DNA from: an uncultured Gammaproteobacteria bacterium
GTDB taxonomy: Bacteria; Patescibacteriota; Microgenomatia; Levybacterales; GWA1-39-11
Direction: 5' to 3'
DNA length: 64,000 nucleotides
NCBI GenBank assembly: GCA_964427615.1
Contig: CAYRUR010000002.1
Location: forward strand, 81,847 to 145,846
The position numbers and the translations under genes are program-made. The notes below the pieces were generated by a model. It searched no databases. It was not told where the DNA came from and saw nothing but the letters and a program-made list of their open reading frames with translations. Shown here piece after piece: positions 1 through 64,000 of this stretch; positions within the stretch are counted from its first letter, which is position 1, and every line of letters begins with the position of its first letter.

Positions 1-196
1 GAATTCGGTTATCTTTCTTTTCAACGTGTCCCTCAATTTTTGATACAGAGCCAGAACCATAAAGGTGAAGGTGAAACTCGGGAACACTAACATTTCTATG
101 CTCAACTTTTTGTTTAACGAACAAGCCGATAATTGTAACTGTAACTCCAACGACCCTAATAAGAATCTCAATTAGGTTAAGCGATATGTTTTCCAT
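1..196 (-). CDS. hypothetical small membrane protein, N-terminal portion only (gene runs off the window start)
   Basis: ATG at 196-194 on minus strand opens a frame with no stop down to position 1; translation MENISLNLIEILIRVVGVTVTIIGLFVKQKVEH... contains a hydrophobic helix; absent from ORF track because no stop codon in window. Confidence 0.25.
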   Translation of the reverse strand, partial: MENISLNLIEILIRVVGVTVTIIGLFVKQKVEHRNVSVPEFHLHLYGSGSVSKIEGHVEKKDNRI

Positions 197-423
197 AAGC
201 TAAGCTTCTTTTATAATTTTTTTTAAATTTTCTTACCTGTATCTTCTATCTCCACACTTATTAACTTTTGTTGCTTTCAACTTATACTAAAAATATGTCA
301 AGCAATCAATACTTGAGAGCTCAATCTTACTACAATACTTCTATACAGAAGTGTGCTTAAAACGTTATTAGAAATTGAAATCAGCAAAATTAACTCAACC
401 AATAGCAGTTGCTCTTTATAAAA

Positions 424-497
424 TGCTATACTGAAATAGAGATGGGTAAGAAATCGAAAATTGCTGTTTTTGTCTTTATTGCCATTGATATACAACA
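424..497 (+). repeat. copy 1 of ~73-bp direct repeat: duplicated cyoA promoter (TGcTATACT) plus first 18 codons; 442-504 encodes remnant MGKKSKIAVFVFIAIDIQQS-stop
   Basis: near-identical (1 indel, 1-2 mismatches) to 5645-5718 at the real cyoA start; read directly from sequence. Confidence 0.8.
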
Positions 498-533
498 ATC
501 TTAAGAATACCCCTTTTAATAACACTCCTACAC

Positions 534-1736
534 TTAGACAATTTCCTTCAGAACCTCAATAAATCTATCAATTTCATCTTCAGTGTTATAAAAATGAAGA
601 CTCACCCGTACAGAATCATTTAGTTGATCACCACTCCCTGTGCAATGTGTACCAGTACGCACATACATGTTGTTGCTGTCTAGAATAAAACCAACTTCCT
701 GTGAAACCATATTTTCAATATTGAACGCAATAATGCCATAACCAACTGCGCATCTACAAAATGCAATTCCAGGCAAGAATTCAACTTTATCTAAAGCTCT
801 TAATTTTCCGAGTAAATATTGGCTCAAATGTACTATTCGCTCTTGAATCTTCTCAATTGAAACTTCGTTAATAAAATCTATTGCTTTACCGAGTGAAATA
901 ATTCCAGCAAGATTTTCTGTTCCACCTTCCAAAAGATAGGGTAACTTCTTATAGGTAGTATTTGGTATATCAGATACAGTAGTTCCTCCGCCAACCAAAA
1001 ATGGATAAATTTGATCATGTATTCTTTGATTGATCCATAGAACACCTATTCCTGTTGATGCAAACATCTTATGACCTGAAAAACTAACAAAGTCTACTCC
1101 TAACTCTTGAACGTTCACTGGAATATGACCAATACTTTGAGCAGCATCAAGAGAGATTAAAATATCCTTCCTAGTCTTTTCTCTTATCACCTCAACATCA
1201 GTTTTGACACCATACACATTGTGAACGTGGGTTAGTGCAATAAGACGAGTTTTTTCCGTAACCTTTGATAAAACGTCTTCAACGTTTGCATCTCCTGCTG
1301 AAGTATTTTTGAAAGGAACAATTTTTATCTGGATACCAAATGTTTCTAAGGTGTTTTTAAGATTTATCCAAGGTAATACGTTAGAATCATGGTCTTCAAA
1401 ACAAACCATAATTTCATCATCTTTTTTCAGGTTATGTAATCCCCAAGAATATGCGACAGTATTAAGACTCGCTGTTGCACCTAAGGTAAAAATAACTTCA
1501 TCACAAGAGTTTGCATTAATAAAGTCTTTAACTTTTTCTCTTACTTGTTCAACCTCTCGTGTTACCTTATTGGCAATTACATAGCTACCCCGACCAGCAT
1601 TTGCACAGTATTCTGTAAAATATTTATTGATAGCATCTATTACTACTTTTGGCTTTTGAGTTGTTGAAGCATTGTCAAAATAAATGACCTCTGGATTTGA
1701 TACAAAAAATGGAAATTGATCTTTAAGATTCTGCAT
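534..1736 (-). CDS. class V aminotransferase-fold cysteine desulfurase (SufS/CsdA-like)
   Basis: 400 aa; PLP-lysine motif SGHKM, catalytic-loop Cys in RTGTHCTGS, overall SufS-like architecture; 14-nt overlap with upstream gene. Confidence 0.8.
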   Translation of the reverse strand: MQNLKDQFPFFVSNPEVIYFDNASTTQKPKVVIDAINKYFTEYCANAGRGSYVIANKVTREVEQVREKVKDFINANSCDEVIFTLGATASLNTVAYSWGLHNLKKDDEIMVCFEDHDSNVLPWINLKNTLETFGIQIKIVPFKNTSAGDANVEDVLSKVTEKTRLIALTHVHNVYGVKTDVEVIREKTRKDILISLDAAQSIGHIPVNVQELGVDFVSFSGHKMFASTGIGVLWINQRIHDQIYPFLVGGGTTVSDIPNTTYKKLPYLLEGGTENLAGIISLGKAIDFINEVSIEKIQERIVHLSQYLLGKLRALDKVEFLPGIAFCRCAVGYGIIAFNIENMVSQEVGFILDSNNMYVRTGTHCTGSGDQLNDSVRVSLHFYNTEDEIDRFIEVLKEIV

Positions 1737-3072
1737 TATGTAATTCTCCTATTTTTGCAGGCTTAACTTTTTCTAAAGACAACCCTGCGTCTCTCCATGC
1801 AACAATTCCACCTTCAAGATTATGAGCGTGATAACCTTTGGATTGCAGATACACAACATATTTTTTTGATTGTTCACCAACTGGACAGATAAATAAGACA
1901 GCCTGCTCTTCACAAAAAGGCATATTCCCATCTAATATTTTCACCAAATGTTCTTGAGGAATGTTAATTGATCCTTTTATGTGGGCTGTCTTAAAAGCTA
2001 AATTTGAACGAATATCTATAATGATTGGATTGTGTTCCTTAATCCATTCCTGGACATTTTCTAAGTTTACAGCCGGAGCTTCTAGGCATTGTTCTTCTGT
2101 AATATTTGCAATGCTATCAACTTTGGTTTTTTCACCAAAAACTTCGGGTTTTCGCTCCTTTATATAAGAAATATAGTATTCAAATCTGTCACAAGCAACG
2201 AAAACAGCAGTCTTTTTTTCAGTAAGTTGTGAATCTATCTTCTTAAGATATTGCAGAGTACCTTCAAATGATGCTCCACTCGTTGGCCCTGCTAAAATTC
2301 CACATTGTCTGATAAGAGTTAACATGGCATCAATTGACCTTCTTGAGTCTACCTCTTCTATAGATTCATAAAATTCTTTATCAAAAAGACCTACTTCCCA
2401 CATTTCAGTAATGGTTCTAATTCCTGGAATGTAGTCGTCTGCTGATGAAACAATGCCTACACTTATAAGCTCAGGATTTTGTTTTTTCATATACATTGCT
2501 GTTCCTCGTGTAGACCCTGTTGTTCCAAGTCCTCCAAAGAAGTAATCAACTTTGCTTAAATCATCAGTAATTTCCTTACCTGTAGTTGCATAATGAACCT
2601 CAATGTTTTTTTCATTTGTATATTGGGTTGTGTAATAATACTTATCTTGATTTTGCGTAACAATATTGTCTATATAAGTAAGAGGATCATTTGGATCTGT
2701 AGGGTCAGGACATTCACTTTTCCCAGGAAGCTGTTCTATCTCTGCTCCCATAACTTGTAAGATTGCTTTTACCTCTGGAACTTTAATCCTATTGGTAATT
2801 GTCTTAAAGGGAATACCATAAATTGAGGCAATTGCTTGCAAGACTTTAGCTGTATTCCCACTTGATGATTCAAGAATTGTTTGATTCTTTTCTTTAATAC
2901 TTTGAAGGTCATCTTTAATCATTGCCCAACCAATCCTATCTTTTACTGACCCAAAGGGATTATAAAACTCAAGTTTTGCATATAGGTCAATATTCTTGAG
3001 ACCATGTACTTTGGGGTCAATTTTAAGAAGTGGTGTATTTCCAATCAATTCAGTTATATGTTGATAAATCAT
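1723..3072 (-). CDS. cysteine synthase/cystathionine-beta-synthase family PLP enzyme (fold type II) fused to C-terminal rhodanese domain
   Basis: 449 aa; GSVKDRIG PLP-lysine motif and SSGNTAKV glycine-rich loop of CysK/CBS family; C-terminal ~100 aa with rhodanese active-site Cys (CPVGEQS); start ATGA overlaps stop of next gene. Confidence 0.75.
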   Translation of the reverse strand: MIYQHITELIGNTPLLKIDPKVHGLKNIDLYAKLEFYNPFGSVKDRIGWAMIKDDLQSIKEKNQTILESSSGNTAKVLQAIASIYGIPFKTITNRIKVPEVKAILQVMGAEIEQLPGKSECPDPTDPNDPLTYIDNIVTQNQDKYYYTTQYTNEKNIEVHYATTGKEITDDLSKVDYFFGGLGTTGSTRGTAMYMKKQNPELISVGIVSSADDYIPGIRTITEMWEVGLFDKEFYESIEEVDSRRSIDAMLTLIRQCGILAGPTSGASFEGTLQYLKKIDSQLTEKKTAVFVACDRFEYYISYIKERKPEVFGEKTKVDSIANITEEQCLEAPAVNLENVQEWIKEHNPIIIDIRSNLAFKTAHIKGSINIPQEHLVKILDGNMPFCEEQAVLFICPVGEQSKKYVVYLQSKGYHAHNLEGGIVAWRDAGLSLEKVKPAKIGELHNAES

Positions 3073-4517
3073 AGTTGTTCCTCCAGAAGGTAGGGATTGT
3101 ACTGTTCATCTTCAAACCATAAGAACTTATTGTTCCTCTTCACAACTGCTATTTTTTTTGCTATTTGCTGTTGAATAGTTGCAGATTCTGTAAAATCCAT
3201 ATTGTAGGCAGCAGTATTTACAAAAATTACCAAATCTCCAACCTCAGGAAGTTGTCTTATAAAAGTTTTATGTTTGTAGATAAAATCACTCTCAAGACAT
3301 AAGTTACCAATAAAATAAACCCCATAATCTCCTTCTTCCTTAGTTATATTTTTGTAGATGATAATCGGATCAAGCATCATTTCCTGATCAGTGGAGGCTA
3401 AATTTGAGCGATTCATATCCAATCCAATTAGAATTTCACCTTGAGGAGACTCTTTAACAAAATTTACTTTTGCAATGGTAATACCTGCTTGATTTAATAA
3501 TGATCTTCCTGGTTCAATAACAAGCTGCATCATTATTTCACTGAGAACATCTCCTGCTGATAGATTGTCGTATGAGGAAAGTTTGGTAGATAAAATCTCG
3601 TCTAAATATTCTGCTCCTGCTTGTTTTGTGAAATATTCATAAAAATTAGTAGCTCCCCTAATAACATTGCCCTCATTTCTAAATCCAAAGTTTGTATTAT
3701 GCCAAGTAATTGATGGAATCTTTCCTAAAGCTGCTTGTTGCAAGCTACCTATAAAATCTGTCCACTCTTTTTCATCTGCTATATAGCATATTTTAAAACC
3801 TCCACCAATATTTATAATCTGAGGATTTAACCCAACTTCTTGAAACTTTTCTAGCATTTGGATTAAATTTTCTAATGCAATTGTCTTCTCTTGAGGTGTA
3901 TTTGCATCAAGGTGATAAGAAAAACCTTGAAAGTTAAAAACCTTCCGATTCTCAAGCAGCATATTAGTAACTTTCTTATAGTCTTTAATATCTATCCCAA
4001 ATCTAGAATCTTTTGGAACTATTTTTGTATCTTCCGAACTAAAACCGCCAAAACGAATGAGCGTTTTTACTGATTCTTTATGTTTAATCTTTTTATGTAA
4101 AAGAATAATTTGTTCTAATTCAGAAAAGTTATCAACTTGAATTAGACACCTTTGTTGGATTGCAAGTAATAAGAAAGCTAGATTCTTAGGCCCAGTTACT
4201 TCTATTTCTCCTCCTTGATAACCACTGGCTAAAGCATCTATTAATTCTTTTTCTGATGCAGCATCAATTAGTATTCCTTCATAGTGGGCTTGCTTAACAA
4301 AAGCTTTGGATTTATTAGCTTTGTGAGCATAATAAATCTTTCCTTTTAAGTGGTGTTTTTCAAATATCTGCTGTAAAGATGCTATATTATCACTCAATTT
4401 CTCAGGAAAAATTATATTCAAAGGAGAACCAAAACAATTCAGGAGTGTAGTAATAGTTGATTGCTCATTTATGAATTCCTTAACGAGAGGATCAAGAATA
4501 GGAGTTAATTTGATCAT
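3069..4517 (-). CDS. PLP-dependent decarboxylase, fold III (Orn/DAP/Arg decarboxylase family 2)
   Basis: 482 aa; YAHKAN PLP-lysine motif, GGGF and EPGRSL motifs typical of group IV decarboxylases. Confidence 0.7.
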   Translation of the reverse strand: MIKLTPILDPLVKEFINEQSTITTLLNCFGSPLNIIFPEKLSDNIASLQQIFEKHHLKGKIYYAHKANKSKAFVKQAHYEGILIDAASEKELIDALASGYQGGEIEVTGPKNLAFLLLAIQQRCLIQVDNFSELEQIILLHKKIKHKESVKTLIRFGGFSSEDTKIVPKDSRFGIDIKDYKKVTNMLLENRKVFNFQGFSYHLDANTPQEKTIALENLIQMLEKFQEVGLNPQIINIGGGFKICYIADEKEWTDFIGSLQQAALGKIPSITWHNTNFGFRNEGNVIRGATNFYEYFTKQAGAEYLDEILSTKLSSYDNLSAGDVLSEIMMQLVIEPGRSLLNQAGITIAKVNFVKESPQGEILIGLDMNRSNLASTDQEMMLDPIIIYKNITKEEGDYGVYFIGNLCLESDFIYKHKTFIRQLPEVGDLVIFVNTAAYNMDFTESATIQQQIAKKIAVVKRNNKFLWFEDEQYNPYLLEEQL

Positions 4518-4519
4518 AG

Positions 4520-5476
4520 TTACTTCTGGGGATATTGAAAAGTAACATCAATTTGGTCAGAAATATCTCCATATGCATTAACTATGTAATCTTGGGCAAC
4601 ATATTTTTTATGTAACTCATGGAGTAAATGAAGCTTCTTTTCTCTATCCTCACCTTTCCTTTCTATTAGCTCAACAATTCTCTCAAACAATGCCAACTCT
4701 TGCTCTGATAGAATAGCGATGTCTAATGGAATATCTTGTTGTCTAGCTTGTTTAATTTCCCTCTTCAGCATAAATCCGCCTAGTAACTTATCACCAATCT
4801 TTTGTTTCAAATATTCTAAATCAGCCTCATCTTCTATCTTATTTCCAACTACGTAGAGATTTTCACCTACTCCTGCGTCTTTTGCTAATTGCATGTATTG
4901 TTCATAGACAGAAGTCCCTTCAGGAGTAGGTTCAATTACTAATATTATTGCATCAAACTGTGCATGAAGTGTATTTGAGAATGCATCTGTACCAGCAACC
5001 ATGTCAGATACAATCCACTCATCTTTTTTAAGAACAGTGTGGGAAAGAATATTTTCAAAAATTGCTAAATTTGTATGATAGCAAGCTGTACCAATTTCAT
5101 CACTATCATACGTTCCTACAAACATGTAATAGCCATTATCGGCAAATTTGTGAGCAAATTTTTTTATTAAGTAATCTTCTTTATCTATACTAACTAGACT
5201 TGAACCTTTTCCAGGAGGAGTTGTTTTAACAATGTGTTTATAATCTTTAATTCTATTATTATCCCCTTTTAAGTGCTTACGGATTAATGCGACATTACTA
5301 TGTTCAGATAGAGCAAGATCAGGGTTACGTTCTATACCAAGTAATCCTGAAACATGGATATTAATATCGGCATCAATCGCTAAAACCGTCTTATTATTTC
5401 TAAGTAAGTACTGGATAAATAAGGAAGTAGTTGTACTTTTTCCAGATCCACCTTTTCCAACAAATGCTATTTTCAT
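4520..5476 (-). CDS. SIMIBI-class P-loop NTPase (MinD/ParA/CooC/NifH-like deviant Walker A)
   Basis: Walker A VGKGGSGKSTT; likely start MKIAFVGKGG at 5476 (track ORF extends to 5539); 2-nt gap to upstream decarboxylase stop. Confidence 0.6.
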   Translation of the reverse strand: MKIAFVGKGGSGKSTTTSLFIQYLLRNNKTVLAIDADINIHVSGLLGIERNPDLALSEHSNVALIRKHLKGDNNRIKDYKHIVKTTPPGKGSSLVSIDKEDYLIKKFAHKFADNGYYMFVGTYDSDEIGTACYHTNLAIFENILSHTVLKKDEWIVSDMVAGTDAFSNTLHAQFDAIILVIEPTPEGTSVYEQYMQLAKDAGVGENLYVVGNKIEDEADLEYLKQKIGDKLLGGFMLKREIKQARQQDIPLDIAILSEQELALFERIVELIERKGEDREKKLHLLHELHKKYVAQDYIVNAYGDISDQIDVTFQYPQK

Positions 5477-5627
5477 AACTATAAATGCAATAGAATTGCA
5501 TTTAGTATATGCGAGTGACTCGCATTTGTCAATCCACAAACAGTTAAAACATTCCGAATAAATCTAAATAATTAAGTTGATCTCTGCTTTGAATGTTCCA
5601 ACGGATAAATTCATAAAGGGGATTGTA

Positions 5628-5656
5628 TTCAAATGGTTTCTACAAAATGCTATACT
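5628..5656 (+). promoter_or_regulatory. putative sigma70-type promoter of cyo operon: -35-like TTCAAA (5628-5633), extended -10 TGcTATACT (5648-5656); ATG only 8 nt downstream, so mRNA is leaderless or near-leaderless
   Basis: sequence inspection; no Shine-Dalgarno room before ATG at 5665. Confidence 0.45.
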
Positions 5657-5718
5657 GAATAGAGATGGGTAAGAAATCGAAAATTGCTGTTTTTGCCTTT
5701 ATTGCCATTGATGTACTT
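5645..5718 (+). repeat. copy 2 of ~73-bp direct repeat (native cyoA promoter and 5-prime end)
   Basis: matches 424-497. Confidence 0.8.
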
Positions 5719-6591
5719 CTAGTACTATGGCTCCTGCTTCATGATGCTACATTCCCCGTTCTGCATCCGAATGGTGCCATAGCCATACAAGAGCGGAATC
5801 TTTTTGTCTTTGCCATAGTGCTGGCACTTAGCATTATTCTTCCGGTATTTATCATGACTGCCATTATTGTCATGCGCTATCGTAAAGGAAATACCAAGGC
5901 CTCCTATACCCCCAACTGGAATCGTAACAGAAAATTGGAGGTTCTCTGGTGGATTATTCCCAGCACTATTATCTTTATCCTGGCTGTTGTTACCTGGTAC
6001 ACAACCCATGCACTTGATCCATACAAGCCACTTGCTAGTAACACTAAGCCTATGACCATTCAGGTAGTAGCTCTGCAATGGAAATGGCTTTTTATCTACC
6101 CTGAACAAAATATTGCTACGGTAAATTATGTGGTGTTTCCTGAAAAAACACCGCTCACGTTTGAACTCACAGCAGACGCACCCATGAATTCACTGTGGAT
6201 CCCTCATCTGGGTGGACAGCTCTATGCTATGGCAGGTATGGTTACAAAGCATCACTTAATGGCCAATGAAACTGGTGAATTCCCAGGCTCATCTGCTGAG
6301 ATCAGCGGAGAAGGATTTGCGAGTATGCGCTTTACCGCCAAAGCAACAACAAGCGAAGAATTCGAGCAATGGGTAGAGTCAGTCAAGTCTACTGCTACCC
6401 CCCCACTTGATCAAGCCACATATGATACGTTGGCAAAACCAAACACCCATCCTTCTCCTACCTTTTATGCATCAGTCGAGAAGGATATGTATAATAAAAT
6501 AGTCATGAAGTATAAGCCTTCTAACAACATGCCACAGAATCACAAGATGAACAACGATACATCCATGCCATCAAGTCCTGAGATGCACTGA
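5665..6591 (+). CDS. cyoA: cytochrome bo3-type quinol oxidase subunit II
   Basis: 308 aa; two N-terminal TM helices; region NSLWIPHLGGQLYAMAGMVTKHHLMANETGEFPGSSAEISGEGFASMRF closely parallels E. coli CyoA and lacks the CuA Cys ligands (quinol, not cytochrome c, oxidase). Confidence 0.85.
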   Translation: MGKKSKIAVFAFIAIDVLLVLWLLLHDATFPVLHPNGAIAIQERNLFVFAIVLALSIILPVFIMTAIIVMRYRKGNTKASYTPNWNRNRKLEVLWWIIPSTIIFILAVVTWYTTHALDPYKPLASNTKPMTIQVVALQWKWLFIYPEQNIATVNYVVFPEKTPLTFELTADAPMNSLWIPHLGGQLYAMAGMVTKHHLMANETGEFPGSSAEISGEGFASMRFTAKATTSEEFEQWVESVKSTATPPLDQATYDTLAKPNTHPSPTFYASVEKDMYNKIVMKYKPSNNMPQNHKMNNDTSMPSSPEMH

Positions 6592-6599
6592 TAATTACT

Positions 6600-8573
6600 A
6601 TGCAAGAACTTATTTTTGGAAGATTAACACTTGAAGCACTACCCCATGAGTGGTTCACCATAGGCGGAACAGCTACCGTTATGGGCATGGGAGTAGCAAT
6701 TGCCCTTTTCTTAACCTACACCAAACGCTGGAAATGGCTTTGGAATGAGTGGCTCACTAGCGTAGACCCTAAAAAAATCGGCATCATGTACATCATTGTT
6801 GCTTTTCTGATGTTTGTACGCGGTGGTCTTGATGCTGTCATGATATGGCTTCAGCAGGCACTAGCAAGCGGAGCAGCAACCGGATATCTTACCCCAGATC
6901 ATTTCCAACAGATTTTTACAGCACATGGCAACATCATGGTCTTTTTTGTTACCATGGGTTTTTTGTCCGGACTCCTGAACCTAATTGTGCCCCTGCAGAT
7001 AGGAGCACGTGATGTTGCCTACCCGTTATTAAATACCCTGAGCTTTTGGCTGTATGTAGCAGGTGCAATTTTTGTCAATCTTTTCTTCGTAGTTGGAGGA
7101 GAATTTTCTGCTGTAGGGTGGCTAGCAGTCGCGCCTCTTTCAGGGCCTGAGTATAGTCCTGGTGTTGGTGTCGATTACTGGATTTGGACACTGCAATTAT
7201 CAGGACTTGGAACCATTCTAGCTGGTATTAACTTCTTAGTTACCATTCTTAAAATGCGTGCTCCTGGTATGAGCCTCATGAAAATGCCAATCTTTACCTG
7301 GACTTCACTCTTAAGCATGATCTTGGTGCTCACTGTCTTCCCAATACTGGGCGCAACCACCCTTCTTTTATTTTTAGATCGCTTTTTAGGTATGCACTTA
7401 TTTACTTCAGGTTTTGGAGGAGATCCTATGATGTACGTCAACCTCATCTGGATGTGGGGACATCCTGAAATTTACATTTTAATTCTGCCTGTATTTGGCA
7501 TTTATTCAGAAGTTGTAGCAACCTTTTCACAAAAGCGAATTTTTGGCTATACCTCAACTATGCTCGCTTCAGCAGGAGTTATGCTACTCTCCATGTTAGT
7601 CTGGCTACACCACTTCTTCACTATGGGAGCAGGTGCAAGCGTTAATACTTTTTTTGGTATTATTACTATGCTCATTGCCATTCCAACTGGCGTACAAATA
7701 TTTAACTGGCTCACTACCATGTTTCGCGGAAAAATTGTACTTGCCACTCCTATGTACTGGTTCTTAGGGTTTATCAGTACCTTCTCACTGGGAGGAGTTA
7801 CTGGCGTTATGCTAGGAGTTCCTGGAATTGACTTTCAAGTCCACAACTCTCTTTTTCTGGTTGCGCATTTTCATACCATGGTTATTGGTGGTGCTCTCTT
7901 TGGTATTTTTGCAGGCTTTACGTATTGGTTTCCAAAGATTATGGGTTTTCGGCTCCATGAACGACTTGGCAAATATGCTTTCTGGTGCTGGATTGTCGGC
8001 TTTTTTACTTCCTTTGTACCGCTCTATATCCTAGGACTCATGGGAGCTACGAGAAGACTCGATCACTACACTGACCCTTCCTGGCAGCCACTATTTATCG
8101 TGTCACTTATTGGCAGCATTATTATTACCTGTGGGGTTTTCCTTCAGATATTGCAAATTATTGTAAGTATCAGACAACGCAAGCAACTTGTTGATACAAC
8201 AGGAGATCCTTGGAATGGACGCACCCTGGAATGGTCAACACCTTCTCCTGTCCCCCATTACAACTTTGCTGTTATACCTGCCGTGCAGAGCCGTGATGCA
8301 TTTTGGGAAATGAAATCCTCTCAAGGTGAGCATTCCAAAAACAGAAACATCCAATACAAAGATTTTCACATGCCCAAAAATACGGCAGCAGGAATTTATA
8401 TCTCAGGCTTTCTCTTTCTTCTAGGATTTGCTTTTGTCTGGCATATTATGTGGCTGGTTGTGGCAAGTATCATAGGAGCAATTGCTTGCTTTGTCGTCCG
8501 TGCATTTGATGAAAATACTGAATATGTAGTAACAGCTGAGGAAGTTGAGAAAATGGAAAAGAAATTAGTATAA
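6600..8573 (+). CDS. cyoB: quinol oxidase subunit I (heme-copper oxidase catalytic subunit)
   Basis: 657 aa, 12+ TM helices, HPEIYILILP and WLHHFFTMG motifs. Confidence 0.9.
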   Translation: MQELIFGRLTLEALPHEWFTIGGTATVMGMGVAIALFLTYTKRWKWLWNEWLTSVDPKKIGIMYIIVAFLMFVRGGLDAVMIWLQQALASGAATGYLTPDHFQQIFTAHGNIMVFFVTMGFLSGLLNLIVPLQIGARDVAYPLLNTLSFWLYVAGAIFVNLFFVVGGEFSAVGWLAVAPLSGPEYSPGVGVDYWIWTLQLSGLGTILAGINFLVTILKMRAPGMSLMKMPIFTWTSLLSMILVLTVFPILGATTLLLFLDRFLGMHLFTSGFGGDPMMYVNLIWMWGHPEIYILILPVFGIYSEVVATFSQKRIFGYTSTMLASAGVMLLSMLVWLHHFFTMGAGASVNTFFGIITMLIAIPTGVQIFNWLTTMFRGKIVLATPMYWFLGFISTFSLGGVTGVMLGVPGIDFQVHNSLFLVAHFHTMVIGGALFGIFAGFTYWFPKIMGFRLHERLGKYAFWCWIVGFFTSFVPLYILGLMGATRRLDHYTDPSWQPLFIVSLIGSIIITCGVFLQILQIIVSIRQRKQLVDTTGDPWNGRTLEWSTPSPVPHYNFAVIPAVQSRDAFWEMKSSQGEHSKNRNIQYKDFHMPKNTAAGIYISGFLFLLGFAFVWHIMWLVVASIIGAIACFVVRAFDENTEYVVTAEEVEKMEKKLV

Positions 8574-8699
8574 AGTATGAAGAAGTAAGTATTAAGTATG
8601 GAATTAAGAACAGTAGACAGTATACGGAAAACAGAGAAAAAATTTAGAATTTCGAATTTAGTATTTAGAATTTAAAATTAACAAGTTTAGTTATTAACT
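8574..8699. repeat. intergenic low-complexity repeat region (gaattaag/taagta units; contains 21-nt exact inverted match to 38588-38608)
   Basis: 8643-8663 tttagaatttcgaatttagta is exact reverse complement of 38588-38608. Confidence 0.6.
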
Positions 8700-9329
8700 A
8701 TGTCTTTAACAAAAATTGAAACGATACAATTAAATAAAGTAAGTGAACACGAAAAAGCAGAGGATAAATCTTTATTTGGTTTCTGGATATACCTCATGAC
8801 AGACTTGATTATGTTTGCTGTCTTTTTTGCAACGTATGCAGTACTGCATGGAAATACTTTTGGCGGACCATCAGCTAAAGAACTTTTTAGCCTCCCTTTT
8901 GCACTCACCGAAACCATCATTTTGCTTACCAGTAGTTTTACCTGTGGACTCGGTATATTGTTTGCACGAGACAACGACAAGCAAAAAACACTGCTCTTCT
9001 TTTTTCTTACCTTTCTTTTAGGAATTGCATTTTTGGGTATGGAATTAGTGGAGTTTTCCTCCTTACTGCATGAAGGACATGGATTTGGAGAAAGTGCTTT
9101 TCTCTCATCATTTTTTACGCTTGTGGGAGCGCATGGTCTGCATATTGCATCTGGTCTGATATGGCTTGGTATCTTACTGGTTTTTGTTGTAAAACGAGGG
9201 CTTACCCCTAGTATGCTTCGCAAACTAACACTTTTGAGTATTTTCTGGCATTTTTTGGATCTTGTCTGGATCTTTATTTTTACCATTGTATACTTAATGG
9301 GAGCCATGCCAAGCACAGGAGCAATGTAG
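8700..9329 (+). CDS. cyoC: quinol oxidase subunit III
   Basis: 209 aa, Cox3-like helices, GMELVEF...HGLHIASG motif; the overlapping 223-aa minus-strand ORF is rejected. Confidence 0.85.
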   Translation: MSLTKIETIQLNKVSEHEKAEDKSLFGFWIYLMTDLIMFAVFFATYAVLHGNTFGGPSAKELFSLPFALTETIILLTSSFTCGLGILFARDNDKQKTLLFFFLTFLLGIAFLGMELVEFSSLLHEGHGFGESAFLSSFFTLVGAHGLHIASGLIWLGILLVFVVKRGLTPSMLRKLTLLSIFWHFLDLVWIFIFTIVYLMGAMPSTGAM

Positions 9330-9332
9330 CAT

Positions 9333-9746
9333 ATGCAAACAACACATTCAAAAAACAATCAAATCAATAATAAAAGAAAAATCATCTTATCCTACGTTAC
9401 TGGTTTTCTGTTATCACTTATCCTAACCCTGACTGCCTACACCCTAGTCATTCTGCATCAGGGCTCATATCAAAGCATCTTTTCCTCCAACTCTCTTCTT
9501 ATTTTTATCCTGATTCTTGCCGTTATCCAACTAATAGTACAACTCCTCTTCTTCCTGCATTTAAGTCAAGAGAGAAAACCCTACTGGAACTCTGTCTTTC
9601 TCATTTCCACAGTGGGAATTATCCTCATTGTTGTTGTTGGCTCTATCTGGATTATGAGCAATCTGAGATACAACATGATGCCCCCTTCCTTAATGGATGA
9701 GCACATGATGCATGAGGAAGGAATATACCTGCAAAAAACACCCTAA
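9333..9746 (+). CDS. cyoD: quinol oxidase subunit IV
   Basis: 137 aa, three TM helices, position directly after cyoC. Confidence 0.7.
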   Translation: MQTTHSKNNQINNKRKIILSYVTGFLLSLILTLTAYTLVILHQGSYQSIFSSNSLLIFILILAVIQLIVQLLFFLHLSQERKPYWNSVFLISTVGIILIVVVGSIWIMSNLRYNMMPPSLMDEHMMHEEGIYLQKTP

Positions 9747-9760
9747 TCTTATCCATTACT

Positions 9761-10627
9761 ATGCTTCTTTCTATTAAAAAATACTATTCACTCACCAAAC
9801 CAGGCGTTTTATATGGCAACGTGCTGACTGGTGTTGCTGGTTTTTTACTGGCCAGTCGAGGCAACTTTGACTTTCTCTTGTTCTTGGCCACTATTATGGG
9901 TATGTCATTTGTTATTGCCTCTGCTTGTGTACTCAATAACTATCTGGATAAAGATATTGATAGCATTATGGAGAGAACCAAAAAAAGAGCCACTGCAAAC
10001 GGCAGCGTTGCAGGAAAAAATGCTGTCACTTTTTCTACTTTCTTGGGGTTGTTAGGATTTTTGATTTTATTCTTTTATACCAACTGGCTCGTGGTAGGTA
10101 TTGGTATCGTTGGCTTTATTGACTATGTACTGTTGTATGGTATGTTATCCAAAAGGCTATCAGTACATGGGACACTCGTGGGCAGCATCTCTGGTGCTAT
10201 GCCTATTCTTGCTGGTTATACTGCAGTAACCGGTACACTTGATATGGGAGCCATATTAGTTTTTCTCATTCTTTTCTTCTGGCAAATGCCTGAGTTTTAT
10301 TCTATTGCTATCTATCGCAGAGATGAATATAAAGCAGCAGGTATTCCGGTGGTATCAGTAGTAAAAGGAATACACAATACAAAAATGCAGATATTCTTCT
10401 ACACGTTTGCTTTTGTAACAACAACTATTCTTCTGAGTTTATTTGGGTACACGGGATATAGTTATCTACTCGTTATGCTGTTACTTGGACTGTATTGGTT
10501 GTGGCTTGCTGTAAAAGGTTTTCGGACAGCAGATGTAAATAAGTGGGCACGTCAGATGTTTCGCTTCTCACTCGTTATGTTATTGGTATTCTGTCTTATG
10601 ATTTCAATAGATGTACTTTTACCATAA
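9761..10627 (+). CDS. cyoE: protoheme IX farnesyltransferase (heme O synthase, UbiA family)
   Basis: 288 aa polytopic; NNYLDKDIDSIMERTKKRA UbiA-type aspartate-rich motif; operon position. Confidence 0.85.
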   Translation: MLLSIKKYYSLTKPGVLYGNVLTGVAGFLLASRGNFDFLLFLATIMGMSFVIASACVLNNYLDKDIDSIMERTKKRATANGSVAGKNAVTFSTFLGLLGFLILFFYTNWLVVGIGIVGFIDYVLLYGMLSKRLSVHGTLVGSISGAMPILAGYTAVTGTLDMGAILVFLILFFWQMPEFYSIAIYRRDEYKAAGIPVVSVVKGIHNTKMQIFFYTFAFVTTTILLSLFGYTGYSYLLVMLLLGLYWLWLAVKGFRTADVNKWARQMFRFSLVMLLVFCLMISIDVLLP

Positions 10628-10647
10628 ATTTATGCTATAATTTTTAT

Positions 10648-10905
10648 ATGGTATTACTGCTTCATATCATTATCGCTTCTATAAGTATTGCCTCTACTAT
10701 TTATACTGGTGTCTCTCCTTCCAAATCAAAGCTCTATGCAACCTATGCTTTAGTAGCATCTACTCTGATAAGCGGTTTTTATTTGTTATTCACCACTCCA
10801 TCTCACATGGTATCATCCTGCATGGTAGGTCTTGCTTATATTGGATTTGTGTCTTACAGCATCGTCAGAATACACCACAAACTAGCCACACAAGAAGTAC
10901 AATAA
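10648..10905 (+). CDS. small two-TM membrane protein downstream of cyoE
   Basis: in-frame ATG at 10648 within track ORF 10543-10905; hydrophobic 85 aa. Confidence 0.35.
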   Translation: MVLLLHIIIASISIASTIYTGVSPSKSKLYATYALVASTLISGFYLLFTTPSHMVSSCMVGLAYIGFVSYSIVRIHHKLATQEVQ

Positions 10906-10966
10906 AAATCCTCACTTGAAAATCTCATTATTTTAGTTCTGATAACTACACATTTTGTGCAATTGA

Positions 10967-10996
10967 TTGACACTACTAATCTTAGGGAGTTACAAT
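10967..10996 (+). promoter_or_regulatory. putative sigma70 promoter: TTGACA (10967-10972), 18-nt spacer, TACAAT (10991-10996); AGGA SD at ~11004 before ATG 11014
   Basis: sequence inspection. Confidence 0.45.
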
Positions 10997-11013
10997 GACA
11001 CTCAGGAAACCTT

Positions 11014-11919
11014 ATGCAAAAAATAATTCCCCATCTCTGGTTTGATAAAGAAGCTAAGGAAGCAGCCGAGTTTTATACTTCTTTGTTCCCAAACTCAAAG
11101 ATTACCCATGTAACAACGCTCCACGATACACCGTCTGGTGATACTGATATTGTCTCATTTGAGCTTTCTGGTCAAGACTTTATGGCCATTAGCGCTGGTC
11201 CTCTTTTTGCATTTAATCCTTCAATCTCGTTTATCCTCAATTTCGATCCTTCAAGAGATAAAAATGCTCGAGAAAACCTTGATGCACTGTGGGAGAAATT
11301 GTCTGATGGAGGCAAAGCCCTGATGCCTCTTGATACATACCCTTTCAGTGAACGTTATGGCTGGATACAAGATAAATACGGGCTTTCCTGGCAACTTATT
11401 TTATCGAATCCTGAAGGTGAAGAGAGGCCTTTTATTGTTCCATCGCTGCTGTTTGTGGGAGATGTAGCGGGCAAAGCAGAAGAGGCAACCAATTTCTATC
11501 TGTCAGTGTTTAAAAATGCAAAAAGAGGAATGATTGCCCGCTACCCTAAAGGTATGGAACCTGATAAAGAAGGCACTATTATGTTTTCTGATTTTATGCT
11601 CGAAGGACAATGGTTTGCTGCCATGGATAGTGCTCATAAACACAAATTTGCCTTCAATGAAGCAATCTCATTTTTGGTGAATTGTGAAACTCAGGAAGAA
11701 ATTGATTACTACTGGGAAAAGTTATCTGCAGTTCCTGAGGCGGAACAATGCGGCTGGTTGAAAGACAAATACGGTATATCGTGGCAAATTTCGCCAACTG
11801 TATTAGATGAGATGATGACAAAAGGTACTAAAGAACAGACCGATCGTGTGACACAAGCATTTCTTAAAATGAAGAAGTTTGATATTCAAAAACTCCAACA
11901 AGCCTACGAGGAAGAATAG
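11014..11919 (+). CDS. tandem two-domain VOC-superfamily protein (PhnB/so-called 3-demethylubiquinone-9 3-methyltransferase-like domain x2)
   Basis: 301 aa; both halves start with the HLWF / QDKYG(L/I)SWQ pattern typical of PhnB-like glyoxalase-fold proteins. Confidence 0.6.
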
Positions 11920-11928
11920 GAAAATAAA

Positions 11929-11954
11929 GTTCTTAGCATTTCTTATTCTAAGAG
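11929..11954. terminator. weak AT-rich hairpin (gttcttag-11 nt loop-ctaagag) between convergent genes
   Basis: inverted repeat read from sequence; short stem. Confidence 0.25.
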
Positions 11955-11967
11955 TGTCTCCTGTTAT

Positions 11968-12423
11968 TTATATTATATTGTATTCCTGTCTTGAGTTGTC
12001 TGGAAAGTTAACTGCATCATAAAGAACAAATTGAGTTGGTTTCATTTTATAAAAAAGATGAGGATGCTCTTTTAAGTTCATTAACTCAATAATTTTTTCT
12101 TTAGGAAATATTTTACTTTCATACAATGAAATTACTTTTTCAATATCTTTTTTGTCAGTAAGTAACTCTGCCACTCCTTGCACTTGCAATCCTCTTGGTA
12201 CATCATCTGGCGTATGAGGGAGAACTATAGCTGCTGCAACTTTTTGATTTTTTATTATCTCATCTGAATGTCTTCTCTTGGTTGAAGAAAACCAATAGAG
12301 GTTTAGATCAGAATCTGAGACAAACCACACACTACAAATCCAGGGTTGATTATTTATAGCAGTAGCAAGCTGCATGAGCGTTGCTTCCTTTAGATAGTTT
12401 TCAATTAACTTTCTTAAATTCAT
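11968..12423 (-). CDS. pyridoxamine 5-prime-phosphate oxidase-like FMN-binding split-barrel protein
   Basis: 151 aa, general PNPOx-like pattern; family-level call only. Confidence 0.5.
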   Translation of the reverse strand: MNLRKLIENYLKEATLMQLATAINNQPWICSVWFVSDSDLNLYWFSSTKRRHSDEIIKNQKVAAAIVLPHTPDDVPRGLQVQGVAELLTDKKDIEKVISLYESKIFPKEKIIELMNLKEHPHLFYKMKPTQFVLYDAVNFPDNSRQEYNII

Positions 12424-12564
12424 TTTACCCTAATGATGATGGTGATATATAAATTATCTTTCTTGCTTTTTGGGCATTTTCATCTTCCATGTAATCTGAT
12501 TATAACACTGTGTATATTGCTTAAAAAGAGATTTTACAGGAGATCCAAATAGGTAGTTTATTAG

Positions 12565-13524
12565 TCAAGTAAATGCGGGGAGGATTTCTTTTTGGTAGAA
12601 CTTAAAAAACTTTTCTTGGCTCTCCCAGCTCCCCACTTGATGCACATAAAGATAATCATACCCTGCATCAAAAAATTGCTGTATGGCTTGGATATGTTCT
12701 TCTTTATTAGGTCCCAAAGGCATGGTTTCAGGAAGATCTTCAATCGTAAGCTTTTCTACTGCAGCTTCAAAGTGCTTCGGAGAAGGAAGATCTGAACCCA
12801 AAGATCCACCCAGCATACCAGTAGGCCACTGCTCAAATACCATTTGTTTTGCCCGAGATCTATCCTCATCATAACAAACCTTTATCTGTCCGTATTTTGG
12901 TTTTCCTTTACCACCACTTTCTTCAAACGCTTCTATGAGCTTTCTACTAGGTTTGGTCGCAATAATACCATCAGCATACTCACCTGCAAGACGTGCAGAC
13001 CGACTAGTTGATACTGCCAAAAGGATAGGTACAGGATTTTTGGGAAGAGTAAACAGTTTGGCTTGCTCTACCGCATAATACTCACCAAAGTAGTCTACAT
13101 AATCACCAGTAAAAAGAGCTTTTATAATATTTATTGCTTCCATCATCATTTCCCGACGAATTTCAGGTCTTGGCCAGCCATATCCTACTATGTGCTCATT
13201 TAAATTTTCTCCTGTCCCAAGTCCTAGCATAAATCTTCCTTCCATGACTTGCCCACACGTTGCTGCTGCTTGCGCTATGGTGGTAGGATGTATGCGAATA
13301 AGCGGACAAGTAACCGCAGTACCTACTGCAAGGTTTTTTGTCTCCTGTGAAATACCACCTAGTGTTGTCCAAACAAACGGGCTTTCACCTTGTTTTGCAA
13401 TCCAGGGATGAAAGTGATCAGAAATAAAAGCAAAAGAAAATCCAACCTCTTCTGCTCTTTTGGCAAGGTTGATCAATGTTTGCGTATCATGTTCTTCACT
13501 TGATAGTGCATACCCCAATCTCAT
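12565..13524 (-). CDS. LLM-class (luciferase-like) flavin/F420-dependent oxidoreductase
   Basis: 319 aa TIM-barrel LLM signature (N-terminal RLGY...FISDHFHPW). Confidence 0.65.
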   Translation of the reverse strand: MRLGYALSSEEHDTQTLINLAKRAEEVGFSFAFISDHFHPWIAKQGESPFVWTTLGGISQETKNLAVGTAVTCPLIRIHPTTIAQAAATCGQVMEGRFMLGLGTGENLNEHIVGYGWPRPEIRREMMMEAINIIKALFTGDYVDYFGEYYAVEQAKLFTLPKNPVPILLAVSTSRSARLAGEYADGIIATKPSRKLIEAFEESGGKGKPKYGQIKVCYDEDRSRAKQMVFEQWPTGMLGGSLGSDLPSPKHFEAAVEKLTIEDLPETMPLGPNKEEHIQAIQQFFDAGYDYLYVHQVGSWESQEKFFKFYQKEILPAFT

Positions 13525-13535
13525 ATGTATCGTTC

Positions 13536-13943
13536 CTACTCAAAACCCATTTGAGCATAATGCAAAGGAGTAATACTTACGACTACCCGATTTTCCTTGT
13601 GTTCTGGATCTCCTGGATATGGTGATACTCCTGCGTAACGCTGACTTAAATGGTCTATTAACTCATGTCCTCCTTCTTTACTCATACTTGCTCTACCCTG
13701 TACTTGGATGTACTGATAGGGGTTTTCTTGATCATAAATCACAAAAGTAACTCGAGGATCACGCACCATATTTTTGTATTTTGCTCTTTCTATGGTGATA
13801 CTCACTTTAAAAACACCATCACCGTATTCAAACCATACTGGAGACATTTGAATAGAACCATCTTTACGTAATGTTGCCAACACCATAAAATTTGGCTTTT
13901 TTAAAAACTCAGTAATTTCAGGAGGAAATTTCCCTGCATCCAT
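13536..13943 (-). CDS. PPOX-class F420/FMN-binding split-barrel protein
   Basis: 135 aa; PPOX-class pattern (FMVLATLRKDGS...). Confidence 0.55.
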   Translation of the reverse strand: MDAGKFPPEITEFLKKPNFMVLATLRKDGSIQMSPVWFEYGDGVFKVSITIERAKYKNMVRDPRVTFVIYDQENPYQYIQVQGRASMSKEGGHELIDHLSQRYAGVSPYPGDPEHKENRVVVSITPLHYAQMGFE

Positions 13944-14056
13944 ACTTGTAAAATATCAGTCTAAAACGTAGACCTTACTATTGCATAAAAATAGCGTATG
14001 GAAACAGTAAAGATTACTTTAGTTGCCAGTAATCTTTATCTAGTCAGAAGTATTTA

Positions 14057-14731
14057 TTACACAGAAGTCAGCTGATGCGACATTTTGTTCTTTTTTGTTG
14101 CCATATAGCCTTTATTGACTTCATTTGGAGTAATTTCTAAGGGGACTCGTTCCAAAACTTCTATGCCATATTCACTCAGTTGTTGTATTTTGTTAGGATT
14201 ATTAGTTAATAATCGTATCTTTTCTACTCCTAAATCCTGGAGGATATCCTTTGCTACTTTATAATCACGAGCATCTATAGGAAGACCTAGCATTTCATTT
14301 GCTTCTACCGTATCAAACCCTTTTTCTTGTAAAGCATAGGCTTTTATTTTATTGGTAAGTCCTATTCCTCTTCCCTCTTGATTAAGATACAAAACAATTC
14401 CGCTTCCATTTTCTTGTATCTGCTTCATGCTCTGATGTAATTGCTCTCCACAATCACATTTCAAAGATGAGAAAATATCACCAGTTACACAAGAGGAGTG
14501 AAGACGTACCAGCTCTGTATCTTGAATATCTCCCTTTACCAAAGCCACGTGTTCTATATTATCAGACGATTTATATACCACCATCTGAAAGGTACCAAAT
14601 GATGTTGGCAAGGTTGCCTCAGCAGTACGCACAGTATCATTTTTTTTGGATATCATTGAATTAGATGCAGACATAGTAAAAAGAGTGTTAGATGTACTAT
14701 TTATACTCTCCAAAGTCTTCTGATTTGACAA
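14057..14731 (-). CDS. ribA: GTP cyclohydrolase II
   Basis: RLHSSCVTGD...CDCGEQL zinc-site motif and NQEGRGIG; track ORF overlaps upstream gene by 35 nt, true start probably an internal Met. Confidence 0.8.
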   Translation of the reverse strand: MSNQKTLESINSTSNTLFTMSASNSMISKKNDTVRTAEATLPTSFGTFQMVVYKSSDNIEHVALVKGDIQDTELVRLHSSCVTGDIFSSLKCDCGEQLHQSMKQIQENGSGIVLYLNQEGRGIGLTNKIKAYALQEKGFDTVEANEMLGLPIDARDYKVAKDILQDLGVEKIRLLTNNPNKIQQLSEYGIEVLERVPLEITPNEVNKGYMATKKNKMSHQLTSV

Positions 14732-15422
14732 AAATTGGGTCTACATTAAGTGTATTTAAGGTTTCCACTGCGCCATTTACCATACCAGCAGGACCTGCAA
14801 GATAAAAAATAGTATTTGGAATATCTTTCAGATATTTTTGAATCATGGAAGCGTCAATATACCCAGTCTCTCCCTCCCAACCATCTGATTCTTTATCCAT
14901 CTTTGTCATGGTTGGAATAAAAGTAAAGTGAGGATTTTCCTTTGCAAGTTGATATAACTCATCTAAGAATGGAGCACCTGCAACATTTCTATTAGCATAG
15001 AACAAATAAATTTCTTGCTCTGATTTTTCGTGTGTCGCTTGACGTAGCATACCTATGAATGGTGTTATACCAATCCCTCCGGAGATAAATGCAAGCGGAC
15101 GATTAGCAACTTTTGGCAATACCATAGATCCACGAGGATCAATAACTTCAACAGCCATCCCGTCTTGCGCATTTGCCAAATTCTTTTTAAATGCGGTGTC
15201 TCTCATACGAGTAGCAACACCCAAGGTAGGTTCAAAAGGAGCTGTGATTAATGAAAGGGTTCTTTCATTACCCTCTTCATCTATTTCTTGTGGATTTGTG
15301 ATACGAACAGAGATATGTTGTCCAGCAGTGTATTCAAAACCTTCTGGCTTCTCAAAATAAAAAGCCATAGTTCCGTCAGCTACTTGTTCTTTTTGTACTA
15401 ATTTTGATGTAAATGTCGCCAT
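14697..15422 (-). CDS. FNR-like oxidoreductase (FAD-binding FR-type plus NAD(P)-binding domain)
   Basis: 241 aa; SGGIGITP nucleotide-binding motif, RxYS-like FAD site. Confidence 0.65.
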   Translation of the reverse strand: MATFTSKLVQKEQVADGTMAFYFEKPEGFEYTAGQHISVRITNPQEIDEEGNERTLSLITAPFEPTLGVATRMRDTAFKKNLANAQDGMAVEVIDPRGSMVLPKVANRPLAFISGGIGITPFIGMLRQATHEKSEQEIYLFYANRNVAGAPFLDELYQLAKENPHFTFIPTMTKMDKESDGWEGETGYIDASMIQKYLKDIPNTIFYLAGPAGMVNGAVETLNTLNVDPIFVKSEDFGEYK

Positions 15423-15428
15423 GATTAA

Positions 15429-15761
15429 TTATTTTTCTTGTTCTCCCTCAATCATTTTTACGATTGAGTTTACTAATGTATCATCAGTCTTAACTTTGTA
15501 ATATACAATCTGCCCTTTTTTCTCTCGAGTAACCAAACCTGATTGCTCCAGTACTTTTAATTGTTGAGAAGTTGCTGGCATGGTCATACCCATAACATGA
15601 GCGATGTCTGTAACTTTCACATCTTCTCCATGCGTAACCATCAACAACCTAAACATCCTACATCGTGTTGGATCACTTACTGCATTAAAAATAACAGGTA
15701 ATCGGTCTTCATCAGACACAATTGCTTTTTTTATTTTTTTAATTTGCGTATCAGTCAGCAC
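15429..15761 (-). CDS. ArsR/SmtB-family HTH transcriptional regulator (GTG start)
   Basis: 110 aa winged HTH; first gene of ArsR-reductase-ribA operon. Confidence 0.65.
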   Translation of the reverse strand: MLTDTQIKKIKKAIVSDEDRLPVIFNAVSDPTRCRMFRLLMVTHGEDVKVTDIAHVMGMTMPATSQQLKVLEQSGLVTREKKGQIVYYKVKTDDTLVNSIVKMIEGEQEK

Positions 15762-15772
15762 GATATTTTATT

Positions 15773-15792
15773 AGTTGCTTATTTAAGCAACT
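15773..15792. promoter_or_regulatory. perfect 9-2-9 palindrome AGTTGCTTA-tt-TAAGCAACT 12 nt upstream of the ArsR-family gene: candidate autoregulatory operator
   Basis: read directly from sequence. Confidence 0.55.
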
Positions 15793-15925
15793 GCTTAAGT
15801 ATAGTATGCCAAAGGCAGTTTGTCAAGTACTTATTGCCATCTAATTATTTGTTCTCTCAAAATTGATATTGTGGTTATTGCAGGGAAAATCTATGAAGGT
15901 TAATAAAAGCAACTCACCTCAGTAG

Positions 15926-16411
15926 TTATGTTTTGTCAGAGGATTCATTCTCATCATCTTTTCTTTGTTGTTCTAGTAAACTAAAATCTGGTGCTTGGCG
16001 TGATAGCGCTACTGGTGGATGTTTTTCCAGGTAATGAGCAAATCTTTGATCATCTCCTTCCTCAATTTCAGGAAAACGAGTAAATATTTCTTGTCTAATA
16101 ATCTGCTGATTAAGATAATAAAAAAGTTCTTCCCACGTATCTACCGGCTCTAGTTCTAACTGAGAAGGGGTAACAGAGGTCTGTTCAAGTAAAGCATTAA
16201 AAGTATCTCGTGGAGAGGTCTTTAGTGTTTCTAACGCCTCATACGTAGCACCATAAGTACTGTACACACATTCTTCAGGCCCATAAGGCGTCTCCACTAC
16301 TTTTATTTCTTTTTCCTTCCATCGCTTCACAGCGTTTTCCACAAGTCGGTCTAAAAGACGTTTTTCTTGTTCAGAATTTTCTGGGTTTTCCCGATTTTCA
16401 ATTCCTCCCAT
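15926..16411 (-). CDS. hypothetical acidic protein
   Basis: 161-aa ORF, no recognisable motif. Confidence 0.4.
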   Translation of the reverse strand: MGGIENRENPENSEQEKRLLDRLVENAVKRWKEKEIKVVETPYGPEECVYSTYGATYEALETLKTSPRDTFNALLEQTSVTPSQLELEPVDTWEELFYYLNQQIIRQEIFTRFPEIEEGDDQRFAHYLEKHPPVALSRQAPDFSLLEQQRKDDENESSDKT

Positions 16412-16480
16412 GAGAAAACCTTATAACACAAGAATATGACAAATATGTAAGAATAAAAAAGAAAATTGTTTCAATACTTA

Positions 16481-17050
16481 CTAAGGCATAGAAGAAGGAG
16501 ATGCGGAAGGAATATTACTTGGAAGGTTTTGAGGTATATTTTTCACCTTATCATTGAACTGCTCAGACATATCAGTAAAAGTTACATCGTTTGGTACTTG
16601 TAGTAGGCTTTCATCAAAATGTTCGTTTCGGCAATTATTATCTTTTGAGGCAACCATCTCATCTACCTTTTCTGGGGAAAAAGGTTGTTGTGTATCTCCC
16701 AACGCTTTTTTATTTTCTTCAGTCAATGTAAAAATAAACCCTTTTTTTGTAGCAGGATCCCAATGATAGGAAGTATTACCTTTAACAATGGTTGCTGTGC
16801 TACTCTCCTCAGCTATTCCATTTACTCTTGCTTGTCCTTTTAAAATGTAGGCTGTGGTACGGAAATTAGCATCCTGATATTCACAAATAATATGCTCATT
16901 TACATCAACATTGATTGCCTTTGAAGTGGACTGTTCTTTATGAGAACTACTACTCTTTGGGTCGTTTTTTGACAAGAAGAAAAATCCTGCAGCAGCAACA
17001 ACAATAATTACGATAACTCCTATAATTATTTTTAGCATTGTAACTATCAT
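16481..17050 (-). CDS. hypothetical membrane-anchored protein (N-terminal TM helix)
   Basis: 189-aa ORF. Confidence 0.45.
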   Translation of the reverse strand: MIVTMLKIIIGVIVIIVVAAAGFFFLSKNDPKSSSSHKEQSTSKAINVDVNEHIICEYQDANFRTTAYILKGQARVNGIAEESSTATIVKGNTSYHWDPATKKGFIFTLTEENKKALGDTQQPFSPEKVDEMVASKDNNCRNEHFDESLLQVPNDVTFTDMSEQFNDKVKNIPQNLPSNIPSASPSSMP

Positions 17051-17080
17051 AACACAAGAATTAGGACAAAGAAAATACAG

Positions 17081-17743
17081 TTATCCCTCTATCGTTAAAG
17101 TATGTCCGTAGTCTTTCAGCCATTTGATTTGTTGTTTGTATGAAGGATTGTAATTTCTTACCTTCATCCAGAAAAATTGATTATGATTTTTTTCCATTGT
17201 ATGAGCTAACTCATGAATAACAACGTATCTGATAACAAGAAGCGGAGCCATAACAAGACGCCAATTAAATTGAAGTCTATTATCATGCGTACAAGATCCC
17301 CATTTTGATTTGGTGTCTGAAAAGGAAATATTGGTAACACTGGTATTCATTTCTGCTGCGTATTTCTCTACCTGTCTTGTAATAATTTCTTTTGCCTGCT
17401 TTATATACCACGCCGTTAATTCTTTTTCTTTACGAAAAAGAAGTGCTTGAGGAAATAGCAATTTTTCTTTTTCTACTGTCATATGGAGATAATTACCAGG
17501 CTGCAAGGTAAGAGTCTGGCCTAAAAAAAGATACTCTCCTTCTTTTCTTGCCTGCACTACCCTCTTTTTCATCTTTGCTAGATGCTTTTCTATCCAGTCT
17601 TGGCGTTCTTTGATAAAAGTATTTATTTGTTTTTCGCTTACATATTGTGGAGCTTTTAAGATAAGGGATCCGTCAGGCTCTATACGCAAAGAAATCGTTC
17701 TTCTGTCTGATCTAATAATAGTTACTTCAGAGATCTGCAGCAT
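17081..17743 (-). CDS. YgjP-like metal-dependent hydrolase (DUF45, HEXXH)
   Basis: 220 aa with VVIHELAHTMEKNH zinc-binding motif. Confidence 0.65.
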   Translation of the reverse strand: MLQISEVTIIRSDRRTISLRIEPDGSLILKAPQYVSEKQINTFIKERQDWIEKHLAKMKKRVVQARKEGEYLFLGQTLTLQPGNYLHMTVEKEKLLFPQALLFRKEKELTAWYIKQAKEIITRQVEKYAAEMNTSVTNISFSDTKSKWGSCTHDNRLQFNWRLVMAPLLVIRYVVIHELAHTMEKNHNQFFWMKVRNYNPSYKQQIKWLKDYGHTLTIEG

Positions 17744-17840
17744 AAAGGAATTCTATACTACCATATCTTTTGAAAAAGAGGGAAATCTAAAGCTCACGTT
17801 TTAAGAAAAGAAACTAAGACAATCAAAAGTGGATGAGAGA

Positions 17841-18458
17841 TTAACTTTTTTTCTCTTTTTCTCCCTTACTTAACTCAACTATTTGGCGAATAGGCGCATA
17901 CAAGGTAATAAACCATTTCCTCAGCAACTCCCACAATGGATCATCTTCCTTAACATCCCCTCGTCGTATATACCGTAGACAATTAATAGTTATCGTCTCA
18001 ATCACTGCCCACTGCATTCTTACTTGCTCATCATTTTTGAATTCTTTCCATTTTTTTGACTCAAAAAGTGCAGTTTTTAAATTATCTCTATATTCCTTAA
18101 AACGCATATCAATCAATATCTCCCACTGCTTTATATATTTTTCCTCCACCCCCGCATCAGAAAAAAGCGTCAAAAAGCCAACTACTACCTCTTTTTGCAA
18201 AAGTGAAAGAACAACTTTGTGTTCTTTTTCCCCAGTATCAATTGCGTTATCCACTTCTAAAATAAAAAGTCCGAGTACTGAGACTTCCAGTTCATTAAAT
18301 ATCCGGTCTTGCTCTACTTGATTCAAATTCTGAAACTCAACATACATTCGAAAATCTTTTCTTTGCCAGAATTCAAAAGCAGAGTTTGCTGCCATTTGAG
18401 CAAGATGTTTGCCCGCTTTACTCATCATCTTCTGTATATGGTCTTGTTGATTCTTCAT
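17841..18458 (-). CDS. hypothetical protein
   Basis: 205-aa ORF. Confidence 0.4.
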   Translation of the reverse strand: MKNQQDHIQKMMSKAGKHLAQMAANSAFEFWQRKDFRMYVEFQNLNQVEQDRIFNELEVSVLGLFILEVDNAIDTGEKEHKVVLSLLQKEVVVGFLTLFSDAGVEEKYIKQWEILIDMRFKEYRDNLKTALFESKKWKEFKNDEQVRMQWAVIETITINCLRYIRRGDVKEDDPLWELLRKWFITLYAPIRQIVELSKGEKEKKS

Positions 18459-18678
18459 AGATAGAATTAAATGTTACTCTTTATTATATACATTCTTTTA
18501 TTGTTTTCTATTCTATAATCCACTCCTATCCCAAGGTTATAACATTGTTATAATACACGTAAATGTTTGTCAATCCTCTCATTTTCAACGAAACACAACT
18601 TACTCAACTCTTCTTATGCTAAATTGCTATACTCTATCCCTTGACTTCGCTTATACAAAAACGGTAGTATAGAAACCT

Positions 18679-19242
18679 ATGGCAAAAGCAGATGAGCAAA
18701 TAACTTCCCCAGAGATGTGTCCTAAGTGTCAAAGCCCACTAGGAGAAATTCAAACCACAAAAACCGGCCGAAAATTACAACGATGTTCTACTGGCTCCTG
18801 GGATGCAGAGGCAAAGAAAAATGTGGGATGCGACTATGTGAAATGGCTTGAAATGGAACCACAAGAACTGGATGAAAAGTGTCCAAAATGTTCTGCACCG
18901 TTAGTATTGGCATTTACCCGATTCGGGAAGAAAATGAAAAAATGCTCTACTTCCTCTTGGGACAAAGAAGCCAAAAAAGCAATAGGTTGTGATTATGTCG
19001 AGTGGATCAATGGTACTACAGAAGAACTTGATGAAGAATGTCCTGAATGCGGAGCAAAACTCGTCCTCTACACCACTGCCAACGGCAAACGCATGAAAAA
19101 ATGCAGCACTGCAGGATGGGATAGACAAGCCAAAAAAGCTACTGGATGTCCGTATGTTTATTGGTTCAAGCCTGGTGAATATGAAGTAACCTACGATAGC
19201 GGAGGAGAAGAATTCTTACCCCCAGAACCTGCTGAAGCATAG
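18679..19242 (+). CDS. tandem triple zinc-ribbon protein (three ~57-aa repeats, each CxxC-x17-C-x14-C; topoisomerase-type C4 finger-like)
   Basis: repeats CPKCQSPL...RCSTGSWDAEAKKNVGCDYVKW / CPKCSAPL...KCSTSSWDKEAKKAIGCDYVEW / CPECGAKL...KCSTAGWDRQAKKATGCPYVYW. Confidence 0.7.
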   Translation: MAKADEQITSPEMCPKCQSPLGEIQTTKTGRKLQRCSTGSWDAEAKKNVGCDYVKWLEMEPQELDEKCPKCSAPLVLAFTRFGKKMKKCSTSSWDKEAKKAIGCDYVEWINGTTEELDEECPECGAKLVLYTTANGKRMKKCSTAGWDRQAKKATGCPYVYWFKPGEYEVTYDSGGEEFLPPEPAEA

Positions 19243-19620
19243 TATCCTCTATTTAAAATCCTAAGCACCACATTAGTATTAAGAGTTAAGAAGTAAGAAT
19301 TAAGTGTTTACTTAAAATTCTAAGCACTAAATCCTAAACCTTATTGTCATCACGAAGAAACGCTAATGGCTGTGGCGATCCCTGTTCATAAGGGGATTAC
19401 TTCGCTAACACTCGCAATGACGTCTGTTTAATAGTTTTCCCTAGACTCTAACCGCTATACGCTAATCGCTTATACATAGTTCTTGCCCTTTGTTCTCTGC
19501 TTACTGATTACTGTTTTCTTTTATTCATGAATCTCTCTTCGCTTTATAAACTTTATGAACTTTACAAACTTTCTACTCACCTCAAACTCGTTAACCCTTT
19601 AACTCGCAACCTATTAGCTT
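19243..19620. repeat. composite intergenic repeat element A (shares ~175 nt of colinear blocks with 38611-38770 plus shuffled short modules)
   Basis: block gattacttcgctaacactcgcaatgacgtctgttt at 19395-19429 vs 38611-38645 (32/35); catgaatct...gctttataaacttta in both. Confidence 0.7.
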
Positions 19621-19623
19621 ACT

Positions 19624-20037
19624 CTACATCTCCTGAGAAGCTTGTCCAACTGTCTGACTTTTACTAATATCCTCAAGCATTCTTTTGACTTCCTCTACCA
19701 TCTGATCAGGAGTGTATTGTGCTTTCATAAGATATCCGTGCGCTCCTAAGGTAAATGCTTCTTTAATAACTGCATCTTGAGATAAATTGGTAAGCATAAT
19801 CACCGGTATAGTTTTTGTGATTGCATCACTTTTAAGTGTTTTTAGAATTTCTATTCCATCCATATCAGGCAACATGATATCCAAAAGAATAAGATCGTAA
19901 GGATTCTTTTTGGCTTCTGCCAAACCTTCATTTCCCATTGCAGATACATCTACAGTAAATCCTGCTAATTCTAGTTGCCTTTTGTATAAGAAACTGAGAG
20001 GCCCTTGGTCTTCAAAAATTAAAATTCTCTTATTCAT
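19624..20037 (-). CDS. response regulator, receiver domain only
   Basis: 137 aa; DD pair, phospho-accepting D in LLDIMLPDMDG, conserved K. Confidence 0.8.
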   Translation of the reverse strand: MNKRILIFEDQGPLSFLYKRQLELAGFTVDVSAMGNEGLAEAKKNPYDLILLDIMLPDMDGIEILKTLKSDAITKTIPVIMLTNLSQDAVIKEAFTLGAHGYLMKAQYTPDQMVEEVKRMLEDISKSQTVGQASQEM

Positions 20038-20116
20038 ATAATTATTGTACTATTAAGCTTATATAGTATTACACGTTTGTGCTTTTCCTGCAATAGCTCT
20101 CAAGAAAAAAAAGGAA

Positions 20117-22375
20117 TTACCCTTTATCAACTGGTAATGAGAAACTAAATACTGATCCTTTTCCTTCTTCTGATTCCACCCAGATTTTTCCACCATGCAT
20201 CTCAACAATTGATTTTGAGATATAAAGACCCATTCCTGTTCCATTTGTCCCTTGTTCTAAATTCTTCTTTACCCTGAAAAATTTCGTGAATAAATGCTCA
20301 ATATCTTTTTGTGCTATACCTTTTCCAGTATCTTTTACATGAGTTATTACCTGTCCGTCCTTTTGCTCAATGGTAACAGTGATAGATCCACCCTGTGGAG
20401 TGTAATTAATTGCATTTGAAAGGAGATTTGATATAACTTCAGTAATACGCATCGTGTCAACAGAAAGTGATGGTACTGGCTCACTAGGCTCAACAAAAGT
20501 AAGTTGTATCTGCTTTTCCTGTGCACTAATTTTTACGGTATCAACCGTTTTGTTTACTAAAACTATCCAGTCTGTAGGTTGTTTTGAAATAGTAAATACG
20601 CCCTGCTCTATTTTACTCATATTTAGTAGATTCTGAATAAGAGCCATAAGTTGGTCAGAAGCAATATTGATTTGGTCAAGGAACATCTTTTGCTCATCTG
20701 AGAATTTCCCTTCATTTTCTTTCATAAAAATAGAAAGATATCCACGGATAGACGTAAGAGGCGTACGCAATTCATGAGCAGCCATAGATACAAAATCCAG
20801 TTTCATTTTTTCCAGTTCTTGTTCTTGCGTAACATCATGCAAAACAAGAATACAACTCAAATTTACGCTTCTCCCCTCTTTAATTTGCCCAGCAACAACA
20901 TGCACAAATGCCTTTTTAACACTAGTGGTAAGAGCCAAATTTTCTTTACGAAATACTGCACCTTCAGATGAGGAATCGTTAATAGGACTGTACGTTGCAG
21001 AGGGAATCTCTGTATTACCATCATAGAGCTTGAACACTTCATCTATTCGCTTCCCTATCACCTGTTCTGCTGAAAACCCGGTAACTATTTGTGCAGCTTT
21101 ATTAAAAATAACAATCTTTCTCTCAAAATCAACGCCAATTACCGCATCAGCAATACTGGAAATAGCCACTGCCATTTTATTTCGTTCTGCATTAATAACA
21201 TTTTTATCATGTTCTTGTTTTTGAAAAGCCTGCGCAAGATCAGCTGCCATTTTATTAAAAGTATTTGCCAATTCTTCAATTTCATCACCAGTTTTAATAG
21301 TTAACTGTTGATTAAAGTTGCCTTGACCCAACAAACGGCTACCCTGCTGCAACTCTTCGATAGGCTCTACAATTTTGCTAGAGATAAAAAGACCTGCCAA
21401 GCTAATAATAGAAAGCGTTATGATAAACAAAATAATAGAAAATATGCCTGCACGGTTAATTGCTGCCAACATGTCAGATACGGGGACTTGTGCAATAACA
21501 CCCCAATTGGTAAGCGGAACAGAGTTGTAGGTAGTAAGTGAGGGCTCATTTACTTCACTTGAAAGCTCTTCAACTGGTCCAGCAGTCTTTGTATTATTGG
21601 TAAGATTGGTGAGAAAGTTATGTACTACTGGAATATTTTTCATATTCCGCATATGAGAAAGATAAGATTTATCAGGATGCGTTAAAAGATTCCCTTTATC
21701 ATCCACTACATACACATATCCTGTTGTACCCATTTTTACAGCATTTATTCTTTGCCAAAGAGTATTTAACTGCACTTTCTCAACTAGTACTCCAAATACC
21801 TCACCGCTTTTGCGAGATGTACCTATGGATGAAGTTGATAAATTCTGCAGCTGCTGTGCATCTTTTGGCAATACAATGGGAACCGCAATATTTACGGATG
21901 GATTCCCTGCTTCATCAAGATACATAGGGCTGATGTATTTATTACCACCAACAAAAGTAGTAATTTTAAAAGCAGGATTATCTGATTGATCACGGAGTTC
22001 GTTCTGAGGATATATTCTATTTCTGCTAACACGAGCAATTTCTCTCCCGTTTTTATCTAACAACTGCAGCTCTTGAATATCCTGGTCTTGCAATAAAAAG
22101 TTTTGCATCTCAATAGTAGCAACTGATACATTTTTCTGTAATACTGCTTCTGTCTGTGAATGGATAATAAGGCTAATAATTTTAGTAGTTAAGAAGCTGC
22201 TAATTCTGTCTGCTGTTGCAGAAGCAGTTATTGCTACTTGATCAGAAGTAGCAATTTTAATCTCACTTTTAAAGGTCGTAAACCAAATAATATTAACGAT
22301 AAGAAGTGAGATACCTGCAAGAAGGATAAAAAAGAAAGGTAATTTAAATTTCAGTGTCGTTTTGGGCAGACGCAT
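20117..22375 (-). CDS. sensor histidine kinase (N-terminal TM + Cache-like periplasmic domain, HAMP, PAS, HisKA, HATPase)
   Basis: 752 aa; H-box MAAHELRTPLTSIRGY; G-boxes near C-terminus. Confidence 0.8.
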   Translation of the reverse strand: MRLPKTTLKFKLPFFFILLAGISLLIVNIIWFTTFKSEIKIATSDQVAITASATADRISSFLTTKIISLIIHSQTEAVLQKNVSVATIEMQNFLLQDQDIQELQLLDKNGREIARVSRNRIYPQNELRDQSDNPAFKITTFVGGNKYISPMYLDEAGNPSVNIAVPIVLPKDAQQLQNLSTSSIGTSRKSGEVFGVLVEKVQLNTLWQRINAVKMGTTGYVYVVDDKGNLLTHPDKSYLSHMRNMKNIPVVHNFLTNLTNNTKTAGPVEELSSEVNEPSLTTYNSVPLTNWGVIAQVPVSDMLAAINRAGIFSIILFIITLSIISLAGLFISSKIVEPIEELQQGSRLLGQGNFNQQLTIKTGDEIEELANTFNKMAADLAQAFQKQEHDKNVINAERNKMAVAISSIADAVIGVDFERKIVIFNKAAQIVTGFSAEQVIGKRIDEVFKLYDGNTEIPSATYSPINDSSSEGAVFRKENLALTTSVKKAFVHVVAGQIKEGRSVNLSCILVLHDVTQEQELEKMKLDFVSMAAHELRTPLTSIRGYLSIFMKENEGKFSDEQKMFLDQINIASDQLMALIQNLLNMSKIEQGVFTISKQPTDWIVLVNKTVDTVKISAQEKQIQLTFVEPSEPVPSLSVDTMRITEVISNLLSNAINYTPQGGSITVTIEQKDGQVITHVKDTGKGIAQKDIEHLFTKFFRVKKNLEQGTNGTGMGLYISKSIVEMHGGKIWVESEEGKGSVFSFSLPVDKG

Positions 22376-22446
22376 AGGTATAATTTGATTATAGCAAGCA
22401 TATTACATCTTGACTATAACCATAATATATTCTAGAGTTAATATAT

Positions 22447-23223
22447 ATGCAAAATTCTGAGCAAGATAATTCACCTCTTTCACCTAGTAACGCTCAGCCT
22501 GTCTCCACACCTCCATCAGCTGAGAATACTGTAGATTCTCAAGAAACAACTCCTACTCCTTTCCCATCTGCCAATGAGGTTCCACCTTCTGAAACACCGC
22601 CTACACCACCAACAGAACCGGTATCACCTCCTGAGAAACCTCGCCGTTCTTCCCTGTACTATTTAATAACCCTGATACTCTTTATTGTAGGTATTGCACT
22701 TGGGTTTTCCTTATTCAAACTCATGCCTGCAGAAAGTAAAAAAATAGCACCTCAGAAAGAAGCAACTGCAGATACTCTGACGCTTCCAAGCGACGCAGTA
22801 CAAATACAGGAATGTGCAAGTCACAAAGGAACACTGTATATAAGACCAACAGATATACCAGTTGGTCCTGTATACATGGTACATAAGGGAAAAGTGATAG
22901 GTCTTGAGTTTATGCTTGGGAAAGACGAATTTCTACAAGGAAAGAATTATGAGAATCTTCAAGGATTGGGCATGAAAGTAGATCATGTAAGCATCGGTCT
23001 TCTCTCACAAGGCCATGAAGGATATACAGCACCTCACTATCATGTAGATTTTTACAACGTCTCAAGAGAAATCAAAGACGCAATTACCTGTCCTACTAAC
23101 GCCAATTCCCCTACTACCCCTTCATCCTCATCAAGCGCTACCCCAAATGCTACCCCGTCCTCAACAATGACTCCATCATCCCCAAGTGGAGCAATGCAAA
23201 CAGAACCTCACATGGCCCACTAA
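22447..23223 (+). CDS. hypothetical bitopic membrane protein with Pro/Ser/Thr-rich N-terminal and C-terminal tails
   Basis: 258 aa; one TM helix (LYYLITLILFIVGIALGF). Confidence 0.45.
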   Translation: MQNSEQDNSPLSPSNAQPVSTPPSAENTVDSQETTPTPFPSANEVPPSETPPTPPTEPVSPPEKPRRSSLYYLITLILFIVGIALGFSLFKLMPAESKKIAPQKEATADTLTLPSDAVQIQECASHKGTLYIRPTDIPVGPVYMVHKGKVIGLEFMLGKDEFLQGKNYENLQGLGMKVDHVSIGLLSQGHEGYTAPHYHVDFYNVSREIKDAITCPTNANSPTTPSSSSSATPNATPSSTMTPSSPSGAMQTEPHMAH

Positions 23224-23307
23224 TAATTCCACACTTTATACTCGTGGAATAGCTTATTTATTTGACTCTTTTGTTTTGTAAAGTATAAAATACATCGTAT
23301 AACCCTT

Positions 23308-23973
23308 ATGACACAGAAACAATCCGCGCTTTTTTACATGTCCTTTTTTGCTGTCGTAAGTATGCTTCTCATGCCTCTGATTATCGGACTTATGGAGTTA
23401 TTAAATCTTCCCATAACGCTTTTCTTTGAAAATAGCAGATATGCTGTAGATAATTTTATTTTCTTCTTAAGAGTAACTACTTTTCCACTCCTTGCACTGC
23501 TTTTAATGTACAAACTTTCCATAAAAACAAAAAATCAAAACATATTTTTTTTGATAACCTTTTTACTGTTAGCAATTACGTCTTATTTTAATTTTCACAC
23601 AAAAGCTGTCTTACAAGATACAAATAATGCATTAAAACTTCTTTTTATAGGTATTCCCTTAGGTATCTACACTTCCTTTGTTCTTACCTATTTTTGGAGA
23701 AAAATAATGGTGCAAAAAGAATATGCAAAAGCACAACTATTACGTCTTCCTTTATTACTAACACTGGCTTTGCTTTTTATAGAATTGATTTCATCAATTG
23801 TTTTCTTTGATTCATTTATCCTCAGTATTTACATCATGATAGGAGAATTTTTGAAGAACAGGCAAATAGTAGACATTTTCTACCTGGACTACTATGGATT
23901 TGCAGGACTTTTCTTAAGCCTTGTCACCTCTACTTCTGCTCTGGCAATGTCTCATCCTCAGAAGAAAAAGTAA
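23308..23973 (+). CDS. polytopic membrane protein, unknown function
   Basis: 221 aa, ~6 hydrophobic helices. Confidence 0.45.
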   Translation: MTQKQSALFYMSFFAVVSMLLMPLIIGLMELLNLPITLFFENSRYAVDNFIFFLRVTTFPLLALLLMYKLSIKTKNQNIFFLITFLLLAITSYFNFHTKAVLQDTNNALKLLFIGIPLGIYTSFVLTYFWRKIMVQKEYAKAQLLRLPLLLTLALLFIELISSIVFFDSFILSIYIMIGEFLKNRQIVDIFYLDYYGFAGLFLSLVTSTSALAMSHPQKKK

Positions 23974-23988
23974 TGATCACGAAGTGTA

Positions 23989-26900
23989 CTAGAGAGAGGA
24001 GGAACGTCTTCTTACTCTCTTTTTTCTGAAGAATATGAAGAAGGATCCTACAACAATAGCAAGTAAGAAACCTGCTGCTGTCATAATGTAAGGATTACCC
24101 GATATACCTGCTGGTTTTACTTGTATGGTTAATTCCTGCTTCTTCACATCTCCATCCAAGTTAATACTTTGCTCTCCTTTAACATTCCCATAGGATATAA
24201 TGACCCGATGCTGTCCTGCTTCTACATCTTCAAAAGTAACCCAACCATCTTTATCAGTAGTACCAGTTCTGGGAGTTGAGTGCACTGTCACGCTTGCCCC
24301 TCCAACTGGTTTTTTATTTGTATCAATAACTTGAATTGTCAAATCATACGTTTTCTGATCAGAACCTATTTGTTCCTGAGGGTCTGACTGATCGGTGTTC
24401 TCCTGCTGTGTTTTACCTTGAGAGCAGGAAGTGGTTAGAATCCATCCTGGTTCTACATTATTTGATTTCTCAAGGCTTGGATATTTCTGTTTATTTTTTT
24501 CAATCAGTTCTTTATACCTATTTCCATCTCCTAATATTTTTTCTGCAATCTCCCACAATCCATCCCCTGCTTGTACCGTATATGTTTGGCAAACGTTTTT
24601 CTTTTCTTTTTCATTTCCACCAACTGGCTTTAGTTCTGAAAAGACAATAGGATTGTTACCAGCATTTACTCCTAATGTTTTAGCAGAAATTTCATTTGAC
24701 CATTCCCCGGTGGCACAACCATTCCCTGCTCTCACTCTGAAGTAATACGTTGTATTAGGACTCAAGCCTTTGACAGTATAGGTCCTCGTACCTTTTCCAC
24801 CAATATTCTCCACTCCAAATTGATATTCTCCTGACTTAGTACCATACTGCAATACATAATGATCATACGGATCTTGAGCATCGGTAAAATATAGTTCTAC
24901 AGTCTCAGCATCTTTGGCAAGAGCTGCATACAATGAAACCACTTTTTCTCCAGGAGTTAATGCAGAACAAACAGATGAGGAAGGTGAAGGTACAGTCTGA
25001 GAAGAATCAGCAGAAGGAAGTGAATCCTTTAATACGAAAGTGTGCGTAGAAAAACCCTCATCGTATGTAAAAGATAAAGATCCTCCACCATCTGTTTTTA
25101 ATTCTCTCCATAAACTATCATCACGAAAGATATAAAAGGTTTTATTGACTGGAAGATTCGAAAAAACTATGTCTACACTCTGATTTGTATCACTTGCCAT
25201 TCTCCACTTGCGATAATTATCTCTCCAATCTTCTATCGTGATATCAACATTTCCTGAAGTAACCGTAGCTGTCATATCTCTTTTTACATATTTTACTACT
25301 CTATCATGCTGGGCTGTACCTTTTAGTACGTTACCAGCACTACTTACTCGATTATAGTAATCTGTCGTTTTTGTCCAATCATTCGTGTTATCTAAATAAG
25401 CCTGGTAAATACTATTACCCCCTGTTGACTTGTCAATTAAGTATGACGATCCTATGTTATTAGGGAAAAAATAAGCTGTTGGATAAATATCATTAAGAAG
25501 TTCTAAAAGGTAATAATCTGAAAATGCAAAAGTAAAATCACTTGTACTAGAGTAAGTCAAACCATACTTATTCACAGTATCATAATCTGAATTTTTCGTC
25601 TTCATTTCTAATATAAAAAGTTCTTCTCCTCTCTTTTGCCAATTATTACGCTTTGATTGGGGGTAACTTGTATCTTGAGCCAGCTTTAATAAGTTGTAAG
25701 AGATTATTGAACTTCTCCTTTGATCTGATCTCAAATCAGTTATGGGTCTATCTGCAAGATTATCTGCTAATTTTACTAATGAATCACTAATTTTCGTTAC
25801 CAATGATTGCTGAGTAGTATCATTTTCTATTAAATCTTTAAATTCACGCAATCCATTTAATGCCCATCCTTGCCCTCCATCCCAAAAGATTGGACCGTTA
25901 ATAGTATCTGTGGCATAGTTATACCGTTGATAAAACCAGCCTTCAGGAGTTTGTAGTTTGTCAATCATTGTGTTAATCATTTTAATCGCATCACTTTTAT
26001 ATGTGTCGTTATTCAGAAGCTTCCCCATATACCAGAAAAATTGAGGCTTTCCTCCACCAGCATCAATCCAAAATTCACTTCCTGCTCCAGAACTATGAGA
26101 AAAATTATCGTAGGTTACATTATAAGCTGCACGTGAATAACTAAGAATATCTCCCATTGCATTATAAAGACTTATATCTCCTGTTTCTTCATATGCTGGT
26201 TTAATTGTTGTCCAACCAGCAAAAGTACAGTCAGTATAATTTCCCGCACCTAGAGGATAACATCGTAAATCAGAGGTTCCTGTTCTAATGGTATCTTTAG
26301 TACGTTCAGCTTGTTCGTTTCTTAATTCTGGATATCCCAACTCATCAAATACACCTCCCATAAATGCATTATCCCAATCAGCGCCTTTATAATTAAGAAT
26401 ACTTTTTCTAATCTGATTAGCAAAAACTCCACCATAATTCCCTTCTAGCACTTCAGGACGATTATGAATATAGTGAAATTCCAACATGTCTTTTACACTT
26501 CTATACTGGTCGTACTTCGGATCAAGCGTTATGCTTCCTATTGCTTGATGTGAGTTATCATTTGGATCGAAGAGTTTGAAAGTAAAACTTAATGTGACAT
26601 CTCTATTATAAGTTCGAGGAGCATGAATTGTTTTACTAAAACTACCTAGAGCGTCGGTAGTGACCGTCCACATTGGATATTTTTGTATTTTATCTACATA
26701 TACATTATTACTCCCCACCTTTAAAAATCGCCATTCAAAGCTAGGAACTCCTTTATCTTTATCAAACACCTTAGTCCATGTAACCCAACTGGAAGAACCA
26801 GTACTATCTACATCAACCGTCTGTGCATATCCACCTCCATTTGACCAGTAGATGTCAGATGCTCCTATGCGAAAATAAGGTGTTGCTGCTACTGCGTCGT

Positions 26901-27291
26901 AATAGCGTATAAAAACAAGCACATTCTCAAATTCATCATATGCATGAGAATATGACCAACCTGTTCCGAACTCTAGTGTACCTGTATACTGTTTTGCCGT
27001 CTCCCCTTGATAAGTAGTATCTGTGTAATCTTTTTCAGGACCACCATCATAGTTGTATAGATAGTAAGTATGATTAGGAATAAGACCACTGCCTGTTATC
27101 GTAATTTGCTCTCCGAGAAAAGGTGTTGTGTTACTTATTGAAAAAGATGAAGATGCAGAAACCTTAGGAATAATTATTGTAAATAGTAAAGAAAAGAATA
27201 GAGATAAGTTAAAAAGGAAAAAGAATAATCTCCTGGTATTCTGACTATAGTCTAATATAGGAGAAAAAAGCTTTCTATTAACAAATACCAT
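23989..27291 (-). CDS. large cell-surface protein (signal/anchor, ~700-aa unknown domain, FN3, LysM, CarboxypepD-reg-like beta-sandwich, C-terminal TM anchor)
   Basis: 1100 aa; FN3 motif YYFRVRAGNG; LysM YTVQAGDGLWEIAEKIL; C-terminal hydrophobic helix + RKKRVRRR. Confidence 0.6.
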   Translation of the reverse strand: MVFVNRKLFSPILDYSQNTRRLFFFLFNLSLFFSLLFTIIIPKVSASSSFSISNTTPFLGEQITITGSGLIPNHTYYLYNYDGGPEKDYTDTTYQGETAKQYTGTLEFGTGWSYSHAYDEFENVLVFIRYYDAVAATPYFRIGASDIYWSNGGGYAQTVDVDSTGSSSWVTWTKVFDKDKGVPSFEWRFLKVGSNNVYVDKIQKYPMWTVTTDALGSFSKTIHAPRTYNRDVTLSFTFKLFDPNDNSHQAIGSITLDPKYDQYRSVKDMLEFHYIHNRPEVLEGNYGGVFANQIRKSILNYKGADWDNAFMGGVFDELGYPELRNEQAERTKDTIRTGTSDLRCYPLGAGNYTDCTFAGWTTIKPAYEETGDISLYNAMGDILSYSRAAYNVTYDNFSHSSGAGSEFWIDAGGGKPQFFWYMGKLLNNDTYKSDAIKMINTMIDKLQTPEGWFYQRYNYATDTINGPIFWDGGQGWALNGLREFKDLIENDTTQQSLVTKISDSLVKLADNLADRPITDLRSDQRRSSIISYNLLKLAQDTSYPQSKRNNWQKRGEELFILEMKTKNSDYDTVNKYGLTYSSTSDFTFAFSDYYLLELLNDIYPTAYFFPNNIGSSYLIDKSTGGNSIYQAYLDNTNDWTKTTDYYNRVSSAGNVLKGTAQHDRVVKYVKRDMTATVTSGNVDITIEDWRDNYRKWRMASDTNQSVDIVFSNLPVNKTFYIFRDDSLWRELKTDGGGSLSFTYDEGFSTHTFVLKDSLPSADSSQTVPSPSSSVCSALTPGEKVVSLYAALAKDAETVELYFTDAQDPYDHYVLQYGTKSGEYQFGVENIGGKGTRTYTVKGLSPNTTYYFRVRAGNGCATGEWSNEISAKTLGVNAGNNPIVFSELKPVGGNEKEKKNVCQTYTVQAGDGLWEIAEKILGDGNRYKELIEKNKQKYPSLEKSNNVEPGWILTTSCSQGKTQQENTDQSDPQEQIGSDQKTYDLTIQVIDTNKKPVGGASVTVHSTPRTGTTDKDGWVTFEDVEAGQHRVIISYGNVKGEQSINLDGDVKKQELTIQVKPAGISGNPYIMTAAGFLLAIVVGSFFIFFRKKRVRRRSSSL

Positions 27292-27374
27292 AATTTAACC
27301 ATATCACACTTTAAATAAAAATGCTAGTTATAATCTGTAGATTATGATGATGATAAATATCAGACTAGTAGGAT

Positions 27375-27587
27375 ATGAAGACTACTGCTACTAGAATATA
27401 TTTTGGAAAACAACTAAAAATACTACGTAAGAAAAATGGATTTTCTCAAGAAGAACTAGGATTTCGAGCAGGTCTTCATAGAACTTATATAGGATCTGTT
27501 GAGCGAGGAGAACAAAATATATCAATCGATAACATTGAGAAGTTAGCAGAAGCACTTCGCATCTCCCCAAAGGAATTCTTCGAATAA
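27375..27587 (+). CDS. XRE-family HTH transcriptional regulator
   Basis: 70 aa; GFSQEELGFRAGLHRTYIGSVERGE. Confidence 0.7.
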   Translation: MKTTATRIYFGKQLKILRKKNGFSQEELGFRAGLHRTYIGSVERGEQNISIDNIEKLAEALRISPKEFFE

Positions 27588-27720
27588 CAAAATATAGATC
27601 AAATTATCAATCCTTTACAATTCTCGCTTTTCTGTGCTTTTTAAAACCCTTCTCTCATCTCTTAACAAACTCTCACGCTCCTCTACCTCCATTTTAATTC
27701 TTGAAATATACAATGTAATA

Positions 27721-28086
27721 ATGAGACTGCAAGGAGTTCTTATTTTCTCAGAAGACCCTAACACTCTGGTAGAGTTTTATAAAAAAGTTTTACAACAAGA
27801 ACCTACATGGTCAGGAGGAGATTTCACTGGATTTGTTACAGAAAATGAATACCTTACCATAGGACCTCATGATAAAGTACATGGAAAAAACACGAATCCT
27901 GAAAGAATCATGATAAATTTTGAAACAGATGAGGTAGAGAAAGAATTTGAAAGAATAAAAGCATTGGGTACACCTGTTGTTGCAGAGCCCTATGCTCCGG
28001 CAGAAGAATCAAGCATGCAAATTGCAACGTTTCAAGACCCTGATGGTAATTATTTCCAACTTACCTCTCCTATACAAGAAGGGTAA
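27721..28086 (+). CDS. VOC (glyoxalase/bleomycin-resistance fold) family protein
   Basis: start moved to internal ATG 27721 (MRLQGVLIFSEDP...). Confidence 0.5.
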   Translation: MRLQGVLIFSEDPNTLVEFYKKVLQQEPTWSGGDFTGFVTENEYLTIGPHDKVHGKNTNPERIMINFETDEVEKEFERIKALGTPVVAEPYAPAEESSMQIATFQDPDGNYFQLTSPIQEG

Positions 28087-28103
28087 AAGGTATTATTCTG
28101 TAA

Positions 28104-29225
28104 TTATTTTTTTTCTAAATTTTCTCTAAAAAATTCTACAGTCCTTTGCATTGCCTGAGTAAAGCTGCTTCCATTAATATTATGTCCTCCAGATGAGTAT
28201 TCATAGAAAGTATGCTTTACCGCAGTTGCATCAAGGAGTGTATTCAAGTCCTTGCTATACCCAATATTTACCACGGTATCATCTTTGGCATGATGAATCT
28301 CAATTGCACCCTTCAGGTCTGAGAGATAATTTGTTACAGCCACCTGTTTCCAAAAAGGGCTATCTACACGAGGCTGTCCATACCTATTAAATAACTCTCT
28401 TCTTTTTCTTTGTCTCTCAGATTCATCCTGGGGAGGTCTATAGCTTGAGTCTTGAATACCGTATTTGAGCATATCTGTATAGGAATATACGGCGCCTGCC
28501 CAAATAACCCCTGCTGGAATATCAGGTTTCGCTGCCATGCTCCGCATCACAACGTTGCCTGCCATGCTATGTCCCCACAATCCTATTTTTTTAGCATTTA
28601 CAAAATCACTTGATTGTAAAGCAGCATAGGCATTTAATGTATCCACTACATAATCAGATCCAAAGTATCCCCCACCCGACTCACCTTCTGATTCTCCATG
28701 TCCTCGCAAATCAATTTTGAAAACCACAAATCCATGAGAAGCTAAATAGTCAACATAATCAACATACTTTTCAAGTGTTCTATATTGAGAAGGAGGAATA
28801 TATCCATGTACAAAAACAATAGCAGGCCATCCACCTGCAGGCATCTCACCTTTTGGTCTTGTAAGCAATCCGTGTATCTTAAAACCATCAGAATTATAGT
28901 AAGTAAGATAAGATGTATAGGTAGCCTTCTCTGCCACATGGGTCATTTCTCCTAACTCACTTTGATATATTTTCTCTCGCAAGTAGGGAATAGTTAACTC
29001 CTCAAAAGGAAATGGTGTAGGAGAAATAATAGAGTTAGATTTCTCACCATTAGAAGAAAAAAAACTCTTTTCTATTTTATTGCTATCACCCAGAAAATAG
29101 ATTCCTCCTACTACAGTAAGTACCAACATAAAGATAGTAACAACTATCCATATCTTTTTTGAGGCATAGGGTGCATGTTTTTGAGGCAGCATAGGACTAC
29201 CTGCGTTTTTTACTGTATCTTTCAT
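28104..29225 (-). CDS. alpha/beta hydrolase (dienelactone hydrolase / S9 peptidase-like), N-terminal TM anchor
   Basis: 373 aa; nucleophile elbow GHSMAG. Confidence 0.65.
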   Translation of the reverse strand: MKDTVKNAGSPMLPQKHAPYASKKIWIVVTIFMLVLTVVGGIYFLGDSNKIEKSFFSSNGEKSNSIISPTPFPFEELTIPYLREKIYQSELGEMTHVAEKATYTSYLTYYNSDGFKIHGLLTRPKGEMPAGGWPAIVFVHGYIPPSQYRTLEKYVDYVDYLASHGFVVFKIDLRGHGESEGESGGGYFGSDYVVDTLNAYAALQSSDFVNAKKIGLWGHSMAGNVVMRSMAAKPDIPAGVIWAGAVYSYTDMLKYGIQDSSYRPPQDESERQRKRRELFNRYGQPRVDSPFWKQVAVTNYLSDLKGAIEIHHAKDDTVVNIGYSKDLNTLLDATAVKHTFYEYSSGGHNINGSSFTQAMQRTVEFFRENLEKK

Positions 29226-29303
29226 GGGGTACTAGTATACGAGATTTTTGGATACGTTAAAAGGCTTTTTTGGATGTATGTTTAATTCTTACACACAAAC
29301 ACA

Positions 29304-29852
29304 TTAGTCTTTTCCTAATGCTTCTTGGATACCTTTTACGTCTCTTTCTTTTACCGCTGTCATCAATTTCTTGATAGTATCAAAGATTACGGGTAACTCT
29401 AAATAATCAATACCAATTGCAACCCAGGCAAGCCAGGTAGGAAGTACCGTACCTCCCCCCCTCCCCGTCAACTCTTCTACTACAAATTCATCAGTAATCC
29501 AAAAAATATGCAAGAATTGGGAGTTAATAAAGAAAAGATAGAGAATACTTCTCATTTTGTGTCCTTTACGATACTCATTCAGGTAAATAAGTGAAGTAGT
29601 AATAATCGCTGGAATTTCCAAATAATCTACTAACAGTATCAAAAACTCCCATATACCCGTAATTTCAAAAAAGCTTTTTCCTACCAAACGTAAAGCTATT
29701 ACATGAGCACTTAACCAATAGAGATGCACCAGTTGTAAAAGAAAAAGGCCAACAGCAATACTGACATTTAAAATGTAGTGCCGCTCATACCAAGCAAAAA
29801 ATTGTTGTATTATTCTTTTCATAGTAATCTCTTGTCTGTTTCTATTATGCAA
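29304..29852 (-). CDS. hypothetical polytopic membrane protein
   Basis: 182-aa ORF, 4-5 TM helices. Confidence 0.45.
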   Translation of the reverse strand: MHNRNRQEITMKRIIQQFFAWYERHYILNVSIAVGLFLLQLVHLYWLSAHVIALRLVGKSFFEITGIWEFLILLVDYLEIPAIITTSLIYLNEYRKGHKMRSILYLFFINSQFLHIFWITDEFVVEELTGRGGGTVLPTWLAWVAIGIDYLELPVIFDTIKKLMTAVKERDVKGIQEALGKD

Positions 29853-29952
29853 AAAGTATTAAAAAAATGCCAACCAATACATTACATTTTCAAACACTCT
29901 CTCATCTTGCGCGTTTGCACCTGGCAAAGGAATATGGTATAAAAAACACCTC

Positions 29953-30402
29953 ATGAATCTTCTAGGGCAAAATGAGCTCGCGTTTCTAGCAGATCTAATC
30001 CTCGCTTTTATTTGTGGAGTCATTATTGGTGGAGAGCGAGAGCTAAAACAAAAACCAGCTGGTATTAGCACACAAACCCTCGTTATTGGCGCTTCTATGA
30101 CGTTCTCATTTATCTCTCAAAACGTAGGTGTGGGGGACCCTACCAGAATTGCTGCTCAAATTGTCTCAGGAGTAGGGTTCTTGGGTGCAGGAATTATCCT
30201 CAGGTCTGAAAAATCAAAGACTGTCTCAAACCTTACAACTGCCGCAAGTATTTGGTATTCTGCTTCTATCGGAATGGCTCTTGGCTTTGACTATCACCTC
30301 ATAGCAATTGCTGCTACTATTTATGCAGTTGTTATCAGTAGAATTCCTCACATTAACAAACGAGAAGAAGATTTTGACGATCCTTCGAATAAAGGTAGAT
30401 AA
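29953..30402 (+). CDS. MgtC/SapB-family membrane protein
   Basis: 149 aa; GVIIGGERE...AGISTQTLV MgtC N-domain pattern. Confidence 0.65.
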   Translation: MNLLGQNELAFLADLILAFICGVIIGGERELKQKPAGISTQTLVIGASMTFSFISQNVGVGDPTRIAAQIVSGVGFLGAGIILRSEKSKTVSNLTTAASIWYSASIGMALGFDYHLIAIAATIYAVVISRIPHINKREEDFDDPSNKGR

Positions 30403-30443
30403 TGCTCTTACTTTATCTTTTTCATTTATTTCCCAGATAGCGT

Positions 30444-30902
30444 ATGATAAAGATAGTGAAAAACACTCCACTTATTCCCTATTTTGAGACCACACGTTAT
30501 CGAGTAGATGCTATGGTAGAGCTCGCTAATGCAAAATCAGGTGAAAAAGGAGCTGATTTAGGTGCAGGAGATGGAAGAATTCTGATTGCTTTTGCAAAAA
30601 CAGGGGTTGAAATGCATGGGTTTGAAATAGATCAAAACTATGTTAGCCAAGCCCAAAAAAACATCCAAAAAGCAGGAATTACACAAAACGCAATTTTACA
30701 CAACAAAAATTTTTGGGAAGAAGATTTATCATCCTACTCTATTATTACTATTTATGGCATGCCGGATGTTATGCAACAACTTGAGGAAAAATTGCAAAAA
30801 GAATTAAAACCAGGATCTTGCGTTTTATCTAACTACTACCCTTTTCCCAATTGGAAAGAAGAGAAGAAAAAGGATAATGTGTATCTATATATCAAAGGAT
30901 GA
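30444..30902 (+). CDS. small class I SAM-dependent methyltransferase-like protein (paralog of 38069-38569)
   Basis: 152 aa; motif I DLGAGDGRI; ~40% identity to paralog. Confidence 0.5.
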   Translation: MIKIVKNTPLIPYFETTRYRVDAMVELANAKSGEKGADLGAGDGRILIAFAKTGVEMHGFEIDQNYVSQAQKNIQKAGITQNAILHNKNFWEEDLSSYSIITIYGMPDVMQQLEEKLQKELKPGSCVLSNYYPFPNWKEEKKKDNVYLYIKG

Positions 30903-31009
30903 TCACTCTATTAGTTATAGAATAGAGCCAAGAAATGCACTCCACTTTTATACAGAACACCTTCTCTTATTGACAAATAAGTAATAAATACTTAACAATA
31001 ATATAGCAT

Positions 31010-31462
31010 ATGCAAGATACTTCTAGTGACTTCTTCAATCTTCTTATACAGCTGAGTATCCTCATTCCCCTTGTCTCTCTTTCTCTTATCGGACAATGGA
31101 AATTGTACGAAAAAGCAAGATATCCGGGATGGGCTTGTCTTATACCATTTTATGGACAGTATGTTTTACTAAAAATAGTCAATAGACCAGGATGGTGGCT
31201 TATCTTCTACTTTATCCCTTTTGGGAGTATAATACTTGGGCTTATTGTCGCAATGGATCTGGCAGAGGCATTTGGTAGAAGCGGTCTTTTTGGATTTTTC
31301 CTCAATTTTCTCTTCCAACCAATTGGATTTATAATTCTAGGCTTTGGAAAATCACAATATCAAAGAGGAAATAATACTCCTCCATTAACACCTCCGGTTG
31401 CTCCAGTACCAACTGTTGCAGCCCCATTACAACCACCCTCTACTCCTAACCAACCAGCCTAA
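31010..31462 (+). CDS. DUF5684-like small membrane protein with Pro-rich C-terminal tail
   Basis: 150 aa; WKLYEKARYPGWACLIPFYGQYVLLKIV pattern. Confidence 0.5.
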   Translation: MQDTSSDFFNLLIQLSILIPLVSLSLIGQWKLYEKARYPGWACLIPFYGQYVLLKIVNRPGWWLIFYFIPFGSIILGLIVAMDLAEAFGRSGLFGFFLNFLFQPIGFIILGFGKSQYQRGNNTPPLTPPVAPVPTVAAPLQPPSTPNQPA

Positions 31463-31707
31463 ACGTATATTTTTCTTCTTCAAACGTTTAGCCAATATAA
31501 AAAAGAGCTTCTCTCTAGAAGTCACTTCAAACCTCTTTACTGTTGTCATCCTGATAAGTTACCAAACGCATACAGAATCTCTAACAGAAGAAACCTGATT
31601 CTGAACAGGTCCTTCGATCATGATCTCAGGATCAATGACCAGAATGACTGATTTTGAAAAGACTTTATGTTTAGAATCTGAAAGGAACTAGTTACGAGGA
31701 AGAAAAA

Positions 31708-32550
31708 TTATATTTTCTGAAGTCTTTTTACTCGCTCCTCAACTGGCGGATGAGTTGAAAAAAGATGCATCATTTTACTGCCTAGTCCACCGAATGGATC
31801 TGAAATATAGAGAGACGAAATCGCAGGATTTGCGTTCATAGGGTTACGTTTTGCAGAATCATGAATTGCTACTAGTGCTTTTGCTAACGGCTGTCCAGTA
31901 CCAATCGTTTTTGCACCTGTTGTATCAGCTGCAAACTCCCGTTGTCTGGAAATTGCCATTTGAACAATAGAAGCAGCAATCGGCACAAGCAACGCAACTA
32001 CAATACCTAAAACCCCTGCTCCAGGATTTTCTTCGTTATCTCCACTACTACCAAAACCACTAAAAAGACTCATGTTAGCAAGAAAAGAAATGCTACTTGC
32101 CAGAACCGCTGCAATAGTTGCGATCAAAACATCACGGTTCTTCACATGCGCTAATTCATGAGCTAACACTCCTCTTAATTCGTCTTTTGAAAGTACTTGC
32201 AAAATACCTTCTGTAACTGCAACTGAGGCATGTCCTGGTCCTCTTCCCGTAGCAAATGCGTTTGCTTGTTGATCAGGAGTAATATAAAGTTTTGGCATGG
32301 GGATATTAATTTTGTGAGAAAGGTCCTGTATCATGCTATAAATTTCCCCATGTGTATTTCTATCCAAAGGCTTTGCCCGACTCATAGAAAGCGCAAGTTT
32401 ATCAGAGAAAAAGTACATGCCTCCATTCATGAGAAGTGAGAAAATAAAAGCAGTATAAATACCCTGCCTACCACCAAAAAAACCACCAAGTGTGATAAGG
32501 ATTACGCTTAAAATACCTAACAGAAGAAATGTTTTCAGAAGACTACCCAT
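31708..32550 (-). CDS. htpX: M48-family zinc metalloprotease HtpX
   Basis: 280 aa; HELAHV motif, TM helices. Confidence 0.8.
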   Translation of the reverse strand: MGSLLKTFLLLGILSVILITLGGFFGGRQGIYTAFIFSLLMNGGMYFFSDKLALSMSRAKPLDRNTHGEIYSMIQDLSHKINIPMPKLYITPDQQANAFATGRGPGHASVAVTEGILQVLSKDELRGVLAHELAHVKNRDVLIATIAAVLASSISFLANMSLFSGFGSSGDNEENPGAGVLGIVVALLVPIAASIVQMAISRQREFAADTTGAKTIGTGQPLAKALVAIHDSAKRNPMNANPAISSLYISDPFGGLGSKMMHLFSTHPPVEERVKRLQKI

Positions 32551-32602
32551 ACCAGTATTATATACAATACCACAATTTATTCAATCTTTAGTGTCTGTAA
32601 GC

Positions 32603-33193
32603 TTAATTGTCCTGGATATAATACCGAATCTCCTCTTTTTGAAGATCGAGAAGATTATATAAATAGGTAATATCCTTATCTGTGTGCCTAATACATCCAG
32701 AACTTCCTGGATTTTCTACTGACAATCGACTCATATCTCCATTTACTCCATGCAATCCAAAATACCCGGGTAGCTGCCAGTTACACTGACCATTGCATTC
32801 CAGGTATGGTTCTGGTCCAAAGGGTTCTTTCTCTCCTACCGGTACATTAAGCGTTAAAAAATAGGGAGCTGTCTCAGGATTATCTTTTGTTTCCATTTTG
32901 TCTGTAATAACCCAATACTCTTTTCCAACTAATTCTGGAAGTGGTGTGGGTTTCTCACCTGGTACACCAGTTTTGACAGTAAATGTTTTTACCACTTTGC
33001 TTTTTTCTGTATTTCCTGGTACTCCTTGATATAACAACTCTTTATTTGATTTACGATGTAATAAAAACCAATAAGCTGTTTTTTCCTGAACTGATTCTTC
33101 TGTAACTTGCTTTTGAGATGGTGTTTGATTGTTGAGTGCCAAACCAATACCAATGCCAAAAAGTGCAACTAAAATACCGATGAAAATGCGCAT
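32603..33193 (-). CDS. L,D-transpeptidase (YkuD domain)
   Basis: 196 aa; HGxn...SSGCIRH catalytic motif; N-terminal signal/anchor. Confidence 0.75.
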   Translation of the reverse strand: MRIFIGILVALFGIGIGLALNNQTPSQKQVTEESVQEKTAYWFLLHRKSNKELLYQGVPGNTEKSKVVKTFTVKTGVPGEKPTPLPELVGKEYWVITDKMETKDNPETAPYFLTLNVPVGEKEPFGPEPYLECNGQCNWQLPGYFGLHGVNGDMSRLSVENPGSSGCIRHTDKDITYLYNLLDLQKEEIRYYIQDN

Positions 33194-33243
33194 ACTCTGT
33201 ATTGTATCAGAATGAATCGGGAAAAATTTGATACAATACCCTC

Positions 33244-34353
33244 ATGAAAAAGAGGCACTTTGCTTTTATTGTGTTTATCCTACTTCCTACAACGGCAGTA
33301 ATTGCTCTTGTGATTTCAAAAACAGTAATTCCTCCATTGGTTGCAACCCCTAAGTTAAAAAACAGTCCTGCTCCTTCTTCAAATATGCATACAAACAAAA
33401 CCTCATTACCCACTCCCCCACCTTCAAAAATACTGGAAAACAATTACCATATTTTCCAATCCTTTAATAACTGCGGGCCAGCAGCACTTTCTATGGCGCT
33501 TTCCTATTTTGATATTCAAAAAAGCCAACAAGAATTAGGTCAAGCCTTGCGTCCTTACCAAAACCCACAAGGAGACAATGATGATAAATCAGTAACATTA
33601 GAAGAATTAGCGCAAGAAGCTGAAAAATATGGACTCATTGCTTATCATAGGCCAAACGGAAATATAGCACTCATAAAAAAATTCATTGCTGCTGATATCC
33701 CAGTTGTTACCCGCACTTGGTTGAAGGAACATGAAGATATCGGACACTACAGAATCGTTAAAGGATATGATGACAACACCCAGGAGTTAATCCAAGATGA
33801 TTCATTACAAGGAAAAAACCTTCGTTATTCTTATAAAACATTTAATGACCTGTGGCAAAAATATAACTATGAATTTTTAGTACTTGTTCCTAAAGAAAAA
33901 CAAAAAGAAGCAGAATCAATTTTGGGAGAAATAGCAGATCCCAAAATTGCATGGGAAAAAGCAGTAAAAGATATAGAAAAAACACTAGAGACAAATCCTG
34001 ATGATATATATGCTCTTTTTAATCTATCTGTTGCCTTGTACCACACAGGCGATTATCAAAAATCAGTAGAAGCCTATGAACAAGTTGCAGATAGACTTCC
34101 GAAACGCACTCTCTGGTATCAGATAGAACCTATTCAAGCATATTTTGCACTTGGAAACTATGAAAAAGTATTTTCTCTCACTGATGCCATTTTAGAAAAT
34201 CAAAACAGGGCTTTTTCAGAAATTTATCTTTTGAGAGGAGAAATCTATAAAAAACAAGGGAATCTGAACGCTGCAAAAAGGGAATTTGAAAAAGCAGTAC
34301 TTTACAATAAAAACTTGTTGGAAGCACAAAATGCCCTTTCTTCTCTAGAATAA
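33244..34353 (+). CDS. C39-like papain-fold peptidase domain fused to TPR repeats, secreted/anchored
   Basis: 369 aa; FQSFNNCGPAALSMAL catalytic-Cys motif; C-terminal TPR-like repeats. Confidence 0.6.
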   Translation: MKKRHFAFIVFILLPTTAVIALVISKTVIPPLVATPKLKNSPAPSSNMHTNKTSLPTPPPSKILENNYHIFQSFNNCGPAALSMALSYFDIQKSQQELGQALRPYQNPQGDNDDKSVTLEELAQEAEKYGLIAYHRPNGNIALIKKFIAADIPVVTRTWLKEHEDIGHYRIVKGYDDNTQELIQDDSLQGKNLRYSYKTFNDLWQKYNYEFLVLVPKEKQKEAESILGEIADPKIAWEKAVKDIEKTLETNPDDIYALFNLSVALYHTGDYQKSVEAYEQVADRLPKRTLWYQIEPIQAYFALGNYEKVFSLTDAILENQNRAFSEIYLLRGEIYKKQGNLNAAKREFEKAVLYNKNLLEAQNALSSLE

Positions 34354-34440
34354 CTACTATTCTCGTGGATGAACAAACTCCTTTCATCCCTCCCACCCAC
34401 ATCACCTATACTTATTCACTCAACACAGAGAAAGCATCTT

Positions 34441-34836
34441 CTATTTATTTCCTCTTCCATTTCCGTTATGCTTTCGTTCTCTTGGCTTTACGGTAATGTT
34501 GTTGACTACATCCACTACCCCACTACTCCAGTAAGCATCACCATAAGCAAGTGGTTTTGTGCGAGGATTTTTTACTTCCCCAGAGAGAGTTGCCACACCA
34601 TCTTTCACACTTACCTGAATCCTGTTCTCATCTGAAAGGGTAATTCCAGGATCCGCAGCGATATTATCTCTTACGATATCCGCAATTTCGTTATCATCTA
34701 AGATGAAATTTCTATTGTAATCGTATAGATCTAAGTCGGTGAATCCGGTGGGCGCTCCCCACCAATAGTAAGAAACATAAGGGAAGTTTGGATAGGTATA
34801 GAAATCATATGTAATTGGTCCAAATCTATCTGGCAT
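34441..34836 (-). CDS. BON-domain protein
   Basis: 131 aa; IQVSVKDGVATLSGEV...VVDVVNNITV. Confidence 0.5.
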   Translation of the reverse strand: MPDRFGPITYDFYTYPNFPYVSYYWWGAPTGFTDLDLYDYNRNFILDDNEIADIVRDNIAADPGITLSDENRIQVSVKDGVATLSGEVKNPRTKPLAYGDAYWSSGVVDVVNNITVKPRERKHNGNGRGNK

Positions 34837-34946
34837 ATTTGTTCACCTCCTTTTGTAAATTTAAGTCCATGGTATTGCATACAAATAAGATGATTTTAAA
34901 ATTCAGGTAAGTAATGTGTAATGGTTACCTTGAACAGAAAATAAGT

Positions 34947-35759
34947 CTATTTTTCGTAGTCTTCTTCCAAAATATAGGAGACAAATTGCTTACCTAATTC
35001 AGTCAGGACATACCTTTTTGTATCATCAAAGGTTGAAACTCGTGTGTTTGTTTCTTCCTCTGTTTTTTTCTGAGGCTTTGCTCTCACAAATTTGCCATAA
35101 AAGTCTTTTTCTCTGGATTGACGTATCAGATACCCCATTGTTAAATCAAGAATAAGCATTTTATACAAATCAGCTTCTGCAGAGTCTTCTGACGGAATTC
35201 CCTTATGCATCTGCAGCCACAACTCTTTGCGGGTCAATCCAGCAGGTGATGCTTCATATAAATGACGTAAAACAGTTATGTGCTCTTTTGAGTATCTATC
35301 TACCCAATCAATAAAAAGAGAAATAGCATAATCAGGACTGGTTTTTTTGGTAGCAGCACTTATCAAGGTATTACGAATAAGCACTCTTTTTTCCTCATTT
35401 TCCACAGCAGACCAATTCCGAAAACTTTTTCTCACGAGTCTCAAATATTCAGGGCTCTCAATACGACTTTTTACTTTTTTATTCTTCAAACCAAGGCACT
35501 GTAGCACCTCTATTAATGTAGTACCAATTTCTCGTATTTCATCTTCTTGCAGCCTTAACCATATCCTAACTAAATCATCAAACACAGCATGCTCTTCTGG
35601 GGTAACAGGAAGGATCAATTCTCTAATGTTCTCAACTTCTGTAGGAGAAATACCACTTAAATATGCGAGTGCTTTCTGCGCATCTTTATCCAGCTCTAAT
35701 TTTTCCTGCTGCTCTTGCTTTTTTTCATCTTTTTTCTGCATATCATTTTTCTTCTCCAC
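34947..35759 (-). CDS. hypothetical protein, downstream partner of PIF1-like helicase
   Basis: 270-aa ORF, Lys/Glu-rich N-terminus. Confidence 0.4.
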   Translation of the reverse strand: MEKKNDMQKKDEKKQEQQEKLELDKDAQKALAYLSGISPTEVENIRELILPVTPEEHAVFDDLVRIWLRLQEDEIREIGTTLIEVLQCLGLKNKKVKSRIESPEYLRLVRKSFRNWSAVENEEKRVLIRNTLISAATKKTSPDYAISLFIDWVDRYSKEHITVLRHLYEASPAGLTRKELWLQMHKGIPSEDSAEADLYKMLILDLTMGYLIRQSREKDFYGKFVRAKPQKKTEEETNTRVSTFDDTKRYVLTELGKQFVSYILEEDYEK

Positions 35760-35822
35760 TAATACAATATGCTTATGAAAATCGTGCCAAAAAAATATAA
35801 TAGATTAGCAAGAAAAAAATCA

Positions 35823-37190
35823 TTACGAATAAAAAGAGGCATGAGGATCATAAAAACGCTTGCGTTTATCTTTTTTACCTTGTTCTTTTAACTCTTCTAT
35901 AGCAATTTTTTGTTGCGCCTCTATCTCATACCATGCAACAAAAGCTAACTCTTCTTGCAGTTGGGTAGAAAGGTTTCGCAATGTGTAATCAAAAGCCAAT
36001 ACTTTCTCGTCTACCACTAATGCCTTATGATTCAAACCCATCAAACGCAGCCCTTTTAGCGAACGAATACGAGACAAAGCAACATATCCCATTCCAGGAA
36101 CAAAGGGTCTCCCCAGATCTATTTCTGCTGCATCCAGGCTCATACCTTGACTTTTATGTACTGTCATTGCCCATGCAAGGCGCAAAGGCAACTGCCTAAT
36201 ACGTGCTTTTTCTTCACCATCTTCTTCAATGTTCCACTCAGAGTGAGCTACCTCAATAACCTCGCCTCTATTGGTAATCACTATTGGCAATCCTTTTTTT
36301 GTAAAGTCTTCTACTACCCCCAATGTTCCATTGACATATCCTTTCTCAAAGTTGTTTTTCAAGAACATCACTACTGCTCCTTTTTTTAACATAAGAGTAG
36401 CAGGAACAAGCGAATTCTTTTTCATCACTTCTACAAAATGAGGGCTTCCTTCTCCTTCCATTTCAAAGACATAAGGAGATGTTGGCAACTTCAATAGCTC
36501 CTGGCTATTTATGGTATCAACATGCTGATTGTGTGTATAGAGACGAGTAGAAATATGAGAAAGAGGTTTATAAAGACAGGATGCAAGTGTTTTGATAGAG
36601 GATTTACTGATCGTATTTTCTCTGATTTCATGCAAAATTGACACAAAATCAGCGTCTTGTTGACGGTATTCTTTATCAAGATAGCAGACATACAAATCTA
36701 ATTTCTGCCATAATCCTGACTCAAAAATAAAAGAAAGCGGTTCTCCTTTTGCCACTACGGGCGGTAGCTGAAAAAAATCTCCACAAAATACTACCTGCAT
36801 TCCCCCAAACGGTGCTCTACTTCCTTTGAAAGTCTGACAAATTTTATCTACCATACTTAAGGTATCGATTGAAAGCATGGATATTTCATCAACCACCAGA
36901 ACTTGTGTATTCCTAAAGCGTTTTCTCAGGTATTTGCGTTTTACGAGCTGTTCTACACCCTCCGGTGATAGATTCTTCTGTACTCCAATTCCTGCCCAAG
37001 AATGCAACGTGACCCCACCAATTTGAGTGGCAGCCACTCCTGTTGAGGCGGTTATTCCAACGCCAATTCCCTGTTGTTGTAAATAGGAAATATATTCGCT
37101 CAGTACATGCGTTTTTCCGCTGCCTGCAAAACCGGTCAAAAAGACATTTTTGCCTAATTTCAGAATATCAAGTGCTTGCTGTTGTGTCAT
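35823..37190 (-). CDS. PIF1/RecD-family SF1B DNA helicase
   Basis: Walker A GFAGSGKTHVL; motifs VLVVDEISM and ltTVHKSQGMSLD-like (AMTVHKSQGMSLD); start set to MTQQQ at 37190. Confidence 0.75.
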   Translation of the reverse strand: MTQQQALDILKLGKNVFLTGFAGSGKTHVLSEYISYLQQQGIGVGITASTGVAATQIGGVTLHSWAGIGVQKNLSPEGVEQLVKRKYLRKRFRNTQVLVVDEISMLSIDTLSMVDKICQTFKGSRAPFGGMQVVFCGDFFQLPPVVAKGEPLSFIFESGLWQKLDLYVCYLDKEYRQQDADFVSILHEIRENTISKSSIKTLASCLYKPLSHISTRLYTHNQHVDTINSQELLKLPTSPYVFEMEGEGSPHFVEVMKKNSLVPATLMLKKGAVVMFLKNNFEKGYVNGTLGVVEDFTKKGLPIVITNRGEVIEVAHSEWNIEEDGEEKARIRQLPLRLAWAMTVHKSQGMSLDAAEIDLGRPFVPGMGYVALSRIRSLKGLRLMGLNHKALVVDEKVLAFDYTLRNLSTQLQEELAFVAWYEIEAQQKIAIEELKEQGKKDKRKRFYDPHASFYS

Positions 37191-37281
37191 AATGCAAAAA
37201 CTGTTAAAAGAGTGTAAAAATAGGTTGGAGAGGGGCACAAGACGGGAGAGAACTTATGCCCCTCACTTTTTTTGAAAAAAC

Positions 37282-37773
37282 TTAATTCCAAAGCCAACGG
37301 GTGTGACTTCTATCTTCAGAAGAACAGAAAATACCGTGATACTGTTTACCACCTTTGGTTACCCCTTTTTTTTCAGTAGCTGGCTTTCCACATACTTCAC
37401 ATATTGCTGCTTGGAGGTTTTTTTGCTTATCATTGGACTTTTCAGACGTAGCTCGAGTCATCTCATCTGCTGAAGCCACACTCTCAATAAGCCCATATCC
37501 AGCAAAACCTAATGCTCTCCCTACTGCTGATGTTTCAGCAACTTCATACGGGTTTTCTTTTTCTATAATGCGTGCATTTTGAGGATTCACTGAACTGATT
37601 CCTGTGAAGACTTTTCCTTTCACCTTAATTGTAGCTTTAACTACAATAGGATCGTGATTAAGGACTTCTGTCTCTACTCCTTCCAACACATTATCTTCAT
37701 GTGCTAACTCTAGCCGTCTTGCTACTGTCATATACTCTTTCCCATGAATCTGTACAATTCCGTTGTTTACCAT
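37282..37773 (-). CDS. putative Rad52/Sak-like single-strand annealing protein with C-terminal Cys/His cluster
   Basis: 163 aa; GKEYMTVARRLELAHEDN and AETSAVGRALGFAGYG resemble Rad52-fold SSAP motifs (recalled from memory, not searched). Confidence 0.35.
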   Translation of the reverse strand: MVNNGIVQIHGKEYMTVARRLELAHEDNVLEGVETEVLNHDPIVVKATIKVKGKVFTGISSVNPQNARIIEKENPYEVAETSAVGRALGFAGYGLIESVASADEMTRATSEKSNDKQKNLQAAICEVCGKPATEKKGVTKGGKQYHGIFCSSEDRSHTRWLWN

Positions 37774-38068
37774 CTCTTAATCACCTCCTTTGTTTGGAGA
37801 AATAACTTTTACTCAGTTCCGTATTATTTACAGGGAAGAAAGCAGGAGAAATAGCAGGTAAAATATGTTTCGCAGTCTCCACCTCTTTTCTCTTACGTCA
37901 GCTCTCTTTCCCTGCGAAAATCGTACTAGGATTATATCATCGTTTCTAGTTTTTTTCAATCATTTTTCTAATTATTTTTGCTTATGGTTGAAGCTCTATA
38001 CACCAAAAATCGCTTTCATACTAAATTCATACGTATTCTGTATATTATTCTTTCATTACATTTATAGG

Positions 38069-38569
38069 ATGAAGAATATGGGAAAGTTTTTCTCTATAGA
38101 TAATCTTGATTATGCACGCAAAGTCCCCTATGTTCCTAGTTCTTATGATAGTGTTACTACTATCACCCAGCTTGCTCAAAAGGCAAAAGAAAACACCAAA
38201 AAATCAATAAAAGCTGCTGATTTAGGATCGGGAGATGGCAGAATTATAGTATCACTTGCAGAGCATGATATAGAATCACATGGGTATGAGATAGATGGAA
38301 AGTTAGCTCTTACTGCAGAACAAAAAATTCTGGAAAAAGGCTTAGATGGTAAAGCATTTATCCATCCTGTAGACTACTGGAAAGAAAATCTCTCAGACTA
38401 TGATATTGTCATCATTTATGGCATGAACTCCGTGATGGAAAAATTGGAAAAAAAGCTGGCAAAAGAACTAAAGCCTGAAGCAAAAGTCATTTCCAATGTT
38501 TTCCAATTCCCTCACTGGAAAGCGGAAAAAGAAGTAAACCACATATTCCTCTACTCCCCTCGTGGGTAG
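38069..38569 (+). CDS. small class I SAM-dependent methyltransferase-like protein (paralog of 30444-30902)
   Basis: start moved to ATG 38069 (MKNMGKFF...); motif I DLGSGDGRI. Confidence 0.5.
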   Translation: MKNMGKFFSIDNLDYARKVPYVPSSYDSVTTITQLAQKAKENTKKSIKAADLGSGDGRIIVSLAEHDIESHGYEIDGKLALTAEQKILEKGLDGKAFIHPVDYWKENLSDYDIVIIYGMNSVMEKLEKKLAKELKPEAKVISNVFQFPHWKAEKEVNHIFLYSPRG

Positions 38570-38835
38570 ATGAGATTAAATTCTCAGTACTAAATTCGAA
38601 ATTCTAAAGAGATTGCTTCGCTAACACTCGCCATGACGTTTGTTTGGATAGCTTTTCCTAAACGTTAAACGCTAGTTCACTGCTCTCTGTTCACTGTTTT
38701 CTTCACATTCCTAAATCATGAATCTTTTTTCTAGCTTTATAAACTTTAAAAACTTTATAACTTTATAGACTCCTTAACTAATCACTAAACGCTATACGCT
38801 AACCGCTTCTCCCCACCTTAATCTCTTTCCATTAT
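38570..38835. repeat. composite intergenic repeat element B (homologous to element A; includes 21-nt inverted match to 8643-8663)
   Basis: see element A. Confidence 0.7.
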
Positions 38836-38884
38836 GTTTCATGCTTTATACCCTATTCTTACAAGGAATTGGTAAAGTATCAAA

Positions 38885-39688
38885 ATGAACGGTATCACAC
38901 AGTCATTCATTGACTCTTTGACCCAACTTTTCCCATTTTTAAAAAAAGAAGAACCTATTCCCATAGAGTCGGTGATAAAAAATAGAAAAGAAGAAGCATT
39001 TTACCGCTATTCGATTTCCATACTCAACCGTGAACGTATTCCCTTTATGGTTGGAGGTACTTATGCTTTCACAGCACATACTGGCATTGTCCGTCCTACT
39101 AAAGATCTTGATATCTTTTGTAAAGCAGGAGATTACCTAAAAATTCTTAATATCTTAGAAAATAAAGGATACAAAACAGAAATAACAGATCCTCGCTGGA
39201 TTGCTAAGGCATTTTATAACGGTTTTTTTATTGACATTATCTTTGCCTCCCGCAGTGATATGGCAAATGTAGATGATGCGTGGTTCAGTCGTGCTCCTTC
39301 TGCAATTATTTTTGAACAACCAGTAAAAATAATTCCGGCAGAAGAGCTTATTTGGAGTAAATCATATGTACAACATAGAGAAAAATATGACGGAGCTGAT
39401 GTAAACCACTTAATACTTAAAAAAGGAAGAGACATTGACTGGCATTATCTGCTCAACAGAATGGAAGCTCATTGGGAAATTTTATTCTCACATATTATCA
39501 ACTTTCGCTTTGTATATCCTTCAGAACGCTCTATTATCCCTCGATGGTTCATGGAAGAAATGCTTTCACGAGTAAAAGCGCAGCTAGATGCACCAGAACC
39601 ACAAGGCAAAATTACCCGAGGCCATTTAATAGCTCATAAGCAATATGATATCGATACCCAAGAGTGGGGATTTAAAAATGTAGAATAA
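38885..39688 (+). CDS. nucleotidyltransferase-fold protein, AbiEii/AbiGii-toxin-like
   Basis: 267 aa; N-terminal MVGGTYAFTAH...RPTKDLDIF resembles GGTA...R.S.DIDF motif of AbiEii toxins; no cognate antitoxin ORF seen. Confidence 0.45.
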   Translation: MNGITQSFIDSLTQLFPFLKKEEPIPIESVIKNRKEEAFYRYSISILNRERIPFMVGGTYAFTAHTGIVRPTKDLDIFCKAGDYLKILNILENKGYKTEITDPRWIAKAFYNGFFIDIIFASRSDMANVDDAWFSRAPSAIIFEQPVKIIPAEELIWSKSYVQHREKYDGADVNHLILKKGRDIDWHYLLNRMEAHWEILFSHIINFRFVYPSERSIIPRWFMEEMLSRVKAQLDAPEPQGKITRGHLIAHKQYDIDTQEWGFKNVE

Positions 39689-39712
39689 TTTTTTTCATCT
39701 TCCTTACTTTTT

Positions 39713-39931
39713 TTACTCCAAATCTCCAATTGCTTCTGCCACATCATTTGGACTATTAAATTCCATATCAGGAAGCATCCGGAGCGTTTCTAATACATTA
39801 TCATCTGCTCCTTCCTCTTCGGCTGTCCGTAATAGATCTTGCTTCGAAGCAGGATAATCAACTCCTTTCAAATACTTCTGCACTTGAATAGGATTCACTA
39901 TTTCATCCATCTCATCATCCATATCTACCAC
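39713..39931 (-). CDS. DUF2795-family small acidic protein
   Basis: 72 aa; YLKGVDYPASKQDLLRTAEEEGA...FNSPNDV. Confidence 0.55.
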   Translation of the reverse strand: MVDMDDEMDEIVNPIQVQKYLKGVDYPASKQDLLRTAEEEGADDNVLETLRMLPDMEFNSPNDVAEAIGDLE

Positions 39932-40028
39932 CTCCTTTATCCTGTTTTATAGAGGTACTGATTGATAAATCTATAAAAAGGAGGTAAGAGTTGAGTAATG
40001 AGACATTAAAAAACGATAAAATCAAATC

Positions 40029-40724
40029 TTAGAATGCATATCTTCCCTTCTCTTTTTTCTGTTCTTCTTTTCTCTTTTTCAACAGCTTTTCTACTTCTTC
40101 ATCTGTAGTCTGTGGAAAATGAGCATACCATAGCCCCACGGCATTAAATTCAACCGGACATACTAAACAAATAAACTCATCTACCTCATGTTCAAAGAAT
40201 CGTGCAGAATCCTCAGCACATACCGGCACGGCAAACACAATTTTGCCAACCTTCAATTTTTTTAAAGCCTTGACTGCCGCTCGCGCCGTAACTCCTGTTG
40301 CTAATCCATCATCAACCAAAATAACTGTTTTGTTTTTTAGGTAGGATAAGTCTTTACCACCGCGATATCGTTGTACTCTCCTTGCTAATTCTTTTTTCTC
40401 TTTCTCAAAAATAGGTTGAATTTCTCTTCTATCAATACTCAGACCTTCAATTGTTTCGATATCAAACAACGTCACATCTTCTTCAGATATTGCACCAATA
40501 CCAAATTCTTCATGTCTGGGTGCACCAATTTTGCGCGCAATAATGACATCAAGAGGAAGATACAAAGTATGAGCCACTTGATATCCTACTGGAACGCCAC
40601 CACGCGGTAGAGCAATAACAACTGCCTCCGAATCCTTGTACTGCATAAGAGATTGTGCCAGATATGCACCTGCATCAGTACGATCATAAAATGGTATCTC
40701 TACTTCATATCTGCTTTTATTCAT
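40029..40724 (-). CDS. type I phosphoribosyltransferase-domain protein
   Basis: 231 aa; VILVDDGLATGVTARAA PRPP-binding motif. Confidence 0.7.
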   Translation of the reverse strand: MNKSRYEVEIPFYDRTDAGAYLAQSLMQYKDSEAVVIALPRGGVPVGYQVAHTLYLPLDVIIARKIGAPRHEEFGIGAISEEDVTLFDIETIEGLSIDRREIQPIFEKEKKELARRVQRYRGGKDLSYLKNKTVILVDDGLATGVTARAAVKALKKLKVGKIVFAVPVCAEDSARFFEHEVDEFICLVCPVEFNAVGLWYAHFPQTTDEEVEKLLKKRKEEQKKEKGRYAF

Positions 40725-41908
40725 GATGATATCTGCAACCCTCTACTGTGTAACCGCAGCCACAATAAAATATCCTTTCTTGTTAAAAACCCTAATAATT
40801 TTCTCCCCTCCACCACCGGAACTTGTCCAACATCTTTTCTCACAATTTTATACACTGCATCTGCAACTGCCTCTTTTGGAGACACCACATCAAGGTCTTT
40901 AAATGGAGTCATAACATCCTTTACCCTTTTTTTCTCCCAATCCTGCCTTTCTACTTTCTGTAAATCCTCCTGACACACCAGTCCTTTCAACTCGCCATTT
41001 TCAATAACAGGAAATACATGCTTATCAGTACCAATCATATAATCATCTACCAATCTACTTAATGAAAGGTCTGCTGGAACAACATGCATGTTCTCCCGCA
41101 TTAACGAAGCCACTTTAACATCTTCCAGTGCTTCTTGTAAAACTACCTGCTGCATACTTTGTTGTGCTGCACTATTCAAAAACCACCCAATAAAAGCAAG
41201 CCACAACCCACCTATAAGTCCAGAACCTAACACAGGAATAGATATGCCAAATGCCATAGCAACTCCGGTAAAAATAAAAGTCCAAGCAACTATTTGTCCA
41301 ATAGTTGAAGCAATAGCAGTCGCTCTATGTAAGCTACCCGTTATAGCCCAAATAGTAGAACGTAAAATTCTACCTCCATCCAGAGGAAAGCCAGGTACCA
41401 AATTAAAAAAACCAAGCAAGATATTAACTGGACCCAACCATAGAAAAAGTGTGGCTATCGAATTAAGCGCTAAAACATTTTGAGGTAGTCCTAAAGCTAT
41501 AAACGAAACCCCAGATGCAAGACTAGCCAAAAATAAGAAAAAAACTCCCAAAACAATACTGGTAATAGGCCCCACAATCGCCATTAAAAACTCTGTTGCA
41601 GGAGATGGTGGTTCTCTTTCAATGTTGGATACACCACCAAATAAAAAGAGAGTTATCCTACTCACCTGTAAGCCCCTAGCTTTTGCCACAAGTGAATGAG
41701 CCAACTCATGAGCTAAGACTGATGAAAAGAAAAGAAATGAAGCAATAAGTGCAATCCCCCAGGTAAGAAAGAATCCCCATTCAGGATGAAATGTTGGAAA
41801 AACTCCCAATGCTAAATTAAAAGTAACAAGCAAAAAAATTAATATCCAACTGGAATCAATCGTAATATCGATACCAAAAATAGTGGCAACATGAAAGCTG
41901 TCGCGCAT
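40721..41908 (-). CDS. site-2 protease family (M50) zinc metalloprotease with tandem CBS domains
   Basis: 395 aa; HELAHSL in TM helix; C-terminal CBS pair. Confidence 0.75.
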   Translation of the reverse strand: MRDSFHVATIFGIDITIDSSWILIFLLVTFNLALGVFPTFHPEWGFFLTWGIALIASFLFFSSVLAHELAHSLVAKARGLQVSRITLFLFGGVSNIEREPPSPATEFLMAIVGPITSIVLGVFFLFLASLASGVSFIALGLPQNVLALNSIATLFLWLGPVNILLGFFNLVPGFPLDGGRILRSTIWAITGSLHRATAIASTIGQIVAWTFIFTGVAMAFGISIPVLGSGLIGGLWLAFIGWFLNSAAQQSMQQVVLQEALEDVKVASLMRENMHVVPADLSLSRLVDDYMIGTDKHVFPVIENGELKGLVCQEDLQKVERQDWEKKRVKDVMTPFKDLDVVSPKEAVADAVYKIVRKDVGQVPVVEGRKLLGFLTRKDILLWLRLHSRGLQISS

Positions 41909-41989
41909 ATGGGATAAGCTTATCTAGAAATGATGAAAGAGATTTAAGAGATAGGTAAGGATTGGATAATGAATAGTGTCTATGATTTT

Positions 41990-42250
41990 GTTATTTGTTG
42001 ATTATTAACGAGTTGAAAATGAGTAGGTAGTATGCAGGAAATCTAAGATAGCAAAACGTAAAGCTGCAATTTAGATCTAAAAACTTTTTACTTTTAAATT
42101 GTACTTTTGCCTTTTGAATTTTGAGTTTTGACTTTTCATTAACCCGTTAATAACTAATAATTAAATACCTAAACGTTCTCCGCCAATCCCTCTACATTAC
42201 CAATCCTTACCTTATTATTACGTTTTTTTCTTTTAGTTTTAACTTCAATA
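41990..42250. repeat. intergenic repeat region related to elements A/B (cattaacccgttaataactaat, aactcgttaataa modules)
   Basis: short shared modules with 19585-19600 and 53275-53300. Confidence 0.45.
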
Positions 42251-42290
42251 GTGAAAAGTATAAGGAGACATATAACAAAAAAATACGTAC

Positions 42291-43004
42291 ATGATAGATT
42301 TTAAAAAACAGGTCTTGCTTGTTGTAGCTCCACATCCAGATGATGAAGTACTGGGGTGCGCTGGGCTGATGAAAAAAGTAAAAAATAACGGAGGAAAAGT
42401 ATATGTGTTATTTTTAACAAACGGCACTACTCATGAATTTTCAAAAAATGGTGTTACTACCCAACAAGAACGAGAAAAAGAAATAAATGCAGTATCTACC
42501 TTATTACAGATAGATGGATGGAAAATTGCGTTTCCCGGAGATAAGTATCATTTATCTCTTGATACTGTTCCTCAAAAAGAGATTATCCATCAAATTGAGA
42601 AGGGATCTACCATTTCTCTTGAAACAATACAACCCACTATGATTGCAACCACCTACAAATCAGACTACAATCAAGACCATAGAGCGTGTTTTGAAGCAGT
42701 TATCGCTGCTACCAGACCTGCTCCACCTGCTAGCAAACCGTTCCAACCTATTGTTTTTGCTTATGAATTTACCGCTAACCTCACCTGGAGCCTTAGCTCT
42801 TCTCTTACACCGAATATGCTCGTGTCTCTTACAGATGAAGAATTAGAAACAAAAATACAAGCTATGCAGCTATATGAGTCCCAAGTAAGGGACAAAAATC
42901 ATACCCGATCACTGGAACATATCAAAAATCTCGCACGTCTTAGAGGAGCAGGCGCAGGAGTACCATACGCAGAGGCATTCCAAACATTACGAATAGTACT
43001 ATGA
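42291..43004 (+). CDS. PIG-L/LmbE-family N-acetylglucosaminyl deacetylase
   Basis: 237 aa; VVAPHPDDEVLGCAG motif. Confidence 0.75.
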   Translation: MIDFKKQVLLVVAPHPDDEVLGCAGLMKKVKNNGGKVYVLFLTNGTTHEFSKNGVTTQQEREKEINAVSTLLQIDGWKIAFPGDKYHLSLDTVPQKEIIHQIEKGSTISLETIQPTMIATTYKSDYNQDHRACFEAVIAATRPAPPASKPFQPIVFAYEFTANLTWSLSSSLTPNMLVSLTDEELETKIQAMQLYESQVRDKNHTRSLEHIKNLARLRGAGAGVPYAEAFQTLRIVL

Positions 43005-43651
43005 CTATAGCAGGACATCAACCAAACTTCATGCCAAACCTTGCCTTTTTTTACAAAATGGCACATGCGGATTTGTTTGTTATTACAACCAATATCCGAC
43101 TAGAAAAGAGAGAAGGATGGCAACAAAGAAACAAAATACGCACACAACAAAAAGAACTTTGGATCACCACTCCTATTTATGGCTCCCAATCACAACAAAT
43201 AAAAGACGTACAGATAGATAATCAAAGAGACTGGAGAAAAAGACAAGCAAGAACACTGCAGCTTACTTACTCAAAGGGAAAAGGAAATGCTTATCTTCCT
43301 CAACTCCTTTCATTATATGAAAAAAATTGGACACGATTAGTAGACTTCAATGTAGCTATTATTCACATGTTAGCCAGTATTTTAGATATTAAAACCCCCT
43401 TGTCAATTGACGAAGAAACAACCGGTGTAAAACACGAGATTTACATCCGTATTTGCCAAAAATACAAAGGTGACACTTTTCTCTCAGGTCTTGGCTCAAA
43501 GAACTACCTTACCCCTGAAAGGCTGCAAGATTTAGAAAAGCATAACATTACCAACACGTTTGTCAAAAAAGATCTTTCTGCTTACCCTTATTCTACTGTT
43601 CACTATTTATTATCAGAAGGGAAAGATTGGGTAAAACATGCATTACAGTAA
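43001..43651 (+). CDS. WbqC-family protein
   Basis: 216 aa; IAGHQPNFMPNLAFFYKMAHADLFV; 4-nt overlap with upstream deacetylase. Confidence 0.6.
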   Translation: MTIAGHQPNFMPNLAFFYKMAHADLFVITTNIRLEKREGWQQRNKIRTQQKELWITTPIYGSQSQQIKDVQIDNQRDWRKRQARTLQLTYSKGKGNAYLPQLLSLYEKNWTRLVDFNVAIIHMLASILDIKTPLSIDEETTGVKHEIYIRICQKYKGDTFLSGLGSKNYLTPERLQDLEKHNITNTFVKKDLSAYPYSTVHYLLSEGKDWVKHALQ

Positions 43652-44780
43652 AAGGTCACTTATTACCATACTGTTACTTGTCCTTTTTATTCTTGCTGGA
43701 ATAGCTATACTCATTTTGCTATTTGAAATAATAAAAACACGAGATACAGAAGATAAGAAAGCACCACCTCCCCCAAAAACTCAAAAAGAAGATTTTTCAG
43801 TTACTGCTTGGATTCCTTATTGGGATCAAGAAAACGCAATAAAAAGTGCGACAGAAAATATTACCAAACTAGATGCTATTGGAGTATTTTGGTATAAATT
43901 AACTCCTGAAGGAACAGTAACAGTATATGAAAAAGCAATTGAGGATCAACGATTTATAGAATTTGCTCATGAAAATGATGTAAAAGTCTACGCCCTCGTT
44001 GCAAACCTACCAGAAGAAGGAGAAGAGACAACAGGTTGGGACCCGGAACGAGTCGAAAATGTTATAAGTAATGAAGACCAAAGAGAAAAACATATCAATG
44101 ACTTAGTGAATCTGGTAATATATAAAAATTTTGATGGACTAGCTCTGGACTACGAAAATCTAAGGCCAGAACAAAAAGACAATTTTAGTCTTTTTATCCA
44201 AGAACTGGCTCAGGCGCTACACCAACAACAAAAATCTTTAGAAATAGCCATTCATCCAAAAACATCTGAAAATCCTAATACAGAATTCTCTGGTGCACTC
44301 GCCCAAGACTACCAAAAGATTGCTCAATATGCAGATCACCTGCATTTTATGATGTATACTCAACATGGTAGAGAATCAAAGCCTGGACCTTCCAGCACCC
44401 CCGAGAGAACCGAAGCAGCACTTAATTACGCAATTGAAAAACTACATATTCCCAAAGAAAAAATTATTATGGGAATTGGCCTTTTTGGCTTAGAATGGCA
44501 AGTTGAAGGGAATGGATTTACAGGAGTTGAAGATGACCTCACCTATAATCAGGTAGAAAATTTCATAGAGCAGAATAAAACAGACATGTATAGAGATGAG
44601 AATTCACAAAGTGTAGAAATAACTTTTAGAGAAAGTAATACCTTTCATGTAATTTGGATAAATGACGCAAAAAGCATAAAAAGAAGAATACAGATAGCAA
44701 AAAATTATGATGTAGGAGGTGTTTCTCTCTGGAGACTTGGTGGTGAAGATCCAGAGATATGGAATTTTATTACAAAGTAG
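43638..44780 (+). CDS. GH18-like glycoside hydrolase-fold protein with N-terminal TM anchor
   Basis: 380 aa; FDGLALDYE resembles GH18 DGxDxDWE catalytic motif. Confidence 0.55.
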   Translation: MHYSKRSLITILLLVLFILAGIAILILLFEIIKTRDTEDKKAPPPPKTQKEDFSVTAWIPYWDQENAIKSATENITKLDAIGVFWYKLTPEGTVTVYEKAIEDQRFIEFAHENDVKVYALVANLPEEGEETTGWDPERVENVISNEDQREKHINDLVNLVIYKNFDGLALDYENLRPEQKDNFSLFIQELAQALHQQQKSLEIAIHPKTSENPNTEFSGALAQDYQKIAQYADHLHFMMYTQHGRESKPGPSSTPERTEAALNYAIEKLHIPKEKIIMGIGLFGLEWQVEGNGFTGVEDDLTYNQVENFIEQNKTDMYRDENSQSVEITFRESNTFHVIWINDAKSIKRRIQIAKNYDVGGVSLWRLGGEDPEIWNFITK

Positions 44781-44847
44781 TTACGCTCTTTTTACAAAAA
44801 CATAATGATTATAGCCATACAATAAATAGTAAATAAAGAAATAAAAA

Positions 44848-44864
44848 TGACAGACAGACAGACA
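44848..44864 (+). repeat. tetranucleotide tract (GACA)x4 immediately after ATG 44847-44849
   Basis: atGACAGACAGACAGACAgattga read from sequence. Confidence 0.9.
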
Positions 44865-45675
44865 GATTGATCCAGAAGTATTACGCACCCATGCAGAACA
44901 GACAGTTACCCAGCTGAGGGAAGTTGCGGAACACCACGAAAGAACGTATCCAGCAAACATAGATGTAGTTTGGGTTTTCAGTGGTCCTGGCACGTACTAT
45001 AATCCCATACTTGAAGAAAAAGATCCGGAATTTGCCAGATGGATGGATAGAGACAGAATACGCTTAGGTATAGCTTTAGTACGTGAGATAACAGCAAGTA
45101 AAATAAGACAAGCAAACACTACAGTAAAAGCACATGATTTACAAACAGCAGATTTAGAGAATTACAGTCCTATTTTTTACTACAATGGCATACCAGCAGA
45201 AAATGCTGCTTTCAGACGTGCCTTGCAAGACACAAATCAAAAGTGGCCAAAAACAAAACTGGATACCAGTAAAATACTTATAGCAGATACTTTTCTAGAA
45301 CCCGACGGAACACCTCAGTTAATACGCCACACTCTAGATCAAGTAGTCAACTTTTTTCAGGAAGTAGAAAAGGCTGATAAGGATCCTTCACACCCACTTC
45401 ATGGAAGACACACTGTGGCTCTCGTTTCCAATATTGAGCACTTCGTTCGTATCCCTCACTACCTCAATCTCTATAATAAAAAACGTGAAGAAGAAGGAAA
45501 AGAGCCTCTGCAGTTCTGGGCATATGGGCTCAGAACACGAGAGGTCGAGGCATACCAACAAGGTACGTATTTAGGAAAATTACCTGATGTATATCAAAAA
45601 AGTGAAATTGATAGACTCATAACCTATGCAGAACAAGGACATTTGGATATAGAACCTGCTTATTTCAGAACTTAA
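44851..45675 (+). CDS. putative DUF218/YdcF-like protein, start unresolved (open frame from 44851; first in-frame ATG only at 45043; upstream ATG 44847 is out of frame by one GACA unit)
   Basis: N-terminal extension VVWVFSGPGTYYN and TVALVSNIEHFVRI resemble DUF218 conserved blocks; track ORF 45043-45675. Confidence 0.45.
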   Translation, partial: QTDRQIDPEVLRTHAEQTVTQLREVAEHHERTYPANIDVVWVFSGPGTYYNPILEEKDPEFARWMDRDRIRLGIALVREITASKIRQANTTVKAHDLQTADLENYSPIFYYNGIPAENAAFRRALQDTNQKWPKTKLDTSKILIADTFLEPDGTPQLIRHTLDQVVNFFQEVEKADKDPSHPLHGRHTVALVSNIEHFVRIPHYLNLYNKKREEEGKEPLQFWAYGLRTREVEAYQQGTYLGKLPDVYQKSEIDRLITYAEQGHLDIEPAYFRT

Positions 45676-46888
45676 TACTTCTCCTTGGGCTTACCCAACT
45701 ACCGGTAGATCTCTCGGAAAATACAAGAGGAAGAGTAAAAAGAAATAACAGAGAGTCGATATACCGTAAAAAGAAAAATCCTACTCCATACAAAAGCATC
45801 AGAGGTTTTTTCTCTAAGATAGTTGCAAAAATGGTTAACAGATAATCCATTAAAAATAATCCTACAAATAGCTCTGCAAGTGAAATATTTGGTTGTATTG
45901 CTATGACATGAAATTGATTTAGTAACAAAAGTGAGAGAACCAGAGGAGAAGCCAATACTACCAAAGCATATAAAAGCATTTCTATCAAAAACCCTCCTAA
46001 AAAAAGCCAGAACATGCTGGGCCATACACCATTACGAAAAATGGTTTGCCAAAACCCCAAATTCCATCGCTTTACCTGCTTAATATAATCCTTCAAATAA
46101 TAAGGATCCTGACTATACCCTTTCACTGCTGGAATATAAGCAACATTTCCCAATTTTTTCTTTCTTACCTCAAAGGTCATGTTGAAATCTTCAATAACCA
46201 AGTTTGGTGCATCAATAGAAAGTTTTTTTAATACTTTTGTTTTGTACACAGATAACCCCCCTGGAATAATATACGTGACATTGGTATACTTCCACGTCAT
46301 CCCATATCGCATACCTAATTGCAAAATTCTCCATAATCGCACACGATAGGCAATAAAAAAATTTTCCCAAAATCCATAATTCTTTATTTCAGTAACTTGA
46401 TGAGGAGCAACCGCAGCTGTATCTTTTTGTGAGAGAAGTGGTAAGGCGTATTTCATGTAATCTGGATGAATCATTACATCTGCATCGTGAATAAGAATTG
46501 CCTTATATTTCTCATATAAGTTATAACGCTTCATGGTATATACCAACGCCTTTGCTTTTCCTCCATTTGGTTTCTGTGTTATTACATTCACCCGCATATT
46601 GCGTGCTACCGTTGCTGTTTTATCAGTAGAAGAATCATTTACCAAATAAATATTTTTTTTAGGGAGTACTTTTGCTAACGCCTCTATTGTTTTTCTAATA
46701 CTCGTCTCCTCATTATGAGCGGGAATAATGGCAGCAACTTCATTTATTGTAATTGTTTTTGGCTTTCTTCCTTTTCTTTTTGGATGTCTTTTAGGGATTT
46801 TTTCAAACACAAACCGTACCCACCCGATTGCTAACCAGAGGCTAAAATTCACTCCCATTAATGTCATGAAGGATATTAACCATACCAT
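45665..46888 (-). CDS. family 2 glycosyltransferase, polytopic membrane (processive-type)
   Basis: 407 aa; AAIIPAHNEE, multiple C-terminal TM helices. Confidence 0.7.
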   Translation of the reverse strand: MVWLISFMTLMGVNFSLWLAIGWVRFVFEKIPKRHPKRKGRKPKTITINEVAAIIPAHNEETSIRKTIEALAKVLPKKNIYLVNDSSTDKTATVARNMRVNVITQKPNGGKAKALVYTMKRYNLYEKYKAILIHDADVMIHPDYMKYALPLLSQKDTAAVAPHQVTEIKNYGFWENFFIAYRVRLWRILQLGMRYGMTWKYTNVTYIIPGGLSVYKTKVLKKLSIDAPNLVIEDFNMTFEVRKKKLGNVAYIPAVKGYSQDPYYLKDYIKQVKRWNLGFWQTIFRNGVWPSMFWLFLGGFLIEMLLYALVVLASPLVLSLLLLNQFHVIAIQPNISLAELFVGLFLMDYLLTIFATILEKKPLMLLYGVGFFFLRYIDSLLFLFTLPLVFSERSTGSWVSPRRSIKF

Positions 46889-47817
46889 ACCATCGTTTTT
46901 TTAATCCCGTCTTCCAAATCATACTGCATGTCCCATCCCAAACTACGGATTTTAGATAAATCAGGTACTCTTCTATTGTGATCATGTGCCGGACGTCCCA
47001 CAAAAGAAATACCATTTTTCATGTTTGTAAAATGAAGAAAAGATTCTGCCAAAGCAAGAATCGTCATTTCTCTATCACTTCCCAAGTTATATACCTCTCC
47101 CTTTTCCCCTTTCTCACTCACTACAAGCAGCCCCTCCACAAGGTCATCAACAAAACAAAATGTTCTTGTCTGACTTCCATCGCCTTGTACTGGTAAAGGT
47201 TTTCCCTCTTTGATATTTTTTAGAAATGAGGACATGATCCGAGTATCTAACAGATTCATACCAGGACCAAAGGTATTAAAAATCCTTACAATTTTTACAT
47301 CTACTCCAAATTTATAGCTATATACAAAACAAAGACTTTCTCCAATTCTTTTTCCTTCCTCATAAGGACTTCTTTCACCCAAAGGACTTACATTTCCGGT
47401 ATATTCTTCTCGTTGCGGAAATTGTTCTGGCTGTCCATATACTTCTGAAGAGCTTGCATACACAACCACAGCTTTTGTCTTTTGAGCAAGTTGTAATATA
47501 TTACGGGTGCCAATACTTGAAGTAAGAATCATTTCTTCAGCAAGTGGAATGAGGTTTGAGACACCAGTAGGACAGGCTAGATGAAAAATAAAATCAATCT
47601 GCCCTATCTTTTTCTCCATTTCAGGAGAGAATGGATTAGTTATATCCCATTTAAAAAAAGAAAATCGTGGGTATACGGATAAGTGGGTGAGATTTTCTCC
47701 AGTAGAAGTAATAAAGTTATCAACAGCTATCACTGTATGCCCTGCATCCAAAAGTCTTTTGCAAAGATTCATTCCCAAAAATCCTGCCCCACCAGTAACC
47801 AATATTCTTTTTTTCAT
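46876..47817 (-). CDS. NAD-dependent epimerase/dehydratase, UDP-glucuronate decarboxylase (UDP-xylose synthase)-like
   Basis: 313 aa; ILVTGGAGFLG Rossmann motif, YASSSEVYG catalytic region. Confidence 0.7.
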   Translation of the reverse strand: MKKRILVTGGAGFLGMNLCKRLLDAGHTVIAVDNFITSTGENLTHLSVYPRFSFFKWDITNPFSPEMEKKIGQIDFIFHLACPTGVSNLIPLAEEMILTSSIGTRNILQLAQKTKAVVVYASSSEVYGQPEQFPQREEYTGNVSPLGERSPYEEGKRIGESLCFVYSYKFGVDVKIVRIFNTFGPGMNLLDTRIMSSFLKNIKEGKPLPVQGDGSQTRTFCFVDDLVEGLLVVSEKGEKGEVYNLGSDREMTILALAESFLHFTNMKNGISFVGRPAHDHNRRVPDLSKIRSLGWDMQYDLEDGIKKTMVWYG

Positions 47818-47838
47818 TATATACTCCTTTGCACACTC

Positions 47839-49149
47839 TCAAATATGAAATCTGCCAAATAAAAGCTTAGAATTACCGTTTGGACGAGGCGGCATGGTAT
47901 GCAATTCAAATACCAGTGGATTCTTTTCTTTACGTAATAACCCTCTTGTATCAAGAATAGGAACGCCATACTGCAATAAATCTTTATAGGGAATAACTTT
48001 ATGATCAGTAACAATAATCAAAAGGTCTGTATTTTTAACATTTTCTTCTTTCAAAGCACTATTTTGTAATCCTTCAAATTCCGCAACATAGGGATCATGA
48101 TAGGATACTTCTACTCCATATTGCTGAAGCTTATGAGTAATCACTGTTGCTACTGATTCTCTCGTGTCTGCCACATCTGGCTTGTAAGTTACTCCCAACA
48201 ACATCACTCGTTTTTTGCCCCCATGTCCATTTGTTTGGGCAAGTATTTGCATTGTTCTGTCAACCACTTTAAGTGGCTGTCCTTCATTAACATACCCTGC
48301 CAACTCTACCATGGACAGTGAAAGGCCATGTTGTTTTGCATCCTCTACTAAATAAAAAGGATCTACAGGGATACAATGTCCTCCCACTCCTGGTCCCGGA
48401 TAATGAGGCATAAAAGCAAAAGGCTTTGTACCTGCTGCCTCTATCACTTCCCAAATATCTATCCCTACACTTCTTGAATAGTCAGCTATTTGATTCATAA
48501 GACTGATATTCACGAGTCTAAATGTGTTTTCTAAGAGTTTTGACATCTCCGCTGTCTCTAAAGTAGAGACAACAAATACTTCTTTTACCATTGTCTTATA
48601 AAACTGTTCTGCAATTGCTATTGAGTACTCTCCGTACCCTCCCACAACTTTAGGAATATCACGAAATGAGTAGATTGTATTTCCAGGATCAATTCTCTCT
48701 GGAGAATAAGAAAGAAAGAAATCAATATCTGGCACAAGCCCTGACTTTTCAAGAATAGGCAAGGCAACCATACGGGTAGTACCAGGAGCAATAGAGCTCT
48801 CCACGGTTATCAGCTGTCCTGGTCTTAAATAAGTAGCAACTGTTTCAAATGCTTGTTTAAATGGTTGAAGGTCGGGGATTTTTAGTGCATCTACTGGAGT
48901 GGGTACACTCACACATACAACATCACAAGAAGAAAGCTTTGAAAAATCGACAGTTGCAGAAAAGCGGGGAATATGCATACTCTTAACCCTTTCAACAGCT
49001 TGGGAAGCCGTATCAAAACCAAGCACCTCATATCCTGCTTCGCTTGCACCTTGCCCTAAGGTCTTGCCTACATACCCTACACCCACTATACCTACTCGGG
49101 CCTTTTTGTTAATAATCTTGCCATATAACTCCCCCTTTTTTTCCATCAA
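47839..49149 (-). CDS. UDP-glucose/GDP-mannose dehydrogenase-family nucleotide-sugar dehydrogenase
   Basis: 436 aa; VGIVGVGYVG, GGHCIPVD catalytic Cys. Confidence 0.8.
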   Translation of the reverse strand: MMEKKGELYGKIINKKARVGIVGVGYVGKTLGQGASEAGYEVLGFDTASQAVERVKSMHIPRFSATVDFSKLSSCDVVCVSVPTPVDALKIPDLQPFKQAFETVATYLRPGQLITVESSIAPGTTRMVALPILEKSGLVPDIDFFLSYSPERIDPGNTIYSFRDIPKVVGGYGEYSIAIAEQFYKTMVKEVFVVSTLETAEMSKLLENTFRLVNISLMNQIADYSRSVGIDIWEVIEAAGTKPFAFMPHYPGPGVGGHCIPVDPFYLVEDAKQHGLSLSMVELAGYVNEGQPLKVVDRTMQILAQTNGHGGKKRVMLLGVTYKPDVADTRESVATVITHKLQQYGVEVSYHDPYVAEFEGLQNSALKEENVKNTDLLIIVTDHKVIPYKDLLQYGVPILDTRGLLRKEKNPLVFELHTMPPRPNGNSKLLFGRFHI

Positions 49150-49260
49150 CTAACGCCTTTCCCCGTCTCCTCTTGGTAATGTAATGATTAGAAGACATTT
49201 TTCACTATAGAGGTAGAAGTTAAAAATAAAATCAAAAGTAAATAATGATTGTGTAAGAAG

Positions 49261-50058
49261 TTACTTCTTATTAACAATAAGGGAAAGAAGAAAAAGAAAA
49301 AGAGCTATCAAAACAATAGATCCTCCTGCTGCCAAATCAAAGTAAAAGGACATAACTACACCACTTATCACAGAAAAAATAGAAATAATCTCAGCAATTA
49401 CAATGGTGTGCAAGAAATCTTTTTTAAATTGTAAAGCAGTAATAACCGGAATAACGACCAGTGCGGAGATGAGCAAAACACCAAGAATAGGAATAGCCAG
49501 AGCGACCGTAAGTGCTGCTAGAATAATAAAGAGAATATTAATAAAGGTTACCGGAATTCCACCAACACGTGCTGATTGTTCGTCAAAAGATACATATACC
49601 AACTCTTTAAAAAACGCCACTACCAACCCGATTATGACAATTCCTAAAATTGCAATACGCACGACATCTGTTTCTCTCACCGCTAAAATGCTACCGAACA
49701 AAAAATTAAAAAGATTTGTATTAAATCCATTGGCAAAGCCTATCAAAACAACTGCCACCGCAAGGCTTCCTGATAGAAAAATAGATAGTGCTGATTCTCC
49801 ATATACTCGTTTGGAAATACGCAATCGTTCAATAGCCACTGATGAAAAAACAGCGGCAATCATCGCAGTAAGCACTGGACTTACACCCAGTAAAAGCCCT
49901 ATAGCTACACCTGCCAATGACACATGAGAAAGAGTGTCAGCAATCAGCGAATAACGACGCAATACCAGAAAAATACCGATAAGAGGAGCAATTACTCCTA
50001 TCACGAGTCCTGCTTGAAGTCCTCTAATAATAAAATCGTATGCAAAAATATCAATCAT
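49261..50058 (-). CDS. metal (Zn/Mn) ABC transporter permease
   Basis: 265 aa polytopic; operon with ATPase and SBP. Confidence 0.75.
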   Translation of the reverse strand: MIDIFAYDFIIRGLQAGLVIGVIAPLIGIFLVLRRYSLIADTLSHVSLAGVAIGLLLGVSPVLTAMIAAVFSSVAIERLRISKRVYGESALSIFLSGSLAVAVVLIGFANGFNTNLFNFLFGSILAVRETDVVRIAILGIVIIGLVVAFFKELVYVSFDEQSARVGGIPVTFINILFIILAALTVALAIPILGVLLISALVVIPVITALQFKKDFLHTIVIAEIISIFSVISGVVMSFYFDLAAGGSIVLIALFLFLLSLIVNKK

Positions 50059-50822
50059 AATATATGTGGACCCGCTACATATTTAATATCTCTTCCATAC
50101 AACTTTTCCAGATAATTCCCTTTTACAAATGTTTCAGTCGCACCATGATACACTAATGTTTGGTTAATACAGGCAATTTCCGTAACCTCATTTGCGACAA
50201 CTCCTATATCATGAGAAACCAAGACTAATGTGAGGTTTAACTTTTGATTCAATTTTCTCAATAAAGTATAAAAGTCTATTTGATTTTTCACATCTACTCC
50301 TGCTGTGGGCTCATCCAGAAAAATAATTTCCGGTTCTCCTGCTAAAGCACGTGCAATGAAAACTCTCTGCTGCTGACCACCGGACAAATCACCTATTCTT
50401 CTCTTAGCAAATTCCTGCATTTCCACTTGTTCCAAAGACCGGTCTATAATTTTTCTATCTTCTTGCGTCAACCAATGAAACAAACCTTTTTTGGCATACC
50501 GTCCCATGGCAACCACTTCTTCAACAGTAATAGGAAATCGGGAATCAAAATTGTGAAATTTTTGAGGAATATAGCCTAATTTTGATTTATCTTTAAATCG
50601 ATTAATAGGTTGTCCAAAGAGTTTTATCTCTCCTTCCTTTATAGGTAAAAGACCTAGTATGAGTCTTAACAAGGTTGACTTTCCTCCTCCGTTGGGGCCG
50701 ATAATTCCTAAGTAATCTCCTCTATGAATTGCAAAAGAGATATCTTTTAACACCAACTCTTTGGCATAAGAAAAAGAGATATGAGAAATTTCTATGATAT
50801 TTTCTGAATGATCTAGTTGCAT
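50055..50822 (-). CDS. metal ABC transporter ATP-binding protein
   Basis: Walker A GPNGGGKST, signature LSGGQQQR. Confidence 0.85.
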   Translation of the reverse strand: MQLDHSENIIEISHISFSYAKELVLKDISFAIHRGDYLGIIGPNGGGKSTLLRLILGLLPIKEGEIKLFGQPINRFKDKSKLGYIPQKFHNFDSRFPITVEEVVAMGRYAKKGLFHWLTQEDRKIIDRSLEQVEMQEFAKRRIGDLSGGQQQRVFIARALAGEPEIIFLDEPTAGVDVKNQIDFYTLLRKLNQKLNLTLVLVSHDIGVVANEVTEIACINQTLVYHGATETFVKGNYLEKLYGRDIKYVAGPHIL

Positions 50823-51736
50823 ACCAACGCCTTTTCTAAATTCGCAAGATTAGCTTCCATGATAGTGAAATAATTTTCACCTTTTGCTTCATCTTCTGGT
50901 GTGAGTCCTTCAGCCGGATTTAAAACCAATGTTTCTACTCCTGTCTCTTGAGCTAGAGTTTGAGAAAATCGTGGACTTGTTAACTCTTCGAAAAAAATAT
51001 ACTTTACCTGCTTTTCCCGCACAAATGTTGCTAATTCAGCCAATTTTCGTGCAGAAGGCTCTTCTTCAGGACTCAGGCCTGAGATAGCCACTTGATTCAA
51101 ATTATATTCCTGAGCTAAATAACCAAAGGCTGCATGAGCGGTTACGATATCTCGTTTTTGACAAGTCGCAAGACCTTGTCTGTACGCACTATCCAACTCC
51201 TGCAAGGAAGCAATTAGTTCATCTGCATTTTTTTGATAGTAAGAAGCGTTTTTCGGATCTTCTTTTTTGAAAGCTTCTGCAATAATTGCCACTTGATGCT
51301 GCGCAAGCTCTGGACTAAGCCATACATGAGGATCAGTACTATGCTCTGCAAAAAGATTTTCATTTATCACAAGCACCTCAACATCCTTGCCTATCAAATT
51401 TTTTTGCATTGCAGGTGCCCAGACCTCAATATGACCATTCAGTAATAGAAGATCACTATGCTGTATCTTTACCACGTCTTGCGTTGTTGGCTCAAATTCA
51501 TGCGCCTCCACTCCTGCCGGAGTAATATTAATAACATGAGCATGATCACCCCCAACTACAGAGGCAAAATAATAGAGAGGGTATAAAGAAGTAACAACAT
51601 CTATTTTTCCTGTGTTACTGGAGTTATTACTCTTCTGAAGCAATAATTGTCCACCAAAAGTAAAGACAAAAACTGCGAAAACAATAACAATAAGCAAGAT
51701 AAGAATTCCTTTATTTTTAACTTTCATTCCTGACAC
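50813..51736 (-). CDS. metal ABC transporter substrate-binding protein (ZnuA/cluster A-I family)
   Basis: 307 aa; HVWLSP motif, signal anchor. Confidence 0.75.
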   Translation of the reverse strand: MSGMKVKNKGILILLIVIVFAVFVFTFGGQLLLQKSNNSSNTGKIDVVTSLYPLYYFASVVGGDHAHVINITPAGVEAHEFEPTTQDVVKIQHSDLLLLNGHIEVWAPAMQKNLIGKDVEVLVINENLFAEHSTDPHVWLSPELAQHQVAIIAEAFKKEDPKNASYYQKNADELIASLQELDSAYRQGLATCQKRDIVTAHAAFGYLAQEYNLNQVAISGLSPEEEPSARKLAELATFVREKQVKYIFFEELTSPRFSQTLAQETGVETLVLNPAEGLTPEDEAKGENYFTIMEANLANLEKALVCN

Positions 51737-52146
51737 CTTTCACAAACTCCAAAAAATTCTAATGAGTGACGCTTTACTAAAAAGTTTTTTTCCTGTTCTA
51801 CATTTTTTTCAAAATCTTCCACAACACAATCTGCAATATCCTGAATTGTTCCACATACTTCACAAATCAGATGATGGTGATCGGGTCTTCCAGCTAACTC
51901 ATACCTGAATTTTCCCTCATACAGCTGAATTTGTTTTGCCAGCCCTTTATCCGTAAAAGCATTGATAATACGAAAAACAGTTGCTTGATCCACCTGAATA
52001 TCATTTTTCTGCAGATGCTCTTTTATCATTGAGACATCAACAGGATTATCTGTTTTTTCCAAATATTTAAGAACTGCAATACGTGCAGGAGTCGCACGCA
52101 AAGATATTTCTTTTAACTCCCTTCGACAATCGTGTCTATTTTTCAT
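51724..52146 (-). CDS. Fur-family metalloregulator (Zur-like)
   Basis: 140 aa; HHHLICEVCG...CERC. Confidence 0.75.
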   Translation of the reverse strand: MKNRHDCRRELKEISLRATPARIAVLKYLEKTDNPVDVSMIKEHLQKNDIQVDQATVFRIINAFTDKGLAKQIQLYEGKFRYELAGRPDHHHLICEVCGTIQDIADCVVEDFEKNVEQEKNFLVKRHSLEFFGVCERCQE

Positions 52147-52187
52147 CCTATCTGGACTATATCACACATGCAAGTAAGTTGCAATAA

Positions 52188-53156
52188 TTACTTTCTTAAA
52201 GATCCTTCTACTAAGAAAAAAGCAAGATAAAGAAAAAGAAGTATCAATGCCTCTTTGCGAGAAATAGTATTTGCTGTACGACAAAAATAGAAAAAGAGTC
52301 CCAAACCGACCAGCAAAAAGAAGAAAATAACTAAAAAGCTATCCTCTACCCGTATGGTCTCTGCTCCATGTAACAAGGTCAGCACTCCAAAAAGCAAGAC
52401 ATTAGCAGCAGCTGATCCTAAGTAATCACCAAAAGCAATATCTGTTTTTTTAGAAAGCACAGACCTGACTGCAATAGAGAATTCAGGCAGATTAGTACCA
52501 AGTGAAAGAAATAAAAGACTTATATAAAAAGGAGAAATGCCAAGTATGTTTGAGAAAAAAAGAGTCTTATCAACAATAATATTGCTTGAAATAAAAACAA
52601 TACCTACCCCTGCCAGCACCTTTCCTATATCTAGAAAAGAATACCTTTTGTACGTTAAAACATCTTGAGCATTTTTTTCAAATATGCCATTCCCCCTCTG
52701 TACCAGATAAAACAAACATCCATATACAACCAAAAGTATCACTCCCTCAACATCAGTTATATGCTTGTCAATCAATAGAAAGGCTGGAAGACACATGGTA
52801 AGCAAGAAAAAAATAAGTGTTTTTTTCCCTAAGTGGTTTTTTAGCTTTATTCCTTTTGCCATAATAGCCAATGCCGGAATAATAAATAAAAACATTGCTG
52901 CAATACCTCCCACTAAATTTCCAACAAATATTTCTGGCTTTCCTTCAGATACAGAGGTAAGTCCTACTGCAAATTCAGGAATAGACGTCAAAATTCCTAA
53001 CACAAAAAAAGAAATGGCAAAAGAGGAAATGTGCAGTTTTTTAGAAAATCTATCAACTGCCTGCACAATAAGCCCAGCTCCCAACCAAATAGCTACAAAA
53101 GACACAAAATAGAGAATAAGACTAGTAAGAACCATGAGCAGTTCCAGTATAGACAA
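52188..53156 (-). CDS. CaCA-family cation/Ca2+ exchanger
   Basis: 322 aa; two alpha-repeats (LTSIPEFAVG, LGTNLPEFSIA). Confidence 0.7.
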   Translation of the reverse strand: MSILELLMVLTSLILYFVSFVAIWLGAGLIVQAVDRFSKKLHISSFAISFFVLGILTSIPEFAVGLTSVSEGKPEIFVGNLVGGIAAMFLFIIPALAIMAKGIKLKNHLGKKTLIFFLLTMCLPAFLLIDKHITDVEGVILLVVYGCLFYLVQRGNGIFEKNAQDVLTYKRYSFLDIGKVLAGVGIVFISSNIIVDKTLFFSNILGISPFYISLLFLSLGTNLPEFSIAVRSVLSKKTDIAFGDYLGSAAANVLLFGVLTLLHGAETIRVEDSFLVIFFFLLVGLGLFFYFCRTANTISRKEALILLFLYLAFFLVEGSLRK

Positions 53157-53360
53157 AGCCTGAGAGGGAATGCAAGCAGGGAGAAATTCATGAATGAGAA
53201 TTGAGAATTACGAATTAAGAAAGGAGATCGGTTAGAGTTTAGTGATTAGTAGTTTATAAACTTGTTGTCTTCCAGCTCGTTAACCCGTTAGTAATCAATA
53301 AAGAATATTCTAATCACTTATTCTAAGACTTTTAACTTCTGTTCTCTTCCAAAGATATAA
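53157..53360. repeat. intergenic repeat region related to elements A/B (cggttagagtttagtgattagt is a reverse-complement variant of B module actaatcactaaac...ctaaccg)
   Basis: read from sequence. Confidence 0.5.
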
Positions 53361-53361
53361 T

Positions 53362-53862
53362 TTATACCTCCAGGCTAGCTAATACCTGAGTGGTAAGTTG
53401 AGGAATATGTTTTTCTGCCCATTTTGCCATCTCTTCTTCTTCCCTTTTTATATCCTGACACATTCGTGCTGTTTTTTCGTCTCCTAATGCATTAGCTGCA
53501 GCAACCAGTGAATCATAAGAAGCTATCTCAAATTGCTCTGTTGCATACAAGCTAATAGCTATCTTTACTGCTTTATCATGTGGCGTAATCTCACTCATTG
53601 CTCCTTTTATATTTCCCATGATTTGTGCAAGAAAACTTTTTGCTCGTGAAGTACCTGCCCCTAACTCTTCTATCCTTCTTTTCAGTCTTTCTGCTTGCTG
53701 GTCTGTTATATCTTTATGATCTCTTATTTTTTCTTGCAGTTGAGGATAGTCATCAAGATCATCTATCTGCCCATCTAAAGTGCGACTGATATCTTGCTCC
53801 ATGCCATAAGCATCATTCAGCCATTTTATATATTGCTCTTTTCTATCGCTATCATTATCCAT
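53362..53862 (-). CDS. YciE/YciF-like ferritin-fold protein (DUF892)
   Basis: 166 aa four-helix pattern. Confidence 0.55.
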   Translation of the reverse strand: MDNDSDRKEQYIKWLNDAYGMEQDISRTLDGQIDDLDDYPQLQEKIRDHKDITDQQAERLKRRIEELGAGTSRAKSFLAQIMGNIKGAMSEITPHDKAVKIAISLYATEQFEIASYDSLVAAANALGDEKTARMCQDIKREEEEMAKWAEKHIPQLTTQVLASLEV

Positions 53863-54042
53863 ACCTCATTTCATACTATCTACTAGGTGTAAGAATGATG
53901 TTCTACAATCCGTAAGAAGCGTGTAATGTACACTAAGCACTATTATTCTTTATATAAAACTCAATGCAATGATTTATTTTCAATACATAATTAAAATTAT
54001 TTTGCTTATTGACATGAAAAACTCACTCATATATATTAAAAA

Positions 54043-56073
54043 ATGAATTGCTCAATGCTTATGAAAATGTTATCTAAAAAGACTCTTCACCTTGCACTCC
54101 CTTCCTTCCTTATTCTTGCTATAGCTGCTATTATCACATCTAACAACACTAATCTCTTCAACTTTCAAGCTGATGCTGATACTGCAAATCCAGAGCCAAA
54201 AGTAATGAATAACCTTTTGTCTAACCCTTCCATGGAAGTCGAAGTAAACGGCGAAGTCGAAGCATGGGGAGCCCGTACATCAAATAATTGGGATAACACA
54301 ATTCATCACTATGGCAATGCTTCTATGCATGTAGTACCTGCTACTGACGCTTACCGCTACTCACATAATACTATTACTCTAGAAGCCGGAAAAACTTATG
54401 TACTGCAAGGCTGGGTTAAAACAGAAAATGCTTCTGGCAGTGGGGTATATATTCGTTATGCCCAAACAAACCCTACTCCAACTAAAGTCTTTACCACTGA
54501 AAAACTAAATGGAACCAATGGCTGGACAAAGGTCACCAAAACCTTCACTCTTCCAGCAGATTATGCAGCAGGACGAGTTGATATTGTTTGGGAGATAACC
54601 GCAGGAGAAGCTTGGATAGACGACGTTGCTCTTTGTGAAAATGAATGTATAGAAGGAATAGCAAATAAGCTTGCGAATTCTTCTATGGAAGTAGTAGTAA
54701 ATGGTGATGCTGAAGCATGGGGAGCGCGAGCAACCAATAACTGGGACAACGCTGTCTACCATTCCGAAACTGCTTCCATGCATGTCGTGCCTGCAAATGA
54801 CGGCTACTACTACGCACATCAAACAATTACTCTTCAAGCAGGATCCACCTATACTATACAAGGATTTATAAAAACAGAAAATGCTTCTGGAAGTGGGGTA
54901 TATATTCGTTATGCTCAAACAAACCCTACTCCAACTAAGGTCTTTACCACTGAAAAACTAACTGGAACTAATGATTGGACAAAGGTCACCAAAACCTTCA
55001 CGCTGCCTGCAGATTATGCAGCAGGACGAGTTGATATTGTTTGGGAAATCAATGCTGGTGAGGCTTGGATTGATGATGTTATGCTCTGCGAAGGAAATGG
55101 TCCTTGTGCCCAAGATACTACTGCTCTCAAAGTATGTGATGAATCAATCCATAACAAATATGTAACCACCGGCCCTGACGGACAGACATATGCCACCTGG
55201 CATCCATCCACAGACCCTGAAACAGGTTGTATCTTCGGACATGAACATGGCAACAATCCGGAAAGCGTTTTGCCAGGATACAAACCAGCATTTGGATACA
55301 CTGCAGGTCGCATGGGCATGACAGAACCACATAATGGATTTAAAGTGTATGCTTTCACTGACTACGATGATGAGAGCTGGGTCGTAACACATCACTTTGG
55401 CACAGCCGGTAGAGGCACGCTTTGTAACCAATTCCATACCATAGATGTTGCCGTAGGACAAGCTAGTGGAGAAGTACTCGCTGATCTACACACTATGGCA
55501 GATCATGGACGTTCTCGATTCTTTGATGGTCAATACATGACACCAGCAGAATGCCCTGATCAAGTAAATATCAATTCCTTTGGTATTAGAAGAATCCCTA
55601 TGTCTCCTGATGGATATGAGCCATGGTTGGTAAATGATAAGATACATCATCTTGGACTCAATGTTGCGCTTAACATCCTAACTTCAGATGCCATCATGGG
55701 CTGTGAAGATCCTACCTGTAGTGTAATGAAGCGCAATGGTACTAACACCGGTTCTCGCAGAAGATTTCAAGCGACAGTAGGATCAAACGGCTTGCAAATT
55801 AACGAAACTGTTACTACTACCAACAGCGGTATCTTTTATACTGACTCTATGGGACATGAGATGAGAATGGCTACTGATTCTGACTCTGTTATGCAATATA
55901 TCAAACCAGGATACCATGGTGAGGCAACTATTGCTCGCAGTGACCAATTGGACGCAGCTCGCGGAGGATGCTGGTACTACAACGGACAAAATGCACCTAT
56001 GGGTTGCTCAACAGGAGACTTGAACGGTGCAGATCCTCTACTCTTACCAACAGAGTTAATTGGATCTAACTAA
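54043..56073 (+). CDS. secreted protein: signal peptide, two tandem CBM-like beta-sandwich modules (~150 aa each), then ~330-aa Cys/His-rich domain of unknown function
   Basis: 676 aa; internal repeat ...ENASGSGVYIRYAQTNPTPTKVFTTEKL...TLPADYAAGRVDIVWEI... present twice. Confidence 0.7.
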   Translation: MNCSMLMKMLSKKTLHLALPSFLILAIAAIITSNNTNLFNFQADADTANPEPKVMNNLLSNPSMEVEVNGEVEAWGARTSNNWDNTIHHYGNASMHVVPATDAYRYSHNTITLEAGKTYVLQGWVKTENASGSGVYIRYAQTNPTPTKVFTTEKLNGTNGWTKVTKTFTLPADYAAGRVDIVWEITAGEAWIDDVALCENECIEGIANKLANSSMEVVVNGDAEAWGARATNNWDNAVYHSETASMHVVPANDGYYYAHQTITLQAGSTYTIQGFIKTENASGSGVYIRYAQTNPTPTKVFTTEKLTGTNDWTKVTKTFTLPADYAAGRVDIVWEINAGEAWIDDVMLCEGNGPCAQDTTALKVCDESIHNKYVTTGPDGQTYATWHPSTDPETGCIFGHEHGNNPESVLPGYKPAFGYTAGRMGMTEPHNGFKVYAFTDYDDESWVVTHHFGTAGRGTLCNQFHTIDVAVGQASGEVLADLHTMADHGRSRFFDGQYMTPAECPDQVNINSFGIRRIPMSPDGYEPWLVNDKIHHLGLNVALNILTSDAIMGCEDPTCSVMKRNGTNTGSRRRFQATVGSNGLQINETVTTTNSGIFYTDSMGHEMRMATDSDSVMQYIKPGYHGEATIARSDQLDAARGGCWYYNGQNAPMGCSTGDLNGADPLLLPTELIGSN

Positions 56074-56294
56074 ACTGACCACTCTCTTTCGCTGCTTCTA
56101 GTACATCTGTCTACCTTTTTTTTAAATTCTTCTATTCACCTATAAATTGTGTACCCAAAGTTTGAGATAAATAAAAATTATATGGGGAATGTTTTAGATA
56201 GATCTTTATCTTTCCTTTCTTTTATATGTGATGATTTTGCTGTAATAATTGAATGAAAAGGAAGATTATAAGAAAAGAAGAAAATACGACTTTA

Positions 56295-57854
56295 TTATTG
56301 GGAAGCTTTTTTCTTAGATGAAACACCCGCTTTCGATTCCTCTGGAGCAATGGGAATAGAAAAATAAAAGGTAGATCCTTTGTTTTTTTTACTTTTAACC
56401 CACATCTTTCCTTTGTGTTTTTTTACAACCTCTGAGGCAACATACAACCCTAGCCCAAATCCCCCCTTAGGATTACTACTCATTCTTTTCTCTTGAAAAT
56501 AAGGATCAAACACTTTTGAAATTGATTCTTTTGCAATACCAATACCTTCATCTTTGACACTGATAACTACATCTTTCTTACCAGTTTTTACTGATACTAC
56601 TATCTTGCTGCCCTCTTTTGAATATTTAATTGCATTGTTTATTAAATTCGTTAATACTTGTGAAAGACGAGTATAATCTCCTATCACCATTGGTTCTTTC
56701 CCGTCTTCTATACTTACTATTTCATGGGTATCATTTACAAATTGATAATTTACCATAACTTCATATACTAATTTATTAATAGAGAGTCTTTTTCTCTCAA
56801 TATCAAATTTTCCTTCTTGAATTTTCTCAACATCCAAGAGCACATTTATTAAGTAAATCGTCTTATTTGTTTGATTTTCAATTTGAGTAATGAAATAAGT
56901 ATTTTTCTTATCTTTGTTTTCCTCAAGTCTTTTTTTCAGTATCTGAGAATAGGTTTTAATCGTAGTTAGAGGGGTTTTTAATTCATGACTTGCAACACCT
57001 AAAAACTCATCTTTTTTCGACTCGGCATTTTTACGAACAGTAGCATCTCTGAAAAAAACAAGAGCACCATCCTGGATGGGGTAAATTGTTTGCTCATACC
57101 ATCTCTTTTTCGGTTCAAAGTACTCTTCAAACGTACATGATTTTTTCTTTTTTAAAGCCCTCTTGTAACGCTTTTCGTAAAGACTGCCTTTTAGATCCGG
57201 GAAAAGATCGCACACTGTTTTACCCAAAATTTCTTCTTTTTCTTTTCCAATATATTTTGCAGCTGTGTCATTTACGAATAGGTAGCGCAAATCCTTGTCA
57301 AAAATTATGACCCCGTCCGGAATTGCATTCCATATTTCTTTATCTTCTTTATTTACTGGTAAATAAGGCTCTTGAATAGGAGTATCTTTTATCACATCCT
57401 GCATTGTCAATAGGATAAACTTTGTCTTTTTCCCTACAAACGTCATTCTACGTGCGTTCCAAAGCATTTCTTTTTTACCCTTTTTAGCAATATTTTGTTC
57501 TACCCGAAAGTTCTCTAAAAAAGTATTTTTTGTAAGGACTGCCTTCAGAGCTTTTTTTATTTTTGTCACACCCAAGGAATCCTGCACCAACTCATCAAAA
57601 TACTTACCATTTACTTCTTTACCAGAAACCTGAAAGGTATCCCAGAATGCTTTATTTGATACTTTTACTCGCAGATTACTATCAAGTACTAAAAGAGGAT
57701 ATGGTATTGTTTCCATCGTTGCTTTTGCATATGCACTCTGTTCCATCAACTCTCCTATTGTTGCTCTTACAGAAGTGTTAAAAAGGCGTGATAAGTGAAT
57801 AGGGGAATTAAGAACTATCTGCAATAACGAGAGGTCATCTTTTTCTTTTTTCAT
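56295..57854 (-). CDS. cytoplasmic sensor histidine kinase (PAS-PAS-HisKA-HATPase)
   Basis: 519 aa; H-box ASHELKTPLTTIKTY. Confidence 0.75.
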   Translation of the reverse strand: MKKEKDDLSLLQIVLNSPIHLSRLFNTSVRATIGELMEQSAYAKATMETIPYPLLVLDSNLRVKVSNKAFWDTFQVSGKEVNGKYFDELVQDSLGVTKIKKALKAVLTKNTFLENFRVEQNIAKKGKKEMLWNARRMTFVGKKTKFILLTMQDVIKDTPIQEPYLPVNKEDKEIWNAIPDGVIIFDKDLRYLFVNDTAAKYIGKEKEEILGKTVCDLFPDLKGSLYEKRYKRALKKKKSCTFEEYFEPKKRWYEQTIYPIQDGALVFFRDATVRKNAESKKDEFLGVASHELKTPLTTIKTYSQILKKRLEENKDKKNTYFITQIENQTNKTIYLINVLLDVEKIQEGKFDIERKRLSINKLVYEVMVNYQFVNDTHEIVSIEDGKEPMVIGDYTRLSQVLTNLINNAIKYSKEGSKIVVSVKTGKKDVVISVKDEGIGIAKESISKVFDPYFQEKRMSSNPKGGFGLGLYVASEVVKKHKGKMWVKSKKNKGSTFYFSIPIAPEESKAGVSSKKKASQ

Positions 57855-58089
57855 CCAATCCTCTTTCTAAAATCCTAAATACTATTCTAAAAAAGATACC
57901 AACACAATAATAGTAATTTTTGTAATAATTATGTAAGAAAATTTGCATTTTTTAGGCTTTTACTATTTCAATCCTATTAATAAACTCTCATAAAAACTTA
58001 ACAAAATTGTGAGAAAGTCTTAATGCATCAACGTCACAAATATATTCTAGGACTAATGTAATGATCTCCTTACATCTCTATAAAATCAC

Positions 58090-59226
58090 ATGATAAAGCA
58101 GCATATACTGCCTGGCACTAAAAAAATCGCAGTACTACGAGCAAACGGGCTTGGAGATTTCATGTTTGTGCTCCCCGCTCTACAAGCCATACGTGAAACA
58201 TACCCACAAGCAGAAATCGTTTATTTAGGAAAAAATTGGCATAAAGATTTTTTACATCAAAGACCTTCACCTATTGATAAAGTCATAGCCATTCCTAATA
58301 TAAAAGGAGTAGGAGAAGAAAATAATCAACTTGAAGATAAAAAAGAACAAAATCTTTTTTTTGAGAGGATGCAACAAGAGCAATTTGATCTGGCTTTGCA
58401 ACTACATGGAGGAGGAAAATACTCCAACCCATTTATAAAAAAATTAGGGGCCAAAATAACTGCTGGATTAAAAACCCCGGATGCAGAACCACTTACCATT
58501 TCCATTCCTTATATATATTACCAACATGAAATATTGCGCTATCTAGAAGTTGTCTCTTTTATAGGAGCTACGACAAGTAGGATAAATCCAAAAGTTGAGA
58601 TCACAAGAGAAGAAATTGAAGAAGCAAAACCTTTCTTAAGACACACCTCATACGCAGTGTTGCATCCAGGAGCTAGTGATTTAAGAAGAAGATGGCATCC
58701 TGAAAGATTTGCCTATCTTGGTGATTTTCTTGCTCAGCAAGGATTACCCGTATATATTACTGGAACAAAAGAGGAAGAAGAAACCGTAAGTAAAGTTGTG
58801 AGCCATATGCGAAAAAAAGCCATAAATCTTTGTAGTAAACTCTCTTTGAGAGGCTTAACAGGTCTCCTTTCTCAGACAGAAATAGTAATAGCAAATGATA
58901 CAGGACCTCTGCATCTTGCAGAAGCACTTGGCACTCCAACAGTTGGCATCTACTGGTGTGGTAATCTCATTAACGCAACTCCTCTGACACGTACTCTCAA
59001 TCGCGCACTTCCTTCTTGGATTACCATCTGTCCTCTGTGTGGCACTGACATTGCTCGTCCAGGATTTCCTTTTGAGTATGAGAAAACGAATTGTTCTCAT
59101 CTTACTTCTTTCGTAAATGCCGTAAGTACTGAGGAGGTTATTTCCGCTGTAACTCATTTGCTAGATCAGACTACAATCACCAAAAAAAGATACAAAGATA
59201 AACCTTTTCACTTTTTCCATAAATAA
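58090..59226 (+). CDS. family 9 glycosyltransferase (heptosyltransferase-like)
   Basis: 378 aa; N-terminal LRANGLGDFMFVLPALQAIRETYP typical of GT9. Confidence 0.65.
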   Translation: MIKQHILPGTKKIAVLRANGLGDFMFVLPALQAIRETYPQAEIVYLGKNWHKDFLHQRPSPIDKVIAIPNIKGVGEENNQLEDKKEQNLFFERMQQEQFDLALQLHGGGKYSNPFIKKLGAKITAGLKTPDAEPLTISIPYIYYQHEILRYLEVVSFIGATTSRINPKVEITREEIEEAKPFLRHTSYAVLHPGASDLRRRWHPERFAYLGDFLAQQGLPVYITGTKEEEETVSKVVSHMRKKAINLCSKLSLRGLTGLLSQTEIVIANDTGPLHLAEALGTPTVGIYWCGNLINATPLTRTLNRALPSWITICPLCGTDIARPGFPFEYEKTNCSHLTSFVNAVSTEEVISAVTHLLDQTTITKKRYKDKPFHFFHK

Positions 59227-59457
59227 CTAATTCTTTTTTATGAAGTCACTCTAAAAAGCACACTACCATAAATACTACAGGTTTATTAATTAATCCTCGC
59301 TATAAGAAAATCATACACTATTCATATCCAAAAAAAGAACAGGAAAAGGGTAATTCATATTACTATAAGATTTACTTCTCTTACCTGCTTCTTACTTACT
59401 TCTCGTTGTATTCTTAGGTTTTACCATTATCATAACTCGTGTAATAAAAAAAAAGTC

Positions 59458-60519
59458 ATGATAACGCAAAGACCCCTAAAAGCCATAAGAGTTAAACAAA
59501 TTGCAGTCTTAAGAGCACTTCAACTGGGTGATTTACTTGTTGCTATTCCTGCCATACGGGCTTTAAAAAAGGAATTGCCTAACGCAACTATTACCCTCAT
59601 TAGTCTTCCTTGTGCGGAAGAGTTTGTAAAACGATTTGATCATTACTTTGATGATTTTATTCCTTTCCCAGGATATCCAGGCCTTCCAGAACAAAAAATA
59701 TCTTTTGACAAACTAATTTCTTTTATACACGAAGTTAGAAAAAAACAATTTGATCTTCTGATCCAAATGCAAGGAAACGGTTCTGTCACCAACCCTTTGA
59801 TAGAGCTTCTCGGAGCAAAAAAAAATGCAGGCTACTATCGCAAAATAGATTATCAACCCAAAGGCTTATTCCTGGAATATCCAGAAGAAAAAAATGAGAT
59901 TGAAAAACATATGGCACTTATGCATTATCTTGGCATAAAACACAAAAGTACCCACCTTGAAATACCGGTAACTTCCCAAGAACAAAAAGAGACAGAAAAA
60001 ATAAAAAAAACCCATCGTCTCCACAACTATATAGGTATTCATCCAGGAGCAAGCAATAAGAATAAACAGTGGAATGCGCACCACTTCGCTTCTGTGGCTG
60101 ACTACTTTGCACTACAAGGATACCAAATCGTTGTTACCGGAACCACAAAAGACAAAAAAGCAGCAGATGATATGCAAAAATATATGCAGACAAAGCCTCT
60201 ATCCCTTATTGGAAAAACATCCTTGGGTATGCTAGCAGAAATTCTCCAATCTGCTCGCTTAGTCATCACCAATGACACGGCTACTTCCCACATAGCTTCA
60301 GCAGTAAAAACAAAAAGTGTGATTATCTTTTCTCCCTCATCACAAATACACCGCTGGAAACCACTTAATACCACAATACATATTGCTCTTTCTCCTAAAG
60401 ATACTCAAAATCCGCAATTTGTCATAGATACGGCACTACTATTATTAAACAACTCAAAAAAGTCAGAAACGTCGCAGTCAATAAATACGAAAACAAAACA
60501 CATACCAATTACTCTATGA
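59458..60519 (+). CDS. family 9 glycosyltransferase (heptosyltransferase-like), second copy
   Basis: 353 aa; VLRALQLGDLLVAIPAIRALKKELP. Confidence 0.65.
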   Translation: MITQRPLKAIRVKQIAVLRALQLGDLLVAIPAIRALKKELPNATITLISLPCAEEFVKRFDHYFDDFIPFPGYPGLPEQKISFDKLISFIHEVRKKQFDLLIQMQGNGSVTNPLIELLGAKKNAGYYRKIDYQPKGLFLEYPEEKNEIEKHMALMHYLGIKHKSTHLEIPVTSQEQKETEKIKKTHRLHNYIGIHPGASNKNKQWNAHHFASVADYFALQGYQIVVTGTTKDKKAADDMQKYMQTKPLSLIGKTSLGMLAEILQSARLVITNDTATSHIASAVKTKSVIIFSPSSQIHRWKPLNTTIHIALSPKDTQNPQFVIDTALLLLNNSKKSETSQSINTKTKHIPITL

Positions 60520-61526
60520 AAAACCAAACGCAAAAAAGAAAAAAAATATTTACCTGGCATATACATGGAAGTTACTTGTACTATCTTTCACAAACTAATA
60601 GCGACATTTTTCTTCCCACAAAGCCTGGAACACATGAAGGGTATACCGGAAAAAGCGGTCCCTTCCCCTGGCCGGATACCGTACATGAAATACCAGCAGA
60701 AGAGGTAAAAAATTATGATTTTGATCTTATCCTTTTCCAGTCAAAGAAAAATTATCAAGAGGATCAGTACGAAATTTTAAGTCCAAGACAAAGAACACTA
60801 CCCAAAGTTTATTTAGAACATGATCCTCCCCAACAACACCCCACAGACACGATACATTGGGTGCAAGACCCTTCCACCACCCTCGTACAGGTCACACACT
60901 TTAACGATCTCATGTGGGATACAGGAATAACACCCACAAAAGTAATAGAACATGGTGCAATCACACCTCCACCTGTTACCTATACTGGCACTATTCCCAA
61001 AGGAATTGTCGTAATTAACAACCTAAAAGAGCGAGGAAGAAGGCTTGGATATGACATTTTTGAAAAAGTCAGAAAAGAGATCCCGCTTGACATCGTTGGT
61101 ATGAATTCAAAAGAAATTGGCGGATTAGGAGAAGTTCCCCACCATGAACTGCCTGCTTTTATAGCTCAATACCGTTTCTTTTTTCATCCCGTTAGATATA
61201 CCAGTCTTGCACTTTCGCTTGTGGAGGCAATGATGGTAGGTATGCCTGTAGTTGCATTGTCAACCACAGAAATAACCAGTGTAATTAAAAACGGAGTAAA
61301 TGGGTATGCAGATACCAACATACAAAAACTCGTTGTGTACATGCACCTGCTTTTGGAGAATGAAGAACTGGCTCATGAAATAGGAAGAGGAGCCAAAATA
61401 ACTGCTCAACAAAAATATAATATCCACCGGTTTAGCAAAGACTGGGAACAACTTTTTACGCTTCTCACAGAAAAAGAAAATATTCTACCAAACTCACCAA
61501 GCATGACAAAAGGAGGAATTATATGA
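60516..61526 (+). CDS. family 4 glycosyltransferase
   Basis: 336 aa; EX7E region SLALSLVEAMMVGMPVV; overlaps neighbours by 4 nt. Confidence 0.65.
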   Translation: MKNQTQKRKKIFTWHIHGSYLYYLSQTNSDIFLPTKPGTHEGYTGKSGPFPWPDTVHEIPAEEVKNYDFDLILFQSKKNYQEDQYEILSPRQRTLPKVYLEHDPPQQHPTDTIHWVQDPSTTLVQVTHFNDLMWDTGITPTKVIEHGAITPPPVTYTGTIPKGIVVINNLKERGRRLGYDIFEKVRKEIPLDIVGMNSKEIGGLGEVPHHELPAFIAQYRFFFHPVRYTSLALSLVEAMMVGMPVVALSTTEITSVIKNGVNGYADTNIQKLVVYMHLLLENEELAHEIGRGAKITAQQKYNIHRFSKDWEQLFTLLTEKENILPNSPSMTKGGII

Positions 61527-63457
61527 AAAAAAGAATACTATTTATATCAGAACACGCTTCACCCCTTGCCACAGTAGGCGGGACAGATGCAGGAGGACAA
61601 AATATTTACGTAGATAAACTCGCAAAAGAGTTAGTGAAACTGGGATATGAAATAGATATTTTTACCCGCTGGGATAATACACAAGTTCCCCAAATTATTC
61701 ATTATCAGCAAGGAATTAGGGTAATTCATATAAAAGCTGGGCCAATTGCTCATCTACCCAAAGAAAAGCTCCTACCCTTCATGAATACATTTACCAAAAA
61801 TGCTCTGCGCTTTATAAAAAAAGAATCCTTACACTACAAACTTGTACATGCTCATTTTTTCATGTCCGCACTGGTAGCTGCAAGACTGAAGGAAAAATTA
61901 GGAATTCCTTTTGTAGTAACCTTCCATGCACTGGGCAAAGTCAGACGCTTACATCAAGGGAAACAAGATACGTTCTCAGACGGACGTTTTGCTATAGAGG
62001 AAATGGTTATCAAAGAAGCAGATCACATTATTGCCGAGTGTCCCCAAGACAGAGAAGATTTAATCTATCACTACAATGCAGACCAAAATAAAATTAGTAT
62101 TATCCCCTGTGGATTTGACCCCCATGAATTCTACCCTATGAATAAACAGCTAGCACGTCTTCAGCTTAAGATTAACCAGGAAGCGTTTGTCATACTACAA
62201 CTTGGACGGATAGTACCACGAAAAGGAGTAGACACCGTTATCAAAGCGGTAGGACATCTTTTGAGAAAAAGAGAAATACCACTAAAATTAATTATTGTCG
62301 GAGGAGACTCCAAAAAGCCTGACCCTGTTATCACGCCTGAAATTGGAAGACTGCAAAACTTAGCAAAAAAGGAAGGCATTACAATACACACTACTTTTAC
62401 GGGAAGAAAGGATAGAAATGAACTACTCACTTACTACAATGCAGCTGATATCTTTGTAAGCACCCCTTGGTATGAACCATTCGGTATTACTCCTCTTGAA
62501 TCAATGGCATGTGGAATCCCTGTTATAGGATCTGAAGTAGGAGGTATTCAATTTAGTGTAACCAACGGTAAAACTGGATTTCTGATACCTCCCAAAAACC
62601 ATAAGGCACTAGCAGAAAAAATAACACTGCTCTACGAAAATCAAAAACTACGAGAACAAATGAGTAATGCTGCCATTAAACGGGTCAACACCTTCTTTAC
62701 TTGGTCCACCGTTGCTTCTTCTGTTTCATCACTCTACGAAAAAATACTCTTCTCTAGTTTTACTCATACACAAGAACACCAAGATACCATTGATATTATA
62801 GAAAATAATTTTGATAACCTCTCTACAGTGATAGAAAATACAAAAAAAACGTTGCGTATTCCTATCTATCATGCTGCCTCAATTTTGGTAAAAAGTATTC
62901 GCTCTGAAGGAAAAATTCTGATTTGTGGCAATGGAGGTAGTGCATGTGATGCACAACATTTTGCAGTAGAACTAGTAGGACACTTCATGTTAGACAAAAG
63001 AACTGCACTCCCTGCTCTTGCACTCAATACTGACTCATCCATTTTAACTGCTGTTCCGAATGACTTTGCATTTACCGATGTTTTTGCCAGACAAGTAGAA
63101 GCATTAGGAAAGCCTGGAGATATACTTTTTGGCATAAGTACCAGCGGAAATTCTAAAAATATTCTTAAAGCATTTAAGCAGGCAAAAAAGAAAAATATGA
63201 TCTGTATTGGATTACTTGGAAAAAATGGAGGTGCTTTAAAAGAGTTATGTGACATTGCTCTCGTAGTCCCATCAAATAATACCCAAACAATTCAGGAAAT
63301 ACATACCAACATTATTCACACCTTGTGTGAAATTATAGAAAAGCAACTCTTTTCCTCAAAAACAACTCCAAAAAAAGCACAGGTTGCATCACCACCTCAC
63401 CCTAAGAAGGCATTGTACCAACTGAATTTGCAAGAAGAGGAGGAGGAGGAAGAATAA
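61523..63457 (+). CDS. fusion protein: SPS/MshA-like GT4 glycosyltransferase (aa 1-~410) + SIS-domain sedoheptulose-7-phosphate isomerase GmhA (aa ~440-620)
   Basis: N-terminal ASPLATVGGTDAGGQNIYV; C-terminal ILICGNGGSACDAQHFAVELVGHF...FGISTSGNSKNIL classic GmhA motifs. Confidence 0.75.
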   Translation: MKKRILFISEHASPLATVGGTDAGGQNIYVDKLAKELVKLGYEIDIFTRWDNTQVPQIIHYQQGIRVIHIKAGPIAHLPKEKLLPFMNTFTKNALRFIKKESLHYKLVHAHFFMSALVAARLKEKLGIPFVVTFHALGKVRRLHQGKQDTFSDGRFAIEEMVIKEADHIIAECPQDREDLIYHYNADQNKISIIPCGFDPHEFYPMNKQLARLQLKINQEAFVILQLGRIVPRKGVDTVIKAVGHLLRKREIPLKLIIVGGDSKKPDPVITPEIGRLQNLAKKEGITIHTTFTGRKDRNELLTYYNAADIFVSTPWYEPFGITPLESMACGIPVIGSEVGGIQFSVTNGKTGFLIPPKNHKALAEKITLLYENQKLREQMSNAAIKRVNTFFTWSTVASSVSSLYEKILFSSFTHTQEHQDTIDIIENNFDNLSTVIENTKKTLRIPIYHAASILVKSIRSEGKILICGNGGSACDAQHFAVELVGHFMLDKRTALPALALNTDSSILTAVPNDFAFTDVFARQVEALGKPGDILFGISTSGNSKNILKAFKQAKKKNMICIGLLGKNGGALKELCDIALVVPSNNTQTIQEIHTNIIHTLCEIIEKQLFSSKTTPKKAQVASPPHPKKALYQLNLQEEEEEEE

Positions 63458-63461
63458 TACT

Positions 63462-64000
63462 ATGCATACATTAGAAGATAAAGTAGCAATTATAACAGGA
63501 GGAAGTCAAGGACTAGGAAAAGCAATCGCTACTACTCTTGCCCAAAATGGAGCAACAGTTATCATTGCTGATATAAAAGCAGAACAAGCAAGAGAGACAG
63601 CTAACCAGCTAATGGAGGAAGGATACAAAGCAAAAGGAGTATTTGTAGACGTATCTGAGGAAAAAGAAGTGGAAGATTTACTCTCAAAGACAAAAGAAAA
63701 GTACGGAACATTGGATATTATTATCAACAATGCAGGCGTTGATAAAACAAAATTGATTACTGATCTAACTGTTAAAGAATGGGATATGGTTATAGATGTC
63801 AATTTACGAGGACCCTTTTTGATGACAAAATACGCGTTTGATATTATGCAAGACCAGTCCACAGGAGGTCATATTGTAAATATAACCTCTACTGCTGCCA
63901 AACGTGCTTGGGCAGAAGCCTCTGCCTATCACGCAAGCAAATGGGGATTACTAGGATTTAGCTATGCCAGCCATGTAGAAGGAAGAGCATACAACATAAA
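63462..64000 (+). CDS. short-chain dehydrogenase/reductase (SDR), 5-prime part; continues beyond window end
   Basis: translated by hand: MHTLEDKVAIITGGSQGLGKAIA... TGxxxGxG, NNAG, YHASK motifs; not in ORF track because no stop within window. Confidence 0.7.
   Translation, partial: MHTLEDKVAIITGGSQGLGKAIATTLAQNGATVIIADIKAEQARETANQLMEEGYKAKGVFVDVSEEKEVEDLLSKTKEKYGTLDIIINNAGVDKTKLITDLTVKEWDMVIDVNLRGPFLMTKYAFDIMQDQSTGGHIVNITSTAAKRAWAEASAYHASKWGLLGFSYASHVEGRAYNI

Follow-up and report, generated by a model that had tools for sequence, protein, structure and literature searches.

The gene described here lies in a window of 64,000 nucleotides, which is the whole stretch of DNA that was analysed. The existence of the open reading frame was confirmed. 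From its N-terminus onwards, the encoded protein consists of a putative signal or anchor segment, a pair of CBM_4_9 modules and a C-terminal domain of 322 aa. The features referred to in the text are the following:

54009..54037, + strand, sigma-70-like promoter TTGACA-17-TATATT, with 11 of 12 positions matching, directly upstream of the first ATG
54043..56073, + strand, open reading frame of 676 aa, stop codon included in the coordinates
54043..54177, + strand, putative N-terminal signal peptide or signal anchor, read off the translation
54208..54642, + strand, CBM_4_9 module 1, aa 56 to ~200 in the repeat register (Pfam PF02018 stretch 56-179)
54418..54593, + strand, copy 1 of the homogenised (putatively gene-converted) tract, 94.3% identical to copy 2
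54661..55095, + strand, CBM_4_9 module 2 (Pfam PF02018), aa 207 to ~351 in the repeat register
54871..55046, + strand, copy 2 of the homogenised (putatively gene-converted) tract, 176 nt
55105..56070, + strand, His-rich C-terminal domain, aa 355-676, 322 aa, member of an uncurated family
55135..55437, + strand, conserved core with the proposed metal or active site, columns invariant or at least 90% conserved
56068..56070, + strand, codon of the terminal Asn676, with the stop codon directly after

With the promoter abutting the first ATG, the leader would be very short or absent, and Met5 (54055) or another Met close by is the likelier start. The database copy of the protein starts at Met5 and is 672 aa long; it is a singleton cluster and is encoded on an NCBI contig of 164,193 bp. 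An earlier note on this DNA described the product as a secreted protein, and the N-terminus agrees with this: it has a basic n-region (KMLSKK), a hydrophobic core (L17-I31) and a possible A-D-A cleavage site at aa 43-45, from which we infer that the protein is secreted. A Fur-family regulator and a ZnuABC operon are found 1.9 kb from the open reading frame. The window contains no tRNAs and no Rfam elements.

The two modules had been thought to be beta-sandwiches of the CBM4/9/22 type, and both are indeed CBM_4_9: PF02018 matches in two stretches with 74.9 bits (E=1e-20), well over the curated gathering score of 25.9, and PF22637 (CBM_4_9_1) is also matched, with 59.7 bits. Weak sequence matches in the PDB are to the CBMs of a GH10 enzyme (4mgq) and of a hyaluronate lyase (4d0q). 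The nearest CBMs elsewhere are only 38-41% identical to the modules of the window (at most 41% within the family set described below), and for this reason the glycan specificity is not readable from them.

A comparison of the gene with itself gives a direct repeat of the modules at an offset of 453 nt, and the two modules are 80% identical in amino acid sequence. The earlier note had reported near-identical second halves and diverged first halves, and this is what is found: the identity profile is a mosaic with ~60-77% in the first halves and 90-97% in the second halves, and each of the sequence strings it quoted occurs exactly twice (54424-54507 and 54877-54960; 54578-54596 and 55031-55049). 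The best-fitting tract of high identity, 54418-54593, has 94.3% identity, compared to 66.7% in the part upstream and 63.3% in the part downstream, and its likelihood ratio was reached by none of 200 permutations. Between the first halves dS is ~1.95, i.e., saturated, and dN is 0.26; between the second halves the values are ~0.33 and 0.02. Identity at third codon positions is 0.45 in the first half against 0.80 in the second (Fisher p=3.5e-5).

The proposal of a recent duplication or gene conversion can therefore be kept for the conversion, whereas the saturated synonymous sites of the first halves are at variance with a recent origin. Saturation there, together with a dS of 0.33 in the tract, argues for an old duplication which was later partly homogenised. 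The sequence of events would be a tandem duplication of the CBM module, old and lineage-specific, followed by intragenic gene conversion of ~176 nt in the 3' halves of the modules. The modules being 80% alike, and no more than 41% identical to other CBMs of the family set, was counted in favour of a lineage-specific duplication. The repeat is a clean small example of what appears to be partial intragenic gene conversion between tandem CBMs.

The composition of the gene had also been considered atypical. The raw GC content, 0.43, exceeds the mean of the neighbours, 0.374 (z=2.0, rank 4 among 55 open reading frames of the window), so this part of the claim stands, but the excess is found at codon position 2 (z=2.2). 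GC3 is ordinary: 0.321 against 0.286 ± 0.041 (z=0.85, rank 11 of 55). Gly, Thr, Asp, His and Cys are abundant in the protein and Lys, Ile and Leu scarce, and this amino acid composition accounts for the excess at position 2. Since GC3 is ordinary the composition gives no support for a recent transfer. Far stronger GC3 outliers in the window are other genes at 5665-8573.

Horizontal transfer is nevertheless plausible on grounds other than composition. The nearest relatives of the protein are encoded by a Chloroflexia MAG (47% identity) and a phage contig (41%). The host is probably a Patescibacteria-like, ultra-small bacterium; this is provisional, as the placement comes from a single SufS-like protein whose closest named match is a Patescibacteria group protein with 64% identity. 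A foreign gene recently acquired, betrayed by its GC content and carrying recently duplicated modules, as the earlier note proposed, could account for the raw GC value and for relatives in Chloroflexia and phage instead of Patescibacteria. We consider it highly improbable in view of the codon position analysis, the saturated synonymous sites between the first halves of the modules, and a best relative of just 47% identity, which means that any transfer would be old.

The C-terminal domain was described as rich in Cys, His and Gly, and each of the three exceeds the background of the window (His 4.3% against 2.2%, Cys 2.8% against 0.6%, Gly 11.2% against 6.8%). No match to aa 355-676 was found in Pfam-A 2025 (noise alone, LRR_10, E=0.49), nor to the domain in NCBIfam 20.0 or PHROGs v4, and the homologs are likewise without a precomputed Pfam assignment over this region. 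The earlier note could not place the domain in a family, and this is correct as far as curated families and HMM searches are concerned; the domain is not an orphan, though, but a member of a sizeable uncharacterised family. At 50% clustering the family has 1,135 representatives at E<=1e-3 and 542 at E<=1e-30; a word-indexed search returned 38 homologs, and the GTDB species representatives contain at least 512 family loci. Members are found in Chloroflexota, Deinococcota, Acidimicrobiia, Gemmatimonadota, some Proteobacteria, phages and at least two CPR genomes, and most are bacterial chromosomal genes.

The signature by which we define the family consists of the motifs WHPxxD, H[ED]HG, E-x-H-x-G-[FYW]-K, HxG, FH and YExW in a domain at the extreme C-terminus, with Asn as the last residue. 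H[ED]HG is present in 176 of 177 members, and 164 of the 177 end in Asn, which belongs to a tail [LIV]-x-x-P-N; the distance from H[ED]HG to the C-terminus has a median of 272 aa (5-95% range 250-295), and the domain is almost always at the extreme C-terminus. The family alignment has seven conserved histidines, of which H370, H387, H400, H402 and H430 (numbering of the window protein) are invariant and H451 and H465 at least 90% conserved. Asp, Glu, Tyr, Lys, Arg and Trp residues, a Cys pair and the terminal Asn are conserved as well. The window protein has all of the conserved columns. Its core contains C365, H370, D379, Y383, W386-H387-P-x-x-D391, C396 and H400-E-H402-G, followed by Y419, E428-P-H430-x-G-F-K434, H451 and H465; HEHG (aa 400-403) is 277 residues from the end, inside the range of the family, and N676 is terminal.

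A hydrophobic N-terminus like that of the window protein is present in 137 of the 155 members that start with Met, and family members thus seem mostly to be secreted. The Meiothermus copies look like lipoproteins. The fusion partners among 69 long members include CBM96, CBM_4_9, CBM_6, CBM35, CBM60, NPCBM, malectin, PA14, dockerin and a GHL15 glycosidase-like domain. It should be noted that recognisable glycan modules occur in a minority of the family; many members have an unannotated N-terminal domain instead.

Structure prediction with AlphaFold gave a mostly beta model for the domain of the window (pLDDT 83, pTM 0.84) with a low-confidence, lineage-specific insertion at ~aa 635-667, and a model with a pLDDT of 90.7 for a compact homolog. 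In the predicted structure H430, H451 and H465 are at the start, the end and the start, respectively, of three consecutive long antiparallel strands, and this placement at adjacent strand ends would be typical for a histidine site borne by a sheet. The C-terminal segment of the compact homolog is confidently packed (pLDDT 92, 92 and 83 for blocks of ten residues over residues 301-330). Foldseek searches of these two independent and confident models against PDB and BFVD gave no fold match, and sequence searches of the PDB with the single sequence and with the family profile gave no match to the C-terminal domain. The only trace of an alpha-carbonic anhydrase was a profile match to 5hpj with E=0.46, and none was among the Foldseek matches; this assignment was rejected. 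The five-bladed beta-propeller glycosidases and phosphorylases (GH43, GH130 and GH32) are alike in size, are all-beta and dominate the sub-threshold Foldseek lists. Membership of a propeller fold was taken as a global superposition with TM above ~0.5, and the two models reach at most 0.18 (E 0.07-1, rmsd 13-21 Å). There is no real superposition, and the propeller reading was rejected.

The family, widespread and comprising more than 1,000 clusters at 50% identity, is unnamed and lacks both a Pfam model and a solved structure; the predicted fold has no detectable match. The literature gave nothing relevant for the HEHG motif, for metal binding by a terminal Asn or for a new family connected with Meiothermus and CBMs.

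Like many LPMOs, the domain is probably extracellular, rich in His, mostly beta and fused to CBMs, and it could be an oxidative copper enzyme, LPMO-like in function, which the CBMs deliver to a recalcitrant polysaccharide. The first copper motif of multicopper oxidases resembles HxHG. This reading is very unlikely in our opinion. LPMOs have an Ig-like beta-sandwich fold and a histidine brace that requires His1 of the mature protein, while the family domain is always C-terminal behind other modules, in the window protein behind two CBMs; there is no AA9/AA10-type Pfam match, and Foldseek with the two models brought up neither LPMOs nor cupredoxins as fold matches. Membership of the LPMO families (AA9/10/11/13-17) was rejected on these grounds.

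The genomic surroundings of the family genes are varied. A family-wide conserved operon partner was not found among 81 loci, and neighbours are conserved only within lineages, e.g., in Meiothermus a GGDEF/EAL protein and a gene whose sequence suggests an FAD-linked oxidase, and in Anaerolineae genes that look cohesin- and dockerin-like from their sequences. Phage copies are rare, with two IMG/VR loci, and a tblastn search of 50,697 GenBank phages gave no family match. On phage contig L082 the family gene is directly upstream of a multi-TM holin-like open reading frame and an endolysin (phrog_181, E=5e-35), and on phage contig L084 it is followed by a 62-aa open reading frame, an Amidase_2 endolysin and a 2-TM open reading frame. 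In L081 it is found with the replication-module side, with a small secreted open reading frame downstream and no evident lysis placement, in L085 between portal and virion-structural genes, and in L086 in unannotated surroundings.

Our preferred model, to which we give about an even chance, makes the C-terminal domain a metal-dependent enzyme whose substrates are glycans of the envelope or the extracellular space, carried by two polysaccharide-binding CBMs in a secreted modular protein. The tandem CBM_4_9 beta-sandwiches would bind polysaccharide and hold the domain of ~320 aa, the functional head, against it. The motifs WHPxxD, H[ED]HG, EPHxGFK, HxG and FH would build a putative multi-histidine metal centre, and a glycan of the cell envelope or extracellular matrix would be cleaved or modified. 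The terminal Asn may fold back into the domain, and perhaps its free carboxylate or its side chain joins the site. The analysis shows the architecture, the repeat mosaic, the family with its signature, the lack of matches to known families or folds, the fusion partners and the phage contexts; that the domain binds metal, is catalytic and acts on a glycan, and that the Asn takes part, is inferred. The pointers to a metalloenzyme are the seven conserved histidines, the terminal Asn, secretion, the CBM and GH-like partners and the placement in lysis cassettes. The glycan substrate is suggested by the fusion partners, which in the 69 long members are often CBMs or other glycan modules, and the link to the envelope by the lysis cassettes of L082 and L084. 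The low share of members with glycan modules, the missing common operon partner and the mixed phage context speak against an enzyme of this kind.

The same lysis cassettes, in which the family gene adjoins endolysins, could be understood if the domain were a LAS-like (M23/M15) zinc metallopeptidase with the peptides of peptidoglycan as substrate, which phages would use as a lysin and bacteria for remodelling walls or for attack. The LAS enzymes (M23 lysostaphin/LytM and the M15 phage L-alanoyl-D-glutamate peptidases) occur in phage lysis modules and have the short motifs H-x3-D and H-x-H, to which WHPxxD and H[ED]HG correspond. The motifs are separated by only 9 residues in our family, against roughly 80 in M23. 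Neither Peptidase_M23 nor M15 is matched in Pfam even at E<=1, neither model has a Foldseek match to the LAS fold with its His/Asp/His zinc site, the fusion partners are of the glycan-binding type and not peptidoglycan-binding (LysM, SH3, PG_binding), and both phages already encode a separate endolysin. What is left is a resemblance in short motifs; LAS membership was rejected, and a peptidase of this type seems unlikely.

The domain might also have no catalytic activity and serve on the cell surface as an adhesin or lectin stabilised by metal, or as a module for scavenging metal. There is no catalytic precedent, the L085 copy is placed amid virion genes as expected for a receptor-binding protein, the lipoprotein-like Meiothermus copies would fit a surface module, and the Fur-family and ZnuABC genes are nearby. 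Still, the conserved set of His, Asp, Glu, Tyr, Lys and Arg residues is typical of active sites and not of binding surfaces, and the lysis cassettes and the GHL15 fusion fit an enzyme better. The link to a zinc regulon was rejected: no operator-like inverted repeat is shared with the Zur/Znu genes, and two unrelated genes on the opposite strand intervene. A non-catalytic role is accordingly given a low probability.

A metal-dependent glycan enzyme thus remains our preferred model. In a much bolder version, which we regard as improbable, the family would be a new enzyme class with an unseen fold and a multi-histidine metal centre, completed by the C-terminal Asn through its free carboxylate or side chain; this would mirror, at the other end of the protein, the histidine brace of LPMOs. 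Envelope glycopolymers would be cleaved by it, and phages would employ it as an accessory lysin. The present organism, a Patescibacteria-like epibiont, would have obtained the domain from Chloroflexia or from a phage lineage and equipped it with the two CBMs in order to breach its host's surface or graze on it. Should the preferred model be confirmed, the repertoire of carbohydrate-active or lysis enzymes would gain a catalytic family, there would be a way to study how layers other than peptidoglycan are breached by phages of Chloroflexi and Deinococcus-type hosts, and a candidate factor for host attack or feeding in episymbiotic Patescibacteria would be at hand. The question is open to direct testing with compact homologs from cultured Meiothermus species, namely M. 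rufus DSM 22234 (NZ_AUHY01000014.1, locus L035, 5923-6936), M. luteus and M. hypogaeus.

Two further known systems come close to what is proposed here. Accessory phage lysins that strip an outer layer of the envelope, such as the LysB esterase of mycobacteriophages, are similar in the position of the gene beside holin and endolysin, as in the two phage contigs, and in a product predicted to have its own signal peptide. Unlike LysB, with which sequence and predicted fold are unrelated, the family has other phage copies outside lysis modules and mostly bacterial chromosomal members. The second system is the secreted carbohydrate-active enzymes with tandem CBM4, CBM9 or CBM22 modules, such as xylanases and laminarinases in which CBM4 or CBM22 is duplicated. 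Their heads differ from that of the window protein, which Pfam and NCBIfam assign to no GH, PL, CE or AA family, has a predicted fold without a Foldseek counterpart in the PDB, and comes from what appears to be a Patescibacteria-like host; the layout is shared, with one functional head behind a secretion signal and two CBM_4_9 modules.

The interest of the gene under study lies mainly in the C-terminal domain of its product, which combines a seven-His signature, a near-invariant terminal Asn, fusions to glycan modules and an occasional place in phage lysis cassettes. The gene and its promoter are:

54043..56073, + strand: open reading frame of 676 aa
54009..54037, + strand: strong sigma-70-like promoter, TTGACA-17-TATATT, 11 of 12 matches

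The -10 element ends (54037) only 6 nt before the first ATG, and the transcript leader is therefore probably very short or absent (leaderless or nearly so). The true start is then likely to be Met5 or a neighbouring Met, and the first four codons of the ORF may be left untranslated; the identical protein found in the database, a singleton cluster, is called from Met5 (54055) and has 672 aa. The translation opens with basic residues and a hydrophobic core (L17-I31), as would be expected of a signal peptide or signal anchor. Downstream of the gene there is no recognisable intrinsic terminator.

The C-terminal domain (aa 355-676, 322 aa) belongs to a real and sizeable family, which is widespread, unnamed and uncurated. 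The earlier note could not place it in a known family, and this is borne out by Pfam and NCBIfam, neither of which has a match. A word-indexed search gave 38 relatives, each labelled "hypothetical", with a precomputed Pfam field that is blank except for P0035 (PF24517, CBM96), and 1.84 billion cluster representatives, searched exhaustively with a profile, gave 1,135 matches at E<=1e-3, 542 of them at E<=1e-30. The GTDB species representatives scanned, among which the genome of the window is absent, hold at least 512 family loci. Those kept are from Chloroflexota, Deinococcota, Acidimicrobiia, Gemmatimonadota, some Actinomycetes, Myxococcota, Proteobacteria and one Doudnabacteria genome, and the Deinococcota among them include the cultured Meiothermus rufus, M. 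luteus, M. hypogaeus and M. taiwanensis. Compact homologs of 330-348 aa from cultured Meiothermus species (L035 5923-6936, L039 5445-6437, L040 5893-6939) have lipobox-like N-termini (…LLAC, …LQGC, …LLAC), keep every motif and end in …GLGL[KRL]N; they are convenient experimental models.

Numbered as in the full-length window protein, the invariant columns of the family are H370, P378, D379, Y383, W386, H387, C396, H400, H402, G403, P406, E428, H430, G432, K434, G489, Y525 and G570, while C365, D391, Y419, H451, H465, D487, R516, E526, W528, Q618 and the last residue, N676, are at least 90% conserved. The motif H[ED]HG is present in 176 of 177 members, and its distance to the C-terminus is nearly constant (median 272 aa, 5-95% range 250-295). 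The tail reads [LIV]-x-x-P-N, with a terminal Asn in 164 of the 177 members and a Pro-Asn end in 95, and the N-terminus is hydrophobic in 137 of the 155 members starting with Met. The fixed distance, the terminal Asn and the hydrophobic N-termini together indicate, at the level of sequence, that this is a domain which ends secreted proteins and whose own terminus is under strict constraint.

Structure prediction and a fold search, of the kind proposed in the earlier note, gave confident models and no significant match. AlphaFold2 with the family alignment predicts the window domain to be mostly beta (pLDDT 83, pTM 0.84), with low confidence only at a lineage-specific insertion around aa 635-667. 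The model of a compact homolog, P0002, is better (pLDDT 90.7, pTM 0.87) and has the same strand order, and its C-terminal segment is confidently packed (92, 92 and 83 for the 10-residue blocks over 301-330). Neither model has a significant Foldseek match in the PDB (best E=0.15 and 0.067, TM <=0.18) or among the BFVD viral structures, and PDB chains searched with the domain, by sequence and by profile, gave no credible match. In the predicted secondary structure three long antiparallel strands follow one another, with H430 at the start of the first, H451 at the end of the second and H465 at the start of the third, which would place the three residues at adjoining strand ends, and the model has H370, H387, H400 and H402 in a well-ordered N-terminal loop region. 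This placement would fit a predicted multi-His metal centre.

The recognisable fusion partners in 69 long members are Big_7 (5), CBM96 (3), CBM_4_9 (3), DUF4082, PA14 and dockerin (2 each) and, in single cases, NPCBM, CBM6, CBM35, CBM60, malectin and Glucodextran_B. The protein P0059 is the sole case with a GHL15 glycosidase-like domain (aa 261-491), followed by the family domain at 517-884. Many other members have an unannotated N-terminal domain of ~250 aa, without a match in Pfam, directly upstream of the His-rich domain (e.g. P0003, P0005, P0009, P0013, P0017). Its consensus in the family alignment A2 is ...TLLxxY...YxPRQF..G...GWDxL...LNRxAxxAxVWR...PxWLxxW...YxVLxAE..GxPS, and it may be a second unknown module, perhaps glycan-binding.

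Of the closest homologs, three are encoded on phage-like contigs, and phage copies are rare overall. In the phage contig L082 the family gene comes after tail-fibre-like ORFs and before a multi-TM holin-like ORF of 104 aa and then an endolysin (phrog_181, E=5e-35). In L084 the family gene follows a TM protein and precedes a 62-aa ORF, an Amidase_2 endolysin and a 2-TM ORF, then terminase and portal, and in the IMG/VR locus L085 the family gene is flanked by portal/head-morphogenesis and virion-structural genes. In the phage-like contig L081, which carries the close homolog P0001, the ORF following the P0001 gene (9182-9487, +) overlaps its stop codon and codes for a secreted 101-aa protein rich in Cys, His, Tyr and Trp (HLTNYGHWHYYGDADWGTYC...), which may be a partner of the His-rich domain. 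The bacterial neighbourhoods hold no family-wide operon partner, conservation being found only within lineages.

Taken together, these clues are explained most economically if the domain is a secreted enzyme that depends on a metal and acts on glycans, either extracellular or of the envelope, and we give this hypothesis about an even chance. That the domain is instead a LAS-like metallopeptidase, a copper oxidase or a binder without catalytic activity is in each case less probable; as far as the tests reach, it does not show the features that define membership of any of the three. The window also encodes, at 23989-27291 (-), a secreted protein of 1,100 aa with a GH88-like region (31.3 bits, cut-off 26.6), fn3, CarboxypepD_reg and a C-terminal TM anchor. 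The unsaturated products of polysaccharide lyases are substrates of GH88 enzymes, so that this gene would fit a lyase activity of the His-rich domain, though the two are 27 kb apart.

The N-terminal part of the protein was read in the earlier note as two CBM-like modules with recent duplication or ongoing gene conversion. Pfam finds CBM_4_9 in both modules, aa 56 to ~200 and aa 207 to ~351 (E=1e-20, 74.9 bits, cut-off 25.9). They are in register with an offset of 453 nt, each repeat string quoted earlier is present exactly twice, and the identity between the modules, 80% at the protein level, is a mosaic:

54418-54593, partner 54871-55046, + strand: high-identity tract, maximum-likelihood segmentation

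Identity is 94.3% in the tract vs 66.7% upstream and 63.3% downstream of it, and in 200 permutations the likelihood ratio always stayed below the observed value.

Divergence between the two modules
Measure: first half; second half
dS: 1.95 (saturated); 0.33
dN: 0.26; 0.02
Third-position identity: 0.45; 0.80 (Fisher p=3.5e-5)

Purifying selection alone is ruled out as the cause of the mosaic, because synonymous sites show the same contrast. In the rest of the family set, the CBMs closest to the window modules are single-copy and 38-41% identical to them. The data are best read as an old, lineage-specific tandem duplication and a later, partial gene conversion over the 3' halves. Conversion is thus supported; a recent duplication is not, and from its dS the conversion itself is not very recent.

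Among 55 long ORFs of the window the gene indeed ranks 4th in GC, 0.43 vs a mean of 0.374 for the other 54 (z=2.0). Codon position 2 carries the surplus (0.453, z=2.2), which follows from the amino-acid composition of the C-terminal domain: Gly, Thr, Asp, His and Cys are frequent there, and Lys, Ile and Leu, which have AT-rich codons, are scarce. GC3 is ordinary (0.321 vs 0.286 +/- 0.041, z=0.85, rank 11), and composition is therefore no evidence of recent foreign origin; the earlier note had taken the high GC to fit horizontal acquisition. A far stronger GC3 deviation is seen in the COX2-like and heme-copper oxidase subunit I-like genes at 5665-8573 (+; 0.43 and 0.39, window mean 0.29), candidates for a recent terminal-oxidase acquisition by a Patescibacteria-like genome.

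Phylogeny gives another indication. The closest relative over the C-terminal domain is P0099 from locus L001 of an uncultured Chloroflexia MAG (47%, locus GC 0.59), followed by P0074 (45%), and the phage protein P0001 has 41% identity. A neighbour-joining tree, which carries no support values, places the window domain together with L001 and L081, far from L053, the only other CPR member. On these grounds horizontal acquisition of the gene is plausible; with a best match of 47% and ameliorated codon usage, it can only be an old event. The SufS-like protein of the window has its closest named relative (64% identity) in the Patescibacteria group, and the window contains neither tRNA nor rRNA. A passage of PMC11623550 describes all cultivated Patescibacteria as obligate episymbionts, and in activated sludge co-occurrence networks connect some of them with filamentous bacteria, Chloroflexi included (PMC10943839). 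With such a lifestyle and such neighbours a role directed at the host surface is conceivable, as a speculation.

Upstream, on the opposite strand, are DUF892/ferritin-like, Na/Ca-exchanger family, Fur-family regulator and ZnuA genes, then ORFs 50055-50822 and 49261-50058, whose translations resemble ZnuC ATPase and ZnuB permease. Downstream are a PAS histidine kinase (opposite strand) and GT9, GT9, GT1-type and GT4-GmhA genes. There is no sign among these neighbours of an operon with the gene, and no operator-like palindrome common to it and the zinc genes. Two surface-polysaccharide clusters are found in the window:

45665-49149, - strand: GT2 PgaC-like, 4,6-dehydratase/epimerase-like, NDP-sugar dehydrogenase
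58090-63457, + strand: two GT9 heptosyltransferase-like, GT1-type, GT4 (MshA-like)-GmhA fusion

GmhA is sedoheptulose-7-phosphate isomerase; a monoderm-like CPR organism would not be expected to have heptose chemistry. The F420-dependent LLM-class oxidoreductase at 12565-13524 (-; TIGR03557, 399.7 bits) has a cofactor dependence that is unusual for a reduced Patescibacteria-like genome.

As a whole the protein, a secreted CBM part with a head, is a variation on a known type of system, and its C-terminal head may be a new enzyme family.

Follow-up and report, generated by a model that had tools for sequence, protein, structure and literature searches.

The locus at positions 58090–64000 of the window, by which we mean the whole stretch of 64,000 nucleotides analysed, raises the question why a glycosyltransferase should be joined covalently to the sedoheptulose-7-phosphate isomerase GmhA and what product the surrounding genes could make. 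Five open reading frames on the forward strand were confirmed in this part, and Pfam searches bore out the gene order given in the preliminary description, namely two family-9 glycosyltransferases (GT9), a GT4-like protein and a protein of 644 aa in front of the start of an SDR gene. The first gene of the cluster, GT9a (58090–59226, 378 aa), encodes a heptosyltransferase-like protein (PF01075, 3e-29) whose top NCBIfam match is heptosyltransferase I with 91 bits, below the cut-off of 185; its orthologues (36–43% identity) lie within actinobacterial cassettes. After a gap of 231 nt follows GT9b (59458–60519, 353 aa; PF01075, 3e-35), which remains below the cut-off for all LPS heptosyltransferase equivalogs of NCBIfam. 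GT9b is a core member of the gene cassette described below, is found in most related loci and is usually paired with the short GT4-like glycosyltransferase GT4s (60516–61526, 336 aa), the two genes overlapping by 4 nt. In GT4s the C-terminal GT-B half alone is recognisable (PF00534, 6e-14, aa 200–294) and the C-terminal region of TarM is the only PDB relative (about 2e-6); this second core member is present in 72 of 83 related loci. The gene of the 644-aa protein occupies positions 61523–63457. The last gene starts at 63462 and runs off the window at 64000, so that the first 179 of the 242 aa of a classical SDR oxidoreductase can be read here; on contig L001 it is complete (8446–9174). Its NCBIfam matches are generic (SDR/FabG-like, none above cut-off), and orthologues with 50–58% identity are frequent cassette members and hold the same position in other phyla.

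The fusion reading frame is real and not an assembly artefact, since the identical 644-aa gene is present in two independent assemblies and has more than 120 full-length homologues with the same fusion. Pfam assigns Glyco_transf_4 to aa 24–201 (9e-31), Glycos_transf_1 to aa 211–387 (7.5e-47) and SIS_2 to aa 430–566 (5e-27). Together with the PDB and NCBIfam matches this delimits a GT4 domain of the retaining, SPS/MshA-like type (aa 1–411, 61523–62755; PDB 6KIH and 3C48), a linker (aa 412–416, 62756–62770), a GmhA domain with SIS fold which is predicted to be active (aa 417–611, 62771–63355) and a disordered C-terminal tail with the stop codon (63356–63457; pLDDT about 33 for residues 612–644). 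The translation ends in LQEEEEEEEE, with eight glutamates in a row, or nine if the LQEE start is included. In the AlphaFold2 model of the fusion (overall pTM 0.69) a helix of residues 394–411 and a helix of residues 417–460 are separated by the low-confidence linker (pLDDT below 50 for residues 413–417). The model thus suggests that the five linker residues are flexible, and a defined channel between the domains is not predicted.

The C-terminal part had been called a GmhA SIS domain at first reading, and the equivalog profile agrees: against TIGR00441 (gmhA, NCBIfam) it scores 217.4 bits over aa 453–606, above the cut-off of 209.45. Its best solved relatives are C. jejuni GmhA (1TK9, 1.6e-55 to 3.5e-54) and 2XBL (4e-50). 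Scores such as these, and those of the Pfam searches and of the N-terminal part, lie well outside what chance would give. The preliminary description had made its reading depend on the catalytic residues of GmhA, and these are kept; in an alignment with B. pseudomallei GmhA the residues H479, E483, Q591 and H599 are conserved together with the loops GNGGS (469–473) and STSGNS (539–544), which we take to be the catalytic and zinc residues and the phosphate-binding loops, respectively. E483 and Q591 align with the positions substituted in the B. pseudomallei mutants 5LU5 (E to Q) and 5LTZ (Q to E). We predict from these residues that the GmhA domain is catalytically intact and acts as a sedoheptulose-7-phosphate isomerase.

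For the N-terminal part the assignment to the SPS/MshA type of GT4 enzymes likewise stands. Its best solved relative is the Thermosynechococcus SPS 6KIH (6e-69 to 1e-68), and Corynebacterium MshA 3C48 is matched with 5e-67 to 7e-67. The family profiles are matched below their cut-offs, the top NCBIfam match being MshA (TIGR03449, 294.8 bits, cut-off 462.5), with sucrose-phosphate synthase (TIGR02472) at 142.5 bits (cut-off 576). In TeSPS the acceptor phosphate is bound by R105 and R178, and H158 and E331 are catalytic (PMC7264703). All four have a counterpart in the GT4 domain: K80, H135, R155, R229, R233, E318 and E326 of the fusion correspond to R105, H158, R178, R249, R253, E331 and E339 of TeSPS. 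This match supports the view that the domain may work like an SPS, and not that it is a member of the SPS family. N25, K78, H133 and R154 of CgMshA are conserved as N27, K80, H135 and R155; the inositol-phosphate ligands of CgMshA are presumably K78, Y110, T134 and R154, two of which are replaced (Y110 by F112 and T134 by A136). Among 78 aligned GT4 orthologues position 80 is K in 77 and R in one, and position 155 is R in 76 and G in two. The family has its own, all but invariant signature, F112/A136/Q145/D149, with the F and the A each kept in 77 of the 78 orthologues, and this active-site signature is identical with or without a GmhA domain. Judged from these alignments, in which K80 and R155 match acceptor-phosphate ligands of both TeSPS and CgMshA, the GT4 domain falls into the group of enzymes acting on phosphorylated acceptors, as had been proposed, and its acceptor-phosphate site is conserved.

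It had also been stated that gmhB and hldE are missing from the window. This is literally true, but it is an edge effect: both genes lie at most 2 kb past base 64000, and the conclusion drawn from their absence falls, because they directly follow the SDR gene in one and the same operon. On identical contigs GmhB, a bifunctional HldE, a third GT9 (GT9c), a GT2 and a flavin reductase are encoded directly downstream of the SDR. The operon thus has ten genes in the order GT9a, GT9b, GT4s, GT4–GmhA, SDR, GmhB-type phosphatase, HldE, GT9c, GT2 and flavin reductase and extends about 5.5 kb past the window end. The genes show 4-nt overlaps, and the products have no convincing transmembrane segments and are all predicted to be soluble. 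Five or six of them are glycosyltransferases, and the operon holds no flippase, polymerase or lipid-priming enzyme. GT9a, GT9b and GT9c all miss every LPS heptosyltransferase equivalog cut-off (top scores against WaaC, WaaF and WaaQ: 91 vs. 185, 115 vs. 134.6 and 94 vs. 467). The GmhB matches E. coli GmhB 3L8E with 4e-32 and keeps the DxD motif, the CxH and CxC zinc motif and R110/K111; its profile score of 145 is below the cut-off of 178 with all motifs present. HldE reaches 394 bits (full-length cut-off 521), and its adenylyltransferase domain (domain II) clears its own cut-off of 181.5 with a score of 207. Since GmhB and HldE come next in the operon alongside GmhA, the ADP-heptose pathway is probably present. 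The search beyond the window for the remaining genes of this pathway thus recovered hldE and gmhB, and HldD epimerase is not encoded in the operon. As the sole epimerase in the window scores 85 against an HldD cut-off of 275 and is not HldD either, D,D-heptose is likely the sugar of this operon.

The ClpC encoded adjacent to the locus has best named relatives that are all from Patescibacteria. This one marker protein makes a CPR/Patescibacteria bacterium the most likely host, and such a host should lack LPS. With a host of this kind the locus would differ from canonical LPS-core heptosylation, in agreement with the preliminary description.

The same description regarded the fusion as unusual, which a search for GT4–SIS fusions contradicts: at least 120 full-length GT4–GmhA clusters were found (counted at 90% identity, a lower bound). 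In addition there are 64 clusters of GT4–GmhB fusions within the same cassette, with the residues of both domains intact. Nor is the fusion obligatory, as orthologues of the GT4 are otherwise found standalone or beside a separate gmhA. The cassette comprises roughly 8 to 11 genes with its own heptose supply and is present in at least eight phyla (Bacteroidota, Chloroflexota, CPR, Cyanobacteria, Planctomycetota, Elusimicrobiota, Pseudomonadota with Burkholderiales and Nitrosomonadales, and Actinomycetota). A GmhB-like gene is found in 64 of 83 related loci. At 24 non-actinobacterial loci the GT4 lacks a GmhA domain, several of these loci being from Burkholderiales, bacteria with heptose in their LPS; a GmhB-like gene is kept at 20 of these 24, HldE at 4 and GmhA at 2. 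Our literature search found no publication on the cassette.

Our best explanation, to which as a whole we give slightly less than an even chance, is that the fusion is a bifunctional enzyme in an operon for an LPS-independent heptose oligosaccharide and that heptose-7-phosphate is the acceptor of its GT4 domain. The GmhA domain would convert sedoheptulose-7-phosphate to heptose-7-phosphate, one share of which would be turned by HldE and GmhB into ADP-heptose, the donor for the GT9 enzymes. The other share would serve the SPS/MshA-like GT4 domain as phosphorylated acceptor, yielding a hexosyl (possibly GlcNAc) heptose-7-phosphate. The GmhB-type phosphatase would then remove the phosphate, as in SPS/SPP or TPS/TPP pairs, and GT9a–c, GT4s and GT2 would lengthen the resulting primer to the oligosaccharide. 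The covalent fusion would be a facultative coupling of neighbouring steps and not essential. On this view the 644-aa protein is a predicted bifunctional enzyme of a large, uncharacterised family. The full route, in which heptose-7-phosphate is both the precursor of ADP-heptose and the GT4 acceptor and in which the hexosyl-heptose, dephosphorylated by a GmhB-type enzyme, primes an LPS-independent inner-core-like glycan, would be undescribed; we consider it possible but lean against it.

That the GT4 glycosylates a heptose phosphate has partial and indirect support, because the acceptor-phosphate ligands are conserved, because GmhB persists at loci that have lost GmhA and HldE, and because the GT4 is fused to GmhA or to GmhB. 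With both fusion types found in such numbers, the GT4 is joined to the maker of its would-be acceptor as well as to the phosphatase of its would-be product. Several points count against the explanation. Both fusion types join operon neighbours and may be driven by adjacency, so that they would be uninformative on consecutive steps; the fusion state is labile and the GT4 signature does not change with the GmhA domain. Furthermore the MshA ligands Y110 and T134 are replaced by F112 and A136, the model, with its flexible linker and its pTM, predicts no defined channel, one GmhB-like enzyme would have to serve two substrates in monoderm hosts, and the CPR assignment comes from one marker protein.

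The main alternative, in our judgement possible though rather doubtful, is that the GmhA domain, HldE and GmhB make ADP-heptose just for the three GT9 enzymes. The GT4 domain would be a further transferase of the same glycan, with the growing chain or an acceptor other than heptose as its substrate, and the GT4–GmhA and GT4–GmhB fusions would be neutral mergers of adjacent operon genes. Gene order is in line with such mergers, gmhA being always directly upstream of hldE, fused or not, and the GT4 gene being the immediate, unfused neighbour of gmhB in 12 loci. GT4 and gmhA stand next to each other as unfused genes in about 31 actinobacterial loci, and 22 of the 24 non-actinobacterial loci mentioned above lack GmhA altogether. 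On a rough NJ tree of the GT4 the fused, the adjacent-separate and the standalone states are interspersed, which indicates that the fusion state is labile. The flexible linker predicted for the fusion also fits. However, this alternative leaves unnamed the phosphorylated acceptor for which the K80/R155 site is conserved, and it gives no reason why GmhB should be retained so much more often than HldE and GmhA at the 24 loci, although E. coli can dispense with GmhB more readily than with any other ADP-heptose enzyme. Nor were fusions of GT4s with GT4 or of GmhB with HldE present among the matches listed, although these genes overlap as well.

We regard it as very improbable that the SIS domain has no catalytic role and serves the glycosyltransferase as a module for oligomerisation or regulation, with isomerisation carried out by a free GmhA elsewhere. 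Since GmhA forms tetramers, it could serve to organise the GT4, and the L007 lineage keeps a fused SIS domain in which the catalytic residues are lost (GNGGS to GVRDS, H479Y, E483S and Q591A). But the catalytic and zinc residues are all intact in the window protein and in the nine other fused orthologues aligned besides L007, the domain exceeds the GmhA equivalog cut-off, and neither the window nor the 18-kb contig holds a second gmhA. Still less credible is a mycothiol- or bacillithiol-like pathway, with the GT4 as a GlcNAc transferase of the MshA/BshA type, inositol phosphate or some other small molecule as its acceptor, and heptose genes that would be neighbours without any functional tie. 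The MshA profile as top match, an inositol-monophosphatase-family gene in the Nitrosospira cassette, a PIG-L deacetylase in the B. multivorans variant and a PIG-L gene inside the window, 18 kb upstream of the cluster, agree with it. However, the MshA score is well below the cut-off, the F and A that replace two MshA ligands are near-invariant, no mshC- or mshD-like genes were seen, PIG-L occurs in just 4 of 90 loci, and the linkage of the GT4 to the genes of GT9, GmhB and HldE is far too consistent for coincidence. Least probable of all, and already disfavoured, is a routine LPS inner-core (rfa/waa) locus with the GT9 proteins as WaaC/WaaF/WaaQ, a WaaG-like GT4 and heptose for the LPS core: GT9, GT4 and ADP-heptose genes do resemble waaC–waaF–waaG clusters, and the Burkholderiales/Planctomycetota variants, which add a carbamoyltransferase and MsbA-type ABC exporters, recall the P. 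aeruginosa core locus, but the GT9 scores, the GT4 match to SPS/MshA at about 1e-68 as against 2.5e-11 to RfaG in the C-terminal half only, the lack of any Kdo-transferase or lipid A family among the subset of window ORFs scanned against Pfam, the Patescibacteria-like ClpC and the same cassette in Actinomycetota, Chloroflexota and Saccharibacteria all speak against it.

ADP-heptose is a building block of LPS and a potent innate-immune agonist. Its biosynthetic genes are found far outside the Gram-negative bacteria, where their role has been left open (PMC11461863). The cassette offers a concrete and testable answer, being portable across Actinomycetota, Chloroflexota, Cyanobacteria, CPR and several diderm phyla and having, in the version studied here, no lipid-priming or export machinery. 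If the GT4 uses heptose-7-phosphate, this would define a new class of sugar-phosphate synthase/phosphatase pairs, with a bacterial glycan of a new kind as product. Under the full route outlined above, monoderm, CPR and diderm bacteria would all make this glycan, and the wide spread of ADP-heptose genes outside the classical Gram-negatives would be explained. Genetics and glycan chemistry are feasible in culturable carriers, for example Paenarthrobacter aurescens TC1, Nitrosospira multiformis, Burkholderia multivorans and Streptomyces rimosus (on a plasmid). The database names of family members, now "phosphoheptose isomerase", "D-inositol-3-phosphate glycosyltransferase" and "histidinol-phosphate phosphatase family protein", would be corrected.

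Among known systems, multidomain NDP-heptose enzymes (HldE, and HENases with kinase or isomerase/kinase domains) likewise join ADP-heptose enzymes outside the classical Gram-negatives, as summarised in PMC11461863 (Tang et al. 2024), and the HldE of the operon has an Arg at the position described there as STTR5. In our case the fusion partner is a glycosyltransferase, a consumer and not a supply enzyme, an architecture absent from that summary. With LPS inner-core loci (waaC/waaF/waaQ, waaG, gmhA/hldE/gmhB/hldD) the cassette shares the enzyme families and the nucleotide-heptose supply route; unlike them it lacks HldD and shows no gene for Kdo or lipid A among the window ORFs scanned, and its hosts include monoderm and CPR lineages. 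The known GmhA proteins (E. coli 2I22, B. pseudomallei 2X3Y/2XBL, C. jejuni 1TK9) have the fold family, the zinc and catalytic residues and the phosphate loops in common with the C-terminal 195 aa of the fusion, but they are free tetrameric proteins, whereas in the fusion GmhA forms the C-terminal part of a glycosyltransferase, in a host that probably has no LPS. MshA (C. glutamicum 3C48/3C4Q), the D-inositol-3-phosphate glycosyltransferase of mycothiol synthesis, aligns over its full length with the GT4 domain, which differs from it by the sub-cut-off score, the missing mycothiol context and the linkage to heptose genes. In the SPS/SPP pair the synthase (TeSPS 6KIH) is the nearest relative of the GT4 domain by structure, and its catalytic His and Glu recur in that domain together with the ligands of the nucleotide phosphate and both ligands of the acceptor phosphate. 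Like the SPS/SPP, TPS/TPP and GpgS/GpgP systems, the cassette pairs its GT4 gene with a phosphatase gene, which some lineages have merged with it, SPS–SPP and TPS–TPP fusions being analogous; the sequences thus point to a phosphate-binding acceptor site, a linked phosphatase and natural glycosyltransferase–phosphatase fusions in one cassette. Unlike in SPS/SPP, the GT4 carries the signature residues F112 and A136, the partner phosphatase is a HAD enzyme of the GmhB type and not SPP, and the GT4 product would not be an end product but would probably be extended by five more transferases.

The 5′ part of the cassette consists of five co-directional genes on the forward strand, as had been described from the sequence alone. 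These are two family-9 glycosyltransferases, GT9a (58090-59226, 378 aa, Pfam 3e-29) and GT9b (59458-60519, 353 aa, Pfam 3e-35), the short GT4-like protein GT4s (60516-61526, 336 aa), in which Pfam recognizes the GT4 C-terminal half only (6e-14), the 644-aa fusion (61523-63457), and an SDR which in the ORF listing begins at 63462 and reads off the window end. The fusion comprises the Pfam domains Glyco_transf_4 (aa 24-201), Glycos_transf_1 (aa 211-387, 7.5e-47) and SIS_2 (aa 430-566, 5e-27). Among solved structures its N-terminal 410 aa are similar to Thermosynechococcus sucrose-phosphate synthase (6KIH, 6e-69) and Corynebacterium MshA (3C48, 7e-67), and its C-terminal 190 aa to C. jejuni GmhA (1TK9, 3.5e-54). 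The SIS part scores above the NCBI GmhA equivalog cut-off (217.4 versus 209.45); for the GT part MshA is the top model, with a score well below its cut-off (295 versus 462.5). The Pfam domains, the solved structures and the GmhA cut-off thus bear out the preliminary description of an SPS/MshA-type GT4 followed by GmhA. The single ORF is genuine, since the identical gene is present in two independent assemblies. The AlphaFold2 model (mean pLDDT 86.9, pTM 0.69) has two domains of high confidence, a low-confidence linker of 5 residues between them, and a C-terminal tail that is predicted to be disordered and ends in a glutamate run. Such a run closes both the fusion (nine Glu, LQEE start counted; 63431-63454) and the HldE encoded further downstream on contig L001 (four Glu).

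L001, a 17.9-kb contig identical to the window, reveals that the operon runs about 5.5 kb past base 64000 (L001 8446-13921). Here the SDR is complete (242 aa) and is followed by a HAD phosphatase of the GmhB type (199 aa), a bifunctional HldE (L001 9781-11298, 505 aa, 394 bits) with the adenylyltransferase domain above its cut-off, a third family-9 glycosyltransferase (GT9c, 344 aa), a GT2 (271 aa) and finally an FNR-like flavin reductase (248 aa), 3′ of which lies a convergent ClpC gene. Between most of the operon genes there is either a 4-nt overlap or a gap of 4-43 nt. The absence of gmhB and hldE noted previously is correct for the window and untrue of the locus, because the operon continues past the window and both genes lie downstream on L001. 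The phosphatase has E. coli GmhB (3L8E, 4e-32) as its closest solved relative and retains the DxD nucleophile, the CxH...CxC zinc loop and R110/K111. We considered the replacement of GmhB K137 by Ile in the cassette proteins as a sign of altered specificity and rejected it, since Ser occupies this position in the solved GmhB of Bordetella and Burkholderia. The operon is predicted to encode a self-contained ADP-heptose route. HldD was not found in the operon, and the sole epimerase of the window is closest to dTDP-glucose 4,6-dehydratase and is not HldD; it belongs to a second sugar-related unit on the reverse strand (45665-49149), which consists of a GT2, this NAD-dependent epimerase/dehydratase and an NDP-sugar dehydrogenase. 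The C-terminus of HldE reads YVLDRSTT, with an Arg at the position called STTR5, and an Arg at this position has been linked to CDP/UDP-heptose synthesis (Tang et al., as summarised in PMC11461863). The motif is otherwise imperfect, and the match can only tentatively be read. A Kyte-Doolittle scan gave no convincing membrane helix in any operon gene; some windows of GT9b, GT4s, GT9c and the reductase exceed 1.6, but these sit in Rossmann-core motifs and were discarded.

The GT4-GmhA fusion had been called unusual. A protein search, however, yielded at least 120 full-length fusions, at 95-100% coverage and 51-62% identity, of which each represents a separate 90%-identity cluster. They are carried by Nitrosospira, Chloroflexota, Saccharibacteria, other Patescibacteria, Balneolaceae and Actinomycetota, and are variously annotated as "phosphoheptose isomerase", "glycosyltransferase" or "D-inositol-3-phosphate glycosyltransferase". 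We also ran the operon proteins by tblastn against 80 related loci from a scan with one genome per species. The recurring set consists of GT9b, GT4s, the SPS/MshA-like GT4, usually the SDR, a GmhB-like phosphatase, often HldE, GT9c and sometimes a GT2, and no related locus has a counterpart of the flavin reductase. Gene calls and Pfam gave the same pattern in Nitrosospira multiformis, a Saccharibacterium and a Chloroflexi MAG, and no flippase, polymerase or priming transferase was seen in these three versions. In the Saccharibacterium (L084, GCA_016789455.1, 1.29-Mb contig, 10001-20307) the whole cassette lies between rpoC and rpsL/rpsG and has a 2-hydroxyacid dehydrogenase at its end. A NodU/CmcH-type carbamoyltransferase (45-74% identity; for instance L015 13262-15007 and L087 14519-16246) occurs in 45 of 90 related loci, a second-type GT2 in 39 and a UXS-like enzyme in 26. 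These three additions are frequent in Actinomycetota, Burkholderiales, Planctomycetota and Bacteroidota and are missing from the window version; in some diderms MsbA-type ABC exporters are added to the cassette. The GT4 is also found on megaplasmids of Burkholderia, Paraburkholderia and Caballeronia and on Streptomyces plasmids. On a B. multivorans plasmid (L090, NZ_CP020399.1, 304308-329525) the cassette is split by sigma-54 regulators, contains a PIG-L deacetylase and is surrounded by stress-type genes (BON, DUF892, DUF2795, CBS, PRC-barrel). No link was found between this variant and the low-oxygen (lxa) locus of B. cenocepacia.

Fusion states were called from stop codons and reading frames. 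A single ORF encodes GT4 and GmhA in the window, in nine non-actinobacterial loci and in three loci that belong to the actinobacterial-type clade. About 31 actinobacterial loci have them as two adjacent genes, with the order GT4, gmhA, hldE. The GT4 lacks the GmhA domain in 24 loci (Burkholderiales, Bacteroidota, Planctomycetota, Elusimicrobiota and others). In a rough neighbor-joining tree of the GT4 domain, calculated without support values, the fused, adjacent and standalone states are interspersed, and the putative acceptor-site residues K80, H109, F112, T133, H135, A136, R/K141, Q145, D149, R155 and E159 are the same in all of them. Judged from these sequences the fusion is facultative.

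The preliminary description had suggested that an alignment with SPS and MshA would identify acceptor-binding residues, and the phosphate ligands are indeed kept as K80 and R155. In TeSPS R105 and R178 hold the phosphate of sucrose-6-phosphate (PMC7264703). Both these residues and K78/R154 of MshA align with K80/R155 of the fusion. Position 80 is K in 77 and R in 1 of 78 orthologues, position 155 is R in 76 and G in 2, and the catalytic His and Glu of the GT4 as well as the nucleotide-phosphate ligands are also conserved. Since the phosphate-ligand pair is near-invariant, the acceptor of the GT4 is very probably phosphorylated. Y110 and T134 of MshA, which we take to be among its ligands, are replaced by F and A in the GT4 family, which is therefore neither MshA nor SPS, although its domain would work like both.

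Where the GT4 lacks the GmhA domain, a GmhB-like gene is present in 20 of the 24 loci (two of the remaining four are contig ends), HldE in 4 and GmhA in 2. Several of these loci belong to Burkholderiales, which make LPS heptose. It could be argued that the heptose genes feed the donors of the GT9 enzymes only and that the fusions are mergers of adjacent genes. If GmhB, HldE and GmhA served ADP-heptose supply only, the loss of GmhB would be expected as readily as that of the others, whereas GmhB is retained preferentially. With an artificial GT4+GmhB chimera as query we moreover found 64 natural GT4-GmhB fusions (proteins P0251-P0334, 99-100% coverage) in Gemmataceae, Gammaproteobacteria and others, which are annotated as "histidinol-phosphate phosphatase family protein". 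The catalytic residues of both domains are all intact, the GT4 signature is unchanged, and the fusions of L087-L089 lie in the same cassette beside the carbamoyltransferase, GT2 and ABC exporters. The Chloroflexia locus L020, considered as a minimal GT4+GmhB module, was uninformative. The fusion partner of the GT4 is thus the maker of heptose-7-phosphate (GmhA) or, in other lineages, a member of the family that removes the 7-phosphate of a heptose (GmhB). GmhA and GmhB are, however, also the immediate downstream neighbours of the GT4, and adjacency alone could yield both fusions; we consider donor supply with adjacency-driven fusion a serious, if somewhat doubtful, explanation. The phosphate site, the retention of GmhB and the GT4-GmhB fusions together point indirectly toward a heptose-phosphate acceptor.

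We tentatively propose, at a little short of an even chance, that heptose-7-phosphate is used in two branches leading to a heptose oligosaccharide. GmhA would provide heptose-7-phosphate. In one branch the HldE kinase, GmhB and the HldE adenylyltransferase would convert it to ADP-D,D-heptose, the donor for the GT9 enzymes; in the other the GT4 domain would attach a sugar to it and the GmhB-type enzyme would then remove the phosphate. GT9a-c, GT4s and GT2 would lengthen this primer to the oligosaccharide.

In an alignment to B. pseudomallei GmhA the fusion keeps H479, E483, Q591 and H599 together with the GNGGS and STSGNS loops; E483 and Q591 align with the residues changed in two deposited B. 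pseudomallei mutants, 5LU5 (E to Q) and 5LTZ (Q to E). Since these residues and loops are kept, the domain is not a generic SIS domain, in agreement with the earlier reading, and by every available sequence test the fusion is a member of the GmhA family whose GmhA domain looks catalytically competent. A non-catalytic SIS domain is found in L007 (uncultured bacterium sfNOB_N2, 10001-11933), where every GmhA catalytic residue is lost (GVRDS, H479Y, E483S, Q591A) and the cassette has neither GmhB nor HldE, which hints at a structural role of the domain or at decay in progress; for the fusion of the window we regard such a state as highly unlikely. The direct channeling proposed previously, if understood as an obligatory, rigid channel, finds no support in the labile fusion state, the constant GT4 signature, the dead SIS domain of L007 and the flexible linker.

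The GT4 donor may be UDP-GlcNAc, on the basis only of the similarity to MshA and the PIG-L deacetylase of the B. multivorans variant; given the replaced MshA ligands, a mycothiol-like pathway is very improbable.

That the genes are a routine LPS core (rfa) locus is hardly credible: to our knowledge CPR bacteria lack LPS, all three GT9 proteins score under every LPS heptosyltransferase equivalog cut-off, and none of the window ORFs scanned was a Kdo or lipid A gene. The objection raised in the preliminary description, a canonical ADP-heptose/LPS core locus, applies only in part. The best named relatives of the adjoining ClpC (65-67% identity) are all Patescibacteria (Saccharimonadia, Parcubacteria, Microgenomates), and by this one marker the host is most likely a member of CPR/Patescibacteria. 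The window also encodes subunits II and I of a cyo-type quinol oxidase (5665-8573, forward strand), which with the Patescibacteria-like ClpC suggests that this CPR lineage is aerobic or tolerates oxygen. Histidine kinases are encoded as well, as is a ZnuA/ZnuC/ZnuB-like zinc uptake operon (49261-52146, reverse strand) followed by what looks by sequence like a Fur-family regulator (140 aa). A PIG-L family deacetylase (weakly BshB-like), a WbqC-like protein and a GH18 hydrolase stand in a row at 42291-44780 (forward strand). A 676-aa protein (54043-56073, forward strand) has an N-terminal hydrophobic stretch, two almost identical CBM_4_9 modules, each about 170 aa long, and then a large C-terminal region that matches no family. 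Rfam gave no match over the whole window, the promoter and terminator scan stayed at chance level, and the PADLOC defence models did not match despite a weak Pfam "GT4-conflict" match.

In open-access full text we found no publication on the GT4-GmhA fusion, the GT4-GmhB fusion or the cassette, and earlier work is possible; the searches gave only a passing remark on ADP-heptose synthesis as encoded by some CPR and, in Frankia, a "heptosyltransferase" induced by salt. The cassette is a concrete, genetically tractable candidate for the use of nucleotide-heptose outside Gram-negative bacteria. All its parts are of known kinds. The cluster resembles an LPS inner-core kit, but one without lipid A-Kdo, and the fusion pattern of the GT4 is what one would expect if a synthase stood between the enzyme that forms its acceptor and the one that dephosphorylates its product, as in SPS/SPP and TPS/TPP.
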